Below, one piece after another: positions 1-64,000 of a DNA stretch of 64,000 bases; position 1 is the first letter of the stretch, and every line of letters starts with the position of its first letter. The translations under genes were made by a program, and so were the position numbers. Under the pieces are notes generated by a model. That model was given only the letters and a program-made list of their open reading frames with translations. It was not told where the DNA came from and ran no database searches. Origin of the DNA: an uncultured Candidatus Saccharibacteria bacterium. GTDB taxonomy: Bacteria; Patescibacteriota; Saccharimonadia; CAZBQI01. The stretch is taken from the NCBI GenBank assembly GCA_964494105.1, contig CAZBQI010000001.1:3126-67125 (forward strand). Reading direction: 5' to 3'.

Positions 1-168
1 AACACGGCTGCGATGGCGTTTTTTTGGCTGGAAAGTTCGTTTCGGCATAGAGTAGTAGCTTAACGTGGAAAAGGGTGTTTCGTCAACCCAGCAAGCAGTG
101 TTTGTGAGGGCTGAGGTTGCCACAGGAGCCGATCTAAATAGACACAATTTACAACCTTCATGTCGAAC

Positions 169-266
169 TTATCCACAATCGTTTTCTGTAGTTATAGAAA
201 AGTTTATCCACACTCCTTCCGCAATTGTCCACAGATTAACAGATAGACCTAGAAAAATGTGGATAA
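169..266. promoter_or_regulatory. Cluster of four DnaA boxes upstream of dnaA (TTATCCACA at 169-177 and 204-212, TTGTCCACA at 225-233, inverted TGTGGATAA at 258-266); oriC/dnaA promoter region
   Basis: Three exact and one 1-mismatch matches to the TTATCCACA consensus within 100 bp, immediately 5' of dnaA. Confidence 0.7.
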
Positions 267-359
267 ATATGGGCTAATTTGTTGATGTTCGATTTTTGCT
301 TGTGGAAAGGTGCGGGTTCGCCTAGTATATTGAATACGTGAGTCTAGGAGGCCAAGAGC

Positions 360-1703
360 TTGAGTAATAACGACGTACTATGGCAAACAGTTTTGGGAGA
401 AATCGAGGTGGTGCTTTCGGGGGCTACTTTTTCTACTTGGTTTAAGAACACCAGCCTACTAAGTGCTGACAGTGGCAACGCCTTAATTGGTGTGCCAAAT
501 ATATTCACCAAAAAGCAATTCGAAGAAAAATATCGCGGTTTAATCGAAAAAACCTTGCGCAAAAATGGTGTTGACCTAAAATCTTTAAATTTTAAGGTCG
601 CTTTGAACTCGAACGTCAAGAGAGTGGCTCCTCCCGGGCCAAACTTAGTTAACCCGGTGCCCGGCTCTCGCCCGGCCGTCGAACCACCTCGTAGTACCCT
701 CAATAAGCGCTACACCTTTAGTAATTTCATTGTCGGCGGTAGTAACGAGCTGGCCTATGCCGCCGCCCAAGCAATCGCCCGCGAACCGGGAGAACGCTAC
801 AACCCCTTTTTTGTATATGGCGGGGTTGGACTTGGCAAAACCCATCTCATTCAGGCTATCGGTAACGAGATAAAAAGTCGCCAGCCCGACTTTGTAATTG
901 AATACGTTACCAGTGAGCGCTTTAAAAATGAATTTGTGGCTTCTATTTTGCGTAACACCAAGAACTTTAGTCATAAATATCGCAATGTTGATGTGTTGAT
1001 TATCGACGACATGCAGTTTATTGCCGGCAAAGAAAAAACCCAAGAGGAATTCTTCCACACCTTTAACACTCTCCACCAAAACAACAAGCAAATTATCATC
1101 TCTAGTGACAAGCCACCAAAGGCCATTCCTACTCTTGAGGAGCGTTTACGCTCACGCTTTGAATGGGGCATGAGCGCCGACATCCAGGCGCCTGATTTTG
1201 AAACCAGAATGGCAATTATTCAAGCTAAAACCGCTCATTATGCCGTCGCTATGCCGGTTGAGGTAATCGAATACATCGCTGCCAATATTCAATCCAACAT
1301 CCGGGAGTTAGAAGGAGCCATCACCAAACTACTTGCCCACTGTGAAATGCGCGGAGCACAGCCGACAGTCGAGATGGCCGAGAACCTACTTACAAGCACC
1401 GGCGTAAAGTCGAAACACCTAACACCAAAGCACATTATTGATAAGACCGCACGATATTTTAACCTCAGTATTACCGAAATTACCGGACCAAAAAGAGACA
1501 AAGAGATTGTGGAACCCAGGCAGATAGCAATGTATTTAATGCGTACCGAACTACACCTTAGTTTCCCGCAAGTGGCAAAACAGCTTGGTCGTAGCGATCA
1601 CTCGACGGCTATGCACTCCGTCGACAAGATCGAAAAAGCTTTGACCGAAAACCAACAAATGCGCCAAAAAGTCTTAGAACTGAAGGAAAAACTATATGTA
1701 TAG
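360..1703 (+). CDS. dnaA: Chromosomal replication initiator protein DnaA (TTG start, AGGAGG RBS at 345-350)
   Basis: 447 aa; Walker A GGVGLGKTHL; AAA+ core; C-terminal DNA-binding helix-turn-helix (IAMYLMRTELHLSFPQVAKQLGRSDHSTAMHSVDKI); first gene of a dnaA-dnaN-recF run. Confidence 0.95.
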   Translation: MSNNDVLWQTVLGEIEVVLSGATFSTWFKNTSLLSADSGNALIGVPNIFTKKQFEEKYRGLIEKTLRKNGVDLKSLNFKVALNSNVKRVAPPGPNLVNPVPGSRPAVEPPRSTLNKRYTFSNFIVGGSNELAYAAAQAIAREPGERYNPFFVYGGVGLGKTHLIQAIGNEIKSRQPDFVIEYVTSERFKNEFVASILRNTKNFSHKYRNVDVLIIDDMQFIAGKEKTQEEFFHTFNTLHQNNKQIIISSDKPPKAIPTLEERLRSRFEWGMSADIQAPDFETRMAIIQAKTAHYAVAMPVEVIEYIAANIQSNIRELEGAITKLLAHCEMRGAQPTVEMAENLLTSTGVKSKHLTPKHIIDKTARYFNLSITEITGPKRDKEIVEPRQIAMYLMRTELHLSFPQVAKQLGRSDHSTAMHSVDKIEKALTENQQMRQKVLELKEKLYV

Positions 1704-1943
1704 AGCTGTGGATAGTCTGGTTAAAAGCTGGTTACAAAATTGTGTAAATATCAACCAAAAATATTTCTTGTGTATAATTCTTGGTTTTTCCGCTTTTCTT
1801 GCACAACTTGTGCAACTAGTTTTCGTCAGCCAAAATCAGCCAAAAATGGCTCTTGTAAGTAATCGTCATGGACTTTTCCGCTTTTCCACAACTTATAATC
1901 AACAAGATTCTTCTTATTTTAATAAATTAATAAAGGAACCAAT
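1704..1943. promoter_or_regulatory. AT-rich dnaA-dnaN intergenic region with degenerate DnaA boxes (tgtggatag at 1713-1721, ttttccaca near 1877-1885) and a tandem cttgtgcaa repeat (1797-1820); candidate second oriC half / DNA unwinding element
   Basis: 240 bp non-coding, AT-rich, between dnaA and dnaN; degenerate boxes and short direct repeats seen directly; bipartite origins flanking dnaA are known in many bacteria. Confidence 0.4.
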
Positions 1944-3050
1944 ATGAAGGTAAATGTTTTACAAACAAATCTACATAAAGCACTTAATGTAGTTGGGAAA
2001 ATTGTTGGCAATCGAGCCACACTGCCAGTACTGGCTAATGTCTTAATAAAAACCGACTCAAACCGACTCAAGATTTCTTCGACCAACTTAGAGATCGGAA
2101 TTAATACCTGGATCGGGGCTAAAGTGGAACAAACCGGGGCAATCACGGTTCCTGCCCGCTTAATGGCCGACTATGTGTCTAGTTTGACCGAAGGCAATAT
2201 AGGGATTGAGCAATCAAAGCAAACTCTTCATTTAAAAAGCCACCAAACCGATTCGCACATTAACGGCATTGAGGCCAAAGAGTTCCCCAGTATCCCCGAG
2301 TTTAATAAAGCTCCACTTTTGCAGGTTGAAGCCAAAAAACTCAAAGACGCCCTGGCACGAGTTGTGGGTGCGGCATCATTTGATGATACTCGGCCAATTC
2401 TAAATGGTCTGCTATTTAGCACGAACAAAACAAAGCTGACGATTGTGGCTACAGACAGCTATCGATTAGCCGAAAAAGTTTTGGATTTGGCGGTGGCGCC
2501 AACCGAACAGCTAAAGATTATCGTGCCGGCCAGAACCACCCAAGAGTTGCTTCGTATGATCGATAACGAGTCCGGAGATGTCGAGTTGTTGGCTGAAGAA
2601 AATCAAGTAATGTTTCGTTTTAACGACACAGAGCTAATATCACGACTGATTGACGGTGAATACCCAGACTACCAGCAATTAATTCCGACAGACGTCTTAA
2701 CAAGCGTAGAGCTACCCACCAAAGAGATCCAGGGTGTCACCAAGCTGGCTGCCTTATTTGCACGTGAAAGTGGTGGCAGTGTAACGCTAAGCGTTAATGC
2801 AAAAGACCAGAAATTAGAAACGAGAGCCACTGCTACCCAAGTGGGAGATTCGGTTTCGTCGATGGACGCCAAAATTACTGGTGAAGACGCCACAATATCC
2901 CTTAATTCTCGCTACTTGCTCGACGCCCTAGCATCACTAAACAGCGAACAGCTAAGAATAGAAATAACGGGCAAGATTAACCCTTGTCTGTTGCGACCGC
3001 TAGAAAAAACCGGAGAGTACCTACACCTCATAATGCCACTAAGAGGCTAA
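1944..3050 (+). CDS. dnaN: DNA polymerase III beta sliding clamp
   Basis: 368 aa; N-terminus MKVNVLQTNLHKALNVVGKIV and three-domain length typical of DnaN; directly follows dnaA. Confidence 0.93.
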   Translation: MKVNVLQTNLHKALNVVGKIVGNRATLPVLANVLIKTDSNRLKISSTNLEIGINTWIGAKVEQTGAITVPARLMADYVSSLTEGNIGIEQSKQTLHLKSHQTDSHINGIEAKEFPSIPEFNKAPLLQVEAKKLKDALARVVGAASFDDTRPILNGLLFSTNKTKLTIVATDSYRLAEKVLDLAVAPTEQLKIIVPARTTQELLRMIDNESGDVELLAEENQVMFRFNDTELISRLIDGEYPDYQQLIPTDVLTSVELPTKEIQGVTKLAALFARESGGSVTLSVNAKDQKLETRATATQVGDSVSSMDAKITGEDATISLNSRYLLDALASLNSEQLRIEITGKINPCLLRPLEKTGEYLHLIMPLRG

Positions 3051-3120
3051 GGGAGGGTGGGGGCTAGCCGCTACTTGGAAGTTTTGATAAGCACTATGTT
3101 AAACAAACTACCACTAAAAT

Positions 3121-4209
3121 ATGCGAAGAGTAGTTAGTCGCATGGCTCTTAAAAATTTAAACATAATAAATTTTCGTTCCTATAAAAGTAGGGCGATAAC
3201 ACTTCACCCTCAGCTAAATTTAGTAATTGGGCCAAACGGTAGCGGAAAGACTAACTTATTAGAGGCTCTTTACGTATTAACGCAAACAAAATCTTATCGC
3301 GCTCGCGACGAGGAGCTAATAATGCATGGCCAAAGCGGGTATTCTCTCACGGGAACAGCTGGTCCAATCGAGTATAGGGTTAAGTATTCTACGCTTCCAA
3401 GAAAACTAAAGACTATCCAAACTAATTCTCGATCGCAGCGCCTAGAGGAATACATTGGCCAACTACCCTCTGTGTTGTTTGAGCCAAATAGTGTATTTAT
3501 TGCCAGTGGCGCGCCCGCTATTAGAAGAGCATATATTGATGGTGTTTTGTGTGGTATCGATGAGCGCTACCTGGTTGATTTAGTTCACTACAAGCGTGCC
3601 CTGAAGCAACGCAACGTCCTGCTAAGAGCACGACCCCGCGATATAGAGGCGCAGATTTTTGCTTGGGATATCAAGCTTGTCGAATTAAGCGATCATATCT
3701 TTAAGCAGCGCCAAGCCTTTACCAGGTTTTTAAATGACAGTGCAACCAAATTGTACGCTGAAATTGCCGGATCGTCTGTGGTAGTCGAAACCAACTATCA
3801 AAGCAGTAGCGACCAGCGCGATTATGCTTCGTCTTTCTTGCAACTATTGCAAAAGCACCTTAAGCGCGACTTAATTTTTGGCAATACTGGCGACGGCATA
3901 CATCGAGACGACCTAGCTATTTCGTTTAATGGCAAACCGGTTCAATCCGTAGCGTCGCGTGGCGAGGTGCGCACCCTCACACTTGCCTATAAACTGCTAG
4001 AAATGGCATATATCGAGCAACAAACAAAAAGACACCCGATAATTCTGCTAGATGATGTATTTAGTGAATTAGATACTAGGCGTCGAGAGTTCTTATTGTT
4101 AAAACTAAACAAATGCCAGTCATTCATCACTACAACAGACCTACATGGCATAAAAGTTGCATCTAAAAACGATCACACAGTAATTAAGCTAGGGAGTAAA
4201 AATGCTTGA
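3121..4209 (+). CDS. recF: DNA replication and repair protein RecF
   Basis: 362 aa; Walker A GPNGSGKTNLLEAL; SMC-like ABC signature region; dnaA-dnaN-recF synteny. Confidence 0.9.
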   Translation: MRRVVSRMALKNLNIINFRSYKSRAITLHPQLNLVIGPNGSGKTNLLEALYVLTQTKSYRARDEELIMHGQSGYSLTGTAGPIEYRVKYSTLPRKLKTIQTNSRSQRLEEYIGQLPSVLFEPNSVFIASGAPAIRRAYIDGVLCGIDERYLVDLVHYKRALKQRNVLLRARPRDIEAQIFAWDIKLVELSDHIFKQRQAFTRFLNDSATKLYAEIAGSSVVVETNYQSSSDQRDYASSFLQLLQKHLKRDLIFGNTGDGIHRDDLAISFNGKPVQSVASRGEVRTLTLAYKLLEMAYIEQQTKRHPIILLDDVFSELDTRRREFLLLKLNKCQSFITTTDLHGIKVASKNDHTVIKLGSKNA

Positions 4210-4480
4210 AGAGGCTAGGCGACACCTTGAGAAAAAAGCCAAACAACTTGATCTTGGCCGGGCGCAGGCGCTGGCCGATATTCAGGCGATATTAGATGGG
4301 CGCTACCCGCAGATGACGCAAGCCAAAAGCATAAATGAGGGCGTATTAAAGGTGCTAGTGGAATCATCGGCGGTGGCGAGTGAGCTGAGGCTTAATCAGG
4401 TGGAAATTTTAAAGCTTGCGAATAAAAAGCAAGCATATTTGATCGAGAGAATATACATCCAGACCGGTTCTTTCAAATAA
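4202..4480 (+). CDS. Small DUF721-like protein commonly found downstream of recF
   Basis: 92 aa, overlaps the recF stop by 8 nt (translational coupling); position and size match the recF-associated DUF721 family. Unlike the canonical arrangement, gyrB does not follow. Confidence 0.45.
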   Translation: MLEEARRHLEKKAKQLDLGRAQALADIQAILDGRYPQMTQAKSINEGVLKVLVESSAVASELRLNQVEILKLANKKQAYLIERIYIQTGSFK

Positions 4481-4508
4481 ACTTCAGCTAATTGGTATCT
4501 AATAAAAT

Positions 4509-5996
4509 CTAATAGACTTCGTAATTGATTTGAACAAGCGAGGAGTCGATACCAGAATCCTTTAGATAGGCGAGGGCCTCTTCGCGATAACGATTAATAA
4601 GTTCATCATAAGATGCGCCATTATTTTGGGCCGAGTAGTCTATTCCCTGAACCGGTCTCGGGGCGAATGTCTTAATAGTAACAAGAGGCTTGTTACTAGC
4701 TATTGTATAAGTAATTTCATAATGGTCTTCGGTTCTTGGTAGTGCCTTATTAAGCTTATCTATCAAATTGGCGTTCCCGGTCTTTGTGAACATTATTCTA
4801 AATAGCCCACCATTGTTTGACGGTGAAGATGTTCCGAAATATATCTGGTTCTGTGTGCAAGCAATGCTGGTGAGATCGTTTTGCTTGGTCAATAAGTTAG
4901 TAGATCTATTTTCGAGGTTATAAAGCCAAAGCCCAAGAGTATCGCCAAAAGTCACCTTGTTTTCATCACACCAGCTAATAGGAAGTGTCTTGATTTGTTT
5001 TTTCTCGATTGTTCCAACAACGGCCTTCTTTTCGGTGTCATATATTTTGATGACACTATCGAGTGCGTAGGCCAGAAGTTTACGACTTGGCGACCAGGCA
5101 GCAGCCACTACAATTCTGCCCTCATCCAGTACTCGCTTTTCTTTACTATTAATATCAAGAATGGTCAGTCCGCCACCTTGATACTCTTCAAAATTTACCT
5201 CGTTTAGTTTTGCTTTTTCATTGTCGGTATGTGGGTAGCCCGAAGGGATGCTAAATACCGCCACCTTGCGCTCGCCATCATAGGCAATATTTGAATCGGC
5301 ATCTTTCGTAGAAAATACTTTTCTAGCTACCAATTCACCCTGTTGTTTTACAAAAACATCCTTACCTGTGCTGACGGCGAAACTGCTGGAGTCCACTCCG
5401 AGTGCGATTTTTGATGTACTGGTTAGTTTTGTAAAGACGGTGTTGGTTATCTCTTGCTTGTTGTTATTTACAATTTCGTATAGCTTGCCCTGGTTGGTGA
5501 TAGCTATGCCGTACTGATTATTTGCTTGAAGGTCGTTTATCCCAAAAAGATCAGTTAAATATGGCTGGGTTATACCACTTGCACCGTCGTATTTATTGGC
5601 AATTTGGGTTGTTGGGACCACAAAAATAACATCATTATTTTGGACAGAAACGTTTCTTGCCGGCTGGTCGGATAAGTCTTCGACTGGTTTCTGTGGTTCG
5701 GGCTTTAAAGCAACTTTGGTGGCGCTCCTTGGGTTAATACTGACTACCATTGTGCTGGTGTTGCCGTTATAGTCGGCAAATACGGCGTATTGCCCGCGAT
5801 TTAGTCGACGTTTTAGTTCGCTAGATTTTTTCTTGGCTAGCTCTTGGCCGGCTTCGTTTTCGATGCGTAGCGTATAGTTATCGTCGGGAGCGGTGATAAT
5901 TACTGTGCCACTATGCCACCAGCGCCAGCCAACAAATATAATACCGACTACAATTAAGGCAACGGCACAGATTTGTAATATACGTTTGATATTCAT
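4509..5996 (-). CDS. Membrane-anchored (N-terminal TM) beta-rich surface protein, possibly TolB/PD40-like propeller; hypothetical
   Basis: 495 aa; N-terminal hydrophobic anchor ILQICAVALIVVGIIFVGW then beta-strand-rich Ser/Thr/Asn-rich sequence (WSPSRKLLAYALDS); first gene of the minus-strand T4SS-like block. Confidence 0.5.
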   Translation of the reverse strand: MNIKRILQICAVALIVVGIIFVGWRWWHSGTVIITAPDDNYTLRIENEAGQELAKKKSSELKRRLNRGQYAVFADYNGNTSTMVVSINPRSATKVALKPEPQKPVEDLSDQPARNVSVQNNDVIFVVPTTQIANKYDGASGITQPYLTDLFGINDLQANNQYGIAITNQGKLYEIVNNNKQEITNTVFTKLTSTSKIALGVDSSSFAVSTGKDVFVKQQGELVARKVFSTKDADSNIAYDGERKVAVFSIPSGYPHTDNEKAKLNEVNFEEYQGGGLTILDINSKEKRVLDEGRIVVAAAWSPSRKLLAYALDSVIKIYDTEKKAVVGTIEKKQIKTLPISWCDENKVTFGDTLGLWLYNLENRSTNLLTKQNDLTSIACTQNQIYFGTSSPSNNGGLFRIMFTKTGNANLIDKLNKALPRTEDHYEITYTIASNKPLVTIKTFAPRPVQGIDYSAQNNGASYDELINRYREEALAYLKDSGIDSSLVQINYEVY

Positions 5997-5999
5997 CTT

Positions 6000-7985
6000 T
6001 TAAAGACTACTCCCTCGCCCGCCGTCAGGGAAATCATCACAAAGTGTTGGTTCCCCAACACCGTCCGGCACAACCACGCCATTCGTTAGTGGGTTAACAG
6101 TACCATTGGCACTGCCCTGGACGCCACCTTGCTTCTGGACGTTAAAATGCAAGTGTGCGCCGGTGCTTCGACCAGTATTACCTGATTTGGCAATTTCTTG
6201 GCCCTTGGTAACAGTATCGCCTTCGGCAACCAAGATTTCGCTCAAGTGTCCGTAGAGTGTCCAAAAGCCATTGCCATGATTAATAACAATGGCGTTGCCA
6301 TACCCGCTAGTTAAGCTCCCGCTAATACCGGCAAATTCTACCGTGCCGGCATCAGCCGCAAAAACTTTACTACCAACGGGAACACCGATATCAAGCCCGG
6401 AGTGTCTGCCGTAACTCCGTACATCCCCCCAGCAGGCAGTGAGGGTTCCTGCTGGCTCGACTGGCCACTGGAACTGGCCACTGGCGGTGGCGCCGGGGCA
6501 GCCATTTGTATTACCCGCTGCCGGCGTGGTAGCGCCACCGGTACTAGGCGCTACGCCCGGATTACCTACTACTCCACCGTACAGCCAGTAGCCCCGCAGT
6601 ACGGTATTTACATACTCACTAGAGTGGTTATAGTGCCAAATGGCGTTCGAAATACTGTGGGCTTGCGCGCCACCGTTTGGATCGCCCAAGGGGGCACCAA
6701 TAATTCCGCCATTTGCCGCCAAATAATTAGCTGCGCCATACGCCGCGTCGGTTAAATTTTGAATATCAGCCACGCCATTCTCATCGCCGTCTACACCATA
6801 AGCTCTCCAGGTATCATTTAAGAACTGAAACGGTCCATTTGCCCCCTTGTCGGAACTTGCCCAAGGGCCTTCATGGTTAGGCCAGCCGGCACCATTTCCA
6901 CCGCCATGCTCGCCGTAGTGGAAAATTCCCGCAATCAACGCCGGCTCGACATTGAACCGCGCCCCGGCGGCGGTAAAAATACTATTATATGGCTCCGGTA
7001 CGCCATTTGGGCCGGTAGGCAGGGTGCCGGGAGGTAGCCCAGACCCGAGTGCGCTACAGGTACAACCATCCGCGGCGTCATTAGCGGCGGCATCACTTGG
7101 GTCGCTACCGCTACTGCCGGTAACCTCGGTAGCAATAAGTTCGGCGAGTGATACGGCGCCGGCGCTTGTGTTATGAATAAAATCGCCCTCTAGATAATCG
7201 TTGGTATCAGCCGGTGGGCTGGTGTTGGTACGCAGACTTACGTTGGTTGGGCCGGGAATGTTTTTCGGGTCACTGGATGCGCCAAAGTTATTTTTGTACT
7301 CACTAATCACGCTGTAGCCCAGGCTCCCCGCCTCGTCATAAATTACTCGGTTGCGTCGGGAGTATTCACCCGGGTTGGCAGTTGCGCCAACATCAACGTA
7401 GTAGTAATTGGCATCGGGGTTTAAATCTTTCAAGTCACCAACAAAGCTTCGCAGTCTGGTAGTAAAGTTGCTTTCTACTGTGGGTGGGTTCGTGCCCAAT
7501 TCAATAATAATGGCATCGGCTTGCCGGATGGCTTCGGCATCGGCCGTTAGAGCATCATCAATTGTTTGGGCGGGGGGTGCCCCAGGAAAATTAGCACCAC
7601 CCGAAGTGTACGATCTGCCCGGTACAGCGTTACGAGTTAGTTGCCAGTTATTGTTGCGAAACTTATCTTCGATAGTGCCTTTGGTTTGAAGATGGTAACC
7701 CTTGGAGTCACCAATTAAATAGGCTTTTTTAGTTTGCGCGTCGTCAACACTCGGGCCCTGTTGGGCATCGGCAATTTGCTCGGCACAAGCACCGTTATAG
7801 TGCTGGGTGTTGTGCAGGATGGCATGGATGTTAAGGTCGGTTATGGCCGACACCGACTGCAATGGCACCAGCCAAGTGCTAACTAGTGTCAGCATAAATA
7901 CGCCGATTACGAATTTATGTACGTGATTTATGGGTAAGGCTTGCGGACGAGAAAACAAGCCGATCATTTCTTTACCAGCTTCCAT
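6000..7985 (-). CDS. Secreted multi-domain peptidoglycan hydrolase: N-terminal SGNH/GDSL-like esterase, central lysozyme-like lytic transglycosylase, C-terminal M23 (LytM) endopeptidase; VirB1-like cell-wall opener for the adjacent T4SS
   Basis: 661 aa; signal/TM FVIGVFMLTLVSTWLVPLQSVSA; GDSL-like block YLIGDSKGY plus IIIELGTN; transglycosylase-like GPFQFLNDTWRAYGVDGDENG..DAAYGAANYL; M23 HSGLDIGVPVGSKVFAADAGTV..GYGNAIVINHGNGFWTLYGHL..TGRSTGAHLHF. Confidence 0.75.
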   Translation of the reverse strand: MEAGKEMIGLFSRPQALPINHVHKFVIGVFMLTLVSTWLVPLQSVSAITDLNIHAILHNTQHYNGACAEQIADAQQGPSVDDAQTKKAYLIGDSKGYHLQTKGTIEDKFRNNNWQLTRNAVPGRSYTSGGANFPGAPPAQTIDDALTADAEAIRQADAIIIELGTNPPTVESNFTTRLRSFVGDLKDLNPDANYYYVDVGATANPGEYSRRNRVIYDEAGSLGYSVISEYKNNFGASSDPKNIPGPTNVSLRTNTSPPADTNDYLEGDFIHNTSAGAVSLAELIATEVTGSSGSDPSDAAANDAADGCTCSALGSGLPPGTLPTGPNGVPEPYNSIFTAAGARFNVEPALIAGIFHYGEHGGGNGAGWPNHEGPWASSDKGANGPFQFLNDTWRAYGVDGDENGVADIQNLTDAAYGAANYLAANGGIIGAPLGDPNGGAQAHSISNAIWHYNHSSEYVNTVLRGYWLYGGVVGNPGVAPSTGGATTPAAGNTNGCPGATASGQFQWPVEPAGTLTACWGDVRSYGRHSGLDIGVPVGSKVFAADAGTVEFAGISGSLTSGYGNAIVINHGNGFWTLYGHLSEILVAEGDTVTKGQEIAKSGNTGRSTGAHLHFNVQKQGGVQGSANGTVNPLTNGVVVPDGVGEPTLCDDFPDGGRGSSL

Positions 7986-8959
7986 AGCTTATTTTCAAAA
8001 CCGGCCACTAAATCGGCCTTTGGCGTGTTGGAGATGTTGGTGGGTATGGGTTTATCGGCCAGCACGCCGTACTCGGTTGTAGTGTTGGTTTTTAAATCAA
8101 GAATTTGGTATTTTACATCGACCCCATTTGCACGAGCTATCTGCAGGATATCTCCATGTAGAGCAAAATTGGTCTGTTCTTCACTATCGATTTGGTTTTG
8201 GGCCGAATCAACCACAACCATTTTTCCGTTAGCATCGACTACCAATAGTTTGTCGTTTTCTCTTAGCAATAATGACTTCTTTTGACTATCTACGTTATAG
8301 ACTTCAACGCCCGCCATTTCTTTTACAGTGTTGCCCGCGGTATTAATAATTCGCAGGTTGCCAACTAGTGACTCGACCTCGTTGTAAGACATTAACCCAA
8401 TGTTTTCACCAATGGCGTAGACCTCTTCGATGTTTGTGCCAGTATAAGAATGTAATACTTGGCCGTCGATTGATTCAACCGTGATGGTACTGGTGCCATC
8501 AGGACTGGTTTTTAAAATAATTACACTACCGTCATTACGCCAGACTGCTTGGCTACCGGTGAATGAACGAAGTTGTTGTTTTGAGCCGACATCGAAAATT
8601 ACACCCAAATTCTCTCGCACTATGCTAAAGTGCTTAGAATCTTGACTGATATCTAAGGCGCCCTCGCCGTACGCACCTAAGTTGGTTTTGCTTTGCCCGT
8701 CATAAATAACCCACTCTTGCAGTTTGCTTTTATAGACTATCCCTCTGGCATAACTAATTAAGCGACGGCTTTGACTATGATTAAGATTGCTATCTTTGTT
8801 TTCTGGCGGGATGTAGGTGTTATCGACAAATTCCGCTTTTAGGGTGCCACGCTCCTCGGGTTTATTCGAGGGTCTAACGAAAATTGCCCAGGCTGTACCA
8901 AAGAGAATTAGAATTGCGACTAAAATTACGATAATTCGCTTGCGACTACTAGTTTCCAT
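7964..8959 (-). CDS. Membrane-anchored hypothetical protein (start taken at internal METSSRKR; the 9163 start of the ORF track would overlap the upstream gene by 215 nt)
   Basis: Basic stretch then TM (RKRIIVILVAILILFGTAWAIF) followed by ~300 aa beta-rich ectodomain; ATG at 8959 overlaps the stop of the 1061-aa gene by ~11 nt. Confidence 0.5.
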   Translation of the reverse strand: METSSRKRIIVILVAILILFGTAWAIFVRPSNKPEERGTLKAEFVDNTYIPPENKDSNLNHSQSRRLISYARGIVYKSKLQEWVIYDGQSKTNLGAYGEGALDISQDSKHFSIVRENLGVIFDVGSKQQLRSFTGSQAVWRNDGSVIILKTSPDGTSTITVESIDGQVLHSYTGTNIEEVYAIGENIGLMSYNEVESLVGNLRIINTAGNTVKEMAGVEVYNVDSQKKSLLLRENDKLLVVDANGKMVVVDSAQNQIDSEEQTNFALHGDILQIARANGVDVKYQILDLKTNTTTEYGVLADKPIPTNISNTPKADLVAGFENKLWKLVKK

Positions 8960-11900
8960 TGATCGACCAGTGCCAAGGTTCGCTCGGCAAGTTTTGAAAT
9001 CCATAATTTGTGGAGTTGGCTGCCAGCCATTGGTAGCAGGCAGTAGAGCGGTACCGGCAGTTATTAAAATCAATCGCCACTCCCCAGCCGTGATTTGATC
9101 TACCAACGGGCGCAGTTGGTACTCGACACTGGCTGGAAGATGTCCAGTTAGGCGGGCAACCATTGGCTTGGCCGGCGCGGAGCTGACCGGCCAGGTCGCG
9201 GAAGCCGCTACCGCTGAGGATTACACCAGCGTCTTCGGCGTCGCTGATCATATTCTGCACACACTGAGCAACGTCTTGGCGGACACCACGGTTGATGACA
9301 GCGTTGTTCCCTCGGCTGATAATTGGCTCAACTATCGGTATTCCGGGTGCGTTTCCGTCGGCGGGTACCGGCGCTGGCAAAGCCGGGCTTCCTGGTTGGG
9401 GCGAACAGCTAGTGGTAAAGGCCGGGCCTCCGCCTATGTTACCAACGGCAGCGCCCACGGCAGCGCCAGTGCCCAGCCCGCTGTCATCCTCTTCGTTTTG
9501 GAGCGACGTCGATTCCCGTAGTATGAATTCGTCTTTTTTATACAAAACAAAACGCTGGCCTATCACACTTTTTTGTAAGCTATCGCCCCCATCACCAAAA
9601 CAGTCAGCGTATTCAGAACTGTTAAACCGCACAATCATGCGTGCGGTGCTGTCTTTGAAGCACTTGCCATATTTTGCCTCGAGCGCATCGTACTGTGGTT
9701 CTACAATTTTTGCGTTTTCTCGGGGGCACCATGATTCATCGTCGATGCATTTATCAAATAAGTTCAACGGCACGCCGAATTGCTTAATGCCATAGGGGCC
9801 TTCACCCGAGGCCGCCCAAATTGGCTGGCTACGTTCGCTGTACGAGATAACTTTTTCGTGGACGAAATTCATAGGGCTAATGTTGGCAAGTGCGGTTGTG
9901 GCGAAAGTTCTGACTTCGCTTAGGCTGGTTGGCACGCGGATGACAAACTGGGCTGCCAGCGAGCGAATATTACCGGTGTCAAATATACGGGCGTACCAAC
10001 TGCGCGTGCTGTCTTTTTCGTACTGGATACGGTTAAGTTCGGCTGAGTATTCGTTAATCTGATCAGGCGTTAAGACCATGGCACCGGATTGCTTGTCCAT
10101 TTCTAGGCCAATTATCTCAGTCCCGGCACCGGCCTTGTTAAAGCCGGCCGACGCTTCTTCTTGCGAAGCGTTATCGGAGCCCGAGTAGGCCTCGACCATT
10201 CTGGGCATCAGCCAGTCGGTCATTAAGATTTGAACTGTTAGTGCTCCACCTGACTTAACGACTGTTGTTCCGAGCACCTTAATTGCTAGCTTCATTGTTT
10301 GCCATACGCCCTGAGCTACAACTTCCGACGTACTTAAACTCCATATTGCTAATAGAAATTCTACGAGACTAGTTATGGCCTGACCAATATAGCTTAGAAT
10401 GGCTCTACAGGTAGCCTCAAAAGCAAAGTCAGCTTTTGGACCAAGAGCATTCCAAGAAGTTTCGAGTATGTTCTTGATAGCTTCAGGTGATTCACCCATA
10501 GCTTTCTGAGGGTATAGTTCCTCGGGCATGTCGTACTTTTCGCCTTTCGAGGCCATCCCCAGGCCACTCCGATATTCGGTGGAATACTCAAAGTCGCCCA
10601 ATGAATCTACGCAGGCCTGGACTGCTTTCGAGGTAACATCCCCTTCTTTTTGCTGATCGGCACAATTAAATATGCTGTAGGAAAACCGGGCATAGTTTTC
10701 ACTGCGCTTTTCAATGACTTTCTCGATGTTATAGACGTAAGCGTCATATAATAAGCATATTGTAACTGCTACTGCATTCAGCACGCTAAGACCTCTCAAA
10801 ATGGCAAATGCAGGCCTAGCCTTAAATGATTCGATGATTCGCTCTAATATCCTGGTTCGCTGGGGGACGGCTGCTTCGCCGGCCGCATCAGCTGCTTCAT
10901 CCGTAAAATCACCGTTCTTTATGCGGTCTTGGTTCCTTTTTGTTTCGTCGTCAACCTCTTGGCTAAGGCTAACAACTCGATCAGGATCGCGTATGGCTAG
11001 GTCTTGACGTTTTTGATCGATATTTAGTGCTTCGACGCGGTTTTTTCCTTTAAATATTCTGCCTAAATCGTCAAACCGAATTAGTCGTAGTTTTAGTTGA
11101 CGTCGTATATCGAGCAGTAGTTTTCCGCGCCAGATTTTATTTCTCATGGCGTTGATAGATAATATTTCCTCCTCGAGTTCCTTAACAGCGGCCATTTTTT
11201 GCGCTCGAGTTGCATTCTCTGGTAATAAGTACTCGCGACCGGTGGTTAAGTTGCGATAACCACGAAAGTCATTGGTCAAGCGTAAGTTCCACTTGCGCCG
11301 GCTTTTCATAACTAGTTCTATGCCATCAGCTCGCCCAAGGCGCGTCAGTGCCGATTGCGGGTTATAGCCGACCAACAAATCTGTTACGCCCCCGCGCCGG
11401 ATAGGGTTTAGCCGACCGGTGCTTTCGGCCGACACCAAGCCCTCGCTGGCAACGAGCTGACCAACCCGCCTAGCTAGCTGTAGGTTAAAGCGAGCCAGGT
11501 GAACGTCAATCAAATATTGTTTAACGTGCTCGGGTTTGTAAAGGAACGCGAAAAAGAACAGCAATACCCCCATACCGGCGACCACACCCAGCACACCCCA
11601 CACACTAAAGCCCAGCAATTTGCGAACAAACATTTTTCGAGCTGTTTTTCGGACCGGGTGTTTTTTGTGCTTACTTTTTTCGTGATAGTAAGATTCGCTT
11701 GCATCATCGAAGAATTCTTTGGCCGATTCGCCTAGCAACCTGCCGGTTGCTTGTGAACCAACCGACTTAATCAATTTTTCTTTTAGCTTATTTCCGGCCT
11801 CTTTATCGGCGACGTCATCTTTGTTTTGATGGCTGGTAGCCAGCTGGTCGAACTGGGCAATTTCGCCTGGTTGCAGTGGCACGGTTGGCTTGTCGACCTG

Positions 11901-12134
11901 TGGGCTGGTAGGTGTACCTATTGGGTTGGTTGGTATGTTTGGGGCGCCTAGATTTGGAGTACCAATTTTTGGAGCTGATGATGTCTTAGCCGAGCGAAAC
12001 GGCACCCTCGGCTTAATTGGCATGCCGGGGTGACGGGGGGGCTTTATTGGTAGGGCTGAGTCACTGCCAAGGCCGGGAGTCTTGCGACGATCTTTGTCTG
12101 GATTGCGCTGGCGCAAGTCTCCGCCCTGATTCAT
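8949..12134 (-). CDS. Giant (1061 aa) single-pass membrane protein with Pro-rich cytoplasmic N-terminus, large extracytoplasmic region and a C-terminal LAS/M15B (VanY-like D-Ala-D-Ala carboxypeptidase) domain; T4SS-associated
   Basis: N-terminal PKIGTPNLGAPNIPTNPIGTPTSPQVDKPTVPL; TM LLGFSVWGVLGVVAGMGVLLFFFAFLY; C-terminal SGFRDLAGQ ... RSNHGWGVAIDF matching the M15 SxHxxGxAxD zinc-binding signature; stop overlaps VirB4 start region (operon). Confidence 0.65.
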   Translation of the reverse strand: MNQGGDLRQRNPDKDRRKTPGLGSDSALPIKPPRHPGMPIKPRVPFRSAKTSSAPKIGTPNLGAPNIPTNPIGTPTSPQVDKPTVPLQPGEIAQFDQLATSHQNKDDVADKEAGNKLKEKLIKSVGSQATGRLLGESAKEFFDDASESYYHEKSKHKKHPVRKTARKMFVRKLLGFSVWGVLGVVAGMGVLLFFFAFLYKPEHVKQYLIDVHLARFNLQLARRVGQLVASEGLVSAESTGRLNPIRRGGVTDLLVGYNPQSALTRLGRADGIELVMKSRRKWNLRLTNDFRGYRNLTTGREYLLPENATRAQKMAAVKELEEEILSINAMRNKIWRGKLLLDIRRQLKLRLIRFDDLGRIFKGKNRVEALNIDQKRQDLAIRDPDRVVSLSQEVDDETKRNQDRIKNGDFTDEAADAAGEAAVPQRTRILERIIESFKARPAFAILRGLSVLNAVAVTICLLYDAYVYNIEKVIEKRSENYARFSYSIFNCADQQKEGDVTSKAVQACVDSLGDFEYSTEYRSGLGMASKGEKYDMPEELYPQKAMGESPEAIKNILETSWNALGPKADFAFEATCRAILSYIGQAITSLVEFLLAIWSLSTSEVVAQGVWQTMKLAIKVLGTTVVKSGGALTVQILMTDWLMPRMVEAYSGSDNASQEEASAGFNKAGAGTEIIGLEMDKQSGAMVLTPDQINEYSAELNRIQYEKDSTRSWYARIFDTGNIRSLAAQFVIRVPTSLSEVRTFATTALANISPMNFVHEKVISYSERSQPIWAASGEGPYGIKQFGVPLNLFDKCIDDESWCPRENAKIVEPQYDALEAKYGKCFKDSTARMIVRFNSSEYADCFGDGGDSLQKSVIGQRFVLYKKDEFILRESTSLQNEEDDSGLGTGAAVGAAVGNIGGGPAFTTSCSPQPGSPALPAPVPADGNAPGIPIVEPIISRGNNAVINRGVRQDVAQCVQNMISDAEDAGVILSGSGFRDLAGQLRAGQANGCPPNWTSSSQCRVPTAPVGRSNHGWGVAIDFNNCRYRSTACYQWLAANSTNYGFQNLPSEPWHWSINGN

Positions 12135-14257
12135 GAGTGCGTCTGCCTTAAGTCAATAGTGGTGCCGGCTTTAACGTCATCAGACGGAGATTTCTGCGCC
12201 GGGGCTATTGGTGGCTGGGTAGCGTCTGCACTACTAGGGGCCGATGGCTCAACGTTAGGTGCTTTGCTATCCGGCTGATTATTTGCCGGTGCTTCCGTCT
12301 GCGCTGGTGGCTCAGATGATGGCGCCAGTTGTGGTCCGGGTAGTGTAATTTTTGGTTGGGGTTTTCCCTGTTCTTCGTTGATTTGCGCCACACTCGCAAT
12401 AACACTGGCGGTTGTAGCGCCTTCTTCTTCCATGGCTTCAATTGCCTTGATTTGCTGAGGGTTAGTGGTAATTAGTTCAGTTTCGGTACTTGAAGCATCG
12501 ATTCTGACGTGAACGTGATTGGAGCCGGCAAAAAATAATCCCTGGCCAACGGGGAATTGGCTGAGTTTTTTGTGTTCGGAATCGGTGAGTTTAAAGGTAC
12601 TGGCTACAATGTCTACCGCCGATGGTGCTTGCTTGAGGAGCAACTGGATGCTGGAGTTAGCAACCACTGCTCGGCCCATGCGCGAGCTTAGAAAGTCCTC
12701 GACGTCTTGAGAAATTGTGGTTAGCCCTAGGTTGTATTTACGGGCACGTTTAGCCACGCTAAACAGAAAATTAGCCGAATCTTCGTATCTCATTAATTGC
12801 CAGGCCTCGTCGACAATTAAATAGCGTTTGATTTGGTCGGATTTTACCCGATTCCAGATGTGATTGAGAATAATATACATAGCTACCGGTCGTAATTCGT
12901 CTTCGAGGTCGCGAATATTGAAAACAATAAAGTCGTTTTCGATGCCAACGTTTGATTGGTTCGAGAAAATACCCGAAAACGTCCCGGTAGTATACTTTCG
13001 TAGTCGCTGAGCCAACGCCGGACCATAACCTTCCATCGATACCAGTGTTTCGTATAGGTCGCCAATGGTTGGGGGTGTGGCCGAATGAGTAAGTGGATCG
13101 GCTGTAATGCCGGCTTTGGCGTAGGTGGCAATTAGTGCTTGGTCTAGGTCGCCTTCTTCGGCGGGGCTAATTTGTCCACCCATCATTAAGCGCAACATAC
13201 CATGAAGGGTAATGAGGTTTGCACGCAGGGAGTTTTCGGCCTCCTCTTGGTCGAGCACATGGGGTAAATCAAACGGGTTAAAATAGGTTTTGCTGGTTAG
13301 GCTTAAGCGCAGATAGGCTCCACCGACTGCTGTGCATAGCCTTTCGTATTCGTTTTCGGGATCGATAATTAGAATTTGAATACCCATCATCAAACTTCTA
13401 ATGGCTTCGAGTTTTACCGTAAAACTCTTACCGGCACCAGATTTTGCAAATACCACTAAGTTGGCATTTTCAAGGCTAAAGCGGTCAAAAATAACCAAGC
13501 CGTTATTATGCATATTAATGCCGTAAAGTATGCCGGCCTCTTGGCTTAAGTCGGCCGAGGTAAACGGAAAGCTGGTAGAAAGCGCACCCGTATCCATGTT
13601 GCGTTTTATTTGGAGTTGATCGGTTGCTTGTGGCACGGTTGAATTCAAACCCTGTTCCATTTGGACGGTGGCCGGCTTACTGTAAACAAGATTCTGACCA
13701 AATATCCCCTCAATTTTGTGCTGAGTGTAATCTAGCGCATCAAGTGTAGAGGCGTAGATGGTTAGGTACAAACAAAAACGAAAGAACCTTTCCTCGCCCA
13801 CCTGCAGGCTGTCTCGAAGCTGTTCAGCATCGTTAATGGCGGCTTCGGTGCCCGGGTCTCGCACTCGGCCTTTTTCGGCTAATATCTGCTCGGTGGCCTC
13901 TAGCTGACCAACTTTTTTGCGAAGGTTTTCTAGCACCACTCGGCTTTCAACCGGGTAGATAAACATGCTGACATCAATCGATTCGTCGATGTTAATTATT
14001 TCCGAAAGCCAGCCGGTGTAAATTTGTCTGGGATAGCCATAAACATAAATGGTGCGGGCAAAACGCGAACCGAGCTTAAAAAAGGAAGATTGAAATTCAA
14101 TAGAGGGTGGTGCGATAAAATCGCGCAAGCTGGTAACACCCTTGCGGAACTCTTCTTCAACCTCGCGCTTTTCCCGAAGTTGCTGTTGTTCGGCTTTCGT
14201 TAGGCTGGGTTTTTTACTAAAAAGGCCCATTTTTTTCTTCCCGTGCAAATAGCACAT
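12131..14257 (-). CDS. virB4: Type IV secretion ATPase VirB4/TrbE/CagE family (C-terminal ~700 aa portion; see upstream ORF and frameshift)
   Basis: Walker A VVFAKSGAGKSFTVK, Walker B LIVDEAWQLM, Gram-positive VirB4 N-domain motif DFIAPPSIEF..YPRQIYTGWL; Pro-rich C-terminal tail. Confidence 0.85.
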   Translation of the reverse strand: MCYLHGKKKMGLFSKKPSLTKAEQQQLREKREVEEEFRKGVTSLRDFIAPPSIEFQSSFFKLGSRFARTIYVYGYPRQIYTGWLSEIINIDESIDVSMFIYPVESRVVLENLRKKVGQLEATEQILAEKGRVRDPGTEAAINDAEQLRDSLQVGEERFFRFCLYLTIYASTLDALDYTQHKIEGIFGQNLVYSKPATVQMEQGLNSTVPQATDQLQIKRNMDTGALSTSFPFTSADLSQEAGILYGINMHNNGLVIFDRFSLENANLVVFAKSGAGKSFTVKLEAIRSLMMGIQILIIDPENEYERLCTAVGGAYLRLSLTSKTYFNPFDLPHVLDQEEAENSLRANLITLHGMLRLMMGGQISPAEEGDLDQALIATYAKAGITADPLTHSATPPTIGDLYETLVSMEGYGPALAQRLRKYTTGTFSGIFSNQSNVGIENDFIVFNIRDLEDELRPVAMYIILNHIWNRVKSDQIKRYLIVDEAWQLMRYEDSANFLFSVAKRARKYNLGLTTISQDVEDFLSSRMGRAVVANSSIQLLLKQAPSAVDIVASTFKLTDSEHKKLSQFPVGQGLFFAGSNHVHVRIDASSTETELITTNPQQIKAIEAMEEEGATTASVIASVAQINEEQGKPQPKITLPGPQLAPSSEPPAQTEAPANNQPDSKAPNVEPSAPSSADATQPPIAPAQKSPSDDVKAGTTIDLRQTHS

Positions 14258-15134
14258 CCCGTGAGTCGCCCTTGCCTTTTGTTACTATCGGCGCCTCGAG
14301 TTCATTAATATCAACCAGGTGTTCGGCAGCTGAAGTTATTGGGTTGTAAACATTGTAGTAAAGCTCTATTAGTTCCTGAGTATTAAGTGTAACGGCGTTA
14401 ACCGACATGTCGTTTAGGCCGTTTAAAACGACAAATGCTCTTTCCTTGAGTTCGTCAATGTAGCGTTTATAGTCGACTGAGTTGATGTTGATGGTTTTAT
14501 GTTTATTGCCCATTAAGGCATTTAAGCTTAGTATTCCACCACTCTTTACAGATAGATTTGGGTGGTAGGGAACGACCACATAAAATTGCTTGCTCATGAT
14601 GTTGGAATTTTCAATCAAGTACTTGATGTAGTCGATATAATCCTCCATTAATAGCCCAAGCATTACCTTTTCTTGATCGCGTTGAATTTTCTCTAGTTTC
14701 TCGATGTAGTTATTTAAATCAACCCGCTGTGAGCGCACGTAAATTTGAATTTCAAAAAAGAGCGAGTTTAAAAAAGACTGGTAGCTGGATTCAACGGCTT
14801 CTCTTTCCTGGCTACTCATGAGGTCGAAGTTGATCGACTGGCACATTACTACCGCCCGCAAACTGCCATCGCGCATAATTACCAAGCCGTCGCGAATTTC
14901 GGCGATTTGCAAAGAATTCTGAGTAGTTGTGACTGCTTTTTTATTGGGCTTTTTTGATTCGGGTTTGGCTGTAGTGGTAGTACGAGCTTTTTGGGCCGGT
15001 CTAGAGGCTTGATTAGCTGGGGCATGCGTGGTGGCACCTCCCAGTACCGGCCGAGGCGGAGGTGTTGGCGCAGTCGTAGGCTGACTGTTTGGATTAGACG
15101 GTAGTGTTGGTTGTATATTTTGATCTGGTGGCAT
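14217..15134 (-). CDS. Probable N-terminal portion of VirB4 (Pro-rich N-terminus + VirB4 N-domain motif), separated from the ATPase ORF by a frameshift in an A7 run
   Basis: 305 aa; IRDGLVIMRDGSLRAVVMCQSINFDLMSSQEREAV resembles the conserved start of VirB4/TrbE proteins (..DG.l..kDGsl.a.....g..f.l.s..E); overlaps the downstream ORF by 41 nt around T7 at 14230-14236. Confidence 0.55.
   Translation of the reverse strand: MPPDQNIQPTLPSNPNSQPTTAPTPPPRPVLGGATTHAPANQASRPAQKARTTTTAKPESKKPNKKAVTTTQNSLQIAEIRDGLVIMRDGSLRAVVMCQSINFDLMSSQEREAVESSYQSFLNSLFFEIQIYVRSQRVDLNNYIEKLEKIQRDQEKVMLGLLMEDYIDYIKYLIENSNIMSKQFYVVVPYHPNLSVKSGGILSLNALMGNKHKTININSVDYKRYIDELKERAFVVLNGLNDMSVNAVTLNTQELIELYYNVYNPITSAAEHLVDINELEAPIVTKGKGDSRDVLFAREEKNGPF
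14230..14236 (-). repeat. A7 homopolymer (T7 on plus strand) at the junction of the two VirB4 reading frames
   Basis: Read directly: gaagaaaaaaatggg on minus strand; a 1-nt change in run length fuses the 305-aa and 708-aa ORFs. Confidence 0.8.
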
Positions 15135-15311
15135 ACAAGAATCGGGCCCCTTTATATGTAGGTGGATGAAAAAGCCAATTCACCCCTAAAAACATGAGCA
15201 CTTTAGGCTGGGGTTAGTATATCATTTTGACTACTGTTAAAGAAGCACCAATAGTTAACTTTTTTTAAGTTGAGGTTTTATGAAAATGTTTTCGTGAAAA
15301 TATTGTATTAT

Positions 15312-15977
15312 TTAAACGCTTTTAGCGGGCGTTTTTGCCAATTGCATTTTGGCAATTGCCTGGGCTTTGACTGCGGTCTTGCTTGATGCTTCGAGCTTGG
15401 CAATATCTTTTGCGTCAGGGTTATTATGTACATCGAGCATGTCTTCGTACGAATGCACCTCTATCGGCTCTTCTGGCTTGGCATTTAAACTATCCATGCT
15501 GATTAGTCGATCACCGTCGTCGACCACCAAATTACCCACACCGACATTGATATTTGGGTCTTTGGCTATCCAGCCACGGCTATCAACAATTTTGGCTAGT
15601 TGTTCGAGCTGACCATGAACCTGTAAAATACTGACTTTATCTGGCAATATTGCCTTGAGTTTGGGTGGCACCAGATGAATATTCTCGTGCAGGCCTTCTG
15701 AATTCCACTTGCGAACCCTGGGTTTAAAGCGAAAATTTAGCGCCGCTAGTAAATATATTTCCACCGGCTGGTCTGGGCGACGGTAAATTCCCAGCACAAG
15801 GCATATTAGCGTTATCGGTAGTGGAATCAGTACTAGCGGTTGGTATAGCTTATAGAAAACGTAACACAGCGCTATGCCAATAGCGGCTATTACCAGAAAA
15901 ATAAATTGCTTGAAGGTAAATGGGCCAAGCAGTTTGTCTTCGGCTTCGACATCTTGGGGGATTTTATATTGAGCCAT
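15312..15977 (-). CDS. PrgI/VirB3-like small membrane protein with two N-terminal TM helices and a long soluble tail (start at internal MAQYKIP)
   Basis: MAQYKIPQDVEAEDKLLGPFTFKQFIFLVIAAIGIALCYVF..LVLIPLPITLICLVLGIY: N-terminal motif and 2-TM hairpin typical of Gram-positive VirB3 analogues; lies immediately upstream of VirB4. Confidence 0.5.
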   Translation of the reverse strand: MAQYKIPQDVEAEDKLLGPFTFKQFIFLVIAAIGIALCYVFYKLYQPLVLIPLPITLICLVLGIYRRPDQPVEIYLLAALNFRFKPRVRKWNSEGLHENIHLVPPKLKAILPDKVSILQVHGQLEQLAKIVDSRGWIAKDPNINVGVGNLVVDDGDRLISMDSLNAKPEEPIEVHSYEDMLDVHNNPDAKDIAKLEASSKTAVKAQAIAKMQLAKTPAKSV

Positions 15978-16173
15978 AACATAAGTATTATGTATCAAGT
16001 GTCAAGTATCAAGCGGATTGGTTCGGACTTGGGCCAATTAAAAATTAGATTATATGGAATCTCTAAACTTGTTACTACCGTCTACAAACTACCATTTGGT
16101 GGGTTGCTTTGATTCACAACCGGGCCGGCATCGTCCTAAATATGGGTTTTTTGGTACAGACCGCTTATGGTTA

Positions 16174-16680
16174 TCAAGTTGATGATGCTGTCTGGCTGTT
16201 TGGCCGAGCGGCTGATGGGGTTTTTTGGTAAACGCCGGCAATGGATGATTGCTCGATAATGTGCCCTTGCATAGCAGCGAGCAGATCCTTTTTGCTTACG
16301 TTCGGATTGTCACTAAACAGCGTATCTAGGGCGTAGAGGGTGAATCTATACAAGTGCGCACCATTTGGCGGGCAAGGCCCGGTGTAAGCATTTTCGCCGG
16401 CGCTGTTTTTGCCCTGTATGCATCCTGGGGGCACTATGCCTTCCTCGATTAGCGTTGTATCTGGGGGGATGTTAAACAACACCCAATGGTCGTACACTTC
16501 GCCGTTACCGGCTGGGTCGGTGGCGGCATCGGGGTCTTCAACAATCAGCGCAAAGCTTTTGGTGTTTGCGGGCGGATTAAAAATCCGCAAATTGGGATTA
16601 ATATTCCGGCCTTGGCAGGTATAGGTCGAGGGAATATGTACAGACAATGTAAAATCTGGTGAAAATAAATTTAAGGCCAA
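16174..16680 (-). CDS. YbhB/YbcL family phosphatidylethanolamine-binding protein (PEBP/Raf kinase inhibitor-like)
   Basis: 168 aa; DPDAATDPAGNGEVYDHWVLFNIP and HLYRFTLYALD motifs characteristic of bacterial PEBP family. Confidence 0.8.
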   Translation of the reverse strand: MALNLFSPDFTLSVHIPSTYTCQGRNINPNLRIFNPPANTKSFALIVEDPDAATDPAGNGEVYDHWVLFNIPPDTTLIEEGIVPPGCIQGKNSAGENAYTGPCPPNGAHLYRFTLYALDTLFSDNPNVSKKDLLAAMQGHIIEQSSIAGVYQKTPSAARPNSQTASST

Positions 16681-16769
16681 TTACGCTCCGTTATTTAGTG
16701 CTTTGCACCTATGATTTTACCATAAGCGTTGTGGTTCTGACTGCTCATAGGGCGCTATCTTGGCTCGAT

Positions 16770-18500
16770 TTATATAGTGCCTTCGTCTTCGTCTTCTTCG
16801 ACAATGCTATAGCTTGGACGATCAGGATAACGCATATCGAGTTTACCCACATTTTCATACGCATACCTTCCCGCTTTGGCTACTCCACGACCGGTGGCTC
16901 GTCCGGCTGTGGCTATTCCACGACCGGTTGCGGTGATTCCGCGCATACCAACCCTGCCGGCTACTTTGCCAACCCGAAGAGCCTTCTGCGCTCTTTCGGC
17001 TCTCCTTTCCTGGCTTCTTAGTTTTCGCGCCGGTGCTTCAGCATCTCGATTATTTCGCTTATGTTCCCGCTGTTCATAACGGTGTTCGACTTTATGAACG
17101 TATTTTGCCCGGCGCTGGGCTCGTCTAATTCTCCGGTCATACTTAGCAACTTTACCAGTCCATTTGGTCTTGCCGGGTTTCATGTCTAGAAAACGTTTGA
17201 TGTTGGTATCTAGAGTTGGGCGTTGTTTTGGGGCAACTCTGCTTAGAGTTTCTGCAATAATGCGATCGGTTGCTAATTGGGTTAGCTCGGTGTCGCTGAG
17301 ATCGGGGTTGTCACTCTTTAGTTGCTTTATAATTTCGGTTTTATAGGTACGTAGATTTTTAATATAGCTAGGACTCAAAACATCTCTTGGCGTCAGTTCA
17401 AAGACGGGCTCCCGTAACTTATCCCCTTCAGCGTTGTAAAAACCGTCAGTAAGGGGATCTCGCTTGACTGGTAAACGATCCTTGCCCAAGAGGGTTCGAT
17501 TGCCCTGCGCAGTTTCAGCTACATAGGCTACCGCTGGTCCATCGGTGGTGAATAATTGATCCCCAGCTACAGGATCTTTGTATCCCTCAACATTAAAAAA
17601 TGGTACGCCATCAGTTTCGCCGGCAAACCCGGTAACGTTTACCACGTATTGACCTTTAGGAGTTTTAATTAAGGCCTTTCTTGCTTCTGTGGTTGCAGGT
17701 TCAGCTACGACTTCAGGAACTTCATTGACAATTACCGCCACGGCCGAGCTATTGCGCTCGCCTCTAGATATAGCTTGTAGTGCGCGGGAAATTTCAGCGG
17801 CCGTTGCATAGCCGTTGGCGATATCCCTTATGCGTTCGGCTGTGTCTACACCCTCAATACCTCTTGAAACTAAAATTATGCGGTCGCCAGCCTGTACCTG
17901 CATACTTTGTACGCTAAATTCTTTGGCACCTGGTTCTTTGCCCAAGGGTACAGTTTTTCCACTTTCTTCCACGGTATCGTCATCAGTGTCGAGTGTGATT
18001 TTTTTATCAATGGGTTCTTTGGCTTTGTTTTCAAAAGGAAATATATCGTCGCCTCGTACCACGTAGGCGCCGATATCACCTACTCTGCCGATGGTCACAA
18101 AGGCTTTATTGCCCTCAACACCAAATACAGCCGAGGCCATTTCTGCTTCAGGTTTTCTGCCGGGCGGCATCATTCGGCCTTGTTCAGCTATTTCCCGATT
18201 AACTCGGGCAAATGCTCCTTGCATAAACTGTTCTGCTGAGTCCAAATTAGGTGGCTGTATAAGATGGTCGCTAAGCTGATCAACAACTTCCACGCTGGCT
18301 TGGGCGATTCGTGCGCCGTCGCGTACGGCTTCTAGGCCATTTGCTATGGCTACCAAACTACCATTTGGTTTAACCAGAGTGCTGTCGACTGATTCTGGGG
18401 TGGGTATCTCGGGAGCGCTGGCGCTTTCTAAAGAGAAATTAGCTCCGGGTATTTCGCCGAAGTCGCCGGGGGCTATTCCTGTAGGTGCTGGCATATGCAT
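16770..18500 (-). CDS. Hypothetical 576-aa protein; weak PP2C-phosphatase-like N-terminal half (GDRIILVSRGIEG) and strongly Arg/Lys-rich C-terminal tail with GRG repeats
   Basis: Long ORF with coding-like composition; C-terminal RRIRRAQRRAKYVHKVEHRYEQREHKRNNR..GRVGMRGITATGRGIATAGRATGRG; domain call weak. Confidence 0.45.
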   Translation of the reverse strand: MHMPAPTGIAPGDFGEIPGANFSLESASAPEIPTPESVDSTLVKPNGSLVAIANGLEAVRDGARIAQASVEVVDQLSDHLIQPPNLDSAEQFMQGAFARVNREIAEQGRMMPPGRKPEAEMASAVFGVEGNKAFVTIGRVGDIGAYVVRGDDIFPFENKAKEPIDKKITLDTDDDTVEESGKTVPLGKEPGAKEFSVQSMQVQAGDRIILVSRGIEGVDTAERIRDIANGYATAAEISRALQAISRGERNSSAVAVIVNEVPEVVAEPATTEARKALIKTPKGQYVVNVTGFAGETDGVPFFNVEGYKDPVAGDQLFTTDGPAVAYVAETAQGNRTLLGKDRLPVKRDPLTDGFYNAEGDKLREPVFELTPRDVLSPSYIKNLRTYKTEIIKQLKSDNPDLSDTELTQLATDRIIAETLSRVAPKQRPTLDTNIKRFLDMKPGKTKWTGKVAKYDRRIRRAQRRAKYVHKVEHRYEQREHKRNNRDAEAPARKLRSQERRAERAQKALRVGKVAGRVGMRGITATGRGIATAGRATGRGVAKAGRYAYENVGKLDMRYPDRPSYSIVEEDEDEGTI

Positions 18501-18832
18501 AATTTATCCTGATGGTACTATAGCATAAGCTTGATAAAATTACAAGCACAGTATATTAACTACTAAATTTAACCACTAGTATGCTATTTGGGTACGAGTT
18601 CCGGGTTTGCAGGCACTTCTCTGAAGTTAAATTTTAGTCCGGCGTAGTCGACTGCATAGAAGCCGTCGCTTGTTTTGTATACAAATTCTCTGTATTTATA
18701 ATTAGTTATAAGCTCTTGAGCCATTAGGCCGATATATTGAGTATTCGGTTTGTTTTTATAAGAGAATCTTTATATGTAAATATCGTCATCAAATTTCCCG
18801 ACTTTCGTGTGCACATTTTTAAGCCGTCTGTC

Positions 18833-20611
18833 TTAACGAATAGGAGCAACTGGCGGAATAGGTGGTGCGGGTGGTGGTGGGCCAACTGGTGGTGCGGGTG
18901 GTGCTGGAGCTGGGCCAGGTGGCGGTGGCGGGAGTGGTCCGGGCGGTGGCGGTCCGGCCGCGCCTGGTTGTTCTTTTGATATTCTTGTTGCCGTCGATAC
19001 GCCATCGGCGGTAGATGGCGCGTAGCCAGATCGCTTTAGCCCTACGGTATCTGTATCGAGTGCCCCACTGCCACGCAGTGTTGTTTCTAGCGCTATATTG
19101 GTTTGAGCGCTGTGGTAGTTACCCCACGTAGTTGCCATATCATTTAGTCGGCCTAAGCGAATAGCATCACCGCTAGCTTGAGCATCTTGGATTTCAGGTG
19201 CCAGAAATTGTGGCATCAAATCACCGGTAGACGTTTTGGCTCGCTGGATGTCGCCGGTGGTTAGCTGTGTCATGTCGCGCCTAAATTTATCTGCCCCCTC
19301 CGGCTCGGTCCAGTTATGGATAGTGCCGGTATTATCCATTGTGGTACCCAAAGAGGCTTCAAATTGCCCTTGCCCCTTGGCTGCTTCTTGAACTGTGCGA
19401 AAAACACTGGCTCGGGCACTGCGGTCTTCGATATCGTTAAGTCCATGAACGGCATCGGCGCTAATTCTGCCCTGTGAAGCTACTGCGATAGCCGCGGCGG
19501 ATGTTCGGCCCTCGCGGGTCATCTTTACAGAGTGAGCCAAGTTAAGCTGGTCTAGGGCAACTTGTTGATCGTGTGGGTCTAAGTGTTGAGCTCGCACGTA
19601 GGCTTCGGCTGCGTCAATATCACCATGGCTAGCAGTGATTGCATTCAACGCGTGATGATTATTAATTCCAGCTTCGTTCAGTTCTTTTGCCCCATGAAGC
19701 GAGTGTTGCAGATGGGCGGCACTACGCTTAGCCCTACCTTTATCAGTAACTCCAAATCGGCCAGTGCCAATTTGGCCCATTCGGTTCATGAATCGACCAC
19801 GACGGGTATCGGTGTTAAATCTTGTGCCGTGCCGGCTTTCGGCAGCTTGGTTCTTGGTAGTGTCCCAAGCCCATTTTTGTGCCGGAGCAGCCATTTTTTT
19901 GCCGGCGTTAGTGACGGCACTACTAATGCCGTTTATTAATGAGCCGGCAAAGCGGAAAGTAAATGGAATAGCAACCAGAGGTGCTACTAAACAGCCAAGA
20001 GCGATTACGGCAAGGATTATTTCTTCAAATGTGCCGGAACTGCCACTGCCCACTTGGGTAACAACCGAAACCGAAACAATCGCCGATACCACATAAAGCG
20101 CATTGATAATTGGGAACATCAGTAAAATCCGCAGGAGTACACTAAACCATTGCTTGGCGTATTTTTCGGTATTGGGCAGTACCCACAAAAGCATCGCAAT
20201 TGGCGACACAATTACCAGGGCAATGATAATAACCTGCCGAATCACCAGGGTTATTAGCACCGAAAATATCATTGGTAAAATCATCAGCGCTAGTGCCAGT
20301 GCGAGCGCCGGAAACAGCGCTACGGCTGCAATACCGCCAAGTAACACCGACAATGCACCACCAATGCCGGCGATCGAACCTGCATCAATACCATCAATAT
20401 TTAGTGCATCAACAATTGCTCTGGCTATATCGGCCGGGCTACTGCCATTGGTGCTAACACCCGGTACAACGGCAAAAAGCCCACGAATTCCCTGTCCCGC
20501 GACGTTGGTGAAGTCGATCATGAATTGACATAAATAGATAGAAAGCTGAATAGCAATCACGGCAATTATTAGCCGAGGGAGCATTTTCTTTATGGCATAA
20601 GCGTCTAACAT
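18833..20611 (-). CDS. Polytopic membrane protein, VirB6/TrbL-like T4SS channel component candidate, with poly-proline C-terminal tail
   Basis: 592 aa; at least 6 predicted TM helices in the first 250 aa (LIIAVIAIQLSIYLCQF, AVALFPALALALALMILPMIFSVLITLVI, IIIALVIVSPIAMLLWVL, ILLMFPIINALYVVSAIVSV, ILAVIALGCLVAPLVAIPF); C-terminus GPPPPGPLPPPPPGPAPAPPAPPVGPPPPAPPIPP. Confidence 0.5.
   Translation of the reverse strand: MLDAYAIKKMLPRLIIAVIAIQLSIYLCQFMIDFTNVAGQGIRGLFAVVPGVSTNGSSPADIARAIVDALNIDGIDAGSIAGIGGALSVLLGGIAAVALFPALALALALMILPMIFSVLITLVIRQVIIIALVIVSPIAMLLWVLPNTEKYAKQWFSVLLRILLMFPIINALYVVSAIVSVSVVTQVGSGSSGTFEEIILAVIALGCLVAPLVAIPFTFRFAGSLINGISSAVTNAGKKMAAPAQKWAWDTTKNQAAESRHGTRFNTDTRRGRFMNRMGQIGTGRFGVTDKGRAKRSAAHLQHSLHGAKELNEAGINNHHALNAITASHGDIDAAEAYVRAQHLDPHDQQVALDQLNLAHSVKMTREGRTSAAAIAVASQGRISADAVHGLNDIEDRSARASVFRTVQEAAKGQGQFEASLGTTMDNTGTIHNWTEPEGADKFRRDMTQLTTGDIQRAKTSTGDLMPQFLAPEIQDAQASGDAIRLGRLNDMATTWGNYHSAQTNIALETTLRGSGALDTDTVGLKRSGYAPSTADGVSTATRISKEQPGAAGPPPPGPLPPPPPGPAPAPPAPPVGPPPPAPPIPPVAPIR
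18846..18965. repeat. GC-rich GGTGGYG-type low-complexity repeat encoding the poly-Pro tail (source of spurious overlapping ORFs 18724-19005/18737-18979)
   Basis: ggtggtgcgggtggtggtgg...ggtggcggtggcggg read directly. Confidence 0.7.
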
Positions 20612-20699
20612 ATTTCACCTTTGGTGGAATATAAAGCATCAACAAACAAACCCCAATATTCAAACAAATTCCAATTTCGAAATTTCAAGTCCACAAACA

Positions 20700-21107
20700 T
20701 CATTGGCTTTTTACTACGATTGCGTTAAATATTTTTACTAATTCTATAGCTTCTCGTTGCAGAACAGTCACCGTAGATTCTAACTCCCTTGGTGTGTCCA
20801 AAAGCCTTAGCCAATAACCGCTTTCTTTTGCTTCTTTTCTAGATATTTTTACTCGCATTACAAAGTCTTTCTTGCTAAGCGATTCATTTGCCTCTATATT
20901 ATTTGCGCCAACAGACCCAGATGAACGTACAAGCTGTTTGCAATCTTCAATATTTGCAGTTGTTTTTGAGAGTTTTTTTACAAGCGCACGGCAATCTTGT
21001 GCAAAACTGAATGTTCTTTCTTCTAAATCATATTGTTTACTATTTTGAACATTGGAGTTTAAGACTTGTTTGCTATTTGGAGTTTGAGTTTTGGAATTTG
21101 TGATCAT
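20700..21107 (-). CDS. Four-helix-bundle protein (TIGR02436-like; the family often encoded within 23S rRNA intervening sequences)
   Basis: 135 aa; SFAQDCRALVKKL..SSGSVGANNIEANES..KDFVMRVKISRKEAKESGYWLRLL matches the conserved core of this family. Confidence 0.65.
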   Translation of the reverse strand: MITNSKTQTPNSKQVLNSNVQNSKQYDLEERTFSFAQDCRALVKKLSKTTANIEDCKQLVRSSGSVGANNIEANESLSKKDFVMRVKISRKEAKESGYWLRLLDTPRELESTVTVLQREAIELVKIFNAIVVKSQ

Positions 21108-21109
21108 CT

Positions 21110-22339
21110 TTAGCTCTTGCCTCCGGTAGCCTGGGAATAAATGATAATTATAAATACCAGTACCAGCCCGACATTAGCCAGGTCGCGGAAACCTTTCCAA
21201 CTACGGTAAGCCGGATTACCCTGCTGAACTACCTTGGGGTCGGTAAGCAGTAAGTCTTCGATAACGGTACCGGTTTTGTCGAGGGCATCACGGACGAGCC
21301 GAATGGTCCCACAAATTATCCACGTTAAGCCCGATTCGGCATCGCAGTTTTCATCGTCGTCGCGTCCACCACCACCGCCACCACCATCTGCGCCAGTGCC
21401 ACTCCCGACGCCGTCACTTGAAGTGTCGCCAGGGCTATCTTCTGCTGCGATTACAGTATCGTATTCATTGCCTCCACCAATATCACTGACTTTAAAAGTT
21501 TGCTTTCCATTAATTGCTGTCATATCTGTTTTCTTAGCAGCGCGGCTCCCATCTTGGACTTTTAAAAATTGGTCACCGCCACAATCGTCCCGAATATAAC
21601 GGCCATCAGACCCGCTGTCTGAACACCAAACAAAGTCTTCTGTTCCACCTAGAAGCGATATAGCCGTATCTATACCTTCATTGTAGGCATAGGAAATATT
21701 GAAATTATCAAGCGCGCTTTGGTCAAGCAAGCCTGCGACACTTACCTTGCTCACATCGGGCGTATCAGTGCCCTGTTCCTCCCATTTGCTAAATCGTGGG
21801 CCTGAATCGGTAAAAATTACTCTGGTAGAAGCATCAATATCTTGCCAAAAACTATCATTGACCTCGATGGCTACTTCAATGTCGCGCATTCTATCGATAA
21901 TTGTTGCGGCAACGATGCGCTTGTCGTAATAATTGTTATTATTAAAGTCTATATCTTCATTTAAAGCATCGGCAAACTCATTAATGCGGCTCTCGCGATT
22001 GTCACCTTCTATGTCATATTGAATATTAATTTCTTGCCCATCCCAGTCAGAATCTATATACTCCCCGGCGAAAATGTCTTCAAATGTTTTTTCTTGCCCG
22101 CCATCGGTAAAGGCCGGGTTATCACTGCCGGCGTCAAAATTAAGCTTTAAGTGCGAGCGGTTAATGAATTTGATTTTACCCCTTTCAAACCAACTGGCAG
22201 GTCCATGTCTGCTTGTTAGCGGAACAGGTTTTATGTCTTCTGCATTAGCGGCACGCACTGACGCATAGGGCGCAAATAGGCTAGCAACAGCGAATACCAA
22301 TAGTATTAATGAAAACAGCAAGTTTTTGGTTCTAGTCAT
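21110..22339 (-). CDS. Secreted acidic/Gly-rich protein with N-terminal signal peptide and C-terminal hydrophobic anchor; hypothetical surface protein
   Basis: 409 aa; LLFSLILLVFAVASLFAPYASVRA signal; poly-Gly GSGTGADGGGGGGGRDDDE; C-terminal VGLVLVFIIIIY. Confidence 0.55.
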   Translation of the reverse strand: MTRTKNLLFSLILLVFAVASLFAPYASVRAANAEDIKPVPLTSRHGPASWFERGKIKFINRSHLKLNFDAGSDNPAFTDGGQEKTFEDIFAGEYIDSDWDGQEINIQYDIEGDNRESRINEFADALNEDIDFNNNNYYDKRIVAATIIDRMRDIEVAIEVNDSFWQDIDASTRVIFTDSGPRFSKWEEQGTDTPDVSKVSVAGLLDQSALDNFNISYAYNEGIDTAISLLGGTEDFVWCSDSGSDGRYIRDDCGGDQFLKVQDGSRAAKKTDMTAINGKQTFKVSDIGGGNEYDTVIAAEDSPGDTSSDGVGSGTGADGGGGGGGRDDDENCDAESGLTWIICGTIRLVRDALDKTGTVIEDLLLTDPKVVQQGNPAYRSWKGFRDLANVGLVLVFIIIIYSQATGGKS

Positions 22340-22444
22340 TTTGCTTTTGCTTTTGCCTCACCCATTTAACTCTACGAGCCTAATTTTATACTATTTTGCT
22401 TTACAAGTATAAGTGGGAATTGTGATATTTTTCAGATGTTACTA

Positions 22445-23239
22445 TTAAGCAGAAAAATCGTCACTTGGGTCTTGATGTGTTTCGGTATAAATCGTCGTGC
22501 CGGTTTCTTCGTCGAGCCTCAGGGTTGTAATTGATATCACCGGCCCATCAGTTGCAAGGATATCGCCATAAAAACCACTTGCGCTCAGGCTTCCTGGCGT
22601 AGCTGTTCGTCGCACTAAGTGTGAGCTATAAAGTGCTCGCACCATAAGCTCACCGGGGTTTCCTGGCAAAACAGCAAAATCATCATTTGGGCCATCAACA
22701 TTATCTGGGTCATCTTTGCCGTCAAGCAAGAATTCCGGGCGGACAAAGAATGGGTACGTCGCAGCAAATTCTACATGTGTCGGGTTTAAATCAGCTACAG
22801 ATACGCCAAAAACCGCCGCTAACAATTCGGGGCTACGCAAGTTAATGGCAGCGTAATGATTATTTATGGCTGCCATCGCAGCTTGAACCGGGTCTGAGGT
22901 GTCTACCTCTGAAAGTGTAACTGGATAATCTGTTTCGCGGAGCAAAGCTTTCTCGTTTTCGGATAAAGTGCTGGATGCTATAGCTACTTCCCTGGCTTCT
23001 GGTGTCGCTTCTACCCGGCTAGACACTAATGGTTCAAGTGGTGCACTCTCTTCGCTATCTTGGCTTCTCTCAAACAGAGTGTATCCACCCAAAGCGGCGC
23101 CACCAATACCAATTAATGCGCCGGTTGTGCCAAGCCCAATAAGAAAGTGTCGCCGTGTCATATCTGGTGCCGTGGGTTCGGTACCATCAAAACGATGTGG
23201 GCCAATGTCGGGGGCGCCAGGTGTTGTTGCGATAGCCAT
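22445..23239 (-). CDS. Tat-signal (twin-arginine) exported hypothetical protein
   Basis: 264 aa; MTRRHFLIGLGTTGALIGIGGAALG matches the S/T-RRxFLK Tat motif followed by a hydrophobic h-region. Confidence 0.55.
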   Translation of the reverse strand: MAIATTPGAPDIGPHRFDGTEPTAPDMTRRHFLIGLGTTGALIGIGGAALGGYTLFERSQDSEESAPLEPLVSSRVEATPEAREVAIASSTLSENEKALLRETDYPVTLSEVDTSDPVQAAMAAINNHYAAINLRSPELLAAVFGVSVADLNPTHVEFAATYPFFVRPEFLLDGKDDPDNVDGPNDDFAVLPGNPGELMVRALYSSHLVRRTATPGSLSASGFYGDILATDGPVISITTLRLDEETGTTIYTETHQDPSDDFSA

Positions 23240-23314
23240 AAAAGTTGCCTTTTTACACGAAAACTATACCATTATCACAAATAAAATGCAAGCACATATT
23301 TGTCAATAACATTT

Positions 23315-23325
23315 TAAGCTATAAT
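23315..23325 (+). promoter_or_regulatory. Extended -10 element TAAGCTATAAT upstream of the first pilin paralog (possible -35 TTGTCA at 23300-23305, 14-nt spacer)
   Basis: Consensus TATAAT at 23320-23325; identical 11-mer recurs upstream of the sixth pilin paralog at 25867-25877. Confidence 0.45.
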
Positions 23326-23344
23326 ATGGTAAGAAAGATAGCTT

Positions 23345-23767
23345 ATGCTTAAAACCACAAATCAAAAATCTTTCATTTTTGCGCTCATCGGTCTAGCCAT
23401 TGTTAGCTGTTTTTTGCTGGCCACGTTAGTTAGTTCTTCTTTTGTCGTGGCTGCGCCCACACCGACCCCCGTCGGGGGTTCAGCTAGTGGTTGCACCGAG
23501 TTGGCGATTGATGTGGGTGCGGCAGCTTGTGGGAAAAATCGACTGATGAAATATATAACCGCTTTGGTGCGGTTTCTTTCGCTGGGGGTTGGAATAATCG
23601 TAGTGATTATGATTATTGTGGGTGGCATTCAATACACTAGCTCTGGCGGTGATGCTGGGGCGGTAGCAGCAGCCAAGAGCAGGATATTTAATGCTATTTT
23701 GGCACTGCTGTTGTATATTTTTACCATTGCCATATTAAACTGGCTGGTCCCAGGGGGAATAGTTTAA
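23345..23767 (+). CDS. VirB2/TrbC-like T4SS pilin paralog 1 (signal peptide, Cys pair, C-terminal 2-TM hairpin)
   Basis: 140 aa; CTELAIDVGAAAC; C-terminal GVGIIVVIMIIVGGIQYTSSGGDAGAVAAAKSRIFNAILALLLYIFTIAI = two hydrophobic helices around a GG loop. Confidence 0.55.
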   Translation: MLKTTNQKSFIFALIGLAIVSCFLLATLVSSSFVVAAPTPTPVGGSASGCTELAIDVGAAACGKNRLMKYITALVRFLSLGVGIIVVIMIIVGGIQYTSSGGDAGAVAAAKSRIFNAILALLLYIFTIAILNWLVPGGIV

Positions 23768-23835
23768 ATGTGTATTATATTTGCGTATCGATTGCAATTA
23801 ACTGAGATGATACCTGGCTTAAGGAATAGTTTTAC

Positions 23836-24603
23836 ATGAAAACAGCTCAAAAAATCTATCTCTTATTAGTGATAAGTGCTTTTACATTTGGCATGAGTTT
23901 TGTTTCTAGTTTTATCTCTAGCCCGCCTGTAAAAGCTGCTTCGGAGCTACAATTTCACTTCTTTTGTCGTAGTGGCGCCGCAGTAGTCAAAGAAACAGTC
24001 AGTGGTGGCACAGCAATAAAATGTGAAGACGGCTCTGCTCTTGGTAGGCACATTGGTGATGACGAGGAAAATATATTCACCACTTTTAATGTCGAATGCG
24101 CCAGAGGTACACCCAATTTAGATTCGGTTTCTAATATATTTAGCTGTGATGGTGGCGGGGGTGCTGAACCACAGGTAACAAAAGTAGATGATGATAGTGC
24201 AGGCCAGCCACCACCTGGCTCTGGAGGTGGCTCTGGTGGAGGTGGTTCTGGCGGCGGATCTGGAGGCGGTGGTACCAGTGGCGTTTGTGGTAGTGGCGAC
24301 ATGTTATTTGGAATAATTCCAACTTGGTACAAGTACCTGGAGTTTTCACCCGATTGCACAGTAATAATAAGCAAGATAGATGACTTTTTAAAAATCGGCG
24401 GGGCGGTAATTGAAATTGTGCTACGTCTGGGGGCAATAGCGGCTATCGGGTTCATCATCTTTGGTGGTTTTCGCTTTGTTACTAGCATGGGCGACCCCGA
24501 AGGCATCAAAAACGCGCGGAATACCATCATTAATGCTGTAATTGGTTTGGCTTTAATGATTCTTTCTACCACTATCGTTAGCTTTATAGCGGGGAGGCTG
24601 TAA
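23836..24603 (+). CDS. VirB2/TrbC-like pilin paralog 2 with long variable region and Gly/Ser linker
   Basis: 255 aa; signal peptide; GSGGGSGGGGSGGGSGGGGTSG linker; C-terminal AIAAIGFIIFGGFRFVTSMGDPEGIKNARNTIINAVIGLALMIL. Confidence 0.55.
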   Translation: MKTAQKIYLLLVISAFTFGMSFVSSFISSPPVKAASELQFHFFCRSGAAVVKETVSGGTAIKCEDGSALGRHIGDDEENIFTTFNVECARGTPNLDSVSNIFSCDGGGGAEPQVTKVDDDSAGQPPPGSGGGSGGGGSGGGSGGGGTSGVCGSGDMLFGIIPTWYKYLEFSPDCTVIISKIDDFLKIGGAVIEIVLRLGAIAAIGFIIFGGFRFVTSMGDPEGIKNARNTIINAVIGLALMILSTTIVSFIAGRL

Positions 24604-24890
24604 TGTTTGAAAACACAATTTTTTATACGCTTGCCCAGCTAAGGGGTGCGCATGGGTTGCCGAACCCCGACACATCTAACGTGCTCGAGACCGTGCTTAA
24701 GACTTCTTTTGTAATAATTGGGGCGCTCGCAGTGATATTTGTAATTATTGGCGGGTTTCAATACGTTCTGTCGGGTGGCAATCCGAATAATACCAGTCGG
24801 GCCAAAGAGACAATTATCTATGCCATTGTGGGTTTGGTGGTTTCGCTTCTGGCATTTAGCATAGTAGACTTTGTGGTAGGAAAAGTATGA
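24603..24890 (+). CDS. VirB2/TrbC-like pilin paralog 3 (short form)
   Basis: 95 aa; FVIIGALAVIFVIIGGFQYVLSGGNPNNTSRAKETIIYAIVGLVVSLLAF; start overlaps the preceding stop (ATGA...). Confidence 0.55.
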   Translation: MFENTIFYTLAQLRGAHGLPNPDTSNVLETVLKTSFVIIGALAVIFVIIGGFQYVLSGGNPNNTSRAKETIIYAIVGLVVSLLAFSIVDFVVGKV

Positions 24891-25261
24891 AAAAAGCAGT
24901 GATAGCCTTATTCGTTCTAGTGATTGCCGGTGCGCTTTCGCTGGGTTCTGTATGGGCCGACACCAAAACCGAGGTTTGCGAAGGGCTTAAGCAAGGTAGT
25001 CCGAGCGTACAGTGCGATCCGGATAGCTCCGATAAGATTATTGTTGATACAATTGATAAGGTTTTAGGGGTGTTGTCGTTTGCAATTGGGGCGCTCTCGG
25101 TATTGATGATAATCTTTGGTGGGTTTCGCTACGTTGTCTCGGGTGGTGACAGCTCGGGGGTAGAAGGCGCGAAAAATACCATATTGTACGCCATTGTTGG
25201 TTTAGTTATTGCCTTTTTGGCGCGGCCGATAATCGTTTTCGTGATTGGGTGGTTTGTTTAA
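24887..25261 (+). CDS. VirB2/TrbC-like pilin paralog 4
   Basis: 124 aa; signal peptide; CEGLKQGSPSVQC; LSVLMIIFGGFRYVVSGGDSSGVEGAKNTILYAIVGLVIAFL. Confidence 0.6.
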   Translation: MKKAVIALFVLVIAGALSLGSVWADTKTEVCEGLKQGSPSVQCDPDSSDKIIVDTIDKVLGVLSFAIGALSVLMIIFGGFRYVVSGGDSSGVEGAKNTILYAIVGLVIAFLARPIIVFVIGWFV

Positions 25262-25843
25262 ATGAAGTTACTTACTGCTGTTTGTTGCCTGATGTTTTTT
25301 GGTTTATTCGTGATGAGTATGCCGGTATTTGCCCAGGACAGAAAAATAACCCCTCGACCAGGTGCTACAACTCCTGCACCTGAGGCAACTCCGGGCGTAC
25401 CCGAAGCAACCCCACCAGCAAGTGGTGGCGGAGGTTCAGGTAGCGGTAGCGGAAGCGGAAGTGGCGGAGGCAGTACTAATCCCTTTGCTGCCGAAATTTG
25501 CGAAGGCGCCAAGAATGGCGCCGGCAGTGATTGTTCCGGCTCGTCTTTTCTAAAAGGCCTAAAGAATATTGCCAATATTATCTTGTTTCTAATTGGGGCG
25601 GTAGCGGTAATAATGATAATTATCGGCGGGTTTCGCTATGTTGTCTCGGGTGGTGACAGCTCGGGGGTGGAAGGCGCGAAAAACACCATATTGTACGCTG
25701 TGATTGGCCTAATAGTGGCGGCGCTTTCTTTTGCGATTGTAAATTTCGTTATAACATCAATTTCCGGTTCCGGTAGTGGCGGGGGGACCGGGAGTACACC
25801 GGGTAGCTCAAGCGGACCACCCGGGGGGTCCAGTGGACCATAA
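25262..25843 (+). CDS. VirB2/TrbC-like pilin paralog 5 with Gly/Ser linkers on both sides of the pilin core
   Basis: 193 aa; signal peptide; SGGGGSGSGSGSGSGGGS; CEGAKNGAGSDC; VAVIMIIIGGFRYVVSGGDSSGVEGAKNTILYAVIGLIVAAL; C-terminal SGSGSGGGTGSTPGSSSGPPGGSSGP. Confidence 0.6.
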   Translation: MKLLTAVCCLMFFGLFVMSMPVFAQDRKITPRPGATTPAPEATPGVPEATPPASGGGGSGSGSGSGSGGGSTNPFAAEICEGAKNGAGSDCSGSSFLKGLKNIANIILFLIGAVAVIMIIIGGFRYVVSGGDSSGVEGAKNTILYAVIGLIVAALSFAIVNFVITSISGSGSGGGTGSTPGSSSGPPGGSSGP

Positions 25844-25847
25844 GGTG

Positions 25848-25877
25848 TTGCATATCAGCAAAAGCATAAGCTATAAT
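25848..25877 (+). promoter_or_regulatory. Sigma70-like promoter (TTGCAT -35 at 25848-25853, 18-nt spacer, TATAAT -10 at 25872-25877 within TAAGCTATAAT) for pilin paralog 6; RBS AAGGAG at 25888-25893, GTG start
   Basis: Read directly from sequence. Confidence 0.5.
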
Positions 25878-25901
25878 GTTTTTAAATAAGGAGTACTTAC
25901 A

Positions 25902-26333
25902 GTGAAAGCCCTAAAAAATAAAATCTCGAAATTGCTTACTATAACCGCCAGCGCCGGTATTTTCTTTATGTTGTTATTCGCCCCGGTGTTTGCACAGGAT
26001 GTAGCATGCGATCCAACAACCGGCTCTAGCGGCCTGCAGAACGGCGCCAACTGTGCTCAAGCGTCGGGTACCTCAGATCAATTGTTCGGTGAAGACGGTC
26101 TGTTTAAGAAGGTCAGTAATATCTTGGTCTTCTTGGTGGGTGCGGTATCGGTTATCATGCTGATTATCGGTGGTTTTCGCTATGTGGTCTCGGGTGGCGA
26201 CAGCTCAGGGGTGGAAAGCGCGAAAAACACCATCCTCTATGCCATCGTTGGTATTGTGGTGGCGTTTCTGTCATATGCCGCCGTCAACTTCGTTATCGGT
26301 GGACTTTCTAATACTACCGGCGCTGGCGGTTAA
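25902..26333 (+). CDS. VirB2/TrbC-like pilin paralog 6 (GTG start)
   Basis: 143 aa; signal peptide; CDPTTGSSGLQNGANC; VSVIMLIIGGFRYVVSGGDSSGVESAKNTILYAIVGIVVAFL. Confidence 0.6.
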   Translation: MKALKNKISKLLTITASAGIFFMLLFAPVFAQDVACDPTTGSSGLQNGANCAQASGTSDQLFGEDGLFKKVSNILVFLVGAVSVIMLIIGGFRYVVSGGDSSGVESAKNTILYAIVGIVVAFLSYAAVNFVIGGLSNTTGAGG

Positions 26334-26375
26334 GCAAACCTTTTGACTCGCGTCCATCGCTTGAACGCTATTATA

Positions 26376-26408
26376 TAAAAAAACCCCGCCAAATTTGGCG
26401 GGGTTTTT
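26376..26408. terminator. Bidirectional rho-independent terminator between the pilin array (+) and hsp20 (-)
   Basis: aaaaaaccccgccaaatttggcggggttttt: 7-bp GC stem flanked by A-tract and T-tract. Confidence 0.8.
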
Positions 26409-26433
26409 AGTTGCAAAGTGAATTTTGCCTTGG

Positions 26434-26955
26434 CTAGTCCTTGATGGCAATTTTCTTTACTTTGTCTTGTTCTGTTTTGGGGATGCGCACCGTCAGCATG
26501 CCATCTTTTAGTTCGGCTTCGGCTCGCTCCTCTTTTACCTGAACTGGCAAAATAATCGAACGCGAGAATTCACCCCAATAGCATTCTTGTACAAAAAAGT
26601 CTCCGGCTTGAACATCTTGGCTAGAGCTTCGTTTACCCCGCACAGTGAGAGTGTTCTCAACAATGCTTAGGTCGATGTCGCCCTTAGCTACGCCGGGAAC
26701 CGGCGCTACAACGTAGATGTCCTCTTTGGTTTGGTATACATCAACTGCAAGCTGGCCGGGTACTTCGGTGTCTTCGAAGAAATCATCACTACTGCTGGCG
26801 GTATCTGCTTCTGCTTCGTCGACTACGCTTGTGTCGTCATCGTCGTCATCGTTTAAAAAGTCATCGTCTAACTGATCCATAAATAAATCGTCATCGTCTT
26901 TGGTTTTTTGTGCCACGAGGTGCCTCCTTTGTCTATGCAACAATATTTTGTGCAA
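26434..26955 (-). CDS. Hsp20/alpha-crystallin family small heat-shock protein with highly acidic N-terminal extension
   Basis: 173 aa; alpha-crystallin core LAVDVYQTKEDIYVVAPVPGVAKGDIDLSIVENTLTVRGKR..AELKDGMLTVRIPK; N-terminal DDDDLFMDQLDDDFLNDDDDDD. Confidence 0.85.
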   Translation of the reverse strand: MHKILLHRQRRHLVAQKTKDDDDLFMDQLDDDFLNDDDDDDTSVVDEAEADTASSSDDFFEDTEVPGQLAVDVYQTKEDIYVVAPVPGVAKGDIDLSIVENTLTVRGKRSSSQDVQAGDFFVQECYWGEFSRSIILPVQVKEERAEAELKDGMLTVRIPKTEQDKVKKIAIKD

Positions 26956-27168
26956 AACTTGTTATTAATATTGTGCTTGAATCTTTAATTTTAGTAACTA
27001 GAGTTTCTATTTTTCCCTAAGTATAGCTAAACTAAAGCGAGTTAGGCAAGCCAAGAATTAGTAGCAGGTATCATGAAGCCAGTAGCCAGTATAAATGGCA
27101 AAACCCTAACATTTTATCTAACGACAAGCCACTGCATTTCGTGCTAAATCAAACTTGATACTCACTGC

Positions 27169-27855
27169 TTGCTACTAGATACTGATGTGGTGATAATTGA
27201 CAGTGTTCTTGATTTAATTGCTCCATTTTCTTGCGTTAAATGCCACAACGAAGGCGAATTAGTCTGCGATAGCTGTAAACGGACATTATCTAAGCCCAAA
27301 AAATCAACCTGTGCCCTGTGCAATTCGCTTACCAACAACTTTCGCTTATGCAAACGTTGCCAACATCAAACCAAGCTTCGAGGGGTTTTGGTGGCATCAC
27401 ATTATGAGGGCGAGGTAAAACAGCTGATTCAAATGCTCAAATACGAACGAGCTATGCGGGCGGCTAATTACTTGGCAGAGTTGCTAGTTCCGCAGGTAAA
27501 GCCCCGAGATTATGATTATATTTCTTGGGCACCGGTGAGTTCACGACGGTTTCGCCAGCGCGGGTATAATCAGGCTAAGTTGATTGCTAAACAAATTGCC
27601 GCTCAAACCAAAGTTCCCTATATAGAAACACTTGGGCGCCTGGGGCACGCGCGCCAAGTAGGAACCGGTCGCAAGCTAAGAACACAGCAGTTAAAGGGCA
27701 GTATGTACGCAGTTAAACCAGAGCGCTTTAAAAGCAAACGAATAGTAATAGTTGATGATGTGCTAACAACCGGGGCAACCCTAAGCGAGTGCGCGAATGT
27801 GCTCATGGCAGCGGGCGCAAAATCGGTTTGGGGCGCAGCCGTTGCCAAGCACTAA
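27169..27855 (+). CDS. comFC: ComF family protein (ComFC-like phosphoribosyltransferase with N-terminal zinc ribbon); DNA-uptake/competence-associated
   Basis: 228 aa; four CxxC pairs (CVKC..CDSC..CALC..CKRC); PRTase motif RIVIVDDVLTTGATLSECANVL. Confidence 0.75.
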   Translation: MLLDTDVVIIDSVLDLIAPFSCVKCHNEGELVCDSCKRTLSKPKKSTCALCNSLTNNFRLCKRCQHQTKLRGVLVASHYEGEVKQLIQMLKYERAMRAANYLAELLVPQVKPRDYDYISWAPVSSRRFRQRGYNQAKLIAKQIAAQTKVPYIETLGRLGHARQVGTGRKLRTQQLKGSMYAVKPERFKSKRIVIVDDVLTTGATLSECANVLMAAGAKSVWGAAVAKH

Positions 27856-27881
27856 TAGTAACCATATAATTACAGCGATAC

Positions 27882-27971
27882 GGAGGGGTGACCGAGCGGT
27901 TGATGGTGCTAGTCTTGAAAACTAGTGTGCCGGAAACGGTACCGTGGGTTCGAATCCCACCCCCTCCGCCA
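27882..27971 (+). tRNA. tRNA-Ser (anticodon TGA), CCA encoded
   Basis: ggaggggtg acc gagcggttgat ggt; anticodon stem-loop ctagt-cttgaaa-actag; long variable arm; T-arm gtggg-ttcgaat-cccac; 3' cccctccgcca. Confidence 0.9.
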
Positions 27972-28106
27972 TCCTCCGTCGTTTGCCTTCCGGGCAAACT
28001 ATGGAGGATAGTTGAAAGGTATGAGAACCCAAACTGCGCAGCAGGGGGTTCGTTAATTTAGCCAGCGCGCAAGAATTTATTCTGAGCACTGGCGCGAATT
28101 AGCCAT

Positions 28107-28124
28107 ATCCCACCCCCTCCGCCA
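28107..28124 (+). repeat. Exact 18-nt direct repeat of the tRNA-Ser(TGA) 3' end (atcccaccccctccgcca; first copy 27954-27971) 135 bp downstream of the tRNA; att-like scar
   Basis: Identical 18-mer read directly at both positions; lies ~30 nt upstream of the SDR gene start. Confidence 0.8.
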
Positions 28125-28154
28125 GCAAGATAATATTTGTTAATGAGGAAGAAT

Positions 28155-28910
28155 ATGAATAAAGACAACTTTGCTCTTATTACCGGTGGCAGCTCTGGAA
28201 TTGGTGCAGCCGTTGCCCAGCTTTTGGCTAAAGAGGGTAAAAACCTCATTTTGGTTGCACGTCGGAAAGATAAGCTCAACGAGATAAAAGCGGATATTGA
28301 GGATAAATATAAGATCACTGTTCAGGTTTATGGTGTAGATCTTAGCGGCACAGATAAAATAGAAGAGTTATTTAACGAGATCAAAAATGTTGACGTTGAT
28401 GTCTTTATAAACAATGCCGGCTTGGCGCTTAGCAAAACCTCATTCGAGGATTACGCCTGGGAAGACTTTAACCAGATGATAGAAATTAACATCAAGGCGT
28501 TTACGCGTGTTGCCCAGCTGGCCATTCCCCATTTAAAGAAAACAACCGGCCATATTGTGAATATTAGCTCGGTTGCAGGGGTAGAAGCGTACGAGGGTGG
28601 TTCGGTTTACTGCGCTTCAAAAGCTTATGTAAGGATGATTAGTAGTGCGCTACGGATAGATTTAATGGGAACGGGGATTCGCGTAACAGATATTGCCCCC
28701 GGTGCAGTCGAAACAGAATTCTCACAAGTGCGCTTTAAAGGAGATACTGAACTGGCCAAGAAAGTGTACGAAGGGTTTACGCCACTGGTTGCTACAGATA
28801 TTGCCGAGGCAATTGTTTTTGCCCTCTCGCGGCCAAAGAGCGTGGACATACAGTACATGCAGATAATGCCAACTGCCCAGGCCAGCGCCACTCGGATTGC
28901 TAAAGAATAG
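28155..28910 (+). CDS. Short-chain dehydrogenase/reductase (SDR) family oxidoreductase (start at MNKDNF with GAGGAAG RBS)
   Basis: TGGSSGIGAAVAQ Rossmann motif; NNAG; catalytic YCASKAYV. Confidence 0.85.
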   Translation: MNKDNFALITGGSSGIGAAVAQLLAKEGKNLILVARRKDKLNEIKADIEDKYKITVQVYGVDLSGTDKIEELFNEIKNVDVDVFINNAGLALSKTSFEDYAWEDFNQMIEINIKAFTRVAQLAIPHLKKTTGHIVNISSVAGVEAYEGGSVYCASKAYVRMISSALRIDLMGTGIRVTDIAPGAVETEFSQVRFKGDTELAKKVYEGFTPLVATDIAEAIVFALSRPKSVDIQYMQIMPTAQASATRIAKE

Positions 28911-29736
28911 CCTTTGTTTCGGCTACATCATGCGTGCGGATAATATCGGCGCCGTTTTTGGCTGCAAGTTTAGCTGCAGCCAAAGAGGGCTCGAGCCGCT
29001 CACCTACAGATAGTTTCCCACCTTTGCTTAAAAACCCCTTGCGTGATGCGCCAACCAGAATCCGATATTGGCTAAACCGCTGCTTTAACTCGCGTAAACG
29101 CTCTAATATCTCAAAACTATATTTTGGATCACCGCTTACAAACGCGCCCATGCCGGGGTCGAGTACAATTTGGCTTTCCGCTATTCCATTTAATAATGCG
29201 TAAGCAATGCGTTGCTGCCAAAAATCACCAATTGTTTTTATTACATCGTCGTAGCGCAATAAATTGTTATTCGTTCTGGTTTTATTGCCATTCGCCTGCA
29301 AAGCAACGGCTGCATACATTATGCAGACATCAATTTTAGAGCCTGCCACTAATTGTGCCATGCCCTTACTACCACGCAGCCCGCTGACGTCGTTGAGCAT
29401 ATCTATTCCAAAGTTGAGTGCTTTGGCTAAAACATCACTTTTATAGGTATCGACTGAAACTTTGAAATTGAGTTTCTGTTTTAGTTCTTGGGCAAGCTTG
29501 AGTGCCGGTTCTATTCTTGCCCATTCCTCATTGGCAGAAATATCTTGGCTGCCAGGGCCGGTGCTTTCGCCCCCTATGTCCAAAATGTCTGCCCCTGCAT
29601 TAATGGTTAATTTGAGGTGTTGGCGTAAGTCCTGTTCGCCACCGGACTTTTGGAGACGGCTAGCGTAAAGGCTATCTGGCGTCATGTTAATTACGGCCAT
29701 TAATTGGGGTTGTCTCATTGGCTTAAACTGATCCAA
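28900..29736 (-). CDS. folP: Dihydropteroate synthase
   Basis: 278 aa; ILDIGGESTGPG and GADIIRTHDV pterin-binding motifs. Confidence 0.88.
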   Translation of the reverse strand: MDQFKPMRQPQLMAVINMTPDSLYASRLQKSGGEQDLRQHLKLTINAGADILDIGGESTGPGSQDISANEEWARIEPALKLAQELKQKLNFKVSVDTYKSDVLAKALNFGIDMLNDVSGLRGSKGMAQLVAGSKIDVCIMYAAVALQANGNKTRTNNNLLRYDDVIKTIGDFWQQRIAYALLNGIAESQIVLDPGMGAFVSGDPKYSFEILERLRELKQRFSQYRILVGASRKGFLSKGGKLSVGERLEPSLAAAKLAAKNGADIIRTHDVAETKAIL

Positions 29737-30541
29737 ATGTTTTTAGCTTGTATAAATCTTGGATTTTTTTGGTAAAGGTGCCCGGAACCTTAAATACGTG
29801 CTCATCAAGTATCGCTACAGGCACCACACCGCGAACAGTACTGGTAATGAACATTTCGTCAGCCCCGAAAAATTCACTTAAACTTACTTCGCGCTCATCT
29901 GTCGGCATCAGGTTAGAAGCTACGTGCAAGACAATACTGCGCGTGATTCCGCCCAATATATACTTTGCCGGAGTGATGAGTTTGCCCGATTTTACCGCAA
30001 ATATATTACAAAAACTGCCTTCTCTAGTGTAGTTATCGGTGCCTACCAATAACGCCTCGTCTGCCCCCTTTTTGTGGGCGTATTGTTGAGCCAAAATGTT
30101 GGCGATCATTGAGGTAGATTTTATTTCTGGTGCGGTTCGGGCAATTTTATAACTCACCATTGTTAACGGTTTTAGCTCATCATTTTTAATGGCTTTGGCC
30201 GTAATTAAAATCGTTGGCTGGCCGGCTTTATTGACGACGAAGTTTGCTGAGCCGGCGGTGAGGGTTATGCGAATACGCAGATCATCACCCTTAAAACAGC
30301 AATTTTTTTGCACTAAATCTTCTAGCACGGTGTCGAGCTCGGCTTTTGCAATTGGCATGGGAATTTGCAGAGAACGAGCGGATATCTTAAGGCGTTCAAA
30401 GTGCTCGTGTACGTACTTGAGTTGGCCGTTGTAAGTGCGCAGTGTTTCGTAAACACCATGACCAAATAAGAACCCGGCATCGCTGATTGGGGTTGTAGCC
30501 GATTCCTCGTCTAGATATTGGCCATTTAAGTAGATAAACAT
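29723..30541 (-). CDS. Class IV (fold type IV) aminotransferase, PabC-like 4-amino-4-deoxychorismate lyase or branched-chain/D-amino-acid aminotransferase; start corrected to MFIYLNG (ORF-track start at 30835 would run through a tRNA gene)
   Basis: MFIYLNGQYLDEESATTPISDAGFLFGHGVYETLRTY..; ATG (cat) at 30539-30541; adjacent to folP. Confidence 0.75.
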   Translation of the reverse strand: MFIYLNGQYLDEESATTPISDAGFLFGHGVYETLRTYNGQLKYVHEHFERLKISARSLQIPMPIAKAELDTVLEDLVQKNCCFKGDDLRIRITLTAGSANFVVNKAGQPTILITAKAIKNDELKPLTMVSYKIARTAPEIKSTSMIANILAQQYAHKKGADEALLVGTDNYTREGSFCNIFAVKSGKLITPAKYILGGITRSIVLHVASNLMPTDEREVSLSEFFGADEMFITSTVRGVVPVAILDEHVFKVPGTFTKKIQDLYKLKTFGSV

Positions 30542-30636
30542 AAAATTTACACCTTTGAACGCATAGTAACACAGAATTGATATGCTACAATAACCTCTGT
30601 TACTTTGCGAACATTTACTTTTGCGAAGCATGCAGA

Positions 30637-30729
30637 TGGAGAGGTACCCAAGAGGCTGAAGGGGCTGGTTTGCTAAACCGGTAGGTCGGGGAAACCTGGC
30701 GCGGGAGTTCGAATCTCCCCCTCTCCGCC
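30637..30729 (+). tRNA. tRNA-Ser (anticodon GCT), CCA encoded
   Basis: ggagaggtacccaagaggctgaagg...ctggt-ttgctaa-accgg (one G-U pair), long variable arm, gagttcgaatctc T-arm, cctctccgcca. Confidence 0.85.
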
Positions 30730-30813
30730 AATTATTGATGGCAATAAACATCGTGAGTATGCACCGAGATAACGAGAGAGATAAACGCTTATGTCTGCTG
30801 TATAATACTTTGT

Positions 30814-31425
30814 ATGAATCCAGAGCAAGAAACAAAGTCGGGAAATCAAGCTGAAAAAAATGAGTTAGCTAAAAACATGTCGACAAGCTCAACACAGTCG
30901 TCAAGTAAGCTTGCCGAATCTGAAGCTAGCCCAGATAAGCAATTTGATGATGCCCCGGATCCTGAGGCTGAGCTTTTTGCTTGGGAGGCGTCGGAATATA
31001 TTGAACATAATCGCAATGCGATGTGGTATGTGATTTTTACAGTGGTGACAATATTGTTGGCTGGTGGCTCGGTAGTTTTACTGCGCGAATGGCTGGGAGG
31101 CGTGGTGTTAATTCTGATGGCAATTGCAGTGCTTATGTTTGCGCGTCGACCCCCGAAAACCCTTAAGTGTAGCTTACAAAATAGTGGTATAAATGTTGGC
31201 GAGCGTTTTTATCCTTACGTTTCGTTTCGGTCATTCAGCTTAGTATCGGACGGAGCGCTAGAGAGTCTAGAGTTCGATCCGTTGAAGCGATTTATGCCAC
31301 GATTAAGCGTTTTCTTTGCACCTACCGACGAAGCGAAAGTACTGAGCGTTCTATCTTCGCGTCTTCCACAGGGCGACCGAGAGCAAGACGTTGTTGATCG
31401 ATTAGCGCGTAAACTTAAAATTTAG
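30814..31425 (+). CDS. Hypothetical membrane protein with two adjacent TM helices (start uncertain, possibly M at 30877)
   Basis: MWYVIFTVVTILLAGGSVVLLREWLGGVVLILMAIAVLMFA. Confidence 0.5.
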   Translation: MNPEQETKSGNQAEKNELAKNMSTSSTQSSSKLAESEASPDKQFDDAPDPEAELFAWEASEYIEHNRNAMWYVIFTVVTILLAGGSVVLLREWLGGVVLILMAIAVLMFARRPPKTLKCSLQNSGINVGERFYPYVSFRSFSLVSDGALESLEFDPLKRFMPRLSVFFAPTDEAKVLSVLSSRLPQGDREQDVVDRLARKLKI

Positions 31426-31591
31426 GTGATCGCATCGCCATTAGCATGAATTTTAACCGGGCAGGCAACCCATCGACAGATACAAACGGCACTGCCCTTG
31501 ATCAGATCTTTAGCGATGTAATGGTTCAGCCGCATATTGCTTAGTTGTAGATTTTTTTTATGGTACGTACTTTGAGTCGATCAAGAACTAC

Positions 31592-31975
31592 TTAATGGTC
31601 TGGACGTAAATATAGTCGCCAAAGCGTTTTTAGATATCCGTGACGTAGGCTATAAACCAATGATGCTAAAAAGCCGACAGGGTCATTAATGGCAGTGTGT
31701 AGGTGCGCGCGTATTTCTTTGCCGTATCTACCAAGCCACAAGTGCTTGTCTTCAAAGTGATAAACTTCGTGTCGCAAAACAGCCCGCTTCACTCTCTTTG
31801 GTAAACCATTTATAAGATAAATTTTGCCGGCATAGTTATATCCTGAAATATAAAGACCAGATTCTTGAAATTTTTCGCCGTTGACGTAATTAATCGGGTA
31901 ATTTTTATCGTTCGCTCTATAGGTTACTTGCTTAGTAACTTTTAGAGTATCGGCAATATCGCTTAGTTTAGTCAT
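31592..31975 (-). CDS. Small hypothetical protein with HExxH motif (RHEVYHF); possible minimal zinc metallopeptidase-like protein
   Basis: 127 aa ORF between two tRNA genes; HEVYH read directly; no further family evidence. Confidence 0.35.
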   Translation of the reverse strand: MTKLSDIADTLKVTKQVTYRANDKNYPINYVNGEKFQESGLYISGYNYAGKIYLINGLPKRVKRAVLRHEVYHFEDKHLWLGRYGKEIRAHLHTAINDPVGFLASLVYSLRHGYLKTLWRLYLRPDH

Positions 31976-31991
31976 AAAGTAAAAAGCTAGT

Positions 31992-32006
31992 GGTACGCCC
32001 GACAGA
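31992..32006 (-). repeat. 15-nt exact repeat of the tRNA-Arg 3' end (tggtacgcccgacag; tRNA copy at 32143-32157), ~135 bp downstream of the tRNA in its own orientation
   Basis: Identical 15-mer (16 of 17 with flanks) read directly at both positions. Confidence 0.75.
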
Positions 32007-32142
32007 AGTAGCGGCTGCGCCTTCTCCGCTCAAAAGTGCTCGAAGTAAACTTCTGCGCGCTTTATCGCTTCGCCGAACCTCAACGGTTCGTATTCGCTAC
32101 GCGAATCTACCAGTGAAAAAGCCGGCACGCCGGCACTTTCAC

Positions 32143-32219
32143 TGGTACGCCCGACAGGATTCGAACCTGTGACCTCTGGCTCCGCAAGCCAACGCTCTAT
32201 CCAGCTGAGCTACGGGCGC
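32143..32219 (-). tRNA. tRNA-Arg (anticodon read as GCG), CCA encoded, followed by a GC hairpin + T-run terminator (32120-32140 on plus strand)
   Basis: Reverse complement GCGCCCGTAGCTCAGCTGGATAGAGCGTTGGCTTGCGGAGCCAGAGGTCACAGGTTCGAATCCTGTCGGGCGTACCA folds as canonical 77-nt cloverleaf; D-loop like E. coli tRNA-Arg. Confidence 0.8.
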
Positions 32220-32294
32220 TCGTCGCCATCTGCTTTCAGCATTCGTTTACAAAAAGATATTTTGCAAACTCTAGCTTCTCGCGATGTCTACTCT

Positions 32295-32330
32295 TAAATT
32301 AACAAGTAGCTATAGCTACTTGTTAATTTA
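32295..32330. promoter_or_regulatory. 36-bp perfect palindrome taaattaacaagtagcta|tagctacttgttaattta in the divergent region between tRNA-Arg (-) and the tRNA-Ser(CGA) locus (+)
   Basis: Both 18-nt half-sites are exact reverse complements, read directly. Confidence 0.7.
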
Positions 32331-32394
32331 GTATAAGTAAGGACAAATACTATCATATCAGATAAAGAGTTACGCTATAATTACACCAGAATGA

Positions 32395-32431
32395 GGAGAG
32401 GTGACCGAGCGGTTGAAGGTGCTGCTTCGAT
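32395..32431 (+). pseudogene. 5' fragment of a tRNA-Ser-like gene (acceptor + D-arm + start of anticodon stem), no 3' half
   Basis: ggagaggtgaccgagcggttgaaggtgctgct is near-identical to the first 30 nt of tRNA-Ser(TGA) at 27882; followed by two perfect hairpins (32434-32456, 32462-32490) then an intact tRNA. Confidence 0.6.
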
Positions 32432-32509
32432 CAATGTCAAACAATTTGTTTGACATGAGTAGCTTGCTGTTACAATTTAAAACAGCAAGCGCTAAAGCAG
32501 TGCAAATAT

Positions 32510-32599
32510 GGAGAGGTGCTGGAGCGGTTGAACAGGACGGTCTCGAAAACCGTTGGTCATTTCGGTGACCCGTGGGTTCGAATCCCACCCTCTCCGCCA
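32510..32599 (+). tRNA. tRNA-Ser (anticodon CGA), CCA encoded
   Basis: ggagaggtgctggagcggttgaacagg; acggt-ctcgaaa-accgt; long variable arm; gtggg-ttcgaat-cccac; cctctccgcca. Confidence 0.88.
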
Positions 32600-32609
32600 A
32601 GGTTGAACT

Positions 32610-33200
32610 ATGACAAATATATATCTAACACTTGGTATACTCAGCGGGCTTCTAATTATTGTGGCCGATATTCCCTACGCCCTCGACTCGCTCAAGGGCA
32701 AAACTAAGCCCCACCGAATAACTTGGGGGACTATTTGTTTATTAAACATAATCGGTATTGCCAATCAGGCTGCCAGTGGAGCCAAAGGTTCGCTTGGTTT
32801 ATTTATTGGAATGGCTTTGGCAACGGCTGTTATTTTTGCAATATCACTTTTTAAGGGCGTTGGTGGCCACACCAAGCTTGATATTGCCTGCCTAATAGGT
32901 GCCGGACTAGGATTGCTACTTTGGTACGCGCTCAAAACACCGACTGCGTCGATTATTGCTAATTTATTTGTTGCTACTTTCGCGATGATACCAACACTAC
33001 AGAAGGCCTATGTTGCGCCCGGTAGCGAAACTAGAATTACCTGGCTTATAGGCACGCTGGCGGCTTGTCTGGGAATATTAGCTGTTAATAGCTCAAGCGG
33101 TATACTGTATGTAATGCCGGTATATGCTGCATTGTCGCAACTTGCAGTATATTTAATACTGGTTCTTAAGAATAATTCGGGGAGTATAAATGAACGATAA
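32610..33200 (+). CDS. Hypothetical polytopic membrane protein (about 6 TM helices)
   Basis: 196 aa, hydrophobic throughout (LTLGILSGLLIIVADI, ITWGTICLLNIIGIANQAA, LFIGMALATAVIFAISLF, IACLIGAGLGLLLWYAL ...). Confidence 0.55.
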   Translation: MTNIYLTLGILSGLLIIVADIPYALDSLKGKTKPHRITWGTICLLNIIGIANQAASGAKGSLGLFIGMALATAVIFAISLFKGVGGHTKLDIACLIGAGLGLLLWYALKTPTASIIANLFVATFAMIPTLQKAYVAPGSETRITWLIGTLAACLGILAVNSSSGILYVMPVYAALSQLAVYLILVLKNNSGSINER

Positions 33201-34143
33201 TCCACAGATTGTAGTAGCCGGCTCAATTGCGTTTGACCGGATTATGAATTACGCCGGTCGATTTAAAGACGTCATTAAGCCGGAGAAAATTCATGTGTTA
33301 TCTTTGAGCATATTGCTCGACAAAATCGAGGACACACGTGGAGGTATCGCAGCGAATATTGCTTACAACTTAGCCCTACTCAAAGAAAACCCGGTGCTAC
33401 TGGGCAGTATTGGACCAGATGGTTCAATCTACGTTGAACATATGCAGAGGCTGGGGGTGAACATCGATTATTTGCATTTTAGCGAATTGCCCACAGCTAC
33501 TTTTAATGTTTTTACCGACAAAGACGACAATCAAATTGGTGGTTTTTATGGTGGCGCCATGAATGATAGCGCTCGACTTACTCTTGAGCCCTGGTACAAC
33601 AGTAATTCAATAATTGTTATTTCTCCCCATCACCCACCGGCCATGCGTCGTCAATTGGCCGAGGCCAAGACGCATAATATGCGCGTGGTTTACGATATAT
33701 CTCAGCAGGTGGCTAACTGTCCGGTCGAAGATCTGCGGGCAGGCATTGAGGTTGCTGAACTAGTTGTAGTAAACGACTACGAAGCGGCTATGCTGTTTGA
33801 GCGTTCCGGTTATTCGCAAAAGGAAGTTATTGATATGTTGGATGTTTTGGTAATAACCAGAGGTAAGGAAGGTTCAGATATATATGCACACAAGTACAAG
33901 CCACTAAAAGTAAAAGCTGTATTATCAGACAACCAACAAGACCCAACCGGTGCCGGTGACGCCTATCGAGCCGGTTTCTTGTATGGCTATGTGCGAAGTT
34001 GGGATTTAGAAATCTGCGGGCAAATGGGCGCAGTGGCGGCCTCGTTTGCGGTAGAAGAACACGGAACGCAGAAGCACTATTTCGATATCGAGGGTTACAA
34101 ACAACGATACAAAGAAAGTTTTGGGCAAGAAATATCATTATAG
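33190..34143 (+). CDS. PfkB-family carbohydrate/nucleoside kinase (candidate adenosine kinase given the adjacent ahcY)
   Basis: 317 aa; C-terminal anion-hole/ATP motif DPTGAGDAYRAGFLYG; N-terminal GS..D typical of ribokinase fold. Confidence 0.75.
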   Translation: MNDNPQIVVAGSIAFDRIMNYAGRFKDVIKPEKIHVLSLSILLDKIEDTRGGIAANIAYNLALLKENPVLLGSIGPDGSIYVEHMQRLGVNIDYLHFSELPTATFNVFTDKDDNQIGGFYGGAMNDSARLTLEPWYNSNSIIVISPHHPPAMRRQLAEAKTHNMRVVYDISQQVANCPVEDLRAGIEVAELVVVNDYEAAMLFERSGYSQKEVIDMLDVLVITRGKEGSDIYAHKYKPLKVKAVLSDNQQDPTGAGDAYRAGFLYGYVRSWDLEICGQMGAVAASFAVEEHGTQKHYFDIEGYKQRYKESFGQEISL

Positions 34144-34396
34144 TTTTATTAAATAACTTTTGGGTGCAAAAGTAACAAAACTTTCCGAATAGGACGAAAT
34201 ACTCGATGTAAATGTTTCTCTTCAAGAAGCAGGAACCTGCGGTACTCTGCACCTAAGGCGCTATCGGACAGTCCTCGATTCTTGCATCTTTCACTAGCAC
34301 ATTTACTCGTGATCTCTCTATATTCGGGTTTAGGATTAAGTCTTATAAGTTCAATAATTACTTGCTACAGACAGCATGATACTTGATACTAATAAG

Positions 34397-35680
34397 ATGA
34401 GTGACTACAAAATAGCTGATATAAAACTTGCAAAATTTGGGCGTGACGAAATAGCTTTGGCCGAGGACGAAATGCCGGGCTTGATGTCGTTACGACGTGA
34501 ATTCGGCAAGTCAAAGCCGCTCAAAGGAGCGCGCATAACCGGTTCAATTCATATGACCGTCCAGACAGCCGTACTAGTAGAGACCCTACAAGCGCTGGGT
34601 GCCGAAGTTCGCTGGAGTTCGTGCAATATATTTTCGACCCAAGACCACGCAGCCGCGGCACTGGCCAAGGCAGGTACGCCGGTTTTTGCCTGGAAGGGTG
34701 AGAGCGAAGAGGAATATTGGTGGTGTATCGATCAAACCTTGAAGTTCAAAGACGGGCCAAATTTGCTGCTTGATGACGGCGGTGACCTGACGGCACGAGT
34801 GCACGATAAATTCCCCAAACTAATTCCTAGCCTGCGGGGTGTTAGCGAGGAGACCACCACCGGGGTCAAGCAATTAACCAAATGGGTGCGCGACGGCACA
34901 CTCAAGATCCCGGCTATTAATGTAAATGATTCTGTAACGAAATCTAAATTTGACAACCTCTACGGTTGCCGTGAGTCGCTGGTGGATGGCATTAAACGCG
35001 CCACCGATATAATGCTAGCGGGTAAAGTGGTGCTGGTGGCAGGCTTTGGCGACGTGGGCAAAGGTAGCGCTGCTAGTTTGCGTTCGTATGGCGCGCGCGT
35101 ATTGGTAAGCGAAGTTGACCCGATTTGTGCTTTACAGGCGCTGATGGAAGGCTATGAGGTGGTTACTATGGACGAGGCCGCTGCTAGAGCCAATATATTT
35201 GTTACAGCTACTGGCAATCGCGACATTATTACGCTAGAGCATATGAAACAAATGCCAAATGGCGCAATTGTCTGTAACATTGGCCATTTTGATACCGAAA
35301 TTCAGGTAAATGAGCTAAATAAAGCCAAAGGCGTAAGGCGAGAAACCATTAAACCCTTGGTAGATAAATATACTTTCCCAAGTGGCAAATCAATTGTACT
35401 TTTAAGCGAGGGGCGACTAGTAAACCTTGGTAATGCCACCGGCCACCCCAGCTTTGTTATGAGCAATTCGTTTAGTAACCAAGTTCTGGCGCAAATTGAA
35501 CTATTTACCAAGCACTACTCTATCGGCGTACACCGCTTAAGCAAGAAACTGGACGAGAAAGTGGCTGCTATTCATGTCGAGGCGTTGGGGGCGAAGCTCA
35601 CCAAACTAAGCAGTGACCAGGCCGAATACCTGGGTGTTGATCCGGATGGACCGTACAAAGCCGATCATTATAGGTACTAA
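34397..35680 (+). CDS. ahcY: Adenosylhomocysteinase (S-adenosyl-L-homocysteine hydrolase)
   Basis: [31 protein letters not shown]-terminus; NAD-binding [10 protein letters not shown]; ~427 aa; start set at MSDYK (ATG 34397) inside the ORF-track frame. Confidence 0.9.
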
Positions 35681-36447
35681 GCCGTAGCTGCAGTTAGTGC
35701 ATCACTAGCTTCATGCATCAGGTGGTCGTACTGATCGGGTTGCAGTCTCTTTTGCTCAATTAAGCCCTGCACCATGTTTTCTACGGGCTCATTACCGATT
35801 GCTAGCTGTATGCCGGGTGTTACTTTTTGTCCAGTAATAGCGGCTTCTACTGTTAGTACGGGTAAGAGCGCATGGGCTTTATCTACCACAGGGTAAAATG
35901 TTCCATTAGCTAGATTAATGCCTGCCGTGTCGGCTGAAGCGATGTCGCATTTTATATCCCCTGCCTCGAATTGCTCAAAACTAACACGTGGCAATAGTAA
36001 TCCATCAGAGTGATCGCCAGTTAAATATAGTCCAAATGTATTTTCACCCTTTTCATTAGGACCAATAATCCCAAAAACTGTGTCTGTTGCTCTTAAAGCT
36101 TGATCGGCGGTAATTAAGTTTGCCCTAAGCACATGGACTCGTTCAGCATATTCCCGGTGTAGCTTCTGTGATGGATCGTGTCGCATATTGCCAACAAATC
36201 TCATGCTTGGAACCTGCCTTAAAGCAACCAACGTGGCAGCTCTATTAAGTGCAGCATTTGGCCCCTCAAAATGGCTAAGCCTATCTTGCAATTCATCAAA
36301 AATGCTGCGAGCGTTATCTGATAGCTCCCAGCGAGTATATGTTGTAGCTTCTGCACGGGGTACCCAGATGCTTTGCAACTCATTGGGCGCTATAAATTCT
36401 GGCATCCATTCATAGTATGTAGCAGGGTCGTTATCGTTATTTATCAT
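35677..36447 (-). CDS. Hypothetical protein (start probably at internal MINNDND)
   Basis: Long ORF, no recognisable motifs. Confidence 0.4.
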
Positions 36448-36493
36448 CAAACTTATAGTGACATAATATGATAAGAAAGTCAAAACATGTATA

Positions 36494-36907
36494 ATGAGTT
36501 TTATGGATAAAAAAGACTGTATTTTTTGCCAAGTTGTCACTGGCACTAACCCGACAAACAAAGTTTACGAAGACGACGACGTGTTGGCATTTTTAGATAT
36601 TCACCCTGTTAATCCCGGTCATACACTGGTTATTCCCAAGGAGCACACAGAATTTTTCGAAGACATGGGTGGCGAACGCTACCAGCACGTGATGAACGTG
36701 GTGCACATGATGGCCCGAAAAATTAAAACGGAACTTAAGCCCGCCAGAGTAGGCCTAATGATTTGGGGTTTTGAAGTCCCCCACACTCACATTCACGTAG
36801 TACCCCTCAATAAAGCCGAAGATTTTGGCATGAACCGTAAGCCCGGCTATGAAGCTAGCGACGAAGAGCTGAAGGCTATAAAAGCTAAACTAGACCAAAC
36901 CGCTTAA
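36494..36907 (+). CDS. HIT (histidine triad) family nucleotide hydrolase/transferase
   Basis: 137 aa; DIHPVNPGHTLVIPKEH and HTHIHVVP (HxHxHxx) motif. Confidence 0.85.
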   Translation: MSFMDKKDCIFCQVVTGTNPTNKVYEDDDVLAFLDIHPVNPGHTLVIPKEHTEFFEDMGGERYQHVMNVVHMMARKIKTELKPARVGLMIWGFEVPHTHIHVVPLNKAEDFGMNRKPGYEASDEELKAIKAKLDQTA

Positions 36908-36960
36908 CCTTGCATTTTCTATTAAAAAGGTAAATACTACCTCGAGAAAGAGGCAACATA

Positions 36961-37587
36961 GTGGTATCTCGATTGAGCAGAACTAATGAAACTAGCGGAA
37001 ATAGCGGTGGTGAACACGAGCAGGCATCTGTGGGTGATGTTGCTTTTATGGGGCGCATGTTGGCACACGGCGTAGGTTTAGTTGTGCGTGAAACAATTAA
37101 ATCAATGCGTGATGAAATGAGAGCTGCGCCATATGCCCCACCAAATGGCACATTAGCCGAAAGAGCTAGGCGGGCTAGCGGTTTTGTACTCTGGGCAATA
37201 GATGGCACAAGACCACCTCAAGCAAGCGAATTGCGGGCATTACATGACGAAGAAAAAGCCGGTGAAGCCTACCGACAGCTTACTGCTGTATTAAGTAGCG
37301 TGATCGACGAAGGTATTGAAGGTGAGATTGACTTAGAAACCCGCAATGGAATGATTTTAAATCGAAATGAAGGTGAAACATCGCTTAGATACGATGCAAT
37401 TCGTCCCGGTGGCGATTATTATGTTGTTTTGAGCCTCTACCCCGAAGTTGATGGCACATCACAACTGCCCGACATTTCATATGTATATCGCGATGGTCAG
37501 AGTTCGAGTCCACCCGAACCTGCATCAGCTGGTCAGATAAATGTTTTTGCCCGCGAACTGAACAGCTCGACACTAATAAATTCCTAG
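36961..37587 (+). CDS. Hypothetical protein
   Basis: 208-aa ORF, no recognisable motifs. Confidence 0.4.
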   Translation: MVSRLSRTNETSGNSGGEHEQASVGDVAFMGRMLAHGVGLVVRETIKSMRDEMRAAPYAPPNGTLAERARRASGFVLWAIDGTRPPQASELRALHDEEKAGEAYRQLTAVLSSVIDEGIEGEIDLETRNGMILNRNEGETSLRYDAIRPGGDYYVVLSLYPEVDGTSQLPDISYVYRDGQSSSPPEPASAGQINVFARELNSSTLINS

Positions 37588-37621
37588 CAATTTCTTACTA
37601 GTAAAGTTATACTAGTAATTA

Positions 37622-38473
37622 GTGGGTAGTCTTGAGGCAAAACAAATATCTAATAAACTGCGTGGTTTGCGCGAAGGCTTGGGTTTAACCCAACAGGACG
37701 TTGCTGCCAAAGCCGGTGTATCGCTCTCGACATACACAAAAATAGAAGAAGGAACCACCAAGCGTCCATCGGCTACGGTACTTTTTAAGCTGGCTGGGGC
37801 GCTAGGGGTAAGCATCGATAGCTTACTAACAAATGCGCCAGTTGTTGCGACCCCTGTTATTAAGCCTAAGATTAGTTTTGTTTACTTTGATATTGGTGGG
37901 GTTCTGGTTCATACAGAGTCTAGTTTTTTACAGCCACTAAGTTTACGTTTGAATCGTCCGCTCGATCACGTCCGTCAGGTTTATCATACTTACATGCGGG
38001 TGGCGTGCAGAGGAATGCTATCACTCGAAGACCTGCAGTGGCTACTAATTTTAAGACTAAATGTTCGCTACCGTGCCGAAAAGCGCCGGAAGTTATTTAA
38101 GCACTGGGTAGATGATATGAAACCCGCAACCGAAGCCCAGCAATTGGCTACAGAGGTTGCGAATAGTTATCCGGTAGGTTTATTAACCGACACAGTTGAT
38201 GGCTGGGTCGAGCAAATGCGAGATAAGGGTATACTGCCGGAGCTACCCTGGAAGGTAACTATTAAGTCAAACGAAATTGGCTTTCTAAAGCCAGAAAAAG
38301 AAGTTTTCGAAATTGCTACAAAGAAAGCCAACGTGCCACCGAATGAAATACTATTCATTGATGATCGGAAGCAAAATGTGCGTGGCGCGAGGGAGTTTGG
38401 GTGGCAGGCAGAATGGTATAACGAGCTCAATCAGAATGCATCGGTGGCTCGGATAAAGCGAAAATATTTCTAG
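37622..38473 (+). CDS. Fusion of an N-terminal XRE-family helix-turn-helix domain with a C-terminal HAD-like hydrolase domain
   Basis: LRGLREGLGLTQQDVAAKAGVSLSTYTKIEEG (HTH_3); C-terminal VYFDIGGVL..FIDDRKQNVRGAREFGW (HAD motifs I and IV-like). Confidence 0.6.
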   Translation: MGSLEAKQISNKLRGLREGLGLTQQDVAAKAGVSLSTYTKIEEGTTKRPSATVLFKLAGALGVSIDSLLTNAPVVATPVIKPKISFVYFDIGGVLVHTESSFLQPLSLRLNRPLDHVRQVYHTYMRVACRGMLSLEDLQWLLILRLNVRYRAEKRRKLFKHWVDDMKPATEAQQLATEVANSYPVGLLTDTVDGWVEQMRDKGILPELPWKVTIKSNEIGFLKPEKEVFEIATKKANVPPNEILFIDDRKQNVRGAREFGWQAEWYNELNQNASVARIKRKYF

Positions 38474-41025
38474 TTCTTAAACTGTAAGAGCTGACGTTCT
38501 AGGGTGGTTTGTTTGGCTTTAGCCTTGTCTAGCATTTGTTTGGTTTCTTCGACAACTGCTTTCGGTGCGTTTTCGGTATAGCCACGATTTGATAGCTTTT
38601 TGTCTAAGCTCTTTATTTGCATACCGACCGATTTACTCTGGTCTAATAGTTTTGTCTGATAGTCTGTAAGTGTTGTGCGGTCTACTCCTAGCCAGATTGG
38701 TAAATTTACGGACGTTAGCTGTAGCCCACTCCCGTTATCTACGCTCTTAACTGCACTTGCACCGCTAAGGCGTTGGATTATTTCACTGTTGTCGTTTACC
38801 AAACTGATACTACTGTGATAAAGGGCAACATCAGTTAGCTCTAAATCGCGTTTGAGTGAGCGGGTTTCTTTAACAATGGATTGTATTTGATCAAAATCTG
38901 CCACCAGGTTACGGGCGGTTCGGGGCAGTTCATCAAAATCGGGCCAAGGCGTAGTTATTAACTGTGTATTATCGGACATTTGCTGCCATATAACCTCTGT
39001 TACAAAAGGCACAAATGGGTGAGCTAATTTCAGAATGGTTTGCAGTCCAAACAACAGCATTTCCTGATTTTTGCTGACTTTGTTTGCCTCAATATACCAG
39101 TCGGCAAAGTCGTCCCACAGTACGTGATAAACCAAGTACGTGGCCTCGTTTATGCGATAGCCATTTAGCTTGGCGGTAATCGATTTAGTAGTTTTGTTGA
39201 GCTGGCTATATAACCAGGCATCGGCAGCTGATTTTATCGTAGGATTCGGTCGAGCATTTTCGGCATTATCCAGCACATAGCGGGCGACATTCCATAGCTT
39301 GTTGCAAAAGTTTCGTTGCGCCATAATGTTAGCCTCGCTCAGAGGTGAATCGTTACCCGGTGTGTTGGTAATGGCGCCGGCCATGCGTAAGGCGTCGGTA
39401 CCGTATTTGGCTGTCATCTCGAGTGGATCAAGCACATTACCTTTACTTTTACTCATTTTCTTGCCGTGCGGGTCGGTAACTAGCCCCCAAAGATAGACGT
39501 TTTTAAACGGAATCTCCCCTGTTTTGTACAAGCCAAACATTACCATCCGCGTTACCCATTTGTGCAAAATTTCGCGGGCAGTACCCATTAGAGTGGTCGG
39601 GTAAAATGTGTCAAAATCTCCGGTTGTCATTAGCGTTGCAAATGGCCACTGACCGCTAGAAAACCAGGTGTCAAAGGTGTCGGTTTCTAAGCGGTATTTC
39701 CCCTCTCCGTAATAAGCTTTTGCTTCGTCTTCGGTGGTTGCGATAATGAAGGTTTTCTTGCCGGGCGTTTTAGCTTTGGCGTAATAAACAGGCATTCTTA
39801 TGCCGTACCAGTTTTGGCGACTAATACACCAATCGTGCTCTTGCTCGAGCCAGTTCAGGGCAATTTTGCGAAAGTTTCGTGGGAACATCGTAATGGTCTC
39901 GGACTTAAATGCTTCGATTACTCCCCTGTTGAGTTCTTTTATTCGTAAAAACCACTGCCGACTAATCTGCGGTTCTACTACCGTGCCACAACGATCATGT
40001 ACAGCCACATTGTGAGTGTATTTTTCATCAATCTTTACTAGTAAACCTTTACTCTTTAGTTTTTCGGCAACTTTAATACGAGCATCGGAAATATGCATAC
40101 CGGCGTATTCCCGGGCGATAGGTAGCAACTTGCCTGTCTTATCAATAATTTGTTCTTTATCAAGCTGGTGGCGTTCGGCGATGTCAAAATCAACCGGGTC
40201 ATGCCAAGGGGTAATTGTCATGGCGCCGGTGCCAAACTCGCGGTCGATAGCGTCGTCTTTTATCAGGGTAGCTTTGACTTTGCCATTTATCCATTCGGCT
40301 TCGAATGCATCGCCATCTTTAAATTGTGCGTAGCGCTTGTCGGCCGGGTGAACAACCACGTATTTATCGCCAAATTTAGTTTCGGGCCGGGCAGTTCCGA
40401 TTTGAAAAGGACCGTACTGAAAGGTGTAAAACGGAATGGTTTCCTCGCGGTGTTCGATTTCAATATCAGCAAAACTACTTTCGCAATTAGGACACCAATT
40501 TACAATGCGATTACCCCTGTAGATGTGCCCGTCTTTGTGTAGCTGGGCAAACGTTTCATAAACAATTTTTATAATGTCGTCATCGAGTGTAAATTTTAGC
40601 CTATTCCAGTCGGCGCTAAAGCCCATTTGTTTAAATTGACTTAGAATTGTCCCCTGCTGACTAACAGTAAATTCTAGTACTTGTTTGTAAAAATCCTCTT
40701 GGCCAAGATCAAAACGGGTCTTTCCCTGAGGCGCTAAGACATCGCGCTCGTAAACAAACTGAGTTTCTATTCCTGCATGGTCGGTGCCAGGAAACCAGAG
40801 GGTTGGGTGGCCCTGCATACGGCGGTAGCGAATAATAATGTCCTCGAGTGTGTAGCCCACGGCGTGGCCGGCGTGCAGTTTTCCGTTGGCATTTGGCGGA
40901 GGCATAACAATCGTAAACGGCTCTTTGTTGCCTCGCTCAACAGGGACAAAGCTATTGGATTTTTCCCACAGCTTATATACATCGGCCTCATAGCGAGCAG
41001 GTTCATAGTTCTTAGGGAGTTTCAC
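38470..41025 (-). CDS. valS: Valine--tRNA ligase
   Basis: 851 aa; class I HIGH region PPPNANGKLHAGHA; KMSKS as KMSKSKGN; C-terminal coiled coil typical of ValRS. Confidence 0.85.
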   Translation of the reverse strand: MKLPKNYEPARYEADVYKLWEKSNSFVPVERGNKEPFTIVMPPPNANGKLHAGHAVGYTLEDIIIRYRRMQGHPTLWFPGTDHAGIETQFVYERDVLAPQGKTRFDLGQEDFYKQVLEFTVSQQGTILSQFKQMGFSADWNRLKFTLDDDIIKIVYETFAQLHKDGHIYRGNRIVNWCPNCESSFADIEIEHREETIPFYTFQYGPFQIGTARPETKFGDKYVVVHPADKRYAQFKDGDAFEAEWINGKVKATLIKDDAIDREFGTGAMTITPWHDPVDFDIAERHQLDKEQIIDKTGKLLPIAREYAGMHISDARIKVAEKLKSKGLLVKIDEKYTHNVAVHDRCGTVVEPQISRQWFLRIKELNRGVIEAFKSETITMFPRNFRKIALNWLEQEHDWCISRQNWYGIRMPVYYAKAKTPGKKTFIIATTEDEAKAYYGEGKYRLETDTFDTWFSSGQWPFATLMTTGDFDTFYPTTLMGTAREILHKWVTRMVMFGLYKTGEIPFKNVYLWGLVTDPHGKKMSKSKGNVLDPLEMTAKYGTDALRMAGAITNTPGNDSPLSEANIMAQRNFCNKLWNVARYVLDNAENARPNPTIKSAADAWLYSQLNKTTKSITAKLNGYRINEATYLVYHVLWDDFADWYIEANKVSKNQEMLLFGLQTILKLAHPFVPFVTEVIWQQMSDNTQLITTPWPDFDELPRTARNLVADFDQIQSIVKETRSLKRDLELTDVALYHSSISLVNDNSEIIQRLSGASAVKSVDNGSGLQLTSVNLPIWLGVDRTTLTDYQTKLLDQSKSVGMQIKSLDKKLSNRGYTENAPKAVVEETKQMLDKAKAKQTTLERQLLQFKN

Positions 41026-41164
41026 GCCACGGATTCCTCGTTATCATCCCATGATACTACAGGGGCACCAGGCTTTCTAACATAATTAGAACATTCCATA
41101 TGAAATTGTCAAGTCTTTGTGATACTTCATTGACAAAATGACAAAATAGTGACACAATATATTA

Positions 41165-42523
41165 ATGACAGAACTGAGGTTAAATGACCAAGCCGAAGGT
41201 TATTCCCCAATCCAGAAACCGAGTGGTGTGCACGAACCCACACTTGCGGATTTCCCGCCATTAACTGAGCGGGTATATCAACGAGCTGTTAATTTAAAGG
41301 GTTTACTAAGCGAATACCCAGTAAAGAGGGTGACTGTTCAGAAAGATAATGAGTGTGATCTCGCCTGTCCAGGATGCTATGTGGGTCAGTGGATTGAAGC
41401 GGACGGAGCTGTGCGATTAAGTAATCCTCGCAGAAGAACCGATGAGGATACGATACTCGCACAGACTGATTCCTTGCCGGCACTAGAAGAATTCTTTTAT
41501 TTGGGTGCTGAGCCAAGCTTGCGGCCAGCTAATACTGCTTCGCTGCTTGCAGCAGCAGCAAATAGGGGTTTAAGGATAATGTCTGTCACTAATGGACAAG
41601 GCGCAGGGGCAAGAAACGAGACGGCCTTTGGAAAAGCTATTGCCGAACAGGGCATGCATAAACTTAATGTAAGCATTGATTCTCTGGATCCAGATGTAAA
41701 TGACTTTCTAAGGGGCAAAAGCGGTGCGATGGAGCGAACGATTGAAACCATTAAGCAGGGTATAGAAACTGGCTGGCCAATTAAGGCACAAATGACAGTA
41801 TGGGGCGCCAATTATGCGACAATTCTAGACTCAGTTGAGAAGCTCTATGAGATGGGAGTTAGAGGTTTTGCGTTTCACTCTGGTTCAGTAGAGGCAACTG
41901 CGGATTTTCGAGAACGTGGTCTTGAAGTTATCGATCCACTTAGCTGGCGAGCACTTGCCGCAAAATTGATGGAGTTTGCGCATAATCATCAGGGAGAACT
42001 TACCCATTTTAATGTGCCGCTACTGTATCTTGACGAAGACGAACTTGCTACGGTGTTTCAGGATGAAACAATCATGGAAGCATATATGGGACATGTAGAT
42101 GCAGTTGAGACGGGTAGTACTCGGCCACTTCCATTTAAGCTGTGCCCGGCTTTTGGATCTCCAGAAAACCCCGGACCACCGCAAGTTTATGTATATGCAA
42201 ATGACGGTGATGGTGAGATTTCTGTTTGTCAGGTGCATACGGGTGCGACAGGCGCCAAATTTGCAACTTGGGATGACAAACAGGGCGAGTTTCAAGTAAT
42301 AAAGGGTTCAAGAAACCAATTAAAGGTCATGGAGCAATCTCCTCATCTTTGTCCTTCTACCCCGTCAGTTACTGGTGGGGCTGATTCCGATAGAGTTGTA
42401 ACCCAAGCGGGTAATTTATACTATGGCTGTCGGTATTTGAGTAACAATCAACTGCCGAATATAGACTGGACCAGATATTCAGGCTATTACGAACAAGCTC
42501 TCAGTCATTACGAGGGAGAATAA
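41165..42523 (+). CDS. Radical SAM domain protein with a ~250-aa Cys-containing C-terminal extension of unknown function
   Basis: CDLACPGCY (CxxxCxxC); FYLGAEPSL glycine-rich SAM motif; scattered Cys later, no canonical SPASM spacing. Confidence 0.65.
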   Translation: MTELRLNDQAEGYSPIQKPSGVHEPTLADFPPLTERVYQRAVNLKGLLSEYPVKRVTVQKDNECDLACPGCYVGQWIEADGAVRLSNPRRRTDEDTILAQTDSLPALEEFFYLGAEPSLRPANTASLLAAAANRGLRIMSVTNGQGAGARNETAFGKAIAEQGMHKLNVSIDSLDPDVNDFLRGKSGAMERTIETIKQGIETGWPIKAQMTVWGANYATILDSVEKLYEMGVRGFAFHSGSVEATADFRERGLEVIDPLSWRALAAKLMEFAHNHQGELTHFNVPLLYLDEDELATVFQDETIMEAYMGHVDAVETGSTRPLPFKLCPAFGSPENPGPPQVYVYANDGDGEISVCQVHTGATGAKFATWDDKQGEFQVIKGSRNQLKVMEQSPHLCPSTPSVTGGADSDRVVTQAGNLYYGCRYLSNNQLPNIDWTRYSGYYEQALSHYEGE

Positions 42524-42554
42524 AGCGCAAGAAGGGTGCATTCCCCTCGGCAAT

Positions 42555-43619
42555 CTACTTTGTAGGCAAGGCCTCAAGTAGTAGCGGGCTATTGGCTCGC
42601 TTCTGCTGGCTAGCGGATTGGGCTTTGAAATAGCCGAGGGCGGCTACCATAGCGGCATTGTCCGTGCAGAGTTCGGTTGGTGGACATAGTAGATTTACTT
42701 TTTTCCAAGGCCCGGCCTTGGAAAGCGTTTGCAGTGAGGAGTTAAGTTGATGTCTTAATTCTTGGTTAGCAGCTACTCCACCGGCTAGTGCTACCGAGTG
42801 TGGCTGGAACTCCTTGTATGCCTTAAGTGTTTTCGCTACCAATGTATGGACGGCGGCGTGCTGAAAGCTCGCAGCGGTATCATTTATTTGTTTTGCGTTT
42901 AACAATTTAGCAATTTCAGTTGACGGGAAAGTGTAGTCTTTGCCGACCAGTGCTTGCAAATGGCGCAGGACAGCCGTTTTAAGGCCAGAAAAGCTGAATT
43001 CGAGCGTGTTCCCGAGTTTGGCCTCGGGAAAGGCGTAGGCGTGCGCGTTGCCACGCGTAGCGGCTTTTGCAATGGACGGCCCACCCGGGTAGGGAAGCCC
43101 TAGCACTTTGGCAACTTTATCGAAGGCTTCACCCGCGGCGTCGTCACGCGTTTTACCCAATATTTCGTATTTGTCGTGATTGCTATACAGCATAAGCTGG
43201 GTATGACCGCCAGAAACAGTTAGTGAGAGTAGCGGAAATTGTGGCGGTTCGTTCTCTAGCCAGTTCGCATAAGTGTGCGCAACCACATGATCGACGCCAT
43301 AGAGTGGTTTATGCTTTGTGAGTGCTAAAGTTTTAGCTGTCAGCACGCCTATAAGCAGTGAACCCAATAACCCGGGTCGATTACTAACAGCAATGGCGTC
43401 GATGTCATTCCAGGTTAGGTCGGCTCTAGTGATAGCTTTGTCGACAAGGGGCAAAATTACTTCGATGTGCGAGCGAGCTGCTACCTCCGGCACAACTCCC
43501 CCAAATTCGCGGTGGGCATCTATTTGACTAGAAACTACGTTTGATAGGATTCTTTGCCCATCTGCGACTACTGCAACAGCTGTTTCGTCGCAACTGGTTT
43601 CTATACCTAGAACATTCAT
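42555..43619 (-). CDS. tsaD: tRNA N6-adenosine threonylcarbamoyltransferase TsaD (Kae1/Gcp family); start at MNVLGIETS
   Basis: MNVLGIETSCDETAVAVV N-terminus; HxxxH-containing ASKHA fold length; ATG (cat) at 43617-43619. Confidence 0.88.
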   Translation of the reverse strand: MNVLGIETSCDETAVAVVADGQRILSNVVSSQIDAHREFGGVVPEVAARSHIEVILPLVDKAITRADLTWNDIDAIAVSNRPGLLGSLLIGVLTAKTLALTKHKPLYGVDHVVAHTYANWLENEPPQFPLLSLTVSGGHTQLMLYSNHDKYEILGKTRDDAAGEAFDKVAKVLGLPYPGGPSIAKAATRGNAHAYAFPEAKLGNTLEFSFSGLKTAVLRHLQALVGKDYTFPSTEIAKLLNAKQINDTAASFQHAAVHTLVAKTLKAYKEFQPHSVALAGGVAANQELRHQLNSSLQTLSKAGPWKKVNLLCPPTELCTDNAAMVAALGYFKAQSASQQKRANSPLLLEALPTK

Positions 43620-43681
43620 CTCAAAAGAATAGGCGAATGCTAAGCCTTTATAAAATACTAAAAACATGTTATAAAAAGTTT

Positions 43682-44290
43682 ATGAGTATGAACGCCCTGG
43701 CTTACAAAGAACCACTCCCTGATGAAACTTCAGTTGAGCAAGCGTGCGAGATGGTGAATGCGTCGCCAATACATTTGCGAACTGTCAGTGCCGAAACAAT
43801 GAAAACTAGTTACGATAAATTTACGTTGACACTGCCCTTTGACTGTACGGTACTAGGGCATATTAATCAGGAATTTTATGGACCGATAAGGATAATGCAT
43901 CTAATGCGCATAACGGTAAATCACGAGCTGTGGGGCAAAGGTATTGGCCGGCGTTTACTGCGAGCTAGCTTGGCATATGCGCAGGACCAAGGTGCGCAAG
44001 AAGTCCGCTCAACTGTAGCCAGTGCGGCCATGATTAAGCTAAGGGAGGAGGTGTTCGGCGAGAGCATGTCGTTCCATGATGTGCCAGCATTTGGCGAGCG
44101 AAAAATTGAATTGCCCATGTATCCAGATCAAGCAATCGACAGCTTGAACCGAGTGTGGGGTGAAGACGAAGTTGATCTAAGTAATATCCAGGGCCGAAGT
44201 TTCTTTGTTTTGGTTGACATATCTAATTTAGATACAGCTGGCTGGGAGCGACCAGTTTCCCCCATGACAAGTCAGACGTTTTCGGAGTAA
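43682..44290 (+). CDS. GNAT-family N-acetyltransferase (RimI-like by context next to tsaD)
   Basis: ITVNHELWGKGIGRRLLRASLAYA acetyl-CoA binding motif (Q/RxxGxG/A). Confidence 0.6.
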   Translation: MSMNALAYKEPLPDETSVEQACEMVNASPIHLRTVSAETMKTSYDKFTLTLPFDCTVLGHINQEFYGPIRIMHLMRITVNHELWGKGIGRRLLRASLAYAQDQGAQEVRSTVASAAMIKLREEVFGESMSFHDVPAFGERKIELPMYPDQAIDSLNRVWGEDEVDLSNIQGRSFFVLVDISNLDTAGWERPVSPMTSQTFSE

Positions 44291-44299
44291 TATTGATGC

Positions 44300-45763
44300 A
44301 TGAGTGGTTTTAAGAAAAAGTTAAAAAAAACATTGCCGAACTGGCTATATGCCCCGCTTTTGCCAATTTATCACTATGGGCGAGCGGTTTCGGCCGGTAT
44401 GAAATACGGACATCCCGCTAAAGACCTAAAGGTAATCGGTGTGACCGGGACTAATGGCAAAACGACAACCGCCACCTATATTGCCAGTATTTTGCGAGCA
44501 ACTGGCGCTAAAGTGGGGTTGGCCACAACGGCCCAATTTCAAATTGGAGATGAGACTTGGGATAACGAACTAAATACCACCGTTACCAATCCCTACACAG
44601 TTCAAAAACTACTGCGAAGAATGAAGGACGCCGGGGTTGAATGGGTGGTTATGGAAGTGACGTCGCACGCACTTACCCAGTACCGGGTACATGGAATTCA
44701 GTTTCACACAGCAGTCATGACAAATTTAACGCGTGACCATTTAGATTACCACGGCACTATGGAAAAGTATGCTGCAGCCAAGGCTAGGTTATTAAAAATG
44801 GCTAAATTTGAAGTTGTGCTTAATTACGATGACGATTGGTTTGATTATTTTGCTAAAGCTAGCCACCAGGCGCAATTTACCTACGGAACAAATATTGAAT
44901 GTGACGTCCAGTTACTCAAGGCCAATCTGAGGGCGGATGGTTCAAAGATAATGTTTAAGTATGGCAATAGCGAAGTTGTGGCTAACCTTCACTTGCCTGG
45001 CAAGTTCAACGTTTATAACGCTATGGGTGCGGCTGCTACTGGTTTGGGACTTGAGCTTTCGCCCGAGACGGTAGCCAAGGGGCTCGAAGCACTAGAAGCG
45101 GTGCCCGGCCGGATGGAAAAGATTGATGAGGGCCAAAATTTTGCCGTGGTGGTAGATTACGCACACGATGGTGATGCGTTTCGCAAAGTATTTGAATCAA
45201 TTAAGCCACTAACCAAAGGTAGCTTGATAGCCGTTTTTGGCGGTGAAGGCGAACGCGACCCGGGCCGCTGGAGTGGCATGGGCGAAGCTGCGGGGGAGCT
45301 GTGTGATATTGCCGTAATTACCGACGACGAGCCATTGCATGAAGACCCGTCGAAAATCCGCCAAGCAATTGCTGAAAGCGTAGCTAAGGGCGGTAATGCG
45401 AAGTTATTTGAAATTGCCGATCGATACGAAGCCATTGCCAAGGCCTTTAAGCTCGCCAAGCCGGGAGACACCGTAATGCTACTGGCACTTGGCCACCAAA
45501 AGTTTCGTCTGGTTGGCGACAAACGGTTGCCGTGGGATGACCGCGCTGTTGCGCGTGAGCTTTTGGGTGGCAAGCCAGCCAACTTGCCAGAAATAGAACT
45601 TGAAGAAAAGGTTCCGGTAGAGCTACCAAAAAACGAAGAAAAAGAAACTGATAAAGAAGAAAAATCAGAGTCGCATCATAAGAATCACGAACAAAAATCC
45701 GATGCGAAGGAATCTAAAAAAGAATTATCTGAAGTCGATTCAAGTGTAGAAGATAAGGGTTAG
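44300..45763 (+). CDS. Mur ligase family protein (MurE-like UDP-N-acetylmuramoyl-tripeptide synthetase) with Lys/Glu-rich C-terminal tail
   Basis: VIGVTGTNGKTTTATYIASIL P-loop; TNLTRDHLDYHGTMEKY; DYAHDGDAF. Confidence 0.75.
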   Translation: MSGFKKKLKKTLPNWLYAPLLPIYHYGRAVSAGMKYGHPAKDLKVIGVTGTNGKTTTATYIASILRATGAKVGLATTAQFQIGDETWDNELNTTVTNPYTVQKLLRRMKDAGVEWVVMEVTSHALTQYRVHGIQFHTAVMTNLTRDHLDYHGTMEKYAAAKARLLKMAKFEVVLNYDDDWFDYFAKASHQAQFTYGTNIECDVQLLKANLRADGSKIMFKYGNSEVVANLHLPGKFNVYNAMGAAATGLGLELSPETVAKGLEALEAVPGRMEKIDEGQNFAVVVDYAHDGDAFRKVFESIKPLTKGSLIAVFGGEGERDPGRWSGMGEAAGELCDIAVITDDEPLHEDPSKIRQAIAESVAKGGNAKLFEIADRYEAIAKAFKLAKPGDTVMLLALGHQKFRLVGDKRLPWDDRAVARELLGGKPANLPEIELEEKVPVELPKNEEKETDKEEKSESHHKNHEQKSDAKESKKELSEVDSSVEDKG

Positions 45764-46136
45764 TCTCTATTAAATCACTTTTTATATTGTTTCATTTTAA
45801 TTTGCTACCTTTTGGCCGGACAAAAGGTAGCACCCAAACCGGCGGGCGGTTGATAAAACAGCTATGTATTCATATTTACTCGTCAGCCCGGGTTTCTGCG
45901 GAACTCTGCGCTCAAAGAGCACATCAAACAGTCCTCGAAACTCTGGCTTCTCGTAAATACTCATATATCGGTTTTATCAAAGCCCGAGATTAAATTCCCC
46001 CGAATATAAAGGAGCCAAAGCGACGTCCTATTCGGGCACTTTAGCTACTTTGGTGACAAAGTAGATTTAATAAAAACTAGTCTGCAATTTTTGCTTACAA
46101 AAGTAAGGTTAGAGAAAGAATTGAATAATTTAAGGA

Positions 46137-46913
46137 CTAGAATTCAACGTCGCGGGATTCGCGGTCGAGTTGCCGTAACTTTTTTATAAATTCTTTTCTT
46201 GTCTCGGCGGCGTAGGGGTTGCCACTTTCAATAGTTTCGAAAAGCTCTTTGGTGTGATGAGATTCAAGTTCGGTCAAATGTACAATTTCAGACAGGCCTA
46301 ATACGTTTTTAAAGGTGCCGGTGTCGATATCGCTACGCTCAATGTTCATATTTAGTAGTCCACGCCCGATAAAGAAGGTAAGCGAGTGAATAATGGCCAT
46401 TTTTCTATCGTGAGTATCCGGGTCCATTTCAATGACGTTAAGCTTGAGCTTTTCAGATAGGAATTGTTTGATGTCATTATAAAAGCTAGGGTCGTTAAAA
46501 CGCACCGGATGCACTACTATCGGCTGGCCATCTAGTCCGCTTGAGGCGCTTTGGGGGCCAAATATCGGATGAGTTGCCATAATCTGCACGTGCCTGGGCA
46601 AGCCCTTTAGCAGCATTTCAATTGGCTTCACCTTGACCGAGCAAATGTCTACAACAAGACTGCCCGGTGCAAGATATGGGTAAACATTTCGTAGCCAATC
46701 TTTATATGATCCAAGCGGAATAGCTGGAATGACGATGTCACATTCGGCGGCGGCTTTAAACGACTCTACCTGAACATGATCAGGTAAATTGAGTTCGCTC
46801 GGGTCTTTGGTGGTTGCGAGTTTGATATCTAGGTATGGTGCCAGTTGTTCGACTAAAAGTGCTCCGAAACTACCATAACCATGTATGCCAACTGACATTA
46901 TTTTTGACTTCAC
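46137..46913 (-). CDS. tyrA: Prephenate/arogenate dehydrogenase (TyrA family)
   Basis: 258 aa; N-terminal Rossmann MSVGIHGYGSFGALLVEQL; His-containing dimerisation/catalytic region. Confidence 0.65.
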   Translation of the reverse strand: MKSKIMSVGIHGYGSFGALLVEQLAPYLDIKLATTKDPSELNLPDHVQVESFKAAAECDIVIPAIPLGSYKDWLRNVYPYLAPGSLVVDICSVKVKPIEMLLKGLPRHVQIMATHPIFGPQSASSGLDGQPIVVHPVRFNDPSFYNDIKQFLSEKLKLNVIEMDPDTHDRKMAIIHSLTFFIGRGLLNMNIERSDIDTGTFKNVLGLSEIVHLTELESHHTKELFETIESGNPYAAETRKEFIKKLRQLDRESRDVEF

Positions 46914-47010
46914 CCGGCTATTTTAACATTTGTTGCACGCGGTAGTCAGTGTTGCAAAGTTAGCTTATCGCAATTTAAATAATTGCCTGCAACTTCTACT
47001 ACCAGGTACA

Positions 47011-48450
47011 ATGAAATTGATGCAAGTTAACCCGAATATTTTTCGAGCGTATGACCTAAGGGGGTTAGTAGGCAAAGAGCTTTCGCCGGAACTCTCCGAA
47101 CACCTAGGCAAAGCTTTTGGCACCATGCTCAAGCGCGACGGCATTCATGAAGCGGTGGTGGGGCGTGATTCTCGTGAAACCGGCCCCGAGTACAGCGAGC
47201 GTTTGATAAAAGGACTATCGTGGGCAGGTATTGATGTAGTAGACATTGGTATGACCATGGTCGGCACATTTTATTGGTCTCAGCATTTTCTAAAGCGTCG
47301 TGGCGGTGTATACGTTAGTGCTTCGCATAATCCACCGGAATATAACGGCTATAAATTTGCCAACGACTATTCTGAGACTTTAGTGAGCGAAGGCATGCGC
47401 GAACTACGGCGCTTGGTTGAAACTGAACAGTACGAACAAGGCGAAAAAGAAGGGCAAGTAACCCAAAAGGACATCTTGCCAGATTATTCTGCTGACTTAG
47501 TAAAACGGCTACCGCTAGAGCGAAAGCTAAAAGTGCTAGTTGATGGCTCGAACACGGTTGGTGGGCAAATAGTGCCATACATTCTAAATGCGGCCGGGGC
47601 TGAAGTTGTAGAAAGACATACCAATGTGGACCCAGCCTTTCCGCTAGGAGTAGCTAACCCCATAGAAGATAAGGTAATGGAGCGAGTATCTAAGGAAACA
47701 CTTGGTGCCGGGGCAGACATTGGTTCTACCTACGACGCCGACGGCGACCGCATCGGAATTGTTGACGAAAAAGGCAATAAAATACTGAACGACGTATTAG
47801 TGGCATTGATGGCAGTAGACGTTTTAGCTGATCACCCCGGTGCTACCATAATGTTTAATACGCTTTGTTCCAAAGTTGTGAGCGAAACTATTTTAGCTAA
47901 CGGCGGCAAACCATTTATGTGGCGTACGGGGCACTCTTTCTTAAAGAAAAAGAATCAAGAAATAAAGGCAGCCTACATTGGTGAATTGAGTGGTCACTTC
48001 TTTTTCTCGGCTGATTTTTATAATCATGACGACGGAGCTTATTCCACCATGCGAGTTTTGCGCTTTTTGAGCCGTAATAAAAAGCCATTAAGCGAACTGA
48101 TAGCCGAGCTCCCTCACTATATTTCGAGCCCGGAGATTAGTGTGTATTGTGCCGACGAAAAGAAGGCCGAGCTAATGAGTAAGATTGCCCCAATACTGAA
48201 AAAGGATTTCCCTGAGGCGGAGATTATTGACGACGAGCGAGCGGGTGACGGCGTGCGCCTAGAGATGCCAAATCGGATGTTTATTGTGCGTTACTCACAG
48301 AATGGTCCATATATAACCATGAAATTCGAAGCTAAAACGCAAGCAGACTACGATAAGTTGAGAACGTACATTCTAGATTTGCTCAAACAGTTCGAAGAGA
48401 TCGACTGGGAAAACGATATCAATACAAATTTGGAGTATTTACAAGGCTAA
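47011..48450 (+). CDS. Phosphoglucomutase/phosphomannomutase family (start likely MKLMQVNPNIFRAYDLRG)
   Basis: Active-site Ser motif SASHNPPEYNGYKF; Mg-binding DADGDR. Confidence 0.88.
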   Translation: MKLMQVNPNIFRAYDLRGLVGKELSPELSEHLGKAFGTMLKRDGIHEAVVGRDSRETGPEYSERLIKGLSWAGIDVVDIGMTMVGTFYWSQHFLKRRGGVYVSASHNPPEYNGYKFANDYSETLVSEGMRELRRLVETEQYEQGEKEGQVTQKDILPDYSADLVKRLPLERKLKVLVDGSNTVGGQIVPYILNAAGAEVVERHTNVDPAFPLGVANPIEDKVMERVSKETLGAGADIGSTYDADGDRIGIVDEKGNKILNDVLVALMAVDVLADHPGATIMFNTLCSKVVSETILANGGKPFMWRTGHSFLKKKNQEIKAAYIGELSGHFFFSADFYNHDDGAYSTMRVLRFLSRNKKPLSELIAELPHYISSPEISVYCADEKKAELMSKIAPILKKDFPEAEIIDDERAGDGVRLEMPNRMFIVRYSQNGPYITMKFEAKTQADYDKLRTYILDLLKQFEEIDWENDINTNLEYLQG

Positions 48451-48504
48451 GTGCGCTTGCAAAAGTATTGCAAATAATAACAAAAAGTGCTATAATAGGC
48501 ACTT

Positions 48505-49161
48505 ATGACAGAATTATCAGAAATTGCACCACAACTTTCAGAGGAACTATTTCCCCAGTTTGAGTTTCCGATTGGCAAATTTCATACGTCTGCGAGGTGG
48601 TTATTTGATAATGTAGAGCAAATACCCTCTGAGGTTTTAGTTGAACTAGGAATATCACACACTGTCGATGATGGAATTGAGACTTTGAGTCTAGCCGCCA
48701 ATTTACCATACGAAAGCTATGGCAGATTAACATTCAGTGATTTGCCGAGGGTAGATAAATCACCAGATGCTGTAAAAATACCAGGAATGATTAAGGTAAG
48801 TCGTCCAGCTGGCGCCAATGACTTAAGTACGCTTCTAATTGATATCCGACGTCAAGATGGCGAACCAATGCCGACGGTACGATTTGAGCCAGTAGGTGAT
48901 GAAGCAATACACGCACTTGTGGTAGTGCGTGACGGGAAATTAATGCAAGTAGGCGCGCTTAACAAAAATGATGTACCGATACCGGTTGAATTCGATTGGC
49001 AAGATCCAAAGGCTGTTTTAGTTGGTGTGGGTACACTGTTTATGAAGCGTCAGCGTCAAATCGGTGAAGATTCGCGGGTGCCATTAAGTGTGCAAAAATC
49101 AGTATTTGATGGTAAGGGTAGAGTTGCCGGACTTAAGGTCAGGGATAGTCAGAGTGGCTAA
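48505..49161 (+). CDS. Hypothetical protein
   Basis: 218-aa ORF; translationally coupled to the next gene. Confidence 0.45.
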   Translation: MTELSEIAPQLSEELFPQFEFPIGKFHTSARWLFDNVEQIPSEVLVELGISHTVDDGIETLSLAANLPYESYGRLTFSDLPRVDKSPDAVKIPGMIKVSRPAGANDLSTLLIDIRRQDGEPMPTVRFEPVGDEAIHALVVVRDGKLMQVGALNKNDVPIPVEFDWQDPKAVLVGVGTLFMKRQRQIGEDSRVPLSVQKSVFDGKGRVAGLKVRDSQSG

Positions 49162-49681
49162 TTCTCAGCACGTGCCAGTTGCATTCACGACAAACAATGA
49201 ACATGCAGCAGCCAAATTGAGTACAGAATTTCGTAATTTAGAGCTAGACCCAGATACGAGCACTGTGTTGTATGGTGAGTTTCGGCCGAGGGGCTTACTG
49301 GAAGTGATTCACCGCGTCAAAGCAAAAATAGCTAAACAGCCGGAAGTTCAGCTTTACCCGCTTCAGCCAAAGGACGGGGTTGTACCGCTGGGAGCGTTGG
49401 CAATTGACACCGGATGGTATAAAGATGACACGATGGCTGGCAAAAATATGGAGCGCAACCTACTAAAGCTGAGTGAGACTAGTAAGGGTTTGGCCGTAAT
49501 CGACGAGGACGGAATTATTATTGGTTTTGATGCATTGGCACTTTATGATTTAAGCGAGGCTATTCATGATGGCGTGCCTGTGGCCGGTATTAATAGGAGT
49601 GTAAAAGTAATTGACGATTACTTAAGTAGAACTCCGCTTGGCGAAGAGTCGCTAGCACACCAGTTTGCATTATTGGAATAG
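49154..49681 (+). CDS. Hypothetical protein (GTG start overlapping upstream stop in GTGGCTAA; AGGGA RBS at 49142-49146)
   Basis: ORF-track 49088 start would overlap the upstream gene by 74 nt; GTG at 49154 gives a 4-nt overlap. Confidence 0.4.
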   Translation: MANSQHVPVAFTTNNEHAAAKLSTEFRNLELDPDTSTVLYGEFRPRGLLEVIHRVKAKIAKQPEVQLYPLQPKDGVVPLGALAIDTGWYKDDTMAGKNMERNLLKLSETSKGLAVIDEDGIIIGFDALALYDLSEAIHDGVPVAGINRSVKVIDDYLSRTPLGEESLAHQFALLE

Positions 49682-49731
49682 AATTGACCGATAAGTAAAA
49701 AGACTAAATTAGCCAGCTAGACAGATTATAT

Positions 49732-50304
49732 TTATGCAGTTTGTATCGTTGTTGCGCTGTCAATTTGGCTTGCTTGATAAGTTATTTCCGCGTCCCACAA
49801 AACTTGCAAAACGGCCCCGTATACGTACGTTGCTTTAGGGATTGCCTCTCCCTCTTTCTTCATCAGCAATTCGTAAGGAATTGGGTTGGCCATGTTGTGC
49901 ATGACATCAGCTATTTTTGTCCGGCGAGCCAGAGTATTGGTGCTTAGCCGATTTATATAAGAGAAATACTCTTCGCGCGTGCCTTGGCCATCGATGTCTT
50001 CTCTTCGCGTAAGACAGTCAAGCGCATCCAGCACCTCTGTAGATACACCAATATCTTTTAACCAGCCTATGTATTCGCTGGGTTTTTTGTGATGCTCGGG
50101 CGCATCGTGTAGTAGTGAAGTTGCAGTAATCAATTCCGCTTCTTCTGGCGTAAATAAATCTCCAAAAAGCCCCGATGCAATCCTGGCTACTTCCTCGACG
50201 TGGGTAATGTAGGGAGTACCCGAAAGTCGCTCTTGACCGTCATGGGCTATATTGGCAATAGCATGTGCCCGCTCAACTTGGGGTGGCGTAAAAGTTCGCC
50301 TCAT
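49732..50304 (-). CDS. Small HD-domain hydrolase related to the RelA/SpoT (p)ppGpp hydrolase domain
   Basis: 190 aa; GTPYITHVEEVARI...LLHDAPEH resembles the SpoT HD motif (YITHPLEVA...LLHDvvED). Confidence 0.65.
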   Translation of the reverse strand: MRRTFTPPQVERAHAIANIAHDGQERLSGTPYITHVEEVARIASGLFGDLFTPEEAELITATSLLHDAPEHHKKPSEYIGWLKDIGVSTEVLDALDCLTRREDIDGQGTREEYFSYINRLSTNTLARRTKIADVMHNMANPIPYELLMKKEGEAIPKATYVYGAVLQVLWDAEITYQASQIDSATTIQTA

Positions 50305-50369
50305 AAGGGCACCTTTCTTAATTAATTATATAATTATACAATAAGTAAGATTTGTCAATTCAATAGATA

Positions 50370-50398
50370 TTGACACAAAACTCTTAGCTAGCTAGTAT
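50370..50398 (+). promoter_or_regulatory. Sigma70-like promoter of groES-groEL (TTGACA 50370-50375, 17-nt spacer, TAGTAT 50393-50398)
   Basis: Read directly. Confidence 0.55.
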
Positions 50399-50409
50399 AT
50401 TTATACAAA

Positions 50410-50436
50410 TTAGCACTTCGCACGGTAGAGTGCTAA
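50410..50436 (+). promoter_or_regulatory. CIRCE element (HrcA operator) TTAGCACTT-N9-GAGTGCTAA between the groES promoter and RBS
   Basis: 8/9 + 9/9 match to the TTAGCACTC-N9-GAGTGCTAA consensus. Confidence 0.85.
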
Positions 50437-50473
50437 AATATTCATAAGATAAATTGTAAATGAAGGAGTTAAA

Positions 50474-50731
50474 GTGAGTAAAATTCACCCATTAGCTGAC
50501 CGCATTGTGGCTGAACCACTAGAGGCCAGCGACAAAACAAGTTCTGGTATTTATTTGCCAAGCGACGCTAAGGAACAGCCAAAATTGGCAAAAGTCGTAG
50601 CAGTTGGCAAAGAAGTAAAGGAAATCAAAATTGGCGATACTATATTGCACAGTGAATACTCTACAAGCAAGGTCGAAGGCCGAGAGTATGTAATTGCCAA
50701 AGAAAAAGAAATATTAGCGGTAGTTAAATAA
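50474..50731 (+). CDS. groES: Co-chaperonin GroES (GTG start, GAAGGAG RBS)
   Basis: 85 aa; MSKIHPLADRIVAEPLEASDKTSSGIYLP mobile-loop region. Confidence 0.9.
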   Translation: MSKIHPLADRIVAEPLEASDKTSSGIYLPSDAKEQPKLAKVVAVGKEVKEIKIGDTILHSEYSTSKVEGREYVIAKEKEILAVVK

Positions 50732-50736
50732 GGAGA

Positions 50737-52410
50737 TTGCAAATGGCTGGAAAGAAGATCTTTTATAACGATGATGCTCGCAAGCGAGTACTCGAGGGTG
50801 CCGAGGCACTGTACAATGCAGTAAAAGTAACAATGGGCCCCAAGGGTCGAAACGTTATTATCAACAAAAGCTATGGCAGTCCTACGGTTAGCCATGATGG
50901 CGTAACCGTGGCTAAGGCTGTAGAAATTGAACAAAAAGACGATGAAAAATTAGGCCAAAGTGTTGGGGCAGAGCTAGTAAAGCAGGCTGCCAGCAAAATG
51001 AACGACGTAGCAGGCGATGGTACAACTACCGTAACAGTACTGACATATCATATCTTGGCCGAAGCGAACCGCTTAATTGCTGCCGGACATAATCCGATGG
51101 ATTTGCGCCGTGGTTTAGACCAGGCAGCCAAGCACGTCATGACTAAAATTGGTGGACTAACCGAACAAGTTGGTAACAACAAATCGCGAGTTGCCGAAGT
51201 TGCCACCATTTCGTCTGGTGACAAGCAGATTGGTGAGCTGATTGCTGATGTTATCGATAAGGTTGGAAAAGAAGGCGTTGTAACTGTCGAAGAGTCACAA
51301 GGGCTCGAAATGGAAAGCGAAGTAGTAGAAGGCTTTACGATGGACCGCGGGTTCGTTTCGCCCTACATGGTAACTGATGCTGCCCGCATGGAAGCCGTTT
51401 ATGATAAGCCATTAATCTTGGTAACCGATAAAAAGATTTCAAGTGTCCAAGAGTTTTTGCCGATTCTAGAAAAAGCTGCTCAAAGTGGCAAGAAGGATTT
51501 GGTAATAATTGCCGAAGACGTAGAGGGCGAGGCACTGGCTACCTTAATTTTGAATAAGCTCAAAGGCGTATTCAACGCACTGGCAGTGAAGGCTCCGGCC
51601 TTTGGCGATAGGCGCAAAGAGATGCTAGAAGACATTGCCATCTTAACTGGTGCAACATTGATCTCGGAAGAGCGTGGTGAGAGTTTTGAAAACGCCGACC
51701 TTAGCGCGCTTGGAACAGCTCGAAAGCTGATTGCCGACAAAGACAACACGACCATTATTGAAGGCGCCGGCCAAAAGAGCGAGATTGAAGCTCGAATGGC
51801 TCAGATTCGTAAGCAAATCGAAACTGCAACCAGTGAATACGACAAAGAAAACCTTGAAAAGCGCCTAGCTGCTCTGCAGGGCAAAGTGGCTGTAATCCGT
51901 GTTGGTGGTGCTAGTGAAACTGAGATCGAAGAAAAGAAATTCCGCGTCGATGACGCCGTAGCTGCTACTAAAGCGGCAGTTGCCGAAGGCATTGTAGCCG
52001 GTGGTGCAGTTACGCTTGTAGACCTAGCGAGGTTAATAACACCGGAATCTCAAACCGGAAGCAGTGAAGCTGCCGGATGGTCGCTTCTTCACAATGCGCT
52101 ACTACAGCCATTTAAGCAGTTAATGGACAACTCTGGGCTAAACGCCGAAGAGAAATTGGCCAAGGTGCTTGAAAGCAAGAAAAATGGCCAGGGATTTGAC
52201 GTAAATAACCCCGGCGTTTTAGTGGCCTTGAAAGATAAGGGTATTATTGACCCGGCCAAAGTTATAAAAGAAGCGATTCAAAATGCCGTATCGGTCGCGG
52301 GTACTGCCATGACCATGGGTGGTCTAATAGTTGACCTACCCGAAGAGCCGTCAGCCGCCGGTGGTGGTATGCCAGGTGGTGGTATGGGTGGAATGGGCAT
52401 GGGAATGTAG
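50737..52410 (+). CDS. groEL: Chaperonin GroEL
   Basis: 557 aa; [18 protein letters not shown]; C-terminal GGM repeat [16 protein letters not shown]. Confidence 0.95.
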
Positions 52411-52485
52411 CCCAGCAAAAATAAAGAAATGCCTGCTTGCCGGCAGGCAGGGCTCCACCTATTCGACAGGCTCAAGGCAAGCCTA

Positions 52486-52521
52486 TAAAAAACCCCGGCC
52501 AAAATAGCCGGGGTTTTTTTT
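52486..52521. terminator. Bidirectional rho-independent terminator after groEL
   Basis: aaaaaaccccggccaaaatagccggggtttttttt. Confidence 0.85.
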
Positions 52522-52536
52522 GCGATAAGCTAGGTG

Positions 52537-53223
52537 TTATTTAGAGCTACCGTCTACAACTGCCCTGAGGGCGGAAACCTTTTTGTCGATCTCTTCTTTG
52601 CGCGCCTTGTGGCCGTCAATTTCTGTTTGAAGCTCTTTAATTTTCTCTTCGCTATTGTTTATTTCGGTATCTAGACCCTCGGCCTCATTTGCAAGCCGCG
52701 TAATCAGGTCGTTAACTTCACGGTCAACATCTTCTACTACTTCGTTGTTACTAGGTTCACTAACAGGTTCGGGTTCGTCAGGGGAATCCATTGCTGGTTC
52801 CTCATCTTTTTCTGGTTCTTCATCTGTTTTGATGTCGATTGTAGCGGGGGAATCTTCTTCTTTGGGTTCGTCATTTACAGCGGTTAGCTCTTCTTCGTGC
52901 TCATTATTGTCGCTTAGTACGTCGTCGTGAATTACCGGCTCTACTGAATCGGTAGCTTCTTCGTCGTCTTGATGAGGATGAATAATGGTAGGGCCATCAC
53001 CACTAAGGGTTGTTGAAGGATCATCGGCAGTAATGTCGTCCATGTTGGGCTGGTCGGTGCCATTAGTAGTAGCACCGGCTTGACCCTCGGGGATGTCGAC
53101 ATCCTCTAATAGGTCCTTGATGTTCTCTTCTTTGCCGGCTACGTCATTATGTTCGTCTTGATCATCTACCGCTGGGTCAGTAGTAGGTTGTGCGGGTGTT
53201 TTGTTTCTTCCAAATAATGCCAT
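52537..53223 (-). CDS. Highly acidic hypothetical protein with C-terminal coiled coil (start probably MALFGRNK)
   Basis: Asp/Glu-rich low complexity; heptad-like C-terminus (LITRLANEAEGLDTEINNSEEKIKELQTEIDGHKARKEEIDKKV). Confidence 0.45.
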   Translation of the reverse strand: MALFGRNKTPAQPTTDPAVDDQDEHNDVAGKEENIKDLLEDVDIPEGQAGATTNGTDQPNMDDITADDPSTTLSGDGPTIIHPHQDDEEATDSVEPVIHDDVLSDNNEHEEELTAVNDEPKEEDSPATIDIKTDEEPEKDEEPAMDSPDEPEPVSEPSNNEVVEDVDREVNDLITRLANEAEGLDTEINNSEEKIKELQTEIDGHKARKEEIDKKVSALRAVVDGSSK

Positions 53224-53369
53224 GCATATACTATAACAAAGCTTATGTTTATTAGTCACTACCTTTTTTGGTTTTTTGCCTAATATTGACTAAATATGGG
53301 TTGACTATGAAGCAAGTGCAAGTTAAAAATACAGATAGAACATCAATAATAATCTAAACAAGGAAATAC

Positions 53370-53702
53370 ATGGCAAGTACCGATGCAATTCCGAACCCAA
53401 GTGACGAACTGGGAGGGTTGCTATCTGTTGATGGTGCAAGCGCCACCCCGCCATCAGAAATTATCGAAGCTGCGCAAGCAGTTCTAGGATATAGCATATC
53501 TCATGGATCTGAAGAAGCGGAAGACATAGCCTGGGGTTTAGTCGTGAGTGAATTAGTTAGGGCTGATACACCCGATCCAGACCACACAGAACGGATAGCT
53601 CTTAGGGCTGATGGCGCGATGAGTAGTTATCTTGGTCTTATAATGGCGTCACGCTTTGAAAGGTTTGTTATTATCGACCCTGCAGCGCGTTATGCTGATT
53701 AA
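53370..53702 (+). CDS. Hypothetical protein
   Basis: 110-aa ORF. Confidence 0.35.
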   Translation: MASTDAIPNPSDELGGLLSVDGASATPPSEIIEAAQAVLGYSISHGSEEAEDIAWGLVVSELVRADTPDPDHTERIALRADGAMSSYLGLIMASRFERFVIIDPAARYAD

Positions 53703-53733
53703 AAATAGTAAAAATTTAGTATACTAAAGCCTA

Positions 53734-54768
53734 GTGTTAGACGATCTTAATTATATTGCTCAAAAAGACCCTACAGATGCATTAGCTTTAGCAGCTGAGC
53801 TGCCTAAGCAACTTCTTTATAGTGATTTCGAATTTAATCCCACTGATATAGATCAGATTGAAAATATAGTGGTTGCAGGAATGGGTGGCTCTGCACTGAC
53901 AGCCATGATTTGCCAAGCCTGGTGGGCAAGCCGGCTAGGCGTACCTTACGAAATCGTTCGTGGCTATGATTTACCAAAGTATGTTGGCAAAAGCACATTG
54001 GTAATTGCCTCTAGCTACTCGGGTAATACCGAAGAAACCGTTGCTTGCTTTAATCAAGCTCAAAGCCTGGGCGCTACTATTGTAGTAATTTCTGCCGGCG
54101 GTAAATTGAAAGAACTTGCCACACAGCATGGTCACAACTTCTTGCCGTTACCGGCTGGTTATCAGCCACGTATGACAATCGGGCTAAGTTTGTCAGTTTT
54201 TGCCCGTGTATTTGAAAAGCTTGGATTGGTGTCTGGCGTAGTGAGCGAACTAGAACAAGCCTCAAAATTACTGGAATCGTACACTAGCAAATGGTCAAAA
54301 GAGGTAAAAACTGCCGAGAACCCAGCTAAACACCTTGCCGAAGAACTTATGGGTAAAAGTATGGTTATCTACGCTGGGCCAACGCTCACCCCGGCTGCCT
54401 ATAAAATGAAAGCCGGATTTAACGAAAGCGCGCGCAATGTGGCTTTTTGGAATATGTTGCCAGAAATGAATCACCAGGAACTTATGGGCTGGACATCGCA
54501 CCCCATAGATAAGCCATTTGGGGTGATCGAGCTGCGTTCTAGCCTCGACCACGAGCGAGTCAATAAGCGGTTTGAGGTAATGAATAAACTACTTTCTGGG
54601 CGAATGCCCAGGCCATTCGAGGTCCAGGTTGAAGGTAAAAACTTAATTGAGCAAAATTTGTGGGCGATTATGTTTGGTGATTTTGTTAGCACTTATTTAG
54701 GCATCCTAAATGGCGTAAACCCAAATACATCAGAGACCATCGAGAAGTTTAAGAAAGAACTTGGATGA
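53734..54768 (+). CDS. SIS-domain bifunctional phosphoglucose/phosphomannose isomerase
   Basis: 344 aa; IVVAGMGGSALTAMI and VIASSYSGNTEET SIS motifs. Confidence 0.75.
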   Translation: MLDDLNYIAQKDPTDALALAAELPKQLLYSDFEFNPTDIDQIENIVVAGMGGSALTAMICQAWWASRLGVPYEIVRGYDLPKYVGKSTLVIASSYSGNTEETVACFNQAQSLGATIVVISAGGKLKELATQHGHNFLPLPAGYQPRMTIGLSLSVFARVFEKLGLVSGVVSELEQASKLLESYTSKWSKEVKTAENPAKHLAEELMGKSMVIYAGPTLTPAAYKMKAGFNESARNVAFWNMLPEMNHQELMGWTSHPIDKPFGVIELRSSLDHERVNKRFEVMNKLLSGRMPRPFEVQVEGKNLIEQNLWAIMFGDFVSTYLGILNGVNPNTSETIEKFKKELG

Positions 54769-54819
54769 GTCCCGTTAGAAATAAACAATTTTATGTTCAA
54801 TTATTAGGTTTTCACTCAA

Positions 54820-55296
54820 TTGAAAATTATCAGGGTGAAAGGAATTTCTAACGGGATGAGCGACCAGGTGCCTCAATTTGACCCAAAAGATTTTTCGACT
54901 AAGTCGTATGTAAAACGGGTAGAAAAGCCGTGGGGCTATGAGCTGCACTGGGTGCCTGAGGGTAAACCGTACATGGGTAAAATTGAACATATTAGCGCTG
55001 GAGCGCGAATGTCGTTGCAGGTTCACGACCAAAAACAGGAAAGCTGGTTTATGATGAGCGGTAAAGCCAAGGTAGTTTGGGAGGATGACACCGGTAAAAT
55101 GGTAGAGACAGAGCTTGAGCCAGGGAACGGTTACTCAACTGCAGTTGGGCAAAAGCACCGCTTGGTAGGAATTACCGACTGCGACATTATTGAGGTTTCA
55201 ACGCCAGAGCTCGGTACAACCTGGCGCCTAGAAGACGATTATGAGCGACCGAATGAAACCCCGGAACAACGTAAAAAGGAACGGGGAGAAGAATGA
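54820..55296 (+). CDS. Cupin-domain protein (mannose-6-phosphate isomerase type II-like cupin)
   Basis: VEKPWGYELHWV ... SLQVHDQKQESWFMMSGKAKV cupin motifs. Confidence 0.7.
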   Translation: MKIIRVKGISNGMSDQVPQFDPKDFSTKSYVKRVEKPWGYELHWVPEGKPYMGKIEHISAGARMSLQVHDQKQESWFMMSGKAKVVWEDDTGKMVETELEPGNGYSTAVGQKHRLVGITDCDIIEVSTPELGTTWRLEDDYERPNETPEQRKKERGEE

Positions 55297-55784
55297 AGCT
55301 TGAAATAGACGTTGAACTGGTAAAACCAACAGTTATTTATGCCATTGGTGCACCCGGCTGTGGCAAGACTACCAGGTTAAAACCGTATGCCACTGAGATA
55401 AATGCAACCTATCTAAACCCGGACGAAATTCGCAAGTGGGTACTAGACGACGAGTTTGATCGCACTGACGACACGCTAGTGTGGGATATTCTTAATTCCA
55501 GCGTAAAACTTGCCCTCAAAGCTGGTCGACATGTAATTATTGATGCTAAAAACAGCGATCCACATTACCGCCAACAAGACGTAAATAACTACAAAACATA
55601 TGGCGCCAAGAAGATCGTGGCAGTGTTCTTCAACCGCAAGCTAGATGAATGTCTAGCCAATAATGCCGAGCGAGCCCACCCTGTACCCGCTAGAGACTTA
55701 AAAAACGTACACGAAATCTTGCAAACAACACCGCCGTCTAAAAATGAGGGTTTTGACGAAGTTATTCAGCCAGATTTGTCTTAA
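55293..55784 (+). CDS. P-loop kinase of the AAA_33/zeta-toxin-like small kinase fold
   Basis: Walker A IGAPGCGKTT; 163 aa; 4-nt overlap with the cupin gene. Confidence 0.6.
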   Translation: MKLEIDVELVKPTVIYAIGAPGCGKTTRLKPYATEINATYLNPDEIRKWVLDDEFDRTDDTLVWDILNSSVKLALKAGRHVIIDAKNSDPHYRQQDVNNYKTYGAKKIVAVFFNRKLDECLANNAERAHPVPARDLKNVHEILQTTPPSKNEGFDEVIQPDLS

Positions 55785-55787
55785 TAG

Positions 55788-57008
55788 TCACTCGTAACGA
55801 AGCGCTTCGATCGGGTTTTTGCGAGCAGCTTTTATGGCCGGAGCCATTCCAAACACAACCCCCACAACGGTAGAGACACTCACAGCAATCACAAAGGCAT
55901 TTGCGTTAAAAATGGGCGTTATGTCGGTAGTGGCTTTAACAATTATCGAAAGGCCAAAAGATGCAAGCACTCCGAGCAGGCCACCAAAAAGGCTTAATAC
56001 GACGGCCTCAATTAAAAACTGCCCCAAGATCTGACGGTTACTAGCCCCAATTGCTTTGCGCACACCGATTTCGCGAGTTCTCTCGGTCACGCTAACGAGC
56101 ATAATATTCATAATGCCAATGCCACCGACAAACAGAGATATTGCGGCGATGGCGGCTACAAAACTAGTAAGTATGTTTAGAATGCTTTCGAATATTTTTA
56201 ACTGATCATCGGCTGTAAGTACGGTGAAGTCTTCTTGCCCGCCATGTAGTGTTTTTAGGTCTTGACGAATGGCTGATACGACCCCGCCAACAGCTTGTGG
56301 TGTAGCGGCAGTAGCATCAATTTCCATTATGTTAGCAACGCCACCGTTGAGCGCCTTACCGGTTTCGAACGGCAGGTATATGGCATCGCCGAAAGAAGGT
56401 CCAAAGTTTAAGCCACCTTCTTTTTCGGGTTCCATAACACCGACCACGATGAACTCAGTGTTGCGAATAAGGACTGTTTTACCAAGTGGTTTGCCGTCGG
56501 GGAATAATTGCTTGGCGATATTGGAACCCAGGGTGACTGTTTTGGTATCGCCATCTTGCAAAAATCGCCCTTCGCCTACTTTACGATTCACAATGGTAAT
56601 GGTTTCTGGTTGGGTGGCAATTACAAATGCGTTTTCGGCTTTTTGGTTGCCGGCGGTTGGTACGCCCGAGATAATCATCATAGGCGCGGCAGCGGTTACC
56701 CCAGGTATTTGTTTTACTTTGGCAACATCGGCTTCTGTAAGCGTAGAAGCGCCTAAGCTAGCGGCAAAATTAAACCCTGTGGAGTTGCCTTCCTCGTCGG
56801 TGGTGACTGATTTGCCCGGATTAACCTGAATCAAGTTAGCCCCAAAGCCGGATACCTGATTAGATACTTCGTTCTTGACTCCACCGCCAATGGCAATAAC
56901 CGTAACAACCGAGCTAACACCGATAATAATGCCTAACATTGTTAAAAATGAGCGCATTTTGGCGTGTCGGAGGCTAGTTAACGCCATTCCCAGGTTTTTG
57001 AGTATCAT
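55788..57008 (-). CDS. ABC transporter permease, FtsX/MacB family
   Basis: 406 aa; N-terminal TM, large periplasmic MacB-like domain, three C-terminal TMs; 4-nt overlap with the upstream ATPase gene. Confidence 0.85.
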   Translation of the reverse strand: MILKNLGMALTSLRHAKMRSFLTMLGIIIGVSSVVTVIAIGGGVKNEVSNQVSGFGANLIQVNPGKSVTTDEEGNSTGFNFAASLGASTLTEADVAKVKQIPGVTAAAPMMIISGVPTAGNQKAENAFVIATQPETITIVNRKVGEGRFLQDGDTKTVTLGSNIAKQLFPDGKPLGKTVLIRNTEFIVVGVMEPEKEGGLNFGPSFGDAIYLPFETGKALNGGVANIMEIDATAATPQAVGGVVSAIRQDLKTLHGGQEDFTVLTADDQLKIFESILNILTSFVAAIAAISLFVGGIGIMNIMLVSVTERTREIGVRKAIGASNRQILGQFLIEAVVLSLFGGLLGVLASFGLSIIVKATTDITPIFNANAFVIAVSVSTVVGVVFGMAPAIKAARKNPIEALRYE

Positions 57009-57760
57009 TTGGCTTTCCTTTTAGTTGTTGATCTAGATCTTTTGCGCGTTGGGGTTTTTCGTGTGGTTGTTCGGGCGGTGTTTTGGCTACCTAGAATTCG
57101 GCCGTCTTTAAGTCGGATTATGCGTCCGGCTTGGCGAGCCAAAGTAGCATCATGTGTCACGAGGATGATGGTTGTTCCCTGATCATTCAATCGCTTTAGT
57201 ACGCGCATTACCATCGCACCGTTTTTGCTATCAAGGTTACCGGTGGGTTCGTCGGCTAGTAGCAAACTTGGTTGATTCGCCAATGACCGAGCTATTGCCA
57301 CCCGTTGCATCTCTCCGCCGGAGAGCTGGCTAGGGCGGTATTTCATTCTTTTTTCTAAGCGTACAATTTTGAGTAATTTGCCCGAGCGAATCCGGCGTTG
57401 TTTACGGCGGAAACGGTTGTACATCATTGGTAGCTCTACATTTGCCCTGGCCGTTAGGCGCCCTAGTAGGTTGAAGTTTTGAAATACGAAACCAATTTCT
57501 TGTCGTCGAAGTTTGGCTAGGGCTTTTTCTTTGAGCGGGTTAACGTGTGTGTCATTTAGGTGGTAGCTACCGGTGGTAGGCCGGTCTAGCAGGCCAATAA
57601 TGTTCATAAGAGTTGTTTTGCCGGAACCGCTGGCGCCAGTAATAGCAACAAATTCACCGGGCTTAATTGAAAGCTTCACATTGCGCAGTACTTGAGTGGC
57701 AGCGCTGCCTTTGCCATAAGTCTTGCCGATACCCTCTAATTTAATAAGAGCTTTTGCCAT
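57005..57760 (-). CDS. ABC transporter ATP-binding protein (MacB/LolD-type)
   Basis: GASGSGKTTLMN Walker A; LSGGEMQRVAIAR signature; LLADEPTGNLD Walker B. Confidence 0.9.
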   Translation of the reverse strand: MAKALIKLEGIGKTYGKGSAATQVLRNVKLSIKPGEFVAITGASGSGKTTLMNIIGLLDRPTTGSYHLNDTHVNPLKEKALAKLRRQEIGFVFQNFNLLGRLTARANVELPMMYNRFRRKQRRIRSGKLLKIVRLEKRMKYRPSQLSGGEMQRVAIARSLANQPSLLLADEPTGNLDSKNGAMVMRVLKRLNDQGTTIILVTHDATLARQAGRIIRLKDGRILGSQNTARTTTRKTPTRKRSRSTTKRKAK

Positions 57761-57844
57761 AGTGCTATTAAGTTTAGCAGAGAATACTCGTAAATATTAC
57801 AAGATTTATAAGAGTTGAAGAGTTTTTGGATTAGCTTAGATGTA

Positions 57845-57862
57845 ATGGCGGAGAGGGAGGGA
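57845..57862 (-). repeat. Exact 18-nt repeat of the tRNA-Ser(GGA) 3' end (plus-strand tggcggagagggagggat; tRNA copy 57958-57975), 95 nt downstream of the tRNA in its orientation
   Basis: Identical 18-mer read directly at both positions. Confidence 0.8.
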
Positions 57863-57957
57863 TGAACGCTTCGCTACTCCCTACGTGCCTTTCTCGATGC
57901 AAGCACCTGCGAGAGACACTTGTGATTGAACCTTAGAACCGAATCCTTCTTTTCTTC

Positions 57958-58049
57958 TGGCGGAGAGGGAGGGATTCGAACCCTCGAAGCCCGTTGCCGA
58001 ACTTACCACCTTTCCAAGGTGGCGCACTAAACCGCTATGCGACCTCTCC
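57958..58049 (-). tRNA. tRNA-Ser (anticodon GGA), CCA encoded
   Basis: Reverse complement ggagaggtcgcatagcggtttagtgcgcc accttggaaaggtgg (ccacc-ttggaaa-ggtgg) long variable arm gaggg-ttcgaat-ccctc cctctccgcca. Confidence 0.85.
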
Positions 58050-58114
58050 AGATATGATAATTTTAACACTTCTCAGAGATTGTAATACATGGAAATATAT
58101 GCTATAAAATATAT

Positions 58115-58498
58115 ATGGCTAGCCCTGAATCTATTTCAGAACAAGATCAATCAATATCTGAGATACTTGGAACTCCATGTCAAACAGTAGCACTTTCACC
58201 CGAATTAACTCGCTCATTAGTTGAATTCTATTTGACCGATTTAGTTAGAGGCGAGGATCCTGGTGTTTACAAGCCTGAGTATATAGCACGTCAGCGACGA
58301 AAAATGATAGAAGATATTGAACTGGGATTCTACGAAGGTATTGCCGATACTAATGGCCAGCTAGTTGTTGCCCTCTGGGATGGCGAAAGTCAGGTGGGCA
58401 GGTCTATGACACCAATTTTCATGCATAAAGATTTTGAAGGAAAAAAAGAAGATCTCACGCGTTATCTGACACTACGTTCATATGGATTTGATTCATAA
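58115..58498 (+). CDS. Hypothetical protein
   Basis: 127-aa ORF followed by a terminator. Confidence 0.4.
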   Translation: MASPESISEQDQSISEILGTPCQTVALSPELTRSLVEFYLTDLVRGEDPGVYKPEYIARQRRKMIEDIELGFYEGIADTNGQLVVALWDGESQVGRSMTPIFMHKDFEGKKEDLTRYLTLRSYGFDS

Positions 58499-58640
58499 GT
58501 TGCAATAGTTAACAGAGAAGCGTAAGCTGTAACGCATGGGCAATATAACAAACAAGGAGCTACAGTTCTCTACGTCTTTTGGCGTATATGAACGCGCAGA
58601 GTCTGTGAGTTAATCAGCAATATATTTATTTGATTAATTA

Positions 58641-58668
58641 ACGGGCCTGCAAGGGCCCGTTTTCTATT
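58641..58668 (+). terminator. Rho-independent terminator candidate
   Basis: aacgggcctgcaagggcccgttttctatt: 8-bp GC-rich stem followed by T-run. Confidence 0.6.
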
Positions 58669-58697
58669 GCTCAAATTATTAATAATATGGAGTAAAC

Positions 58698-60452
58698 GTG
58701 GGAATAACCCGACGTACATTACATTATTACTGGGGTGCAACCAAGCGCTATAAAGGCGCAGTGGCTATCTTTATGCCGTTAATTACGGTCGCTGTTTTAG
58801 CGAACGATATCGGACGTAGTTTTGTTGTCAGCCTGATTATTAATAACCTCAGCAAATATACAGCCGGGGCAGATACCACTTACCTTTGGCAGTTGTTTGC
58901 CGCCTTTGTTGGTTTAACGATTATCGGTAGTTTGGCCTGGCGAATTGAAGTCATTGTATACATGCGACAAGCAGCTAAGTCACTGGCTGATCTTGAGCGC
59001 ATGATGTTTAAGCGCTTAATGCAACATAGCTACAAATTCTTTACTAATCGATTCGCCGGTTCACTAGTAACACAGTTTAACCGCTTTCTGCGTTCTTACG
59101 AGAGCTTAGAAGATGTGTTTTCTTTCGAGATTTATACAATGTTCATTCGGACGGTCTTTGCGATTATTGTTTTGCTATTTGTGGCTCCATGGATTGGCTG
59201 GGGGCTGCTTGCGTGGGTAATTTTCTTTATTTTGAGTGTGAGTTTTCTGGCTTACAAAAAAATGCCAATATCGAAAATTTCCTCTAAAGCCGACACAAAA
59301 ATTACCGGAGAAGTGGCTGATGCCGTGAGTAATGTATTGACGGTTAAAATGTTTGCTCACAGTGGGTTCGAAAACAAGCGCTTTACGAAAACAAGTGCCG
59401 AGCGATCTCGCTTGCGGTTACGTTCGTGGACGTTCGACGAGTACATTCGTGCCTATCAAACTGTGCTGATGGTAATATTCGAGATCACGGTAATATACTT
59501 TTCGATTAAGTTTGTAATTGATGGCTCTATGAATGTTGCGGCAGTACTACTGGCACAGCTTTACATAAGCCGTATTTATAACGATTTATGGAACTTACAG
59601 AATATTATTCGTCGAGTTGAAATGAGCTTATCAGAAGCTGTAGAAATGACGGAAATACTAGATTTACCTCTAGAGGTGGCCGATATTAAGCATCCAAAAA
59701 AAGCTGATTTCAGTGAAGGGAAGATTGAATTTAAGGATGTTACCTTTAAATACGGTAAACGCGACAAATTAGTGTTCGATAATTTCAATTTGACTATTCG
59801 ACCCGGTGAACGCGTTGGGTTGGTTGGTCATTCCGGTGGTGGAAAAACAACGCTCACAAAGCTCTTGCTTCGCTTTGCGGATGTATCGGGTGGGGCGGTG
59901 TTAGTTGATGGGCAAAATATTGCCAGTATTCCCCAAGAGGACTTACGGGCGAATATAGCCTATGTACCGCAGGAACCAATTTTGTTCCACAGAAGTCTAA
60001 TGGAAAATATTCGCTATGGCCGGCTAGATGCTACCGACGAGGAAGTTTACGAGGCGGCACGCATGGCTCATGCGGCAGACTTTATTGACTCGTTACCAGA
60101 CAAATACGAAACGCTGGTCGGTGAGCGTGGGCTTAAACTAAGTGGCGGTCAAAAACAGCGCGTTGCGATTGCCCGAGCCATGCTTTCTAAGGCACCTATT
60201 CTGTTGCTTGACGAGGCTACTAGTTCGCTAGACAGCAAGAGCGAAAAGCTAATTGCGGAGGGCTTAAGTGCGCTCATGGAAAAACGCACTACAATCGTGA
60301 TTGCCCACCGGCTCTCAACTATTCGGCGACTTGATCGGATTTTGGTCTTGCACAACGGTGATGTGACTGAGCAGGGCACTCATGATGAGTTGCTCAAGAG
60401 AAACGGCATATATAAGGAGCTTTGGGGTCACCAGTCCGGTGATTTTATGTAG
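58698..60452 (+). CDS. ABC exporter, fused permease/ATPase (MsbA/ABCB-type)
   Basis: 584 aa; 6-TM N-terminal half; GHSGGGKTT Walker A; LSGGQKQRVAIARA; ILLLDEATSSLD. Confidence 0.9.
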   Translation: MGITRRTLHYYWGATKRYKGAVAIFMPLITVAVLANDIGRSFVVSLIINNLSKYTAGADTTYLWQLFAAFVGLTIIGSLAWRIEVIVYMRQAAKSLADLERMMFKRLMQHSYKFFTNRFAGSLVTQFNRFLRSYESLEDVFSFEIYTMFIRTVFAIIVLLFVAPWIGWGLLAWVIFFILSVSFLAYKKMPISKISSKADTKITGEVADAVSNVLTVKMFAHSGFENKRFTKTSAERSRLRLRSWTFDEYIRAYQTVLMVIFEITVIYFSIKFVIDGSMNVAAVLLAQLYISRIYNDLWNLQNIIRRVEMSLSEAVEMTEILDLPLEVADIKHPKKADFSEGKIEFKDVTFKYGKRDKLVFDNFNLTIRPGERVGLVGHSGGGKTTLTKLLLRFADVSGGAVLVDGQNIASIPQEDLRANIAYVPQEPILFHRSLMENIRYGRLDATDEEVYEAARMAHAADFIDSLPDKYETLVGERGLKLSGGQKQRVAIARAMLSKAPILLLDEATSSLDSKSEKLIAEGLSALMEKRTTIVIAHRLSTIRRLDRILVLHNGDVTEQGTHDELLKRNGIYKELWGHQSGDFM

Positions 60453-60515
60453 GCCACTTCTTAGTTATAAGTGCGAAAAACAAGTCACATGCATTAGCGT
60501 ATAATTGCATGAGAA

Positions 60516-61220
60516 ATGTACGAATTACCAAGCAATTTATATCCGTGGCTTGTTGGGAGTGTTGTACTTTTGCTTTTTGGTTTTCGCGGCTACGCCAATT
60601 ATCGCAGGCTACACAATCCACTTTCTCTTCTATTTGCAGTTAGTGGCTTTCTAATTGGTGGAGCTTTCTTTTTTTGGTCGGTGCCATTCTTTTTTGTAGA
60701 CACCAATGGGGCGATGATCATAGTTTCGCTAATTGGTGATGCTATGTATTATGCGATGCTGTCGCTACAGCTATACATAACTTATTACCTTGTTCTCAAA
60801 GAAAAAATTGTAACATCGTATGTAATTGTGCCAGCAGTGATGCTAGGTATAGCTGGGTGGCTTAGTCATTTATACGGCTACATTAAGTATGGTTTATCTG
60901 TCGCAAGCGGGTCTTTTGAGTACACTTTGCCACTATTATCATCGGTAATTCAGTTATTCCTTTTGGCGAATGTATTTCTGATAGGTGTCATTATGCTTTC
61001 GAAGATAAAACAGCAATCCAGCGCTCGTGGTAAAGCTGGAATACTTGGGATTTCGGCCATTTACATTTTGTCTGCACTAGGTGGGATGTTAAATATTCTT
61101 TTGTCAGGTGAGCCAAACCAGTCACCAGCCATCATTTTGAGCTATGCTGCCGGCTTTGCTCTTTTTGCCGGACTTCTAATCCTGGCAAGGCTATTAAGCA
61201 TAAAAAGAAAAAATGGGTAG
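60516..61220 (+). CDS. Hypothetical polytopic membrane protein (paralog A of a tandem pair)
   Basis: 234 aa, ~7 TM; N-terminus alignable to the following gene (..LP.N..P.L.G....L.FG.RG..NY...R.PLS..FA.SGFL...G.F..SVPF.F). Confidence 0.55.
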   Translation: MYELPSNLYPWLVGSVVLLLFGFRGYANYRRLHNPLSLLFAVSGFLIGGAFFFWSVPFFFVDTNGAMIIVSLIGDAMYYAMLSLQLYITYYLVLKEKIVTSYVIVPAVMLGIAGWLSHLYGYIKYGLSVASGSFEYTLPLLSSVIQLFLLANVFLIGVIMLSKIKQQSSARGKAGILGISAIYILSALGGMLNILLSGEPNQSPAIILSYAAGFALFAGLLILARLLSIKRKNG

Positions 61221-61914
61221 CATACCAACCAACGTAATTCCTTATCTAATAGGGGCGCTCGCAACATTTGTCGTTGGGGTAAGATCTACTCAAAACTATC
61301 ATAAATTTAGATCACCGCTTAGTCGTCACTTTGCGATCTCCGGTTTCTTGGCGTCAGCCGGTCTTTTCTTATACTCGGTACCCTTTATATTTGGTTTGAG
61401 TGGAGATTCATTACGCTCACCCTTGCTTTTAGGTCGATTCTTTTTAGACTTGGTTGCGTACATTCAGGTTTATTTAATTTGGTATTTAACAAGTCTTCGT
61501 CGAGTTAGTCTTGGTTGGTTGGCATTGCCAGCAACTGCGATATTTATGATTGGTTATGCCATTCAGGTCAAATATCTATTGACTGCCAGTCTAGGTGTAG
61601 TTAATGGCAGCGCCACAACGGAATTTGTAGCCACGGCGGCGTATTTTCATGCGTTTGCACTATTAATAGTGTTTTGTGCCGGGCTGATTTTAGCAAAAAA
61701 CGCATTTGTTCAAAATGATACTCGTGGTAAGGTGAGGCTGTTTTCGGTTGCATTATTGTATATGGCTGCATCGGCTAGTGATTTTTATGGAGCGATATTT
61801 CTTGGTGGTTTAAACAACTCTTGGGTGGTTTTGGCGGGTTTCTTAGTAGCCTCCGGCGGATTCCTGCTGACTTCTTTTTTATTTACAGATAGAAAAGAAA
61901 CAGAGAAGAAGTGA
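61213..61914 (+). CDS. Hypothetical polytopic membrane protein (paralog B), 8-nt overlap with paralog A
   Basis: 233 aa, ~7 TM; shares N-terminal pattern with the preceding gene. Confidence 0.55.
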   Translation: MGSIPTNVIPYLIGALATFVVGVRSTQNYHKFRSPLSRHFAISGFLASAGLFLYSVPFIFGLSGDSLRSPLLLGRFFLDLVAYIQVYLIWYLTSLRRVSLGWLALPATAIFMIGYAIQVKYLLTASLGVVNGSATTEFVATAAYFHAFALLIVFCAGLILAKNAFVQNDTRGKVRLFSVALLYMAASASDFYGAIFLGGLNNSWVVLAGFLVASGGFLLTSFLFTDRKETEKK

Positions 61915-61975
61915 GTAATTGTACAATAAACTAGCAATATAGCAAATCATATTATATAATAAATCATTATGATTA

Positions 61976-63262
61976 GTGTTTTTTGGTGTGTTAGAGACCG
62001 CTATGTTTAGTGAGGCCAGTGCCACTATCGAGGGAGAGCCAGCTGAGGTTTTAGAACATAGTCTGCCCGGCGGGCATCAGCTATTTGAATACCCACGGAA
62101 TGACGGAACTTCACTTTCACTCGAAATTAATCCTACTGATTATGTGTTAGCGAGCCACAATGTTGAGCTTGCAGATGGGCCGTCTGGGTCTGTAGTAGTG
62201 ATTTCAGGCGGTGTAGCAACCGGCCCAAATGCGTATAGAGTTGGCGCTAATAATGCCGGTAACCAATCAGGCACCGGCCCGATATTCCTGATACATGCAA
62301 ATGAAGGCAGTTTAGGCCAACCGGTAATGCCGGCCCACATTGAGGCATTAGAGCACGGTTTTAGGAGAGTCGGGGAATTGCACCACGAACAATCTGTAAC
62401 GTGGGTTCAGCACTCATTAGGCGGGGTAAAAGGCGTCCGATTTATGTCTTCTCAGACGGAACAGGTAACGACAAGTGCTATTGAACAAGAAATGGAAACG
62501 ATAGTTCTTGAACAAGAAGCGCTTTTAGAATTAGAGGGCTTGACTATAGCGGCGGAAGCCGGAAATCCCGAAGTAACCAGTATGCTCGACAATATCGATA
62601 CGATTCTAATTGATTCCGGGGCCGGTCACGACGAATCTTTAGCAAAAAGACGATTGGCTATCGCTATGACCCACCAAACAGCTAGACTCCTCATAAGCAC
62701 AGCAAAAACTTTGCCACGGATGTATTTTGATTGGCGTCAGGATAACCCACCGTTGCTTGACGCAGGTGTAACAAAAGAATTCTCTAGAAATATGGCAAGA
62801 ATTATTAAACGGGCTGAAGATGCTGCATATGCCACAAGGAACCACCGTGATTTGCTAGTAGCGCTTAATAATCATCCGAAACTTGCTGGGAAAATAATTG
62901 TAATTGGGCGCGAAAAAGAGGCCACAGTTCATAAAAAGGGTGAAGTAAAAGAATTCCTAGAAAGTCTACCAGATGATATGGCTTGGGTATTACTGGCGGG
63001 TGAGCATGATTGCCTTAGTACCGACTCTGATGAGCTAACGAGGGTGCTAAGGCTTCGGAACACTGCTACACCAAAAGTGGTTTCTGACGAAGAACTTGCT
63101 GGGCACAGTGCGCATATTAAAGCAGTAACTCCGGAATTGCATAGATTTGCGCACGTGGCATTTAAATATGCAGGAAAGACGGCGGTAGCAGGTGCGGTAG
63201 CAGGTTTAGTAGTTGGTGCCAACGCATTAAGAAGACGGCATTCCAATAAGGCAAAGGAATGA
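61976..63262 (+). CDS. Hypothetical protein with possible alpha/beta-hydrolase nucleophile elbow (VQHSLGG) and C-terminal TM anchor
   Basis: 428 aa; HSLGG pentapeptide close to GxSxG; C-terminal AVAGAVAGLVVGANALRRRH. Confidence 0.4.
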   Translation: MFFGVLETAMFSEASATIEGEPAEVLEHSLPGGHQLFEYPRNDGTSLSLEINPTDYVLASHNVELADGPSGSVVVISGGVATGPNAYRVGANNAGNQSGTGPIFLIHANEGSLGQPVMPAHIEALEHGFRRVGELHHEQSVTWVQHSLGGVKGVRFMSSQTEQVTTSAIEQEMETIVLEQEALLELEGLTIAAEAGNPEVTSMLDNIDTILIDSGAGHDESLAKRRLAIAMTHQTARLLISTAKTLPRMYFDWRQDNPPLLDAGVTKEFSRNMARIIKRAEDAAYATRNHRDLLVALNNHPKLAGKIIVIGREKEATVHKKGEVKEFLESLPDDMAWVLLAGEHDCLSTDSDELTRVLRLRNTATPKVVSDEELAGHSAHIKAVTPELHRFAHVAFKYAGKTAVAGAVAGLVVGANALRRRHSNKAKE

Positions 63263-63990
63263 ACGAGTTTGCTAAGTTAGCTGATCGTCCAGAGGCAACA
63301 GCCGTTGTCGTAGTTGGTCGAGAATTAGTCACCAATACAATTGATACGCTTGCATGTGTTGCCGATGTATTTGAGCTTAGAGCCGATTTGTTACCTTCCC
63401 AAAAGGCCGAATACCTTGAGGAACGAGCAAAGGAGCTTGGGGCATTACCAGTGCTAGCCACAATACGAAGCGCCTATGAGGGTGGGAATTGGCGCTGGAC
63501 TGACGAAGAAAAGCTGGGATTATTTGAATCGTTATTACCGCACGTCAATGCCGTAGATGGCGAGGTCGAGTCTTTTAGTTTGCTTGCTGAATTAGAAGAA
63601 CTGGCGCACAGCGCAGACAGAATCTTAGTTGTTTCAAGTCACGACTTTGAAAATACACCGCAGCTAAAGGTTATGGAAGAAACTTATCGCCGGGCAATAG
63701 ATGCCGGAGCTGATTTCGTAAAACTGGCAGTTATGGCCGAAACCATTCAGGAATACGAGAGGTTAAAGGAGTTTGCCGGCAATCATCGTGGCGATAATTT
63801 AGCGACGGTGGCCATGGGTAAATTTGGCCCGCAATCAAGAGTTGAGCTTCCGGTTCGTGGGCTAACAGCTTTTACCTTTGCATCAGATGGTATTGAGGCA
63901 GTAGCGCCGGGTCAGTTAAGCATTACTGACTTACGCAAATTCTTGCAGTATTTTGACCCCGGTGGCTACGGCCGATTAGAGCATCGCTAG
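63259..63990 (+). CDS. aroD: 3-dehydroquinate dehydratase, type I
   Basis: 243 aa; VFELRADLL (elRvDll motif), ATIRSAYEGG, ADFVKLAVMA with the Schiff-base Lys position; 4-nt overlap with upstream gene. Confidence 0.7.
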   Translation: MNEFAKLADRPEATAVVVVGRELVTNTIDTLACVADVFELRADLLPSQKAEYLEERAKELGALPVLATIRSAYEGGNWRWTDEEKLGLFESLLPHVNAVDGEVESFSLLAELEELAHSADRILVVSSHDFENTPQLKVMEETYRRAIDAGADFVKLAVMAETIQEYERLKEFAGNHRGDNLATVAMGKFGPQSRVELPVRGLTAFTFASDGIEAVAPGQLSITDLRKFLQYFDPGGYGRLEHR

Positions 63991-64000
63991 CACCTGTATA

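Follow-up and report, generated by a model that had tools for sequence, protein, structure and literature searches.

Transfer RNA genes are classical landing sites for mobile DNA, and the known agents are kilobase elements that carry their own integrase. Integrative elements of this type (prophages, genomic islands, ICEs, and integrase-less derivatives such as CIMEs) are flanked by direct repeats made of the tRNA 3' part and keep the tRNA intact. Among smaller elements, MITEs typically have flanking repeats of 2-10 bp, and IS200/IS605-type elements produce neither a target duplication nor partial copies of the target gene. Transfer RNAs also serve as primers for reverse transcriptase, which copies primer positions 59-76 and stops at m1A58.

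Within a 64-kb stretch of Saccharibacteria DNA (the window, meaning all of the DNA analyzed), three tRNA genes, tRNA-Ser(TGA), tRNA-Arg(GCG), and tRNA-Ser(GGA), have their 3' end repeated at a distance of 94-137 nt downstream, with 18, 15, and 18 exact bases, respectively. The copied stretch comprises tRNA positions 59-76, from the last two bases of the T-loop through CCA. As originally predicted, ATCCCACCCCCTCCGCCA occurs exactly at 27954-27971 and 28107-28124 of the Ser(TGA) locus; with up to two mismatches allowed, five matches were found in the window versus 0.01 expected from shuffles, and the three beyond this pair are the Ser(GGA) copy and the terminal sequences of further tRNA-Ser genes. 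The two further cases named in that prediction were also recovered, with an exact copy of 15 nt at 31991-32005 (18 nt with two mismatches at 31991-32008) behind tRNA-Arg and of 18 nt at 57846-57863 behind tRNA-Ser(GGA). From start to start, the tRNA-end repeats are spaced 153 (Ser(TGA)), 152 (Arg), and 112 nt (Ser(GGA)), and the downstream repeat (copy B) lies just 5' of a same-strand gene at all three loci. No ORF was found inside the three enclosed segments. Genes for tRNAs were placed with ARAGORN and Rfam. None of the 34 tRNAs at 80 unrelated control loci had a 3'-end-only duplicate, all downstream matches coming from neighboring whole tRNA genes; these loci were drawn from a genome-contig set with a ComF-derived peptide pattern that was too generic, and Saccharibacteria account for four of the 80.

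The Ser(TGA) locus has the following parts:

27842..27870, + strand: promoter-like site (TTGCCA-17-TATAAT) of tRNA-Ser(TGA), from a consensus scan only
27882..27971, + strand: tRNA-Ser(TGA), intact, CCA encoded (ARAGORN, Rfam); copy A of the 18-mer (positions 59-76) is 27954-27971
27972..28008, + strand: hairpin H1 (TCCTCC...GGAGGA), immediately 3' of CCA, homologous to the L001 and L002 trailers
28023..28052, + strand: hairpin P-x (GAACCC...GGGTTC), from the fold and tRNA comparison
28053..28106, + strand: conserved module, type 4 (motif, fold, covariation)
28107..28124, + strand: copy B, exact positions 59-76 of tRNA-Ser(TGA); the SDR gene starts 30 nt farther on (ATG 28155)

Hairpin H1 of this locus is probably the native tRNA trailer or terminator, a reading based on the homologous trailers in the related loci L001 and L002; its stem shows a compensatory change, being TCCTCC/GGAGGA in the window versus TTCTCC/GGAGAA in L001. 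The 3' arm of P-x (GGGGGTTCG) resembles the 5' strand of the tRNA T-stem plus the T-loop (GTGGGTTCG) at 8/9 positions. The inverted local-tRNA arm of P-x fits no standard transposition scheme. The outer stems of the type 4 module are TTAATT/AATTAG and GCCAG/CTGGC (28061-28065 with 28089-28093), and its core is CGCGCA-AGAA-TTTA-TTCT-GAGCA at 28066-28088. Over 61 nt, the element is 88.5% identical to one behind tRNA-Lys in L115. A consensus scan detected no terminator-like site between the tRNA promoter and the SDR gene, which would make the element part of that transcript. We also considered, and rejected, the segment as a full decayed tRNA copy with an anticodon loop (TTGAAA), a feature that is not kept in the L001 ortholog.

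The Arg locus reads as follows:

32143..32219, - strand: tRNA-Arg(GCG), intact (ARAGORN, Rfam)
32108..32142, - strand: hairpin H1, intrinsic-terminator-like (GCCGGCGTGCCGGC plus TTTTT; fold, terminator scan)
32091-32107, - strand: hairpin 2, ATTCGC-GTA-GCGAAT (fold)
32074-32090, - strand: hairpin P-x, CGAACC-GTTGA-GGTTCG (fold)
32006..32073, - strand: conserved module, type 3 (motif, fold, covariation)
31991..32008, - strand: copy B, 15 nt exact (31991-32005) and 18 nt with two mismatches; a 127-aa ORF has its ATG 15 nt farther downstream

The outer stem of this H1 pairs the tRNA's own TACCA with TGGTA. The type 3 module has the core CGCGCA-GAAG-TTTA-CTTC-GAGCA at 32037-32059 and the outer stem AAAG/CTTT, and the element is 95.9% identical over 49 nt to that behind tRNA-Asn in L119 and 89.6% identical to that behind tRNA-Ala in L125.

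Common to the Ser(TGA) and Arg segments is CGCGCA-[4-bp stem, TTTA loop]-GAGCA within a covarying outer stem. The shared motif is 27 nt long and ungapped, and its six differences form three compensatory pairs; the module pattern was found twice in the window versus 0.11 expected. The original prediction had assigned one architecture to all three tRNAs. This holds for Ser(TGA) and Arg, whose segments align with a score of 30 versus 14.6 +/- 1.9 in shuffles, but not for Ser(GGA), which lacks the module, matches none of the compared loci, and does not align with either of the other two segments above shuffles. The enclosed DNA had likewise been described as an imperfect hairpin plus non-coding sequence; it is non-coding, but holds the conserved structured module besides.

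An exact-pattern scan of metagenome contigs returned 39 loci, of which 18 are family members, 17 with a perfect 4-bp hairpin and L099 with the same flanks; the remaining 21 matches are GC-rich, unpaired, and due to chance. The motif shared by Ser(TGA) and Arg recurs in these 18 metagenome loci, which agrees with the recurrent process originally proposed. The module is 55-75 nt long with an almost invariant core, an apparent invariance that is partly built in because the members were found by exact pattern. Across the 18 distinct cores, 88.4% of cells are paired versus 73.8% in shuffles, both sides have changed in 9/11 pairs, and the observed score was reached by 0/500 shuffles; slid-register controls gave 29-52%. 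In 14 of 17 members, folding favors the sense strand over the antisense strand, with more G-U pairs. One conserved strand-biased hairpin was seen in the elements and a second was not found, and inspection revealed no terminal inverted repeats at the ends of the module or of the whole segment. As a promoter (type 1 TTTACT...17...ATATAC), the core fails in types 3 and 4, and its stem covaries; as group II intron domain V, a hammerhead, or a K-turn, it lacks the consensus features on inspection, and Rfam was negative. The sequence AAGGAGATATA, 3' of the type 1 core, was rejected as a small-ORF or Shine-Dalgarno signal: there is no start codon at a usable distance, and the motif is not in the window types. 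In viral contigs, the strict pattern gave 0 matches and a relaxed pattern gave 14, none with a paired hairpin, so we see no evidence for a phage origin.

A same-strand upstream tRNA was detected in 12 of the 18 members (Glu, Asp, Leu, Lys, His, Asn, Met, Ala), with 85-157 nt between the tRNA end and the motif in these 12. Where the upstream tRNA is readable, a copy of the local tRNA 3' end is usually present 3' of the module. The element is found behind about ten to a dozen tRNA species with no common downstream gene, and one module type lies behind different tRNAs, each with that tRNA's own 18-mer. The copy has a fixed boundary, at T-loop position 58/59: exact identity spans 18 nt (59-76) in the window Ser(TGA) and Ser(GGA) loci and in L001, L002, L085, L086, L102, L115, and L151, with one base more (19 nt) in L100 and L120 and one base fewer (17 nt) in L088. 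In well-preserved copies, local tRNA positions ~40-57 lie just 5' of the module, before TTCG (17/17 matches in L120, 17/18 in L119, 13/13 in L113, and 12/12 in L118). The T-stem matches its own tRNA at 3.7/5 positions versus 2.4/5 in cross-comparisons, and the observed value was reached by 0/20,000 shuffles. Because local positions ~40-57 precede the module and 59-76 follow it, the downstream unit is a partial tRNA 3' copy (positions ~40/49-57 and 59-76) that the module splits in the T-loop, at 57/58|59. Among the compared loci, a module-free partial tRNA copy did not turn up. Copy B is decayed with the core intact in L108, L113, L118, L119, L121, and L124. Other units lie kilobases from any tRNA or in tandem arrays with other inserts (L086, L091, L094): in L086, inserts follow one another in tandem with tRNA 3' copies between them, and in L094 at least 2.5 kb of insert precedes the unit.

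The same tRNA loci in related genomes, to which the original prediction had pointed, revealed that presence/absence polymorphism exists. L001 and L002 are occupied, and in L003, L004, L005, and L010 the same tRNAs are followed by a terminator only, with no insert and no second copy. The element of L001 is the ortholog, and compensatory changes have occurred in its H1, its outer stem, and its hairpin; the ComF of L001 is 69% identical. In L002, a 91-aa GIY-YIG gene lies between the same two 18-mers as in the window Ser(TGA) locus, and GIY-YIG cassettes between identical 18-mers occur behind tRNA-Ser(TGA), Ser(GGA), Gly, Asn, and Glu(CTC) in other contigs. These cassettes carry 13-nt terminal inverted repeats (TTCGACWGGCTCA) and lack the CGCGCA...GAGCA module, and a 19-bp inverted repeat forms a long hairpin whose loop contains the ORF, near ORF-less forms. 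With only 91 aa, the protein is a bare nuclease domain without a DNA-binding domain. No GIY-YIG gene or remnant was found in the window, where tblastn with the L002 protein gave nothing better than E = 0.035. Finally, H1 appears to be the native tRNA trailer: it differs among copies of the same type, whereas different species share it at a single locus, and empty sites have hairpins of the same kind. In that case, the inserted DNA is located 3' of H1 and is not described by a simple target-site duplication of 18 nt at the CCA end.

The third window locus, Ser(GGA), is different in content:

57958..58049, - strand: tRNA-Ser(GGA), intact (ARAGORN, Rfam)
57864..57957, - strand: enclosed 94-nt segment without the conserved module (sequence, fold)
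57846..57863, - strand: copy B, exact positions 59-76, upstream of an ABC-transporter operon

The segment contains the T-loop-like fragments GGATTCGG and GGTTCAATC, a GCGAAGCG hairpin, and a possible partial tRNA copy, GCATCGAGA, at 57892-57900. It has no fold signal (z +0.78), and no match was found to the core profile (nhmmer) or to the GIY-YIG cassettes and other compared loci (blastn-short). The same 18-mer as its copy B ends the GIY-YIG cassette behind the orthologous tRNA in L085, and 8/29 positions match the 29-nt right end of that cassette, which is chance level. The segment may be either the scar of an unrelated insert at the same kind of site or a decayed relative of the family.

We searched the window for enzymes that could move such elements. 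The integrase gene sought in the original prediction did not turn up: none of the 49 window ORFs of at least 150 aa that were scanned encodes an integrase (Phage_integrase) or recombinase. The scan of the 64-kb window also revealed no transposase, including Y1 (HUH), no TnpB, and no reverse transcriptase domain, and no nuclease, transposase, integrase, or reverse transcriptase linked to the ORF-less elements was found. With Rfam 15, only tRNA exceeded the gathering score, and E values up to 10 added tRNA-overlap noise only. No excised, circular, or moving form of the element was caught, and the literature, searched also with the core sequence itself, yielded no description of it.

On balance, the 18-nt repeat is probably the right-hand boundary of a small, non-coding, structured insertion from a family that lies directly behind tRNAs of the Saccharimonadales (Saccharibacteria, candidate phyla radiation) and is mobile and non-autonomous, with target-derived flanks. 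The family is apparently undescribed. Its order is tRNA, H1, P-x (the 3' arm of which ends in T-arm-like GGTTCG), the 55-75-nt module, and tRNA positions 59-76, and the real tRNA remains intact. A mobile, non-autonomous element of this kind would insert site-specifically at the T-loop/3' end of tRNA genes, and the flanking tRNA pieces would arise from the target at insertion, in the manner of a long target duplication, instead of being brought along by the element. The conserved hairpin may be the recognition structure, as RNA or as single-stranded DNA of the tRNA-sense strand, and the enzyme would be supplied in trans from a gene outside the window. A candidate is whatever mobilizes the 91-aa GIY-YIG cassettes, which in relatives are found at this very site and show the same 18-nt duplication. 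A bolder version, which we offer as speculative and rather doubtful, is that the module represents a new class of mobile structured nucleic acid (RNA or ssDNA) that recognizes the universal T-loop, inserts at A58|59, and produces or uses a copy of the last 18 nt, the 91-aa GIY-YIG hairpin cassettes being its ORF-bearing counterparts or its nuclease source. If true, this would be tRNA-targeting mobility without known integrase, DDE, HUH, or retro-homing machinery.

Several described systems share some of these features. As with integrative elements, there are tRNA 3'-end repeats on both sides of the insert, an intact tRNA, a tandem pile-up at one tRNA (L086), and occupied and empty sites among relatives. 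Unlike them, the insert is only ~95-160 bp, has no genes, and has no integrase in the window; the repeat begins exactly at position 59 at about ten tRNA species, though one module type moves among them; and the downstream attR-like copy is not uninterrupted, being split at 57/58|59 by the 55-75-nt structured module. We know of no classical att site split by a conserved structured module. Of the attL/attR-type signature that was originally proposed, the tRNA 3'-end junction duplications around inserted DNA stand, but the downstream copy is split in the T-loop and larger than an att core. Like MITEs, the elements are small, non-coding, multi-copy, and non-autonomous, with target direct repeats and stable hairpins; unlike MITEs, they have no terminal inverted repeats, an 18-nt repeat, a strict tRNA T-loop/3'-end target, and a conserved part that is an internal hairpin with an invariant internal loop rather than the ends. 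With IS200/IS605 elements and the ORF-less PATEs and REPs, they share a strand-biased hairpin with conserved loop and bulge bases and covarying stems, a left junction directly 3' of a short fixed sequence (here, T-loop TTCG(A)), and the need of non-autonomous copies for an enzyme in trans, but only one conserved hairpin was recognized instead of one per end, and no Y1 transposase was found in the window.

Free-standing GIY-YIG homing genes (T4 Seg) and group I intron-loop ORFs resemble the situation in relatives, where ORF-bearing and ORF-less forms occur at the same site. In contrast to those systems, the relatives' protein has 91 aa, and its cassette has its own 13-nt terminal inverted repeats without the module; such an ORF is missing from the window, there is no interruption of the target gene, and no intron-like RNA family matches. 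The duplicated piece is also exactly the 18 3'-terminal nt, positions 59-76, as in the logic of retroviral and LTR primer-binding sites, but the copy has the sense orientation, the window has no reverse transcriptase, and in at least one locus, L120, similarity past copy B seems, by eye, to run on into the gene's trailer, which a mature tRNA lacks. The A58|59 boundary is where reverse transcriptases stop on tRNA primers.

Between-species conservation with compensatory change could equally mean a host function. The element might be a structured host RNA, transcribed with or just behind the tRNA, whose 3' end mimics the T-stem, acceptor 3' strand, and CCA; possible roles are as a signal for processing or punctuation between the tRNA and the mRNA downstream, as a decoy for tRNA 3'-end enzymes, or as a small RNA gene derived from partial tRNA duplication. 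We consider this unlikely. It would explain the strong covariation, with the internal loop and the TTTA loop both staying invariant, the compensatory changes between orthologous copies although ComF is only 69% identical, the identity of the Ser(TGA) element in three samples, the favored sense strand (14/17 members, with more G-U pairs), the strong Ser(TGA) tRNA promoter with no terminator before the SDR gene in a consensus scan, and the position of copy B just upstream of a same-strand gene in 3/3 window cases. The distribution is patchy, however, with no element behind the same tRNAs in four other Saccharibacteria, and it spans about a dozen tRNA species with no shared downstream gene. Moreover, a terminator separates the tRNA from the module at the Arg locus, some units lie kilobases from any tRNA or in tandem arrays (L086, L091, L094), and copy B decays while the core persists in L108, L113, L118, L119, L121, and L124, which suggests that the tRNA-like end is not under lasting selection. 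A less likely explanation again is that the 55-75-nt module alone moves, inserting 3' of TTCGA in an IS200/IS605-like manner, and survives in pre-existing attR-side partial tRNA 3' copies only, because insertions in real tRNA genes are lethal. The contiguous target around the module (...GGTTCG(A)/module/59-76) with no duplication at that junction, the one conserved hairpin, which is strand-specific and has G-T pairs in just one of the two strands, and the L086 inserts with tRNA 3' copies between them all fit, and partial tRNA copies that begin at positions ~38-49 look like the identity blocks known from classical elements that integrate into tRNA genes. Two independent events would nonetheless be needed at each of about 20 loci, the older integrated element would be just 40-90 bp everywhere, and the compared loci include no module-free partial tRNA copy. 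The missing Y1 transposase in the window and the one hairpin recognized here versus two at IS200/IS605 ends weigh in the same direction, and the inverted local-tRNA arm of P-x is left unexplained.

The original prediction had offered a miniature element or an island remnant, and the former is the better option. Remnants of large islands or prophages, left when integrase-mediated integration at a tRNA 3' end was followed by near-total deletion, would show the tRNA 3'-end direct repeats that are the classical attL/attR signature, and larger inserts do occur at relatives' tRNA sites (the L086 array; at least 2.5 kb in L094). At Ser(GGA) only, the lack of a conserved module and of a fold signal also agrees with such an origin. 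Random deletion remnants would share neither sequence nor length, which contradicts this reading for Ser(TGA) and Arg, as both enclose a covarying module (three compensatory pairs between them) common to 18 other similar-sized loci. With no integrase in the window as well, we regard it as very improbable. Chance recurrence or mis-assembly at repeated tRNA sequences is refuted. Although tRNA 3' ends are mutually similar, assemblers often break or mis-join at tRNA genes, and L145 and L146 both terminate within the tRNA, five matches were observed versus 0.01 expected, and three cases occur in one window versus 0 in 34 control tRNAs. Furthermore, the Ser(TGA) element is 100% identical in L145 and L146, in which this species was assembled independently from other samples, and so is not an assembly artefact; it is identical in three independent assemblies in all, and another species has an orthologous copy. 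Metagenomes that contain this species are SRR30303755 and ERZ27258501.

The insertion family favored here would mean that, in Saccharibacteria with their very small genomes, tRNA sites of this kind hold gene-less insertions of ~100-150 bp. If mobile, these point to an undescribed insertion mechanism and enzyme, perhaps tied to very small GIY-YIG genes, which are common and horizontally mobile in Patescibacteria. If they are host RNAs instead, they would form a new tRNA-linked RNA family in a lineage for which, to our knowledge, almost no regulatory RNA is known. The 26-nt core pattern is a clean finder of members in metagenomes, and the elements account for recurrent assembly breaks and pseudo-tRNA fragments beside tRNA genes in Saccharibacteria. 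They also flag sites where foreign DNA accumulates, which is useful as Saccharibacteria are now genetically manipulable.

The window, placed in Saccharimonadales via ComF homologues, contains five tRNA genes according to ARAGORN, all of which were confirmed by Rfam:

27882-27971, + strand, tRNA-Ser(TGA)
30638-30730, + strand, tRNA-Ser(GCT)
32143-32219, - strand, tRNA-Arg(GCG)
32510-32599, + strand, tRNA-Ser(CGA)
57958-58049, - strand, tRNA-Ser(GGA)

As originally predicted, the 18-mer at the tRNA-Ser(TGA) 3' end (ATCCCACCCCCTCCGCCA, 27954-27971) occurs a second time at 28107-28124. Shuffled sequences predict 0.01 matches, confirming that the duplication is far beyond chance, and the segment is 100% identical in two independent same-species assemblies from different samples. 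The proposed recurrence at two other tRNA genes also held: the tRNA-Arg 3' end has an exact 15-nt copy at 31991-32005, which includes two mismatches when extended to 18 nt, and that of tRNA-Ser(GGA) has an exact 18-nt copy at 57846-57863. In a control set of 80 loci taken from other bacteria, none of 34 tRNAs had a duplicate of its 3' end alone. Within a MacB/FtsX permease gene, 12 nt match the tRNA-Arg 3' end (TGGTACGCCCGA, 56658-56674), most likely by chance (E about 0.2).

When the three tRNA-to-repeat intervals were aligned, those of Ser(TGA) and Arg proved alike, with a local alignment score of 30 (shuffles, 14.6 +/- 1.9). They have in common an ungapped 27-nt motif, AGCGCGCA-NNNN-TTTA-NNNN-GAGCACT, which was observed twice against an expectation of 0.11, and the six positions at which they differ within it are all accounted for by three compensatory base pairs of a 4-bp stem (AGAA/TTCT versus GAAG/CTTC). 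The Ser(TGA) segment also folds much better than shuffled sequences (z = -4.3). In contrast, the Ser(GGA) segment has no significant similarity to either of these and gives no fold signal relative to shuffles. The idea of a miniature inserted element and a recurrent process is broadly right, but the three sites do not share one architecture.

The same tRNA loci in relatives show the presence and absence of inserts. In L001, a contig whose ComF is 69% identical, an orthologous element stands behind tRNA-Ser(TGA) at the contig end and is closed by the identical 18-mer; relative to the window, paired changes are seen in the first hairpin after the CCA (H1; TCCTCC/GGAGGA to TTCTCC/GGAGAA), the outer stem (GCCAG/CTGGC to GCTGA/TCAGC), and the inner stem (AGAA/TTCT to AAAG/CTTT). 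In L002 (ComF 73% identical), the module is absent from this site; the space from the tRNA to the identical 18-mer holds a 91-amino acid GIY-YIG gene instead, and an H1-like trailer comes after the 18-mer. In four more distant Saccharibacteria (L003, L004, L005, and L010), the Ser(TGA) and Arg(GCG) tRNAs are followed by a terminator hairpin only. The site is thus polymorphic, being empty or occupied by the module or a GIY-YIG cassette. The tRNA and insert have opposite orientations relative to conserved neighbors in the window and relatives (ComF at Ser(TGA) in L002; the ABC-transporter/MacB operon at Ser(GGA) in L085), which suggests inversions around both sites.

Scanning metagenome contigs with the exact pattern gave 39 loci. 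Of these, 18 belong to the module family: 17 have a 4-bp stem that pairs perfectly, and L099 is included for its matching flanks; the other 21 are chance matches, unpaired and in GC-rich, coding-like DNA. The stems include GAAG/CTTC, AGAG/CTCT, GGAA/TTCC, GGAG/CTCC, and GAAA/TTTC, as well as GGAA/TTCT and GAAA/TTTT with G-T pairs. ARAGORN placed a same-strand tRNA upstream of 12 of the 18 members (Glu(CTC), Glu(TTC), Asp, Leu(GAG), Leu(TAA), Lys, His, Asn, Met, and Ala), and the tRNA end and the motif are 85-157 nt apart. Diverged copies in L001, L086/L087, and L122 emerged from a profile search. Over 18 distinct cores, 88.4% of cells are paired, versus 73.8% in shuffles, and 9 of 11 pairs change on both sides; none of 500 shuffles reached the observed covariation score, and slid structures were 29-52% paired. 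The internal loop (CGCGCA/GAGCA) and TTTA loop are invariant among members found by exact pattern, and 14 of 17 members fold better on the sense than on the antisense strand. The module had no Rfam match, even at E = 10, and no true members were found in viral contigs.

Several members have further features. TilS homologues adjacent to L121 carry Saccharimonadales names. In L122, one tRNA-Leu(TAA) is followed by two cores (6093-6115 and 6154-6176) spaced about 60 nt apart, of which the first is degenerate (CGCACA...GAGCAT), indicating tandem or nested insertion. Complete units, in which a degenerate copy of a tRNA 3' end is followed by a hairpin, the module, a 3' copy, and a second hairpin, also occur in tRNA-free contigs of 11-12 kb (L091, 1550-1800; L094, 2450-2750; L105, 10900-11100) and may be carried inside larger islands. 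The L094 unit adjoins genes for a Fic-domain protein and an HTH regulator; to the left of the unit is the end of a conserved short reading frame on the opposite strand (...NWNT..LER..GF...).

The copied piece spans tRNA positions 59-76 and so comprises the final two bases of the T-loop, the 3' strands of the T and acceptor stems, the discriminator base, and CCA. This boundary is constant in every well-preserved example, irrespective of the tRNA, with copies of 18 nt (L001, L002, L085, L086, L102, L115, L151), 19 nt (L100, L120), or 17 nt (L088). The bases directly 5' of the module end in TTCG, and the five before that match the T-stem 5' strand of the local tRNA at 3.7/5 positions, versus 2.4/5 for other tRNAs, a level reached by none of 20,000 shuffles. 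Identity to the local tRNA before the module is 17/17 in L120 (positions 40-57), 17/18 in L119, 13/13 in L113, 12/12 in L118, and 13/14 in L108. Because local tRNA sequence precedes the module and positions 59-76 follow it, the downstream unit is a partial 3' copy of the local tRNA (about 40/49 to 76), with the module inserted in its T-loop at 57/58|59. The hairpin just before the module (P-x) is the left part of this copy paired with an inverted copy of itself, often with an additional small hairpin with a GAA loop. H1, which varies among copies of one type yet is kept across species at one locus, resembles the terminators of empty sites and is probably the tRNA's own trailer.

Flanking sequence defines at least four module types, each found behind several tRNA species:

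Type 1: Glu; His; an Asn-like fragment
Type 2: Met; Leu; Glu(CTC)
Type 3: Arg (window); Asn (L119, 95.9% over 49 nt); Ala (L125); Asp (L102)
Type 4: Ser(TGA) (window and L001); Lys (L115, 88.5% over 61 nt)

Whatever the type, the 18-mer always matches the local tRNA; therefore, the tRNA-derived flank is made from or matched to the target rather than carried between sites. Older copies have a decayed 18-mer with an intact core.

GIY-YIG cassettes lie behind five tRNAs (Ser(TGA), Ser(GGA), Gly(GCC), Asn(GTT), and Glu(CTC)) in Saccharibacteria-like contigs. The GIY-YIG loci are as follows:

L002, 2042-2415: 91-amino acid GIY-YIG cassette
L085, 3756-4105: same cassette
L083, L084, L086, L087, L088, L151, and L152: same cassette
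L148: GIY-YIG gene

A perfect 19-nt inverted repeat (TCCTTCGACAGGCTCAGGA), beginning directly after CCA, encloses the ORF; the terminal inverted repeats are 13 nt (TTCGACWGGCTCA). There follow a short copy of the local T-stem 5' region (8/8 in L085, ATCGAGGG), a 23-nt unit ending GAGC-N-GTCGAACC, and exact tRNA positions 59-76. The overall logic is that of the ORF-less elements, although the conserved sequence differs. L086 has a tandem array: tRNA-Gly is followed by an insert of 600 nt, a degenerate 3' copy, and the cassette, which ends in an exact copy; then come 1.4 kb containing ORFs, another degenerate copy, a module, and a further exact copy. The TTCGAC motif is also present with a GIY-YIG homologue that lies about 220 nt behind a tRNA-Met in a MAG labelled Deltaproteobacteria. 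The cassette, of which we found no description, looks like a minimal mobile gene cassette.

The window begins with dnaA-dnaN-recF (360-4209), marking the replication origin region of the chromosome, followed by a type IV secretion cluster and housekeeping genes; in other samples (L142), rnpA and yidC lie upstream. The cluster (6000-16000) encodes a TraG-like ATPase, PrgI, and an M23 peptidase/transglycosylase, and downstream of it (23587-26296) a small membrane protein that has a T4SS_pilin domain is present as five tandem paralogues, which have diverged (repeat families D1, D2, and D5). An isolated 29-nt tRNA-Ser 5' fragment (32395-32423, + strand; acceptor 5' strand and D arm) lies upstream of tRNA-Ser(CGA), at a distance of 87 nt. 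With 93% identity to the tRNA-Ser(TGA) 5' end and 96% to that of L004/L005, it is the opposite kind of fragment to the 3' copies and suggests past breakage or rearrangement in its tRNA cluster. Between it and tRNA-Ser(CGA), a near-perfect, self-matching 23-nt palindrome (ATGTCAAACAATTTGTTTGACAT, 32434-32456) could be an operator, terminator, or recombination site.

The original prediction's classical integrase picture does not fit. The 49 window ORFs of at least 150 amino acids include no integrase, transposase, reverse transcriptase, TnpB, or GIY-YIG domains. The module is conserved, covarying, and strand-biased, has a fixed T-loop junction and flanks derived from the local tRNA, and occurs behind a dozen tRNA species; the ORF-less elements lack coding capacity and have no enzyme close by, and related genomes include empty sites. 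On balance we lean toward a non-autonomous mobile element specific for the tRNA T-loop/3' end, whose fold would serve as the recognition structure. A host-RNA function and a safe-harbor model remain as alternatives, as does, for Ser(GGA) only, a deletion remnant. Neither Rfam 15 nor the literature searched held a description of the element, and the family is apparently undescribed.

In L003, L004, L010, and most family members, the tRNA terminator hairpin is often extended by pairing between the (A)CCA end of the tRNA itself and a TGG(T) further downstream, as in the Saccharibacteria example CCAAATCAAG...TTGATTTGG. Such pairing of the CCA end may bear on 3' processing or on site recognition by the inserts.
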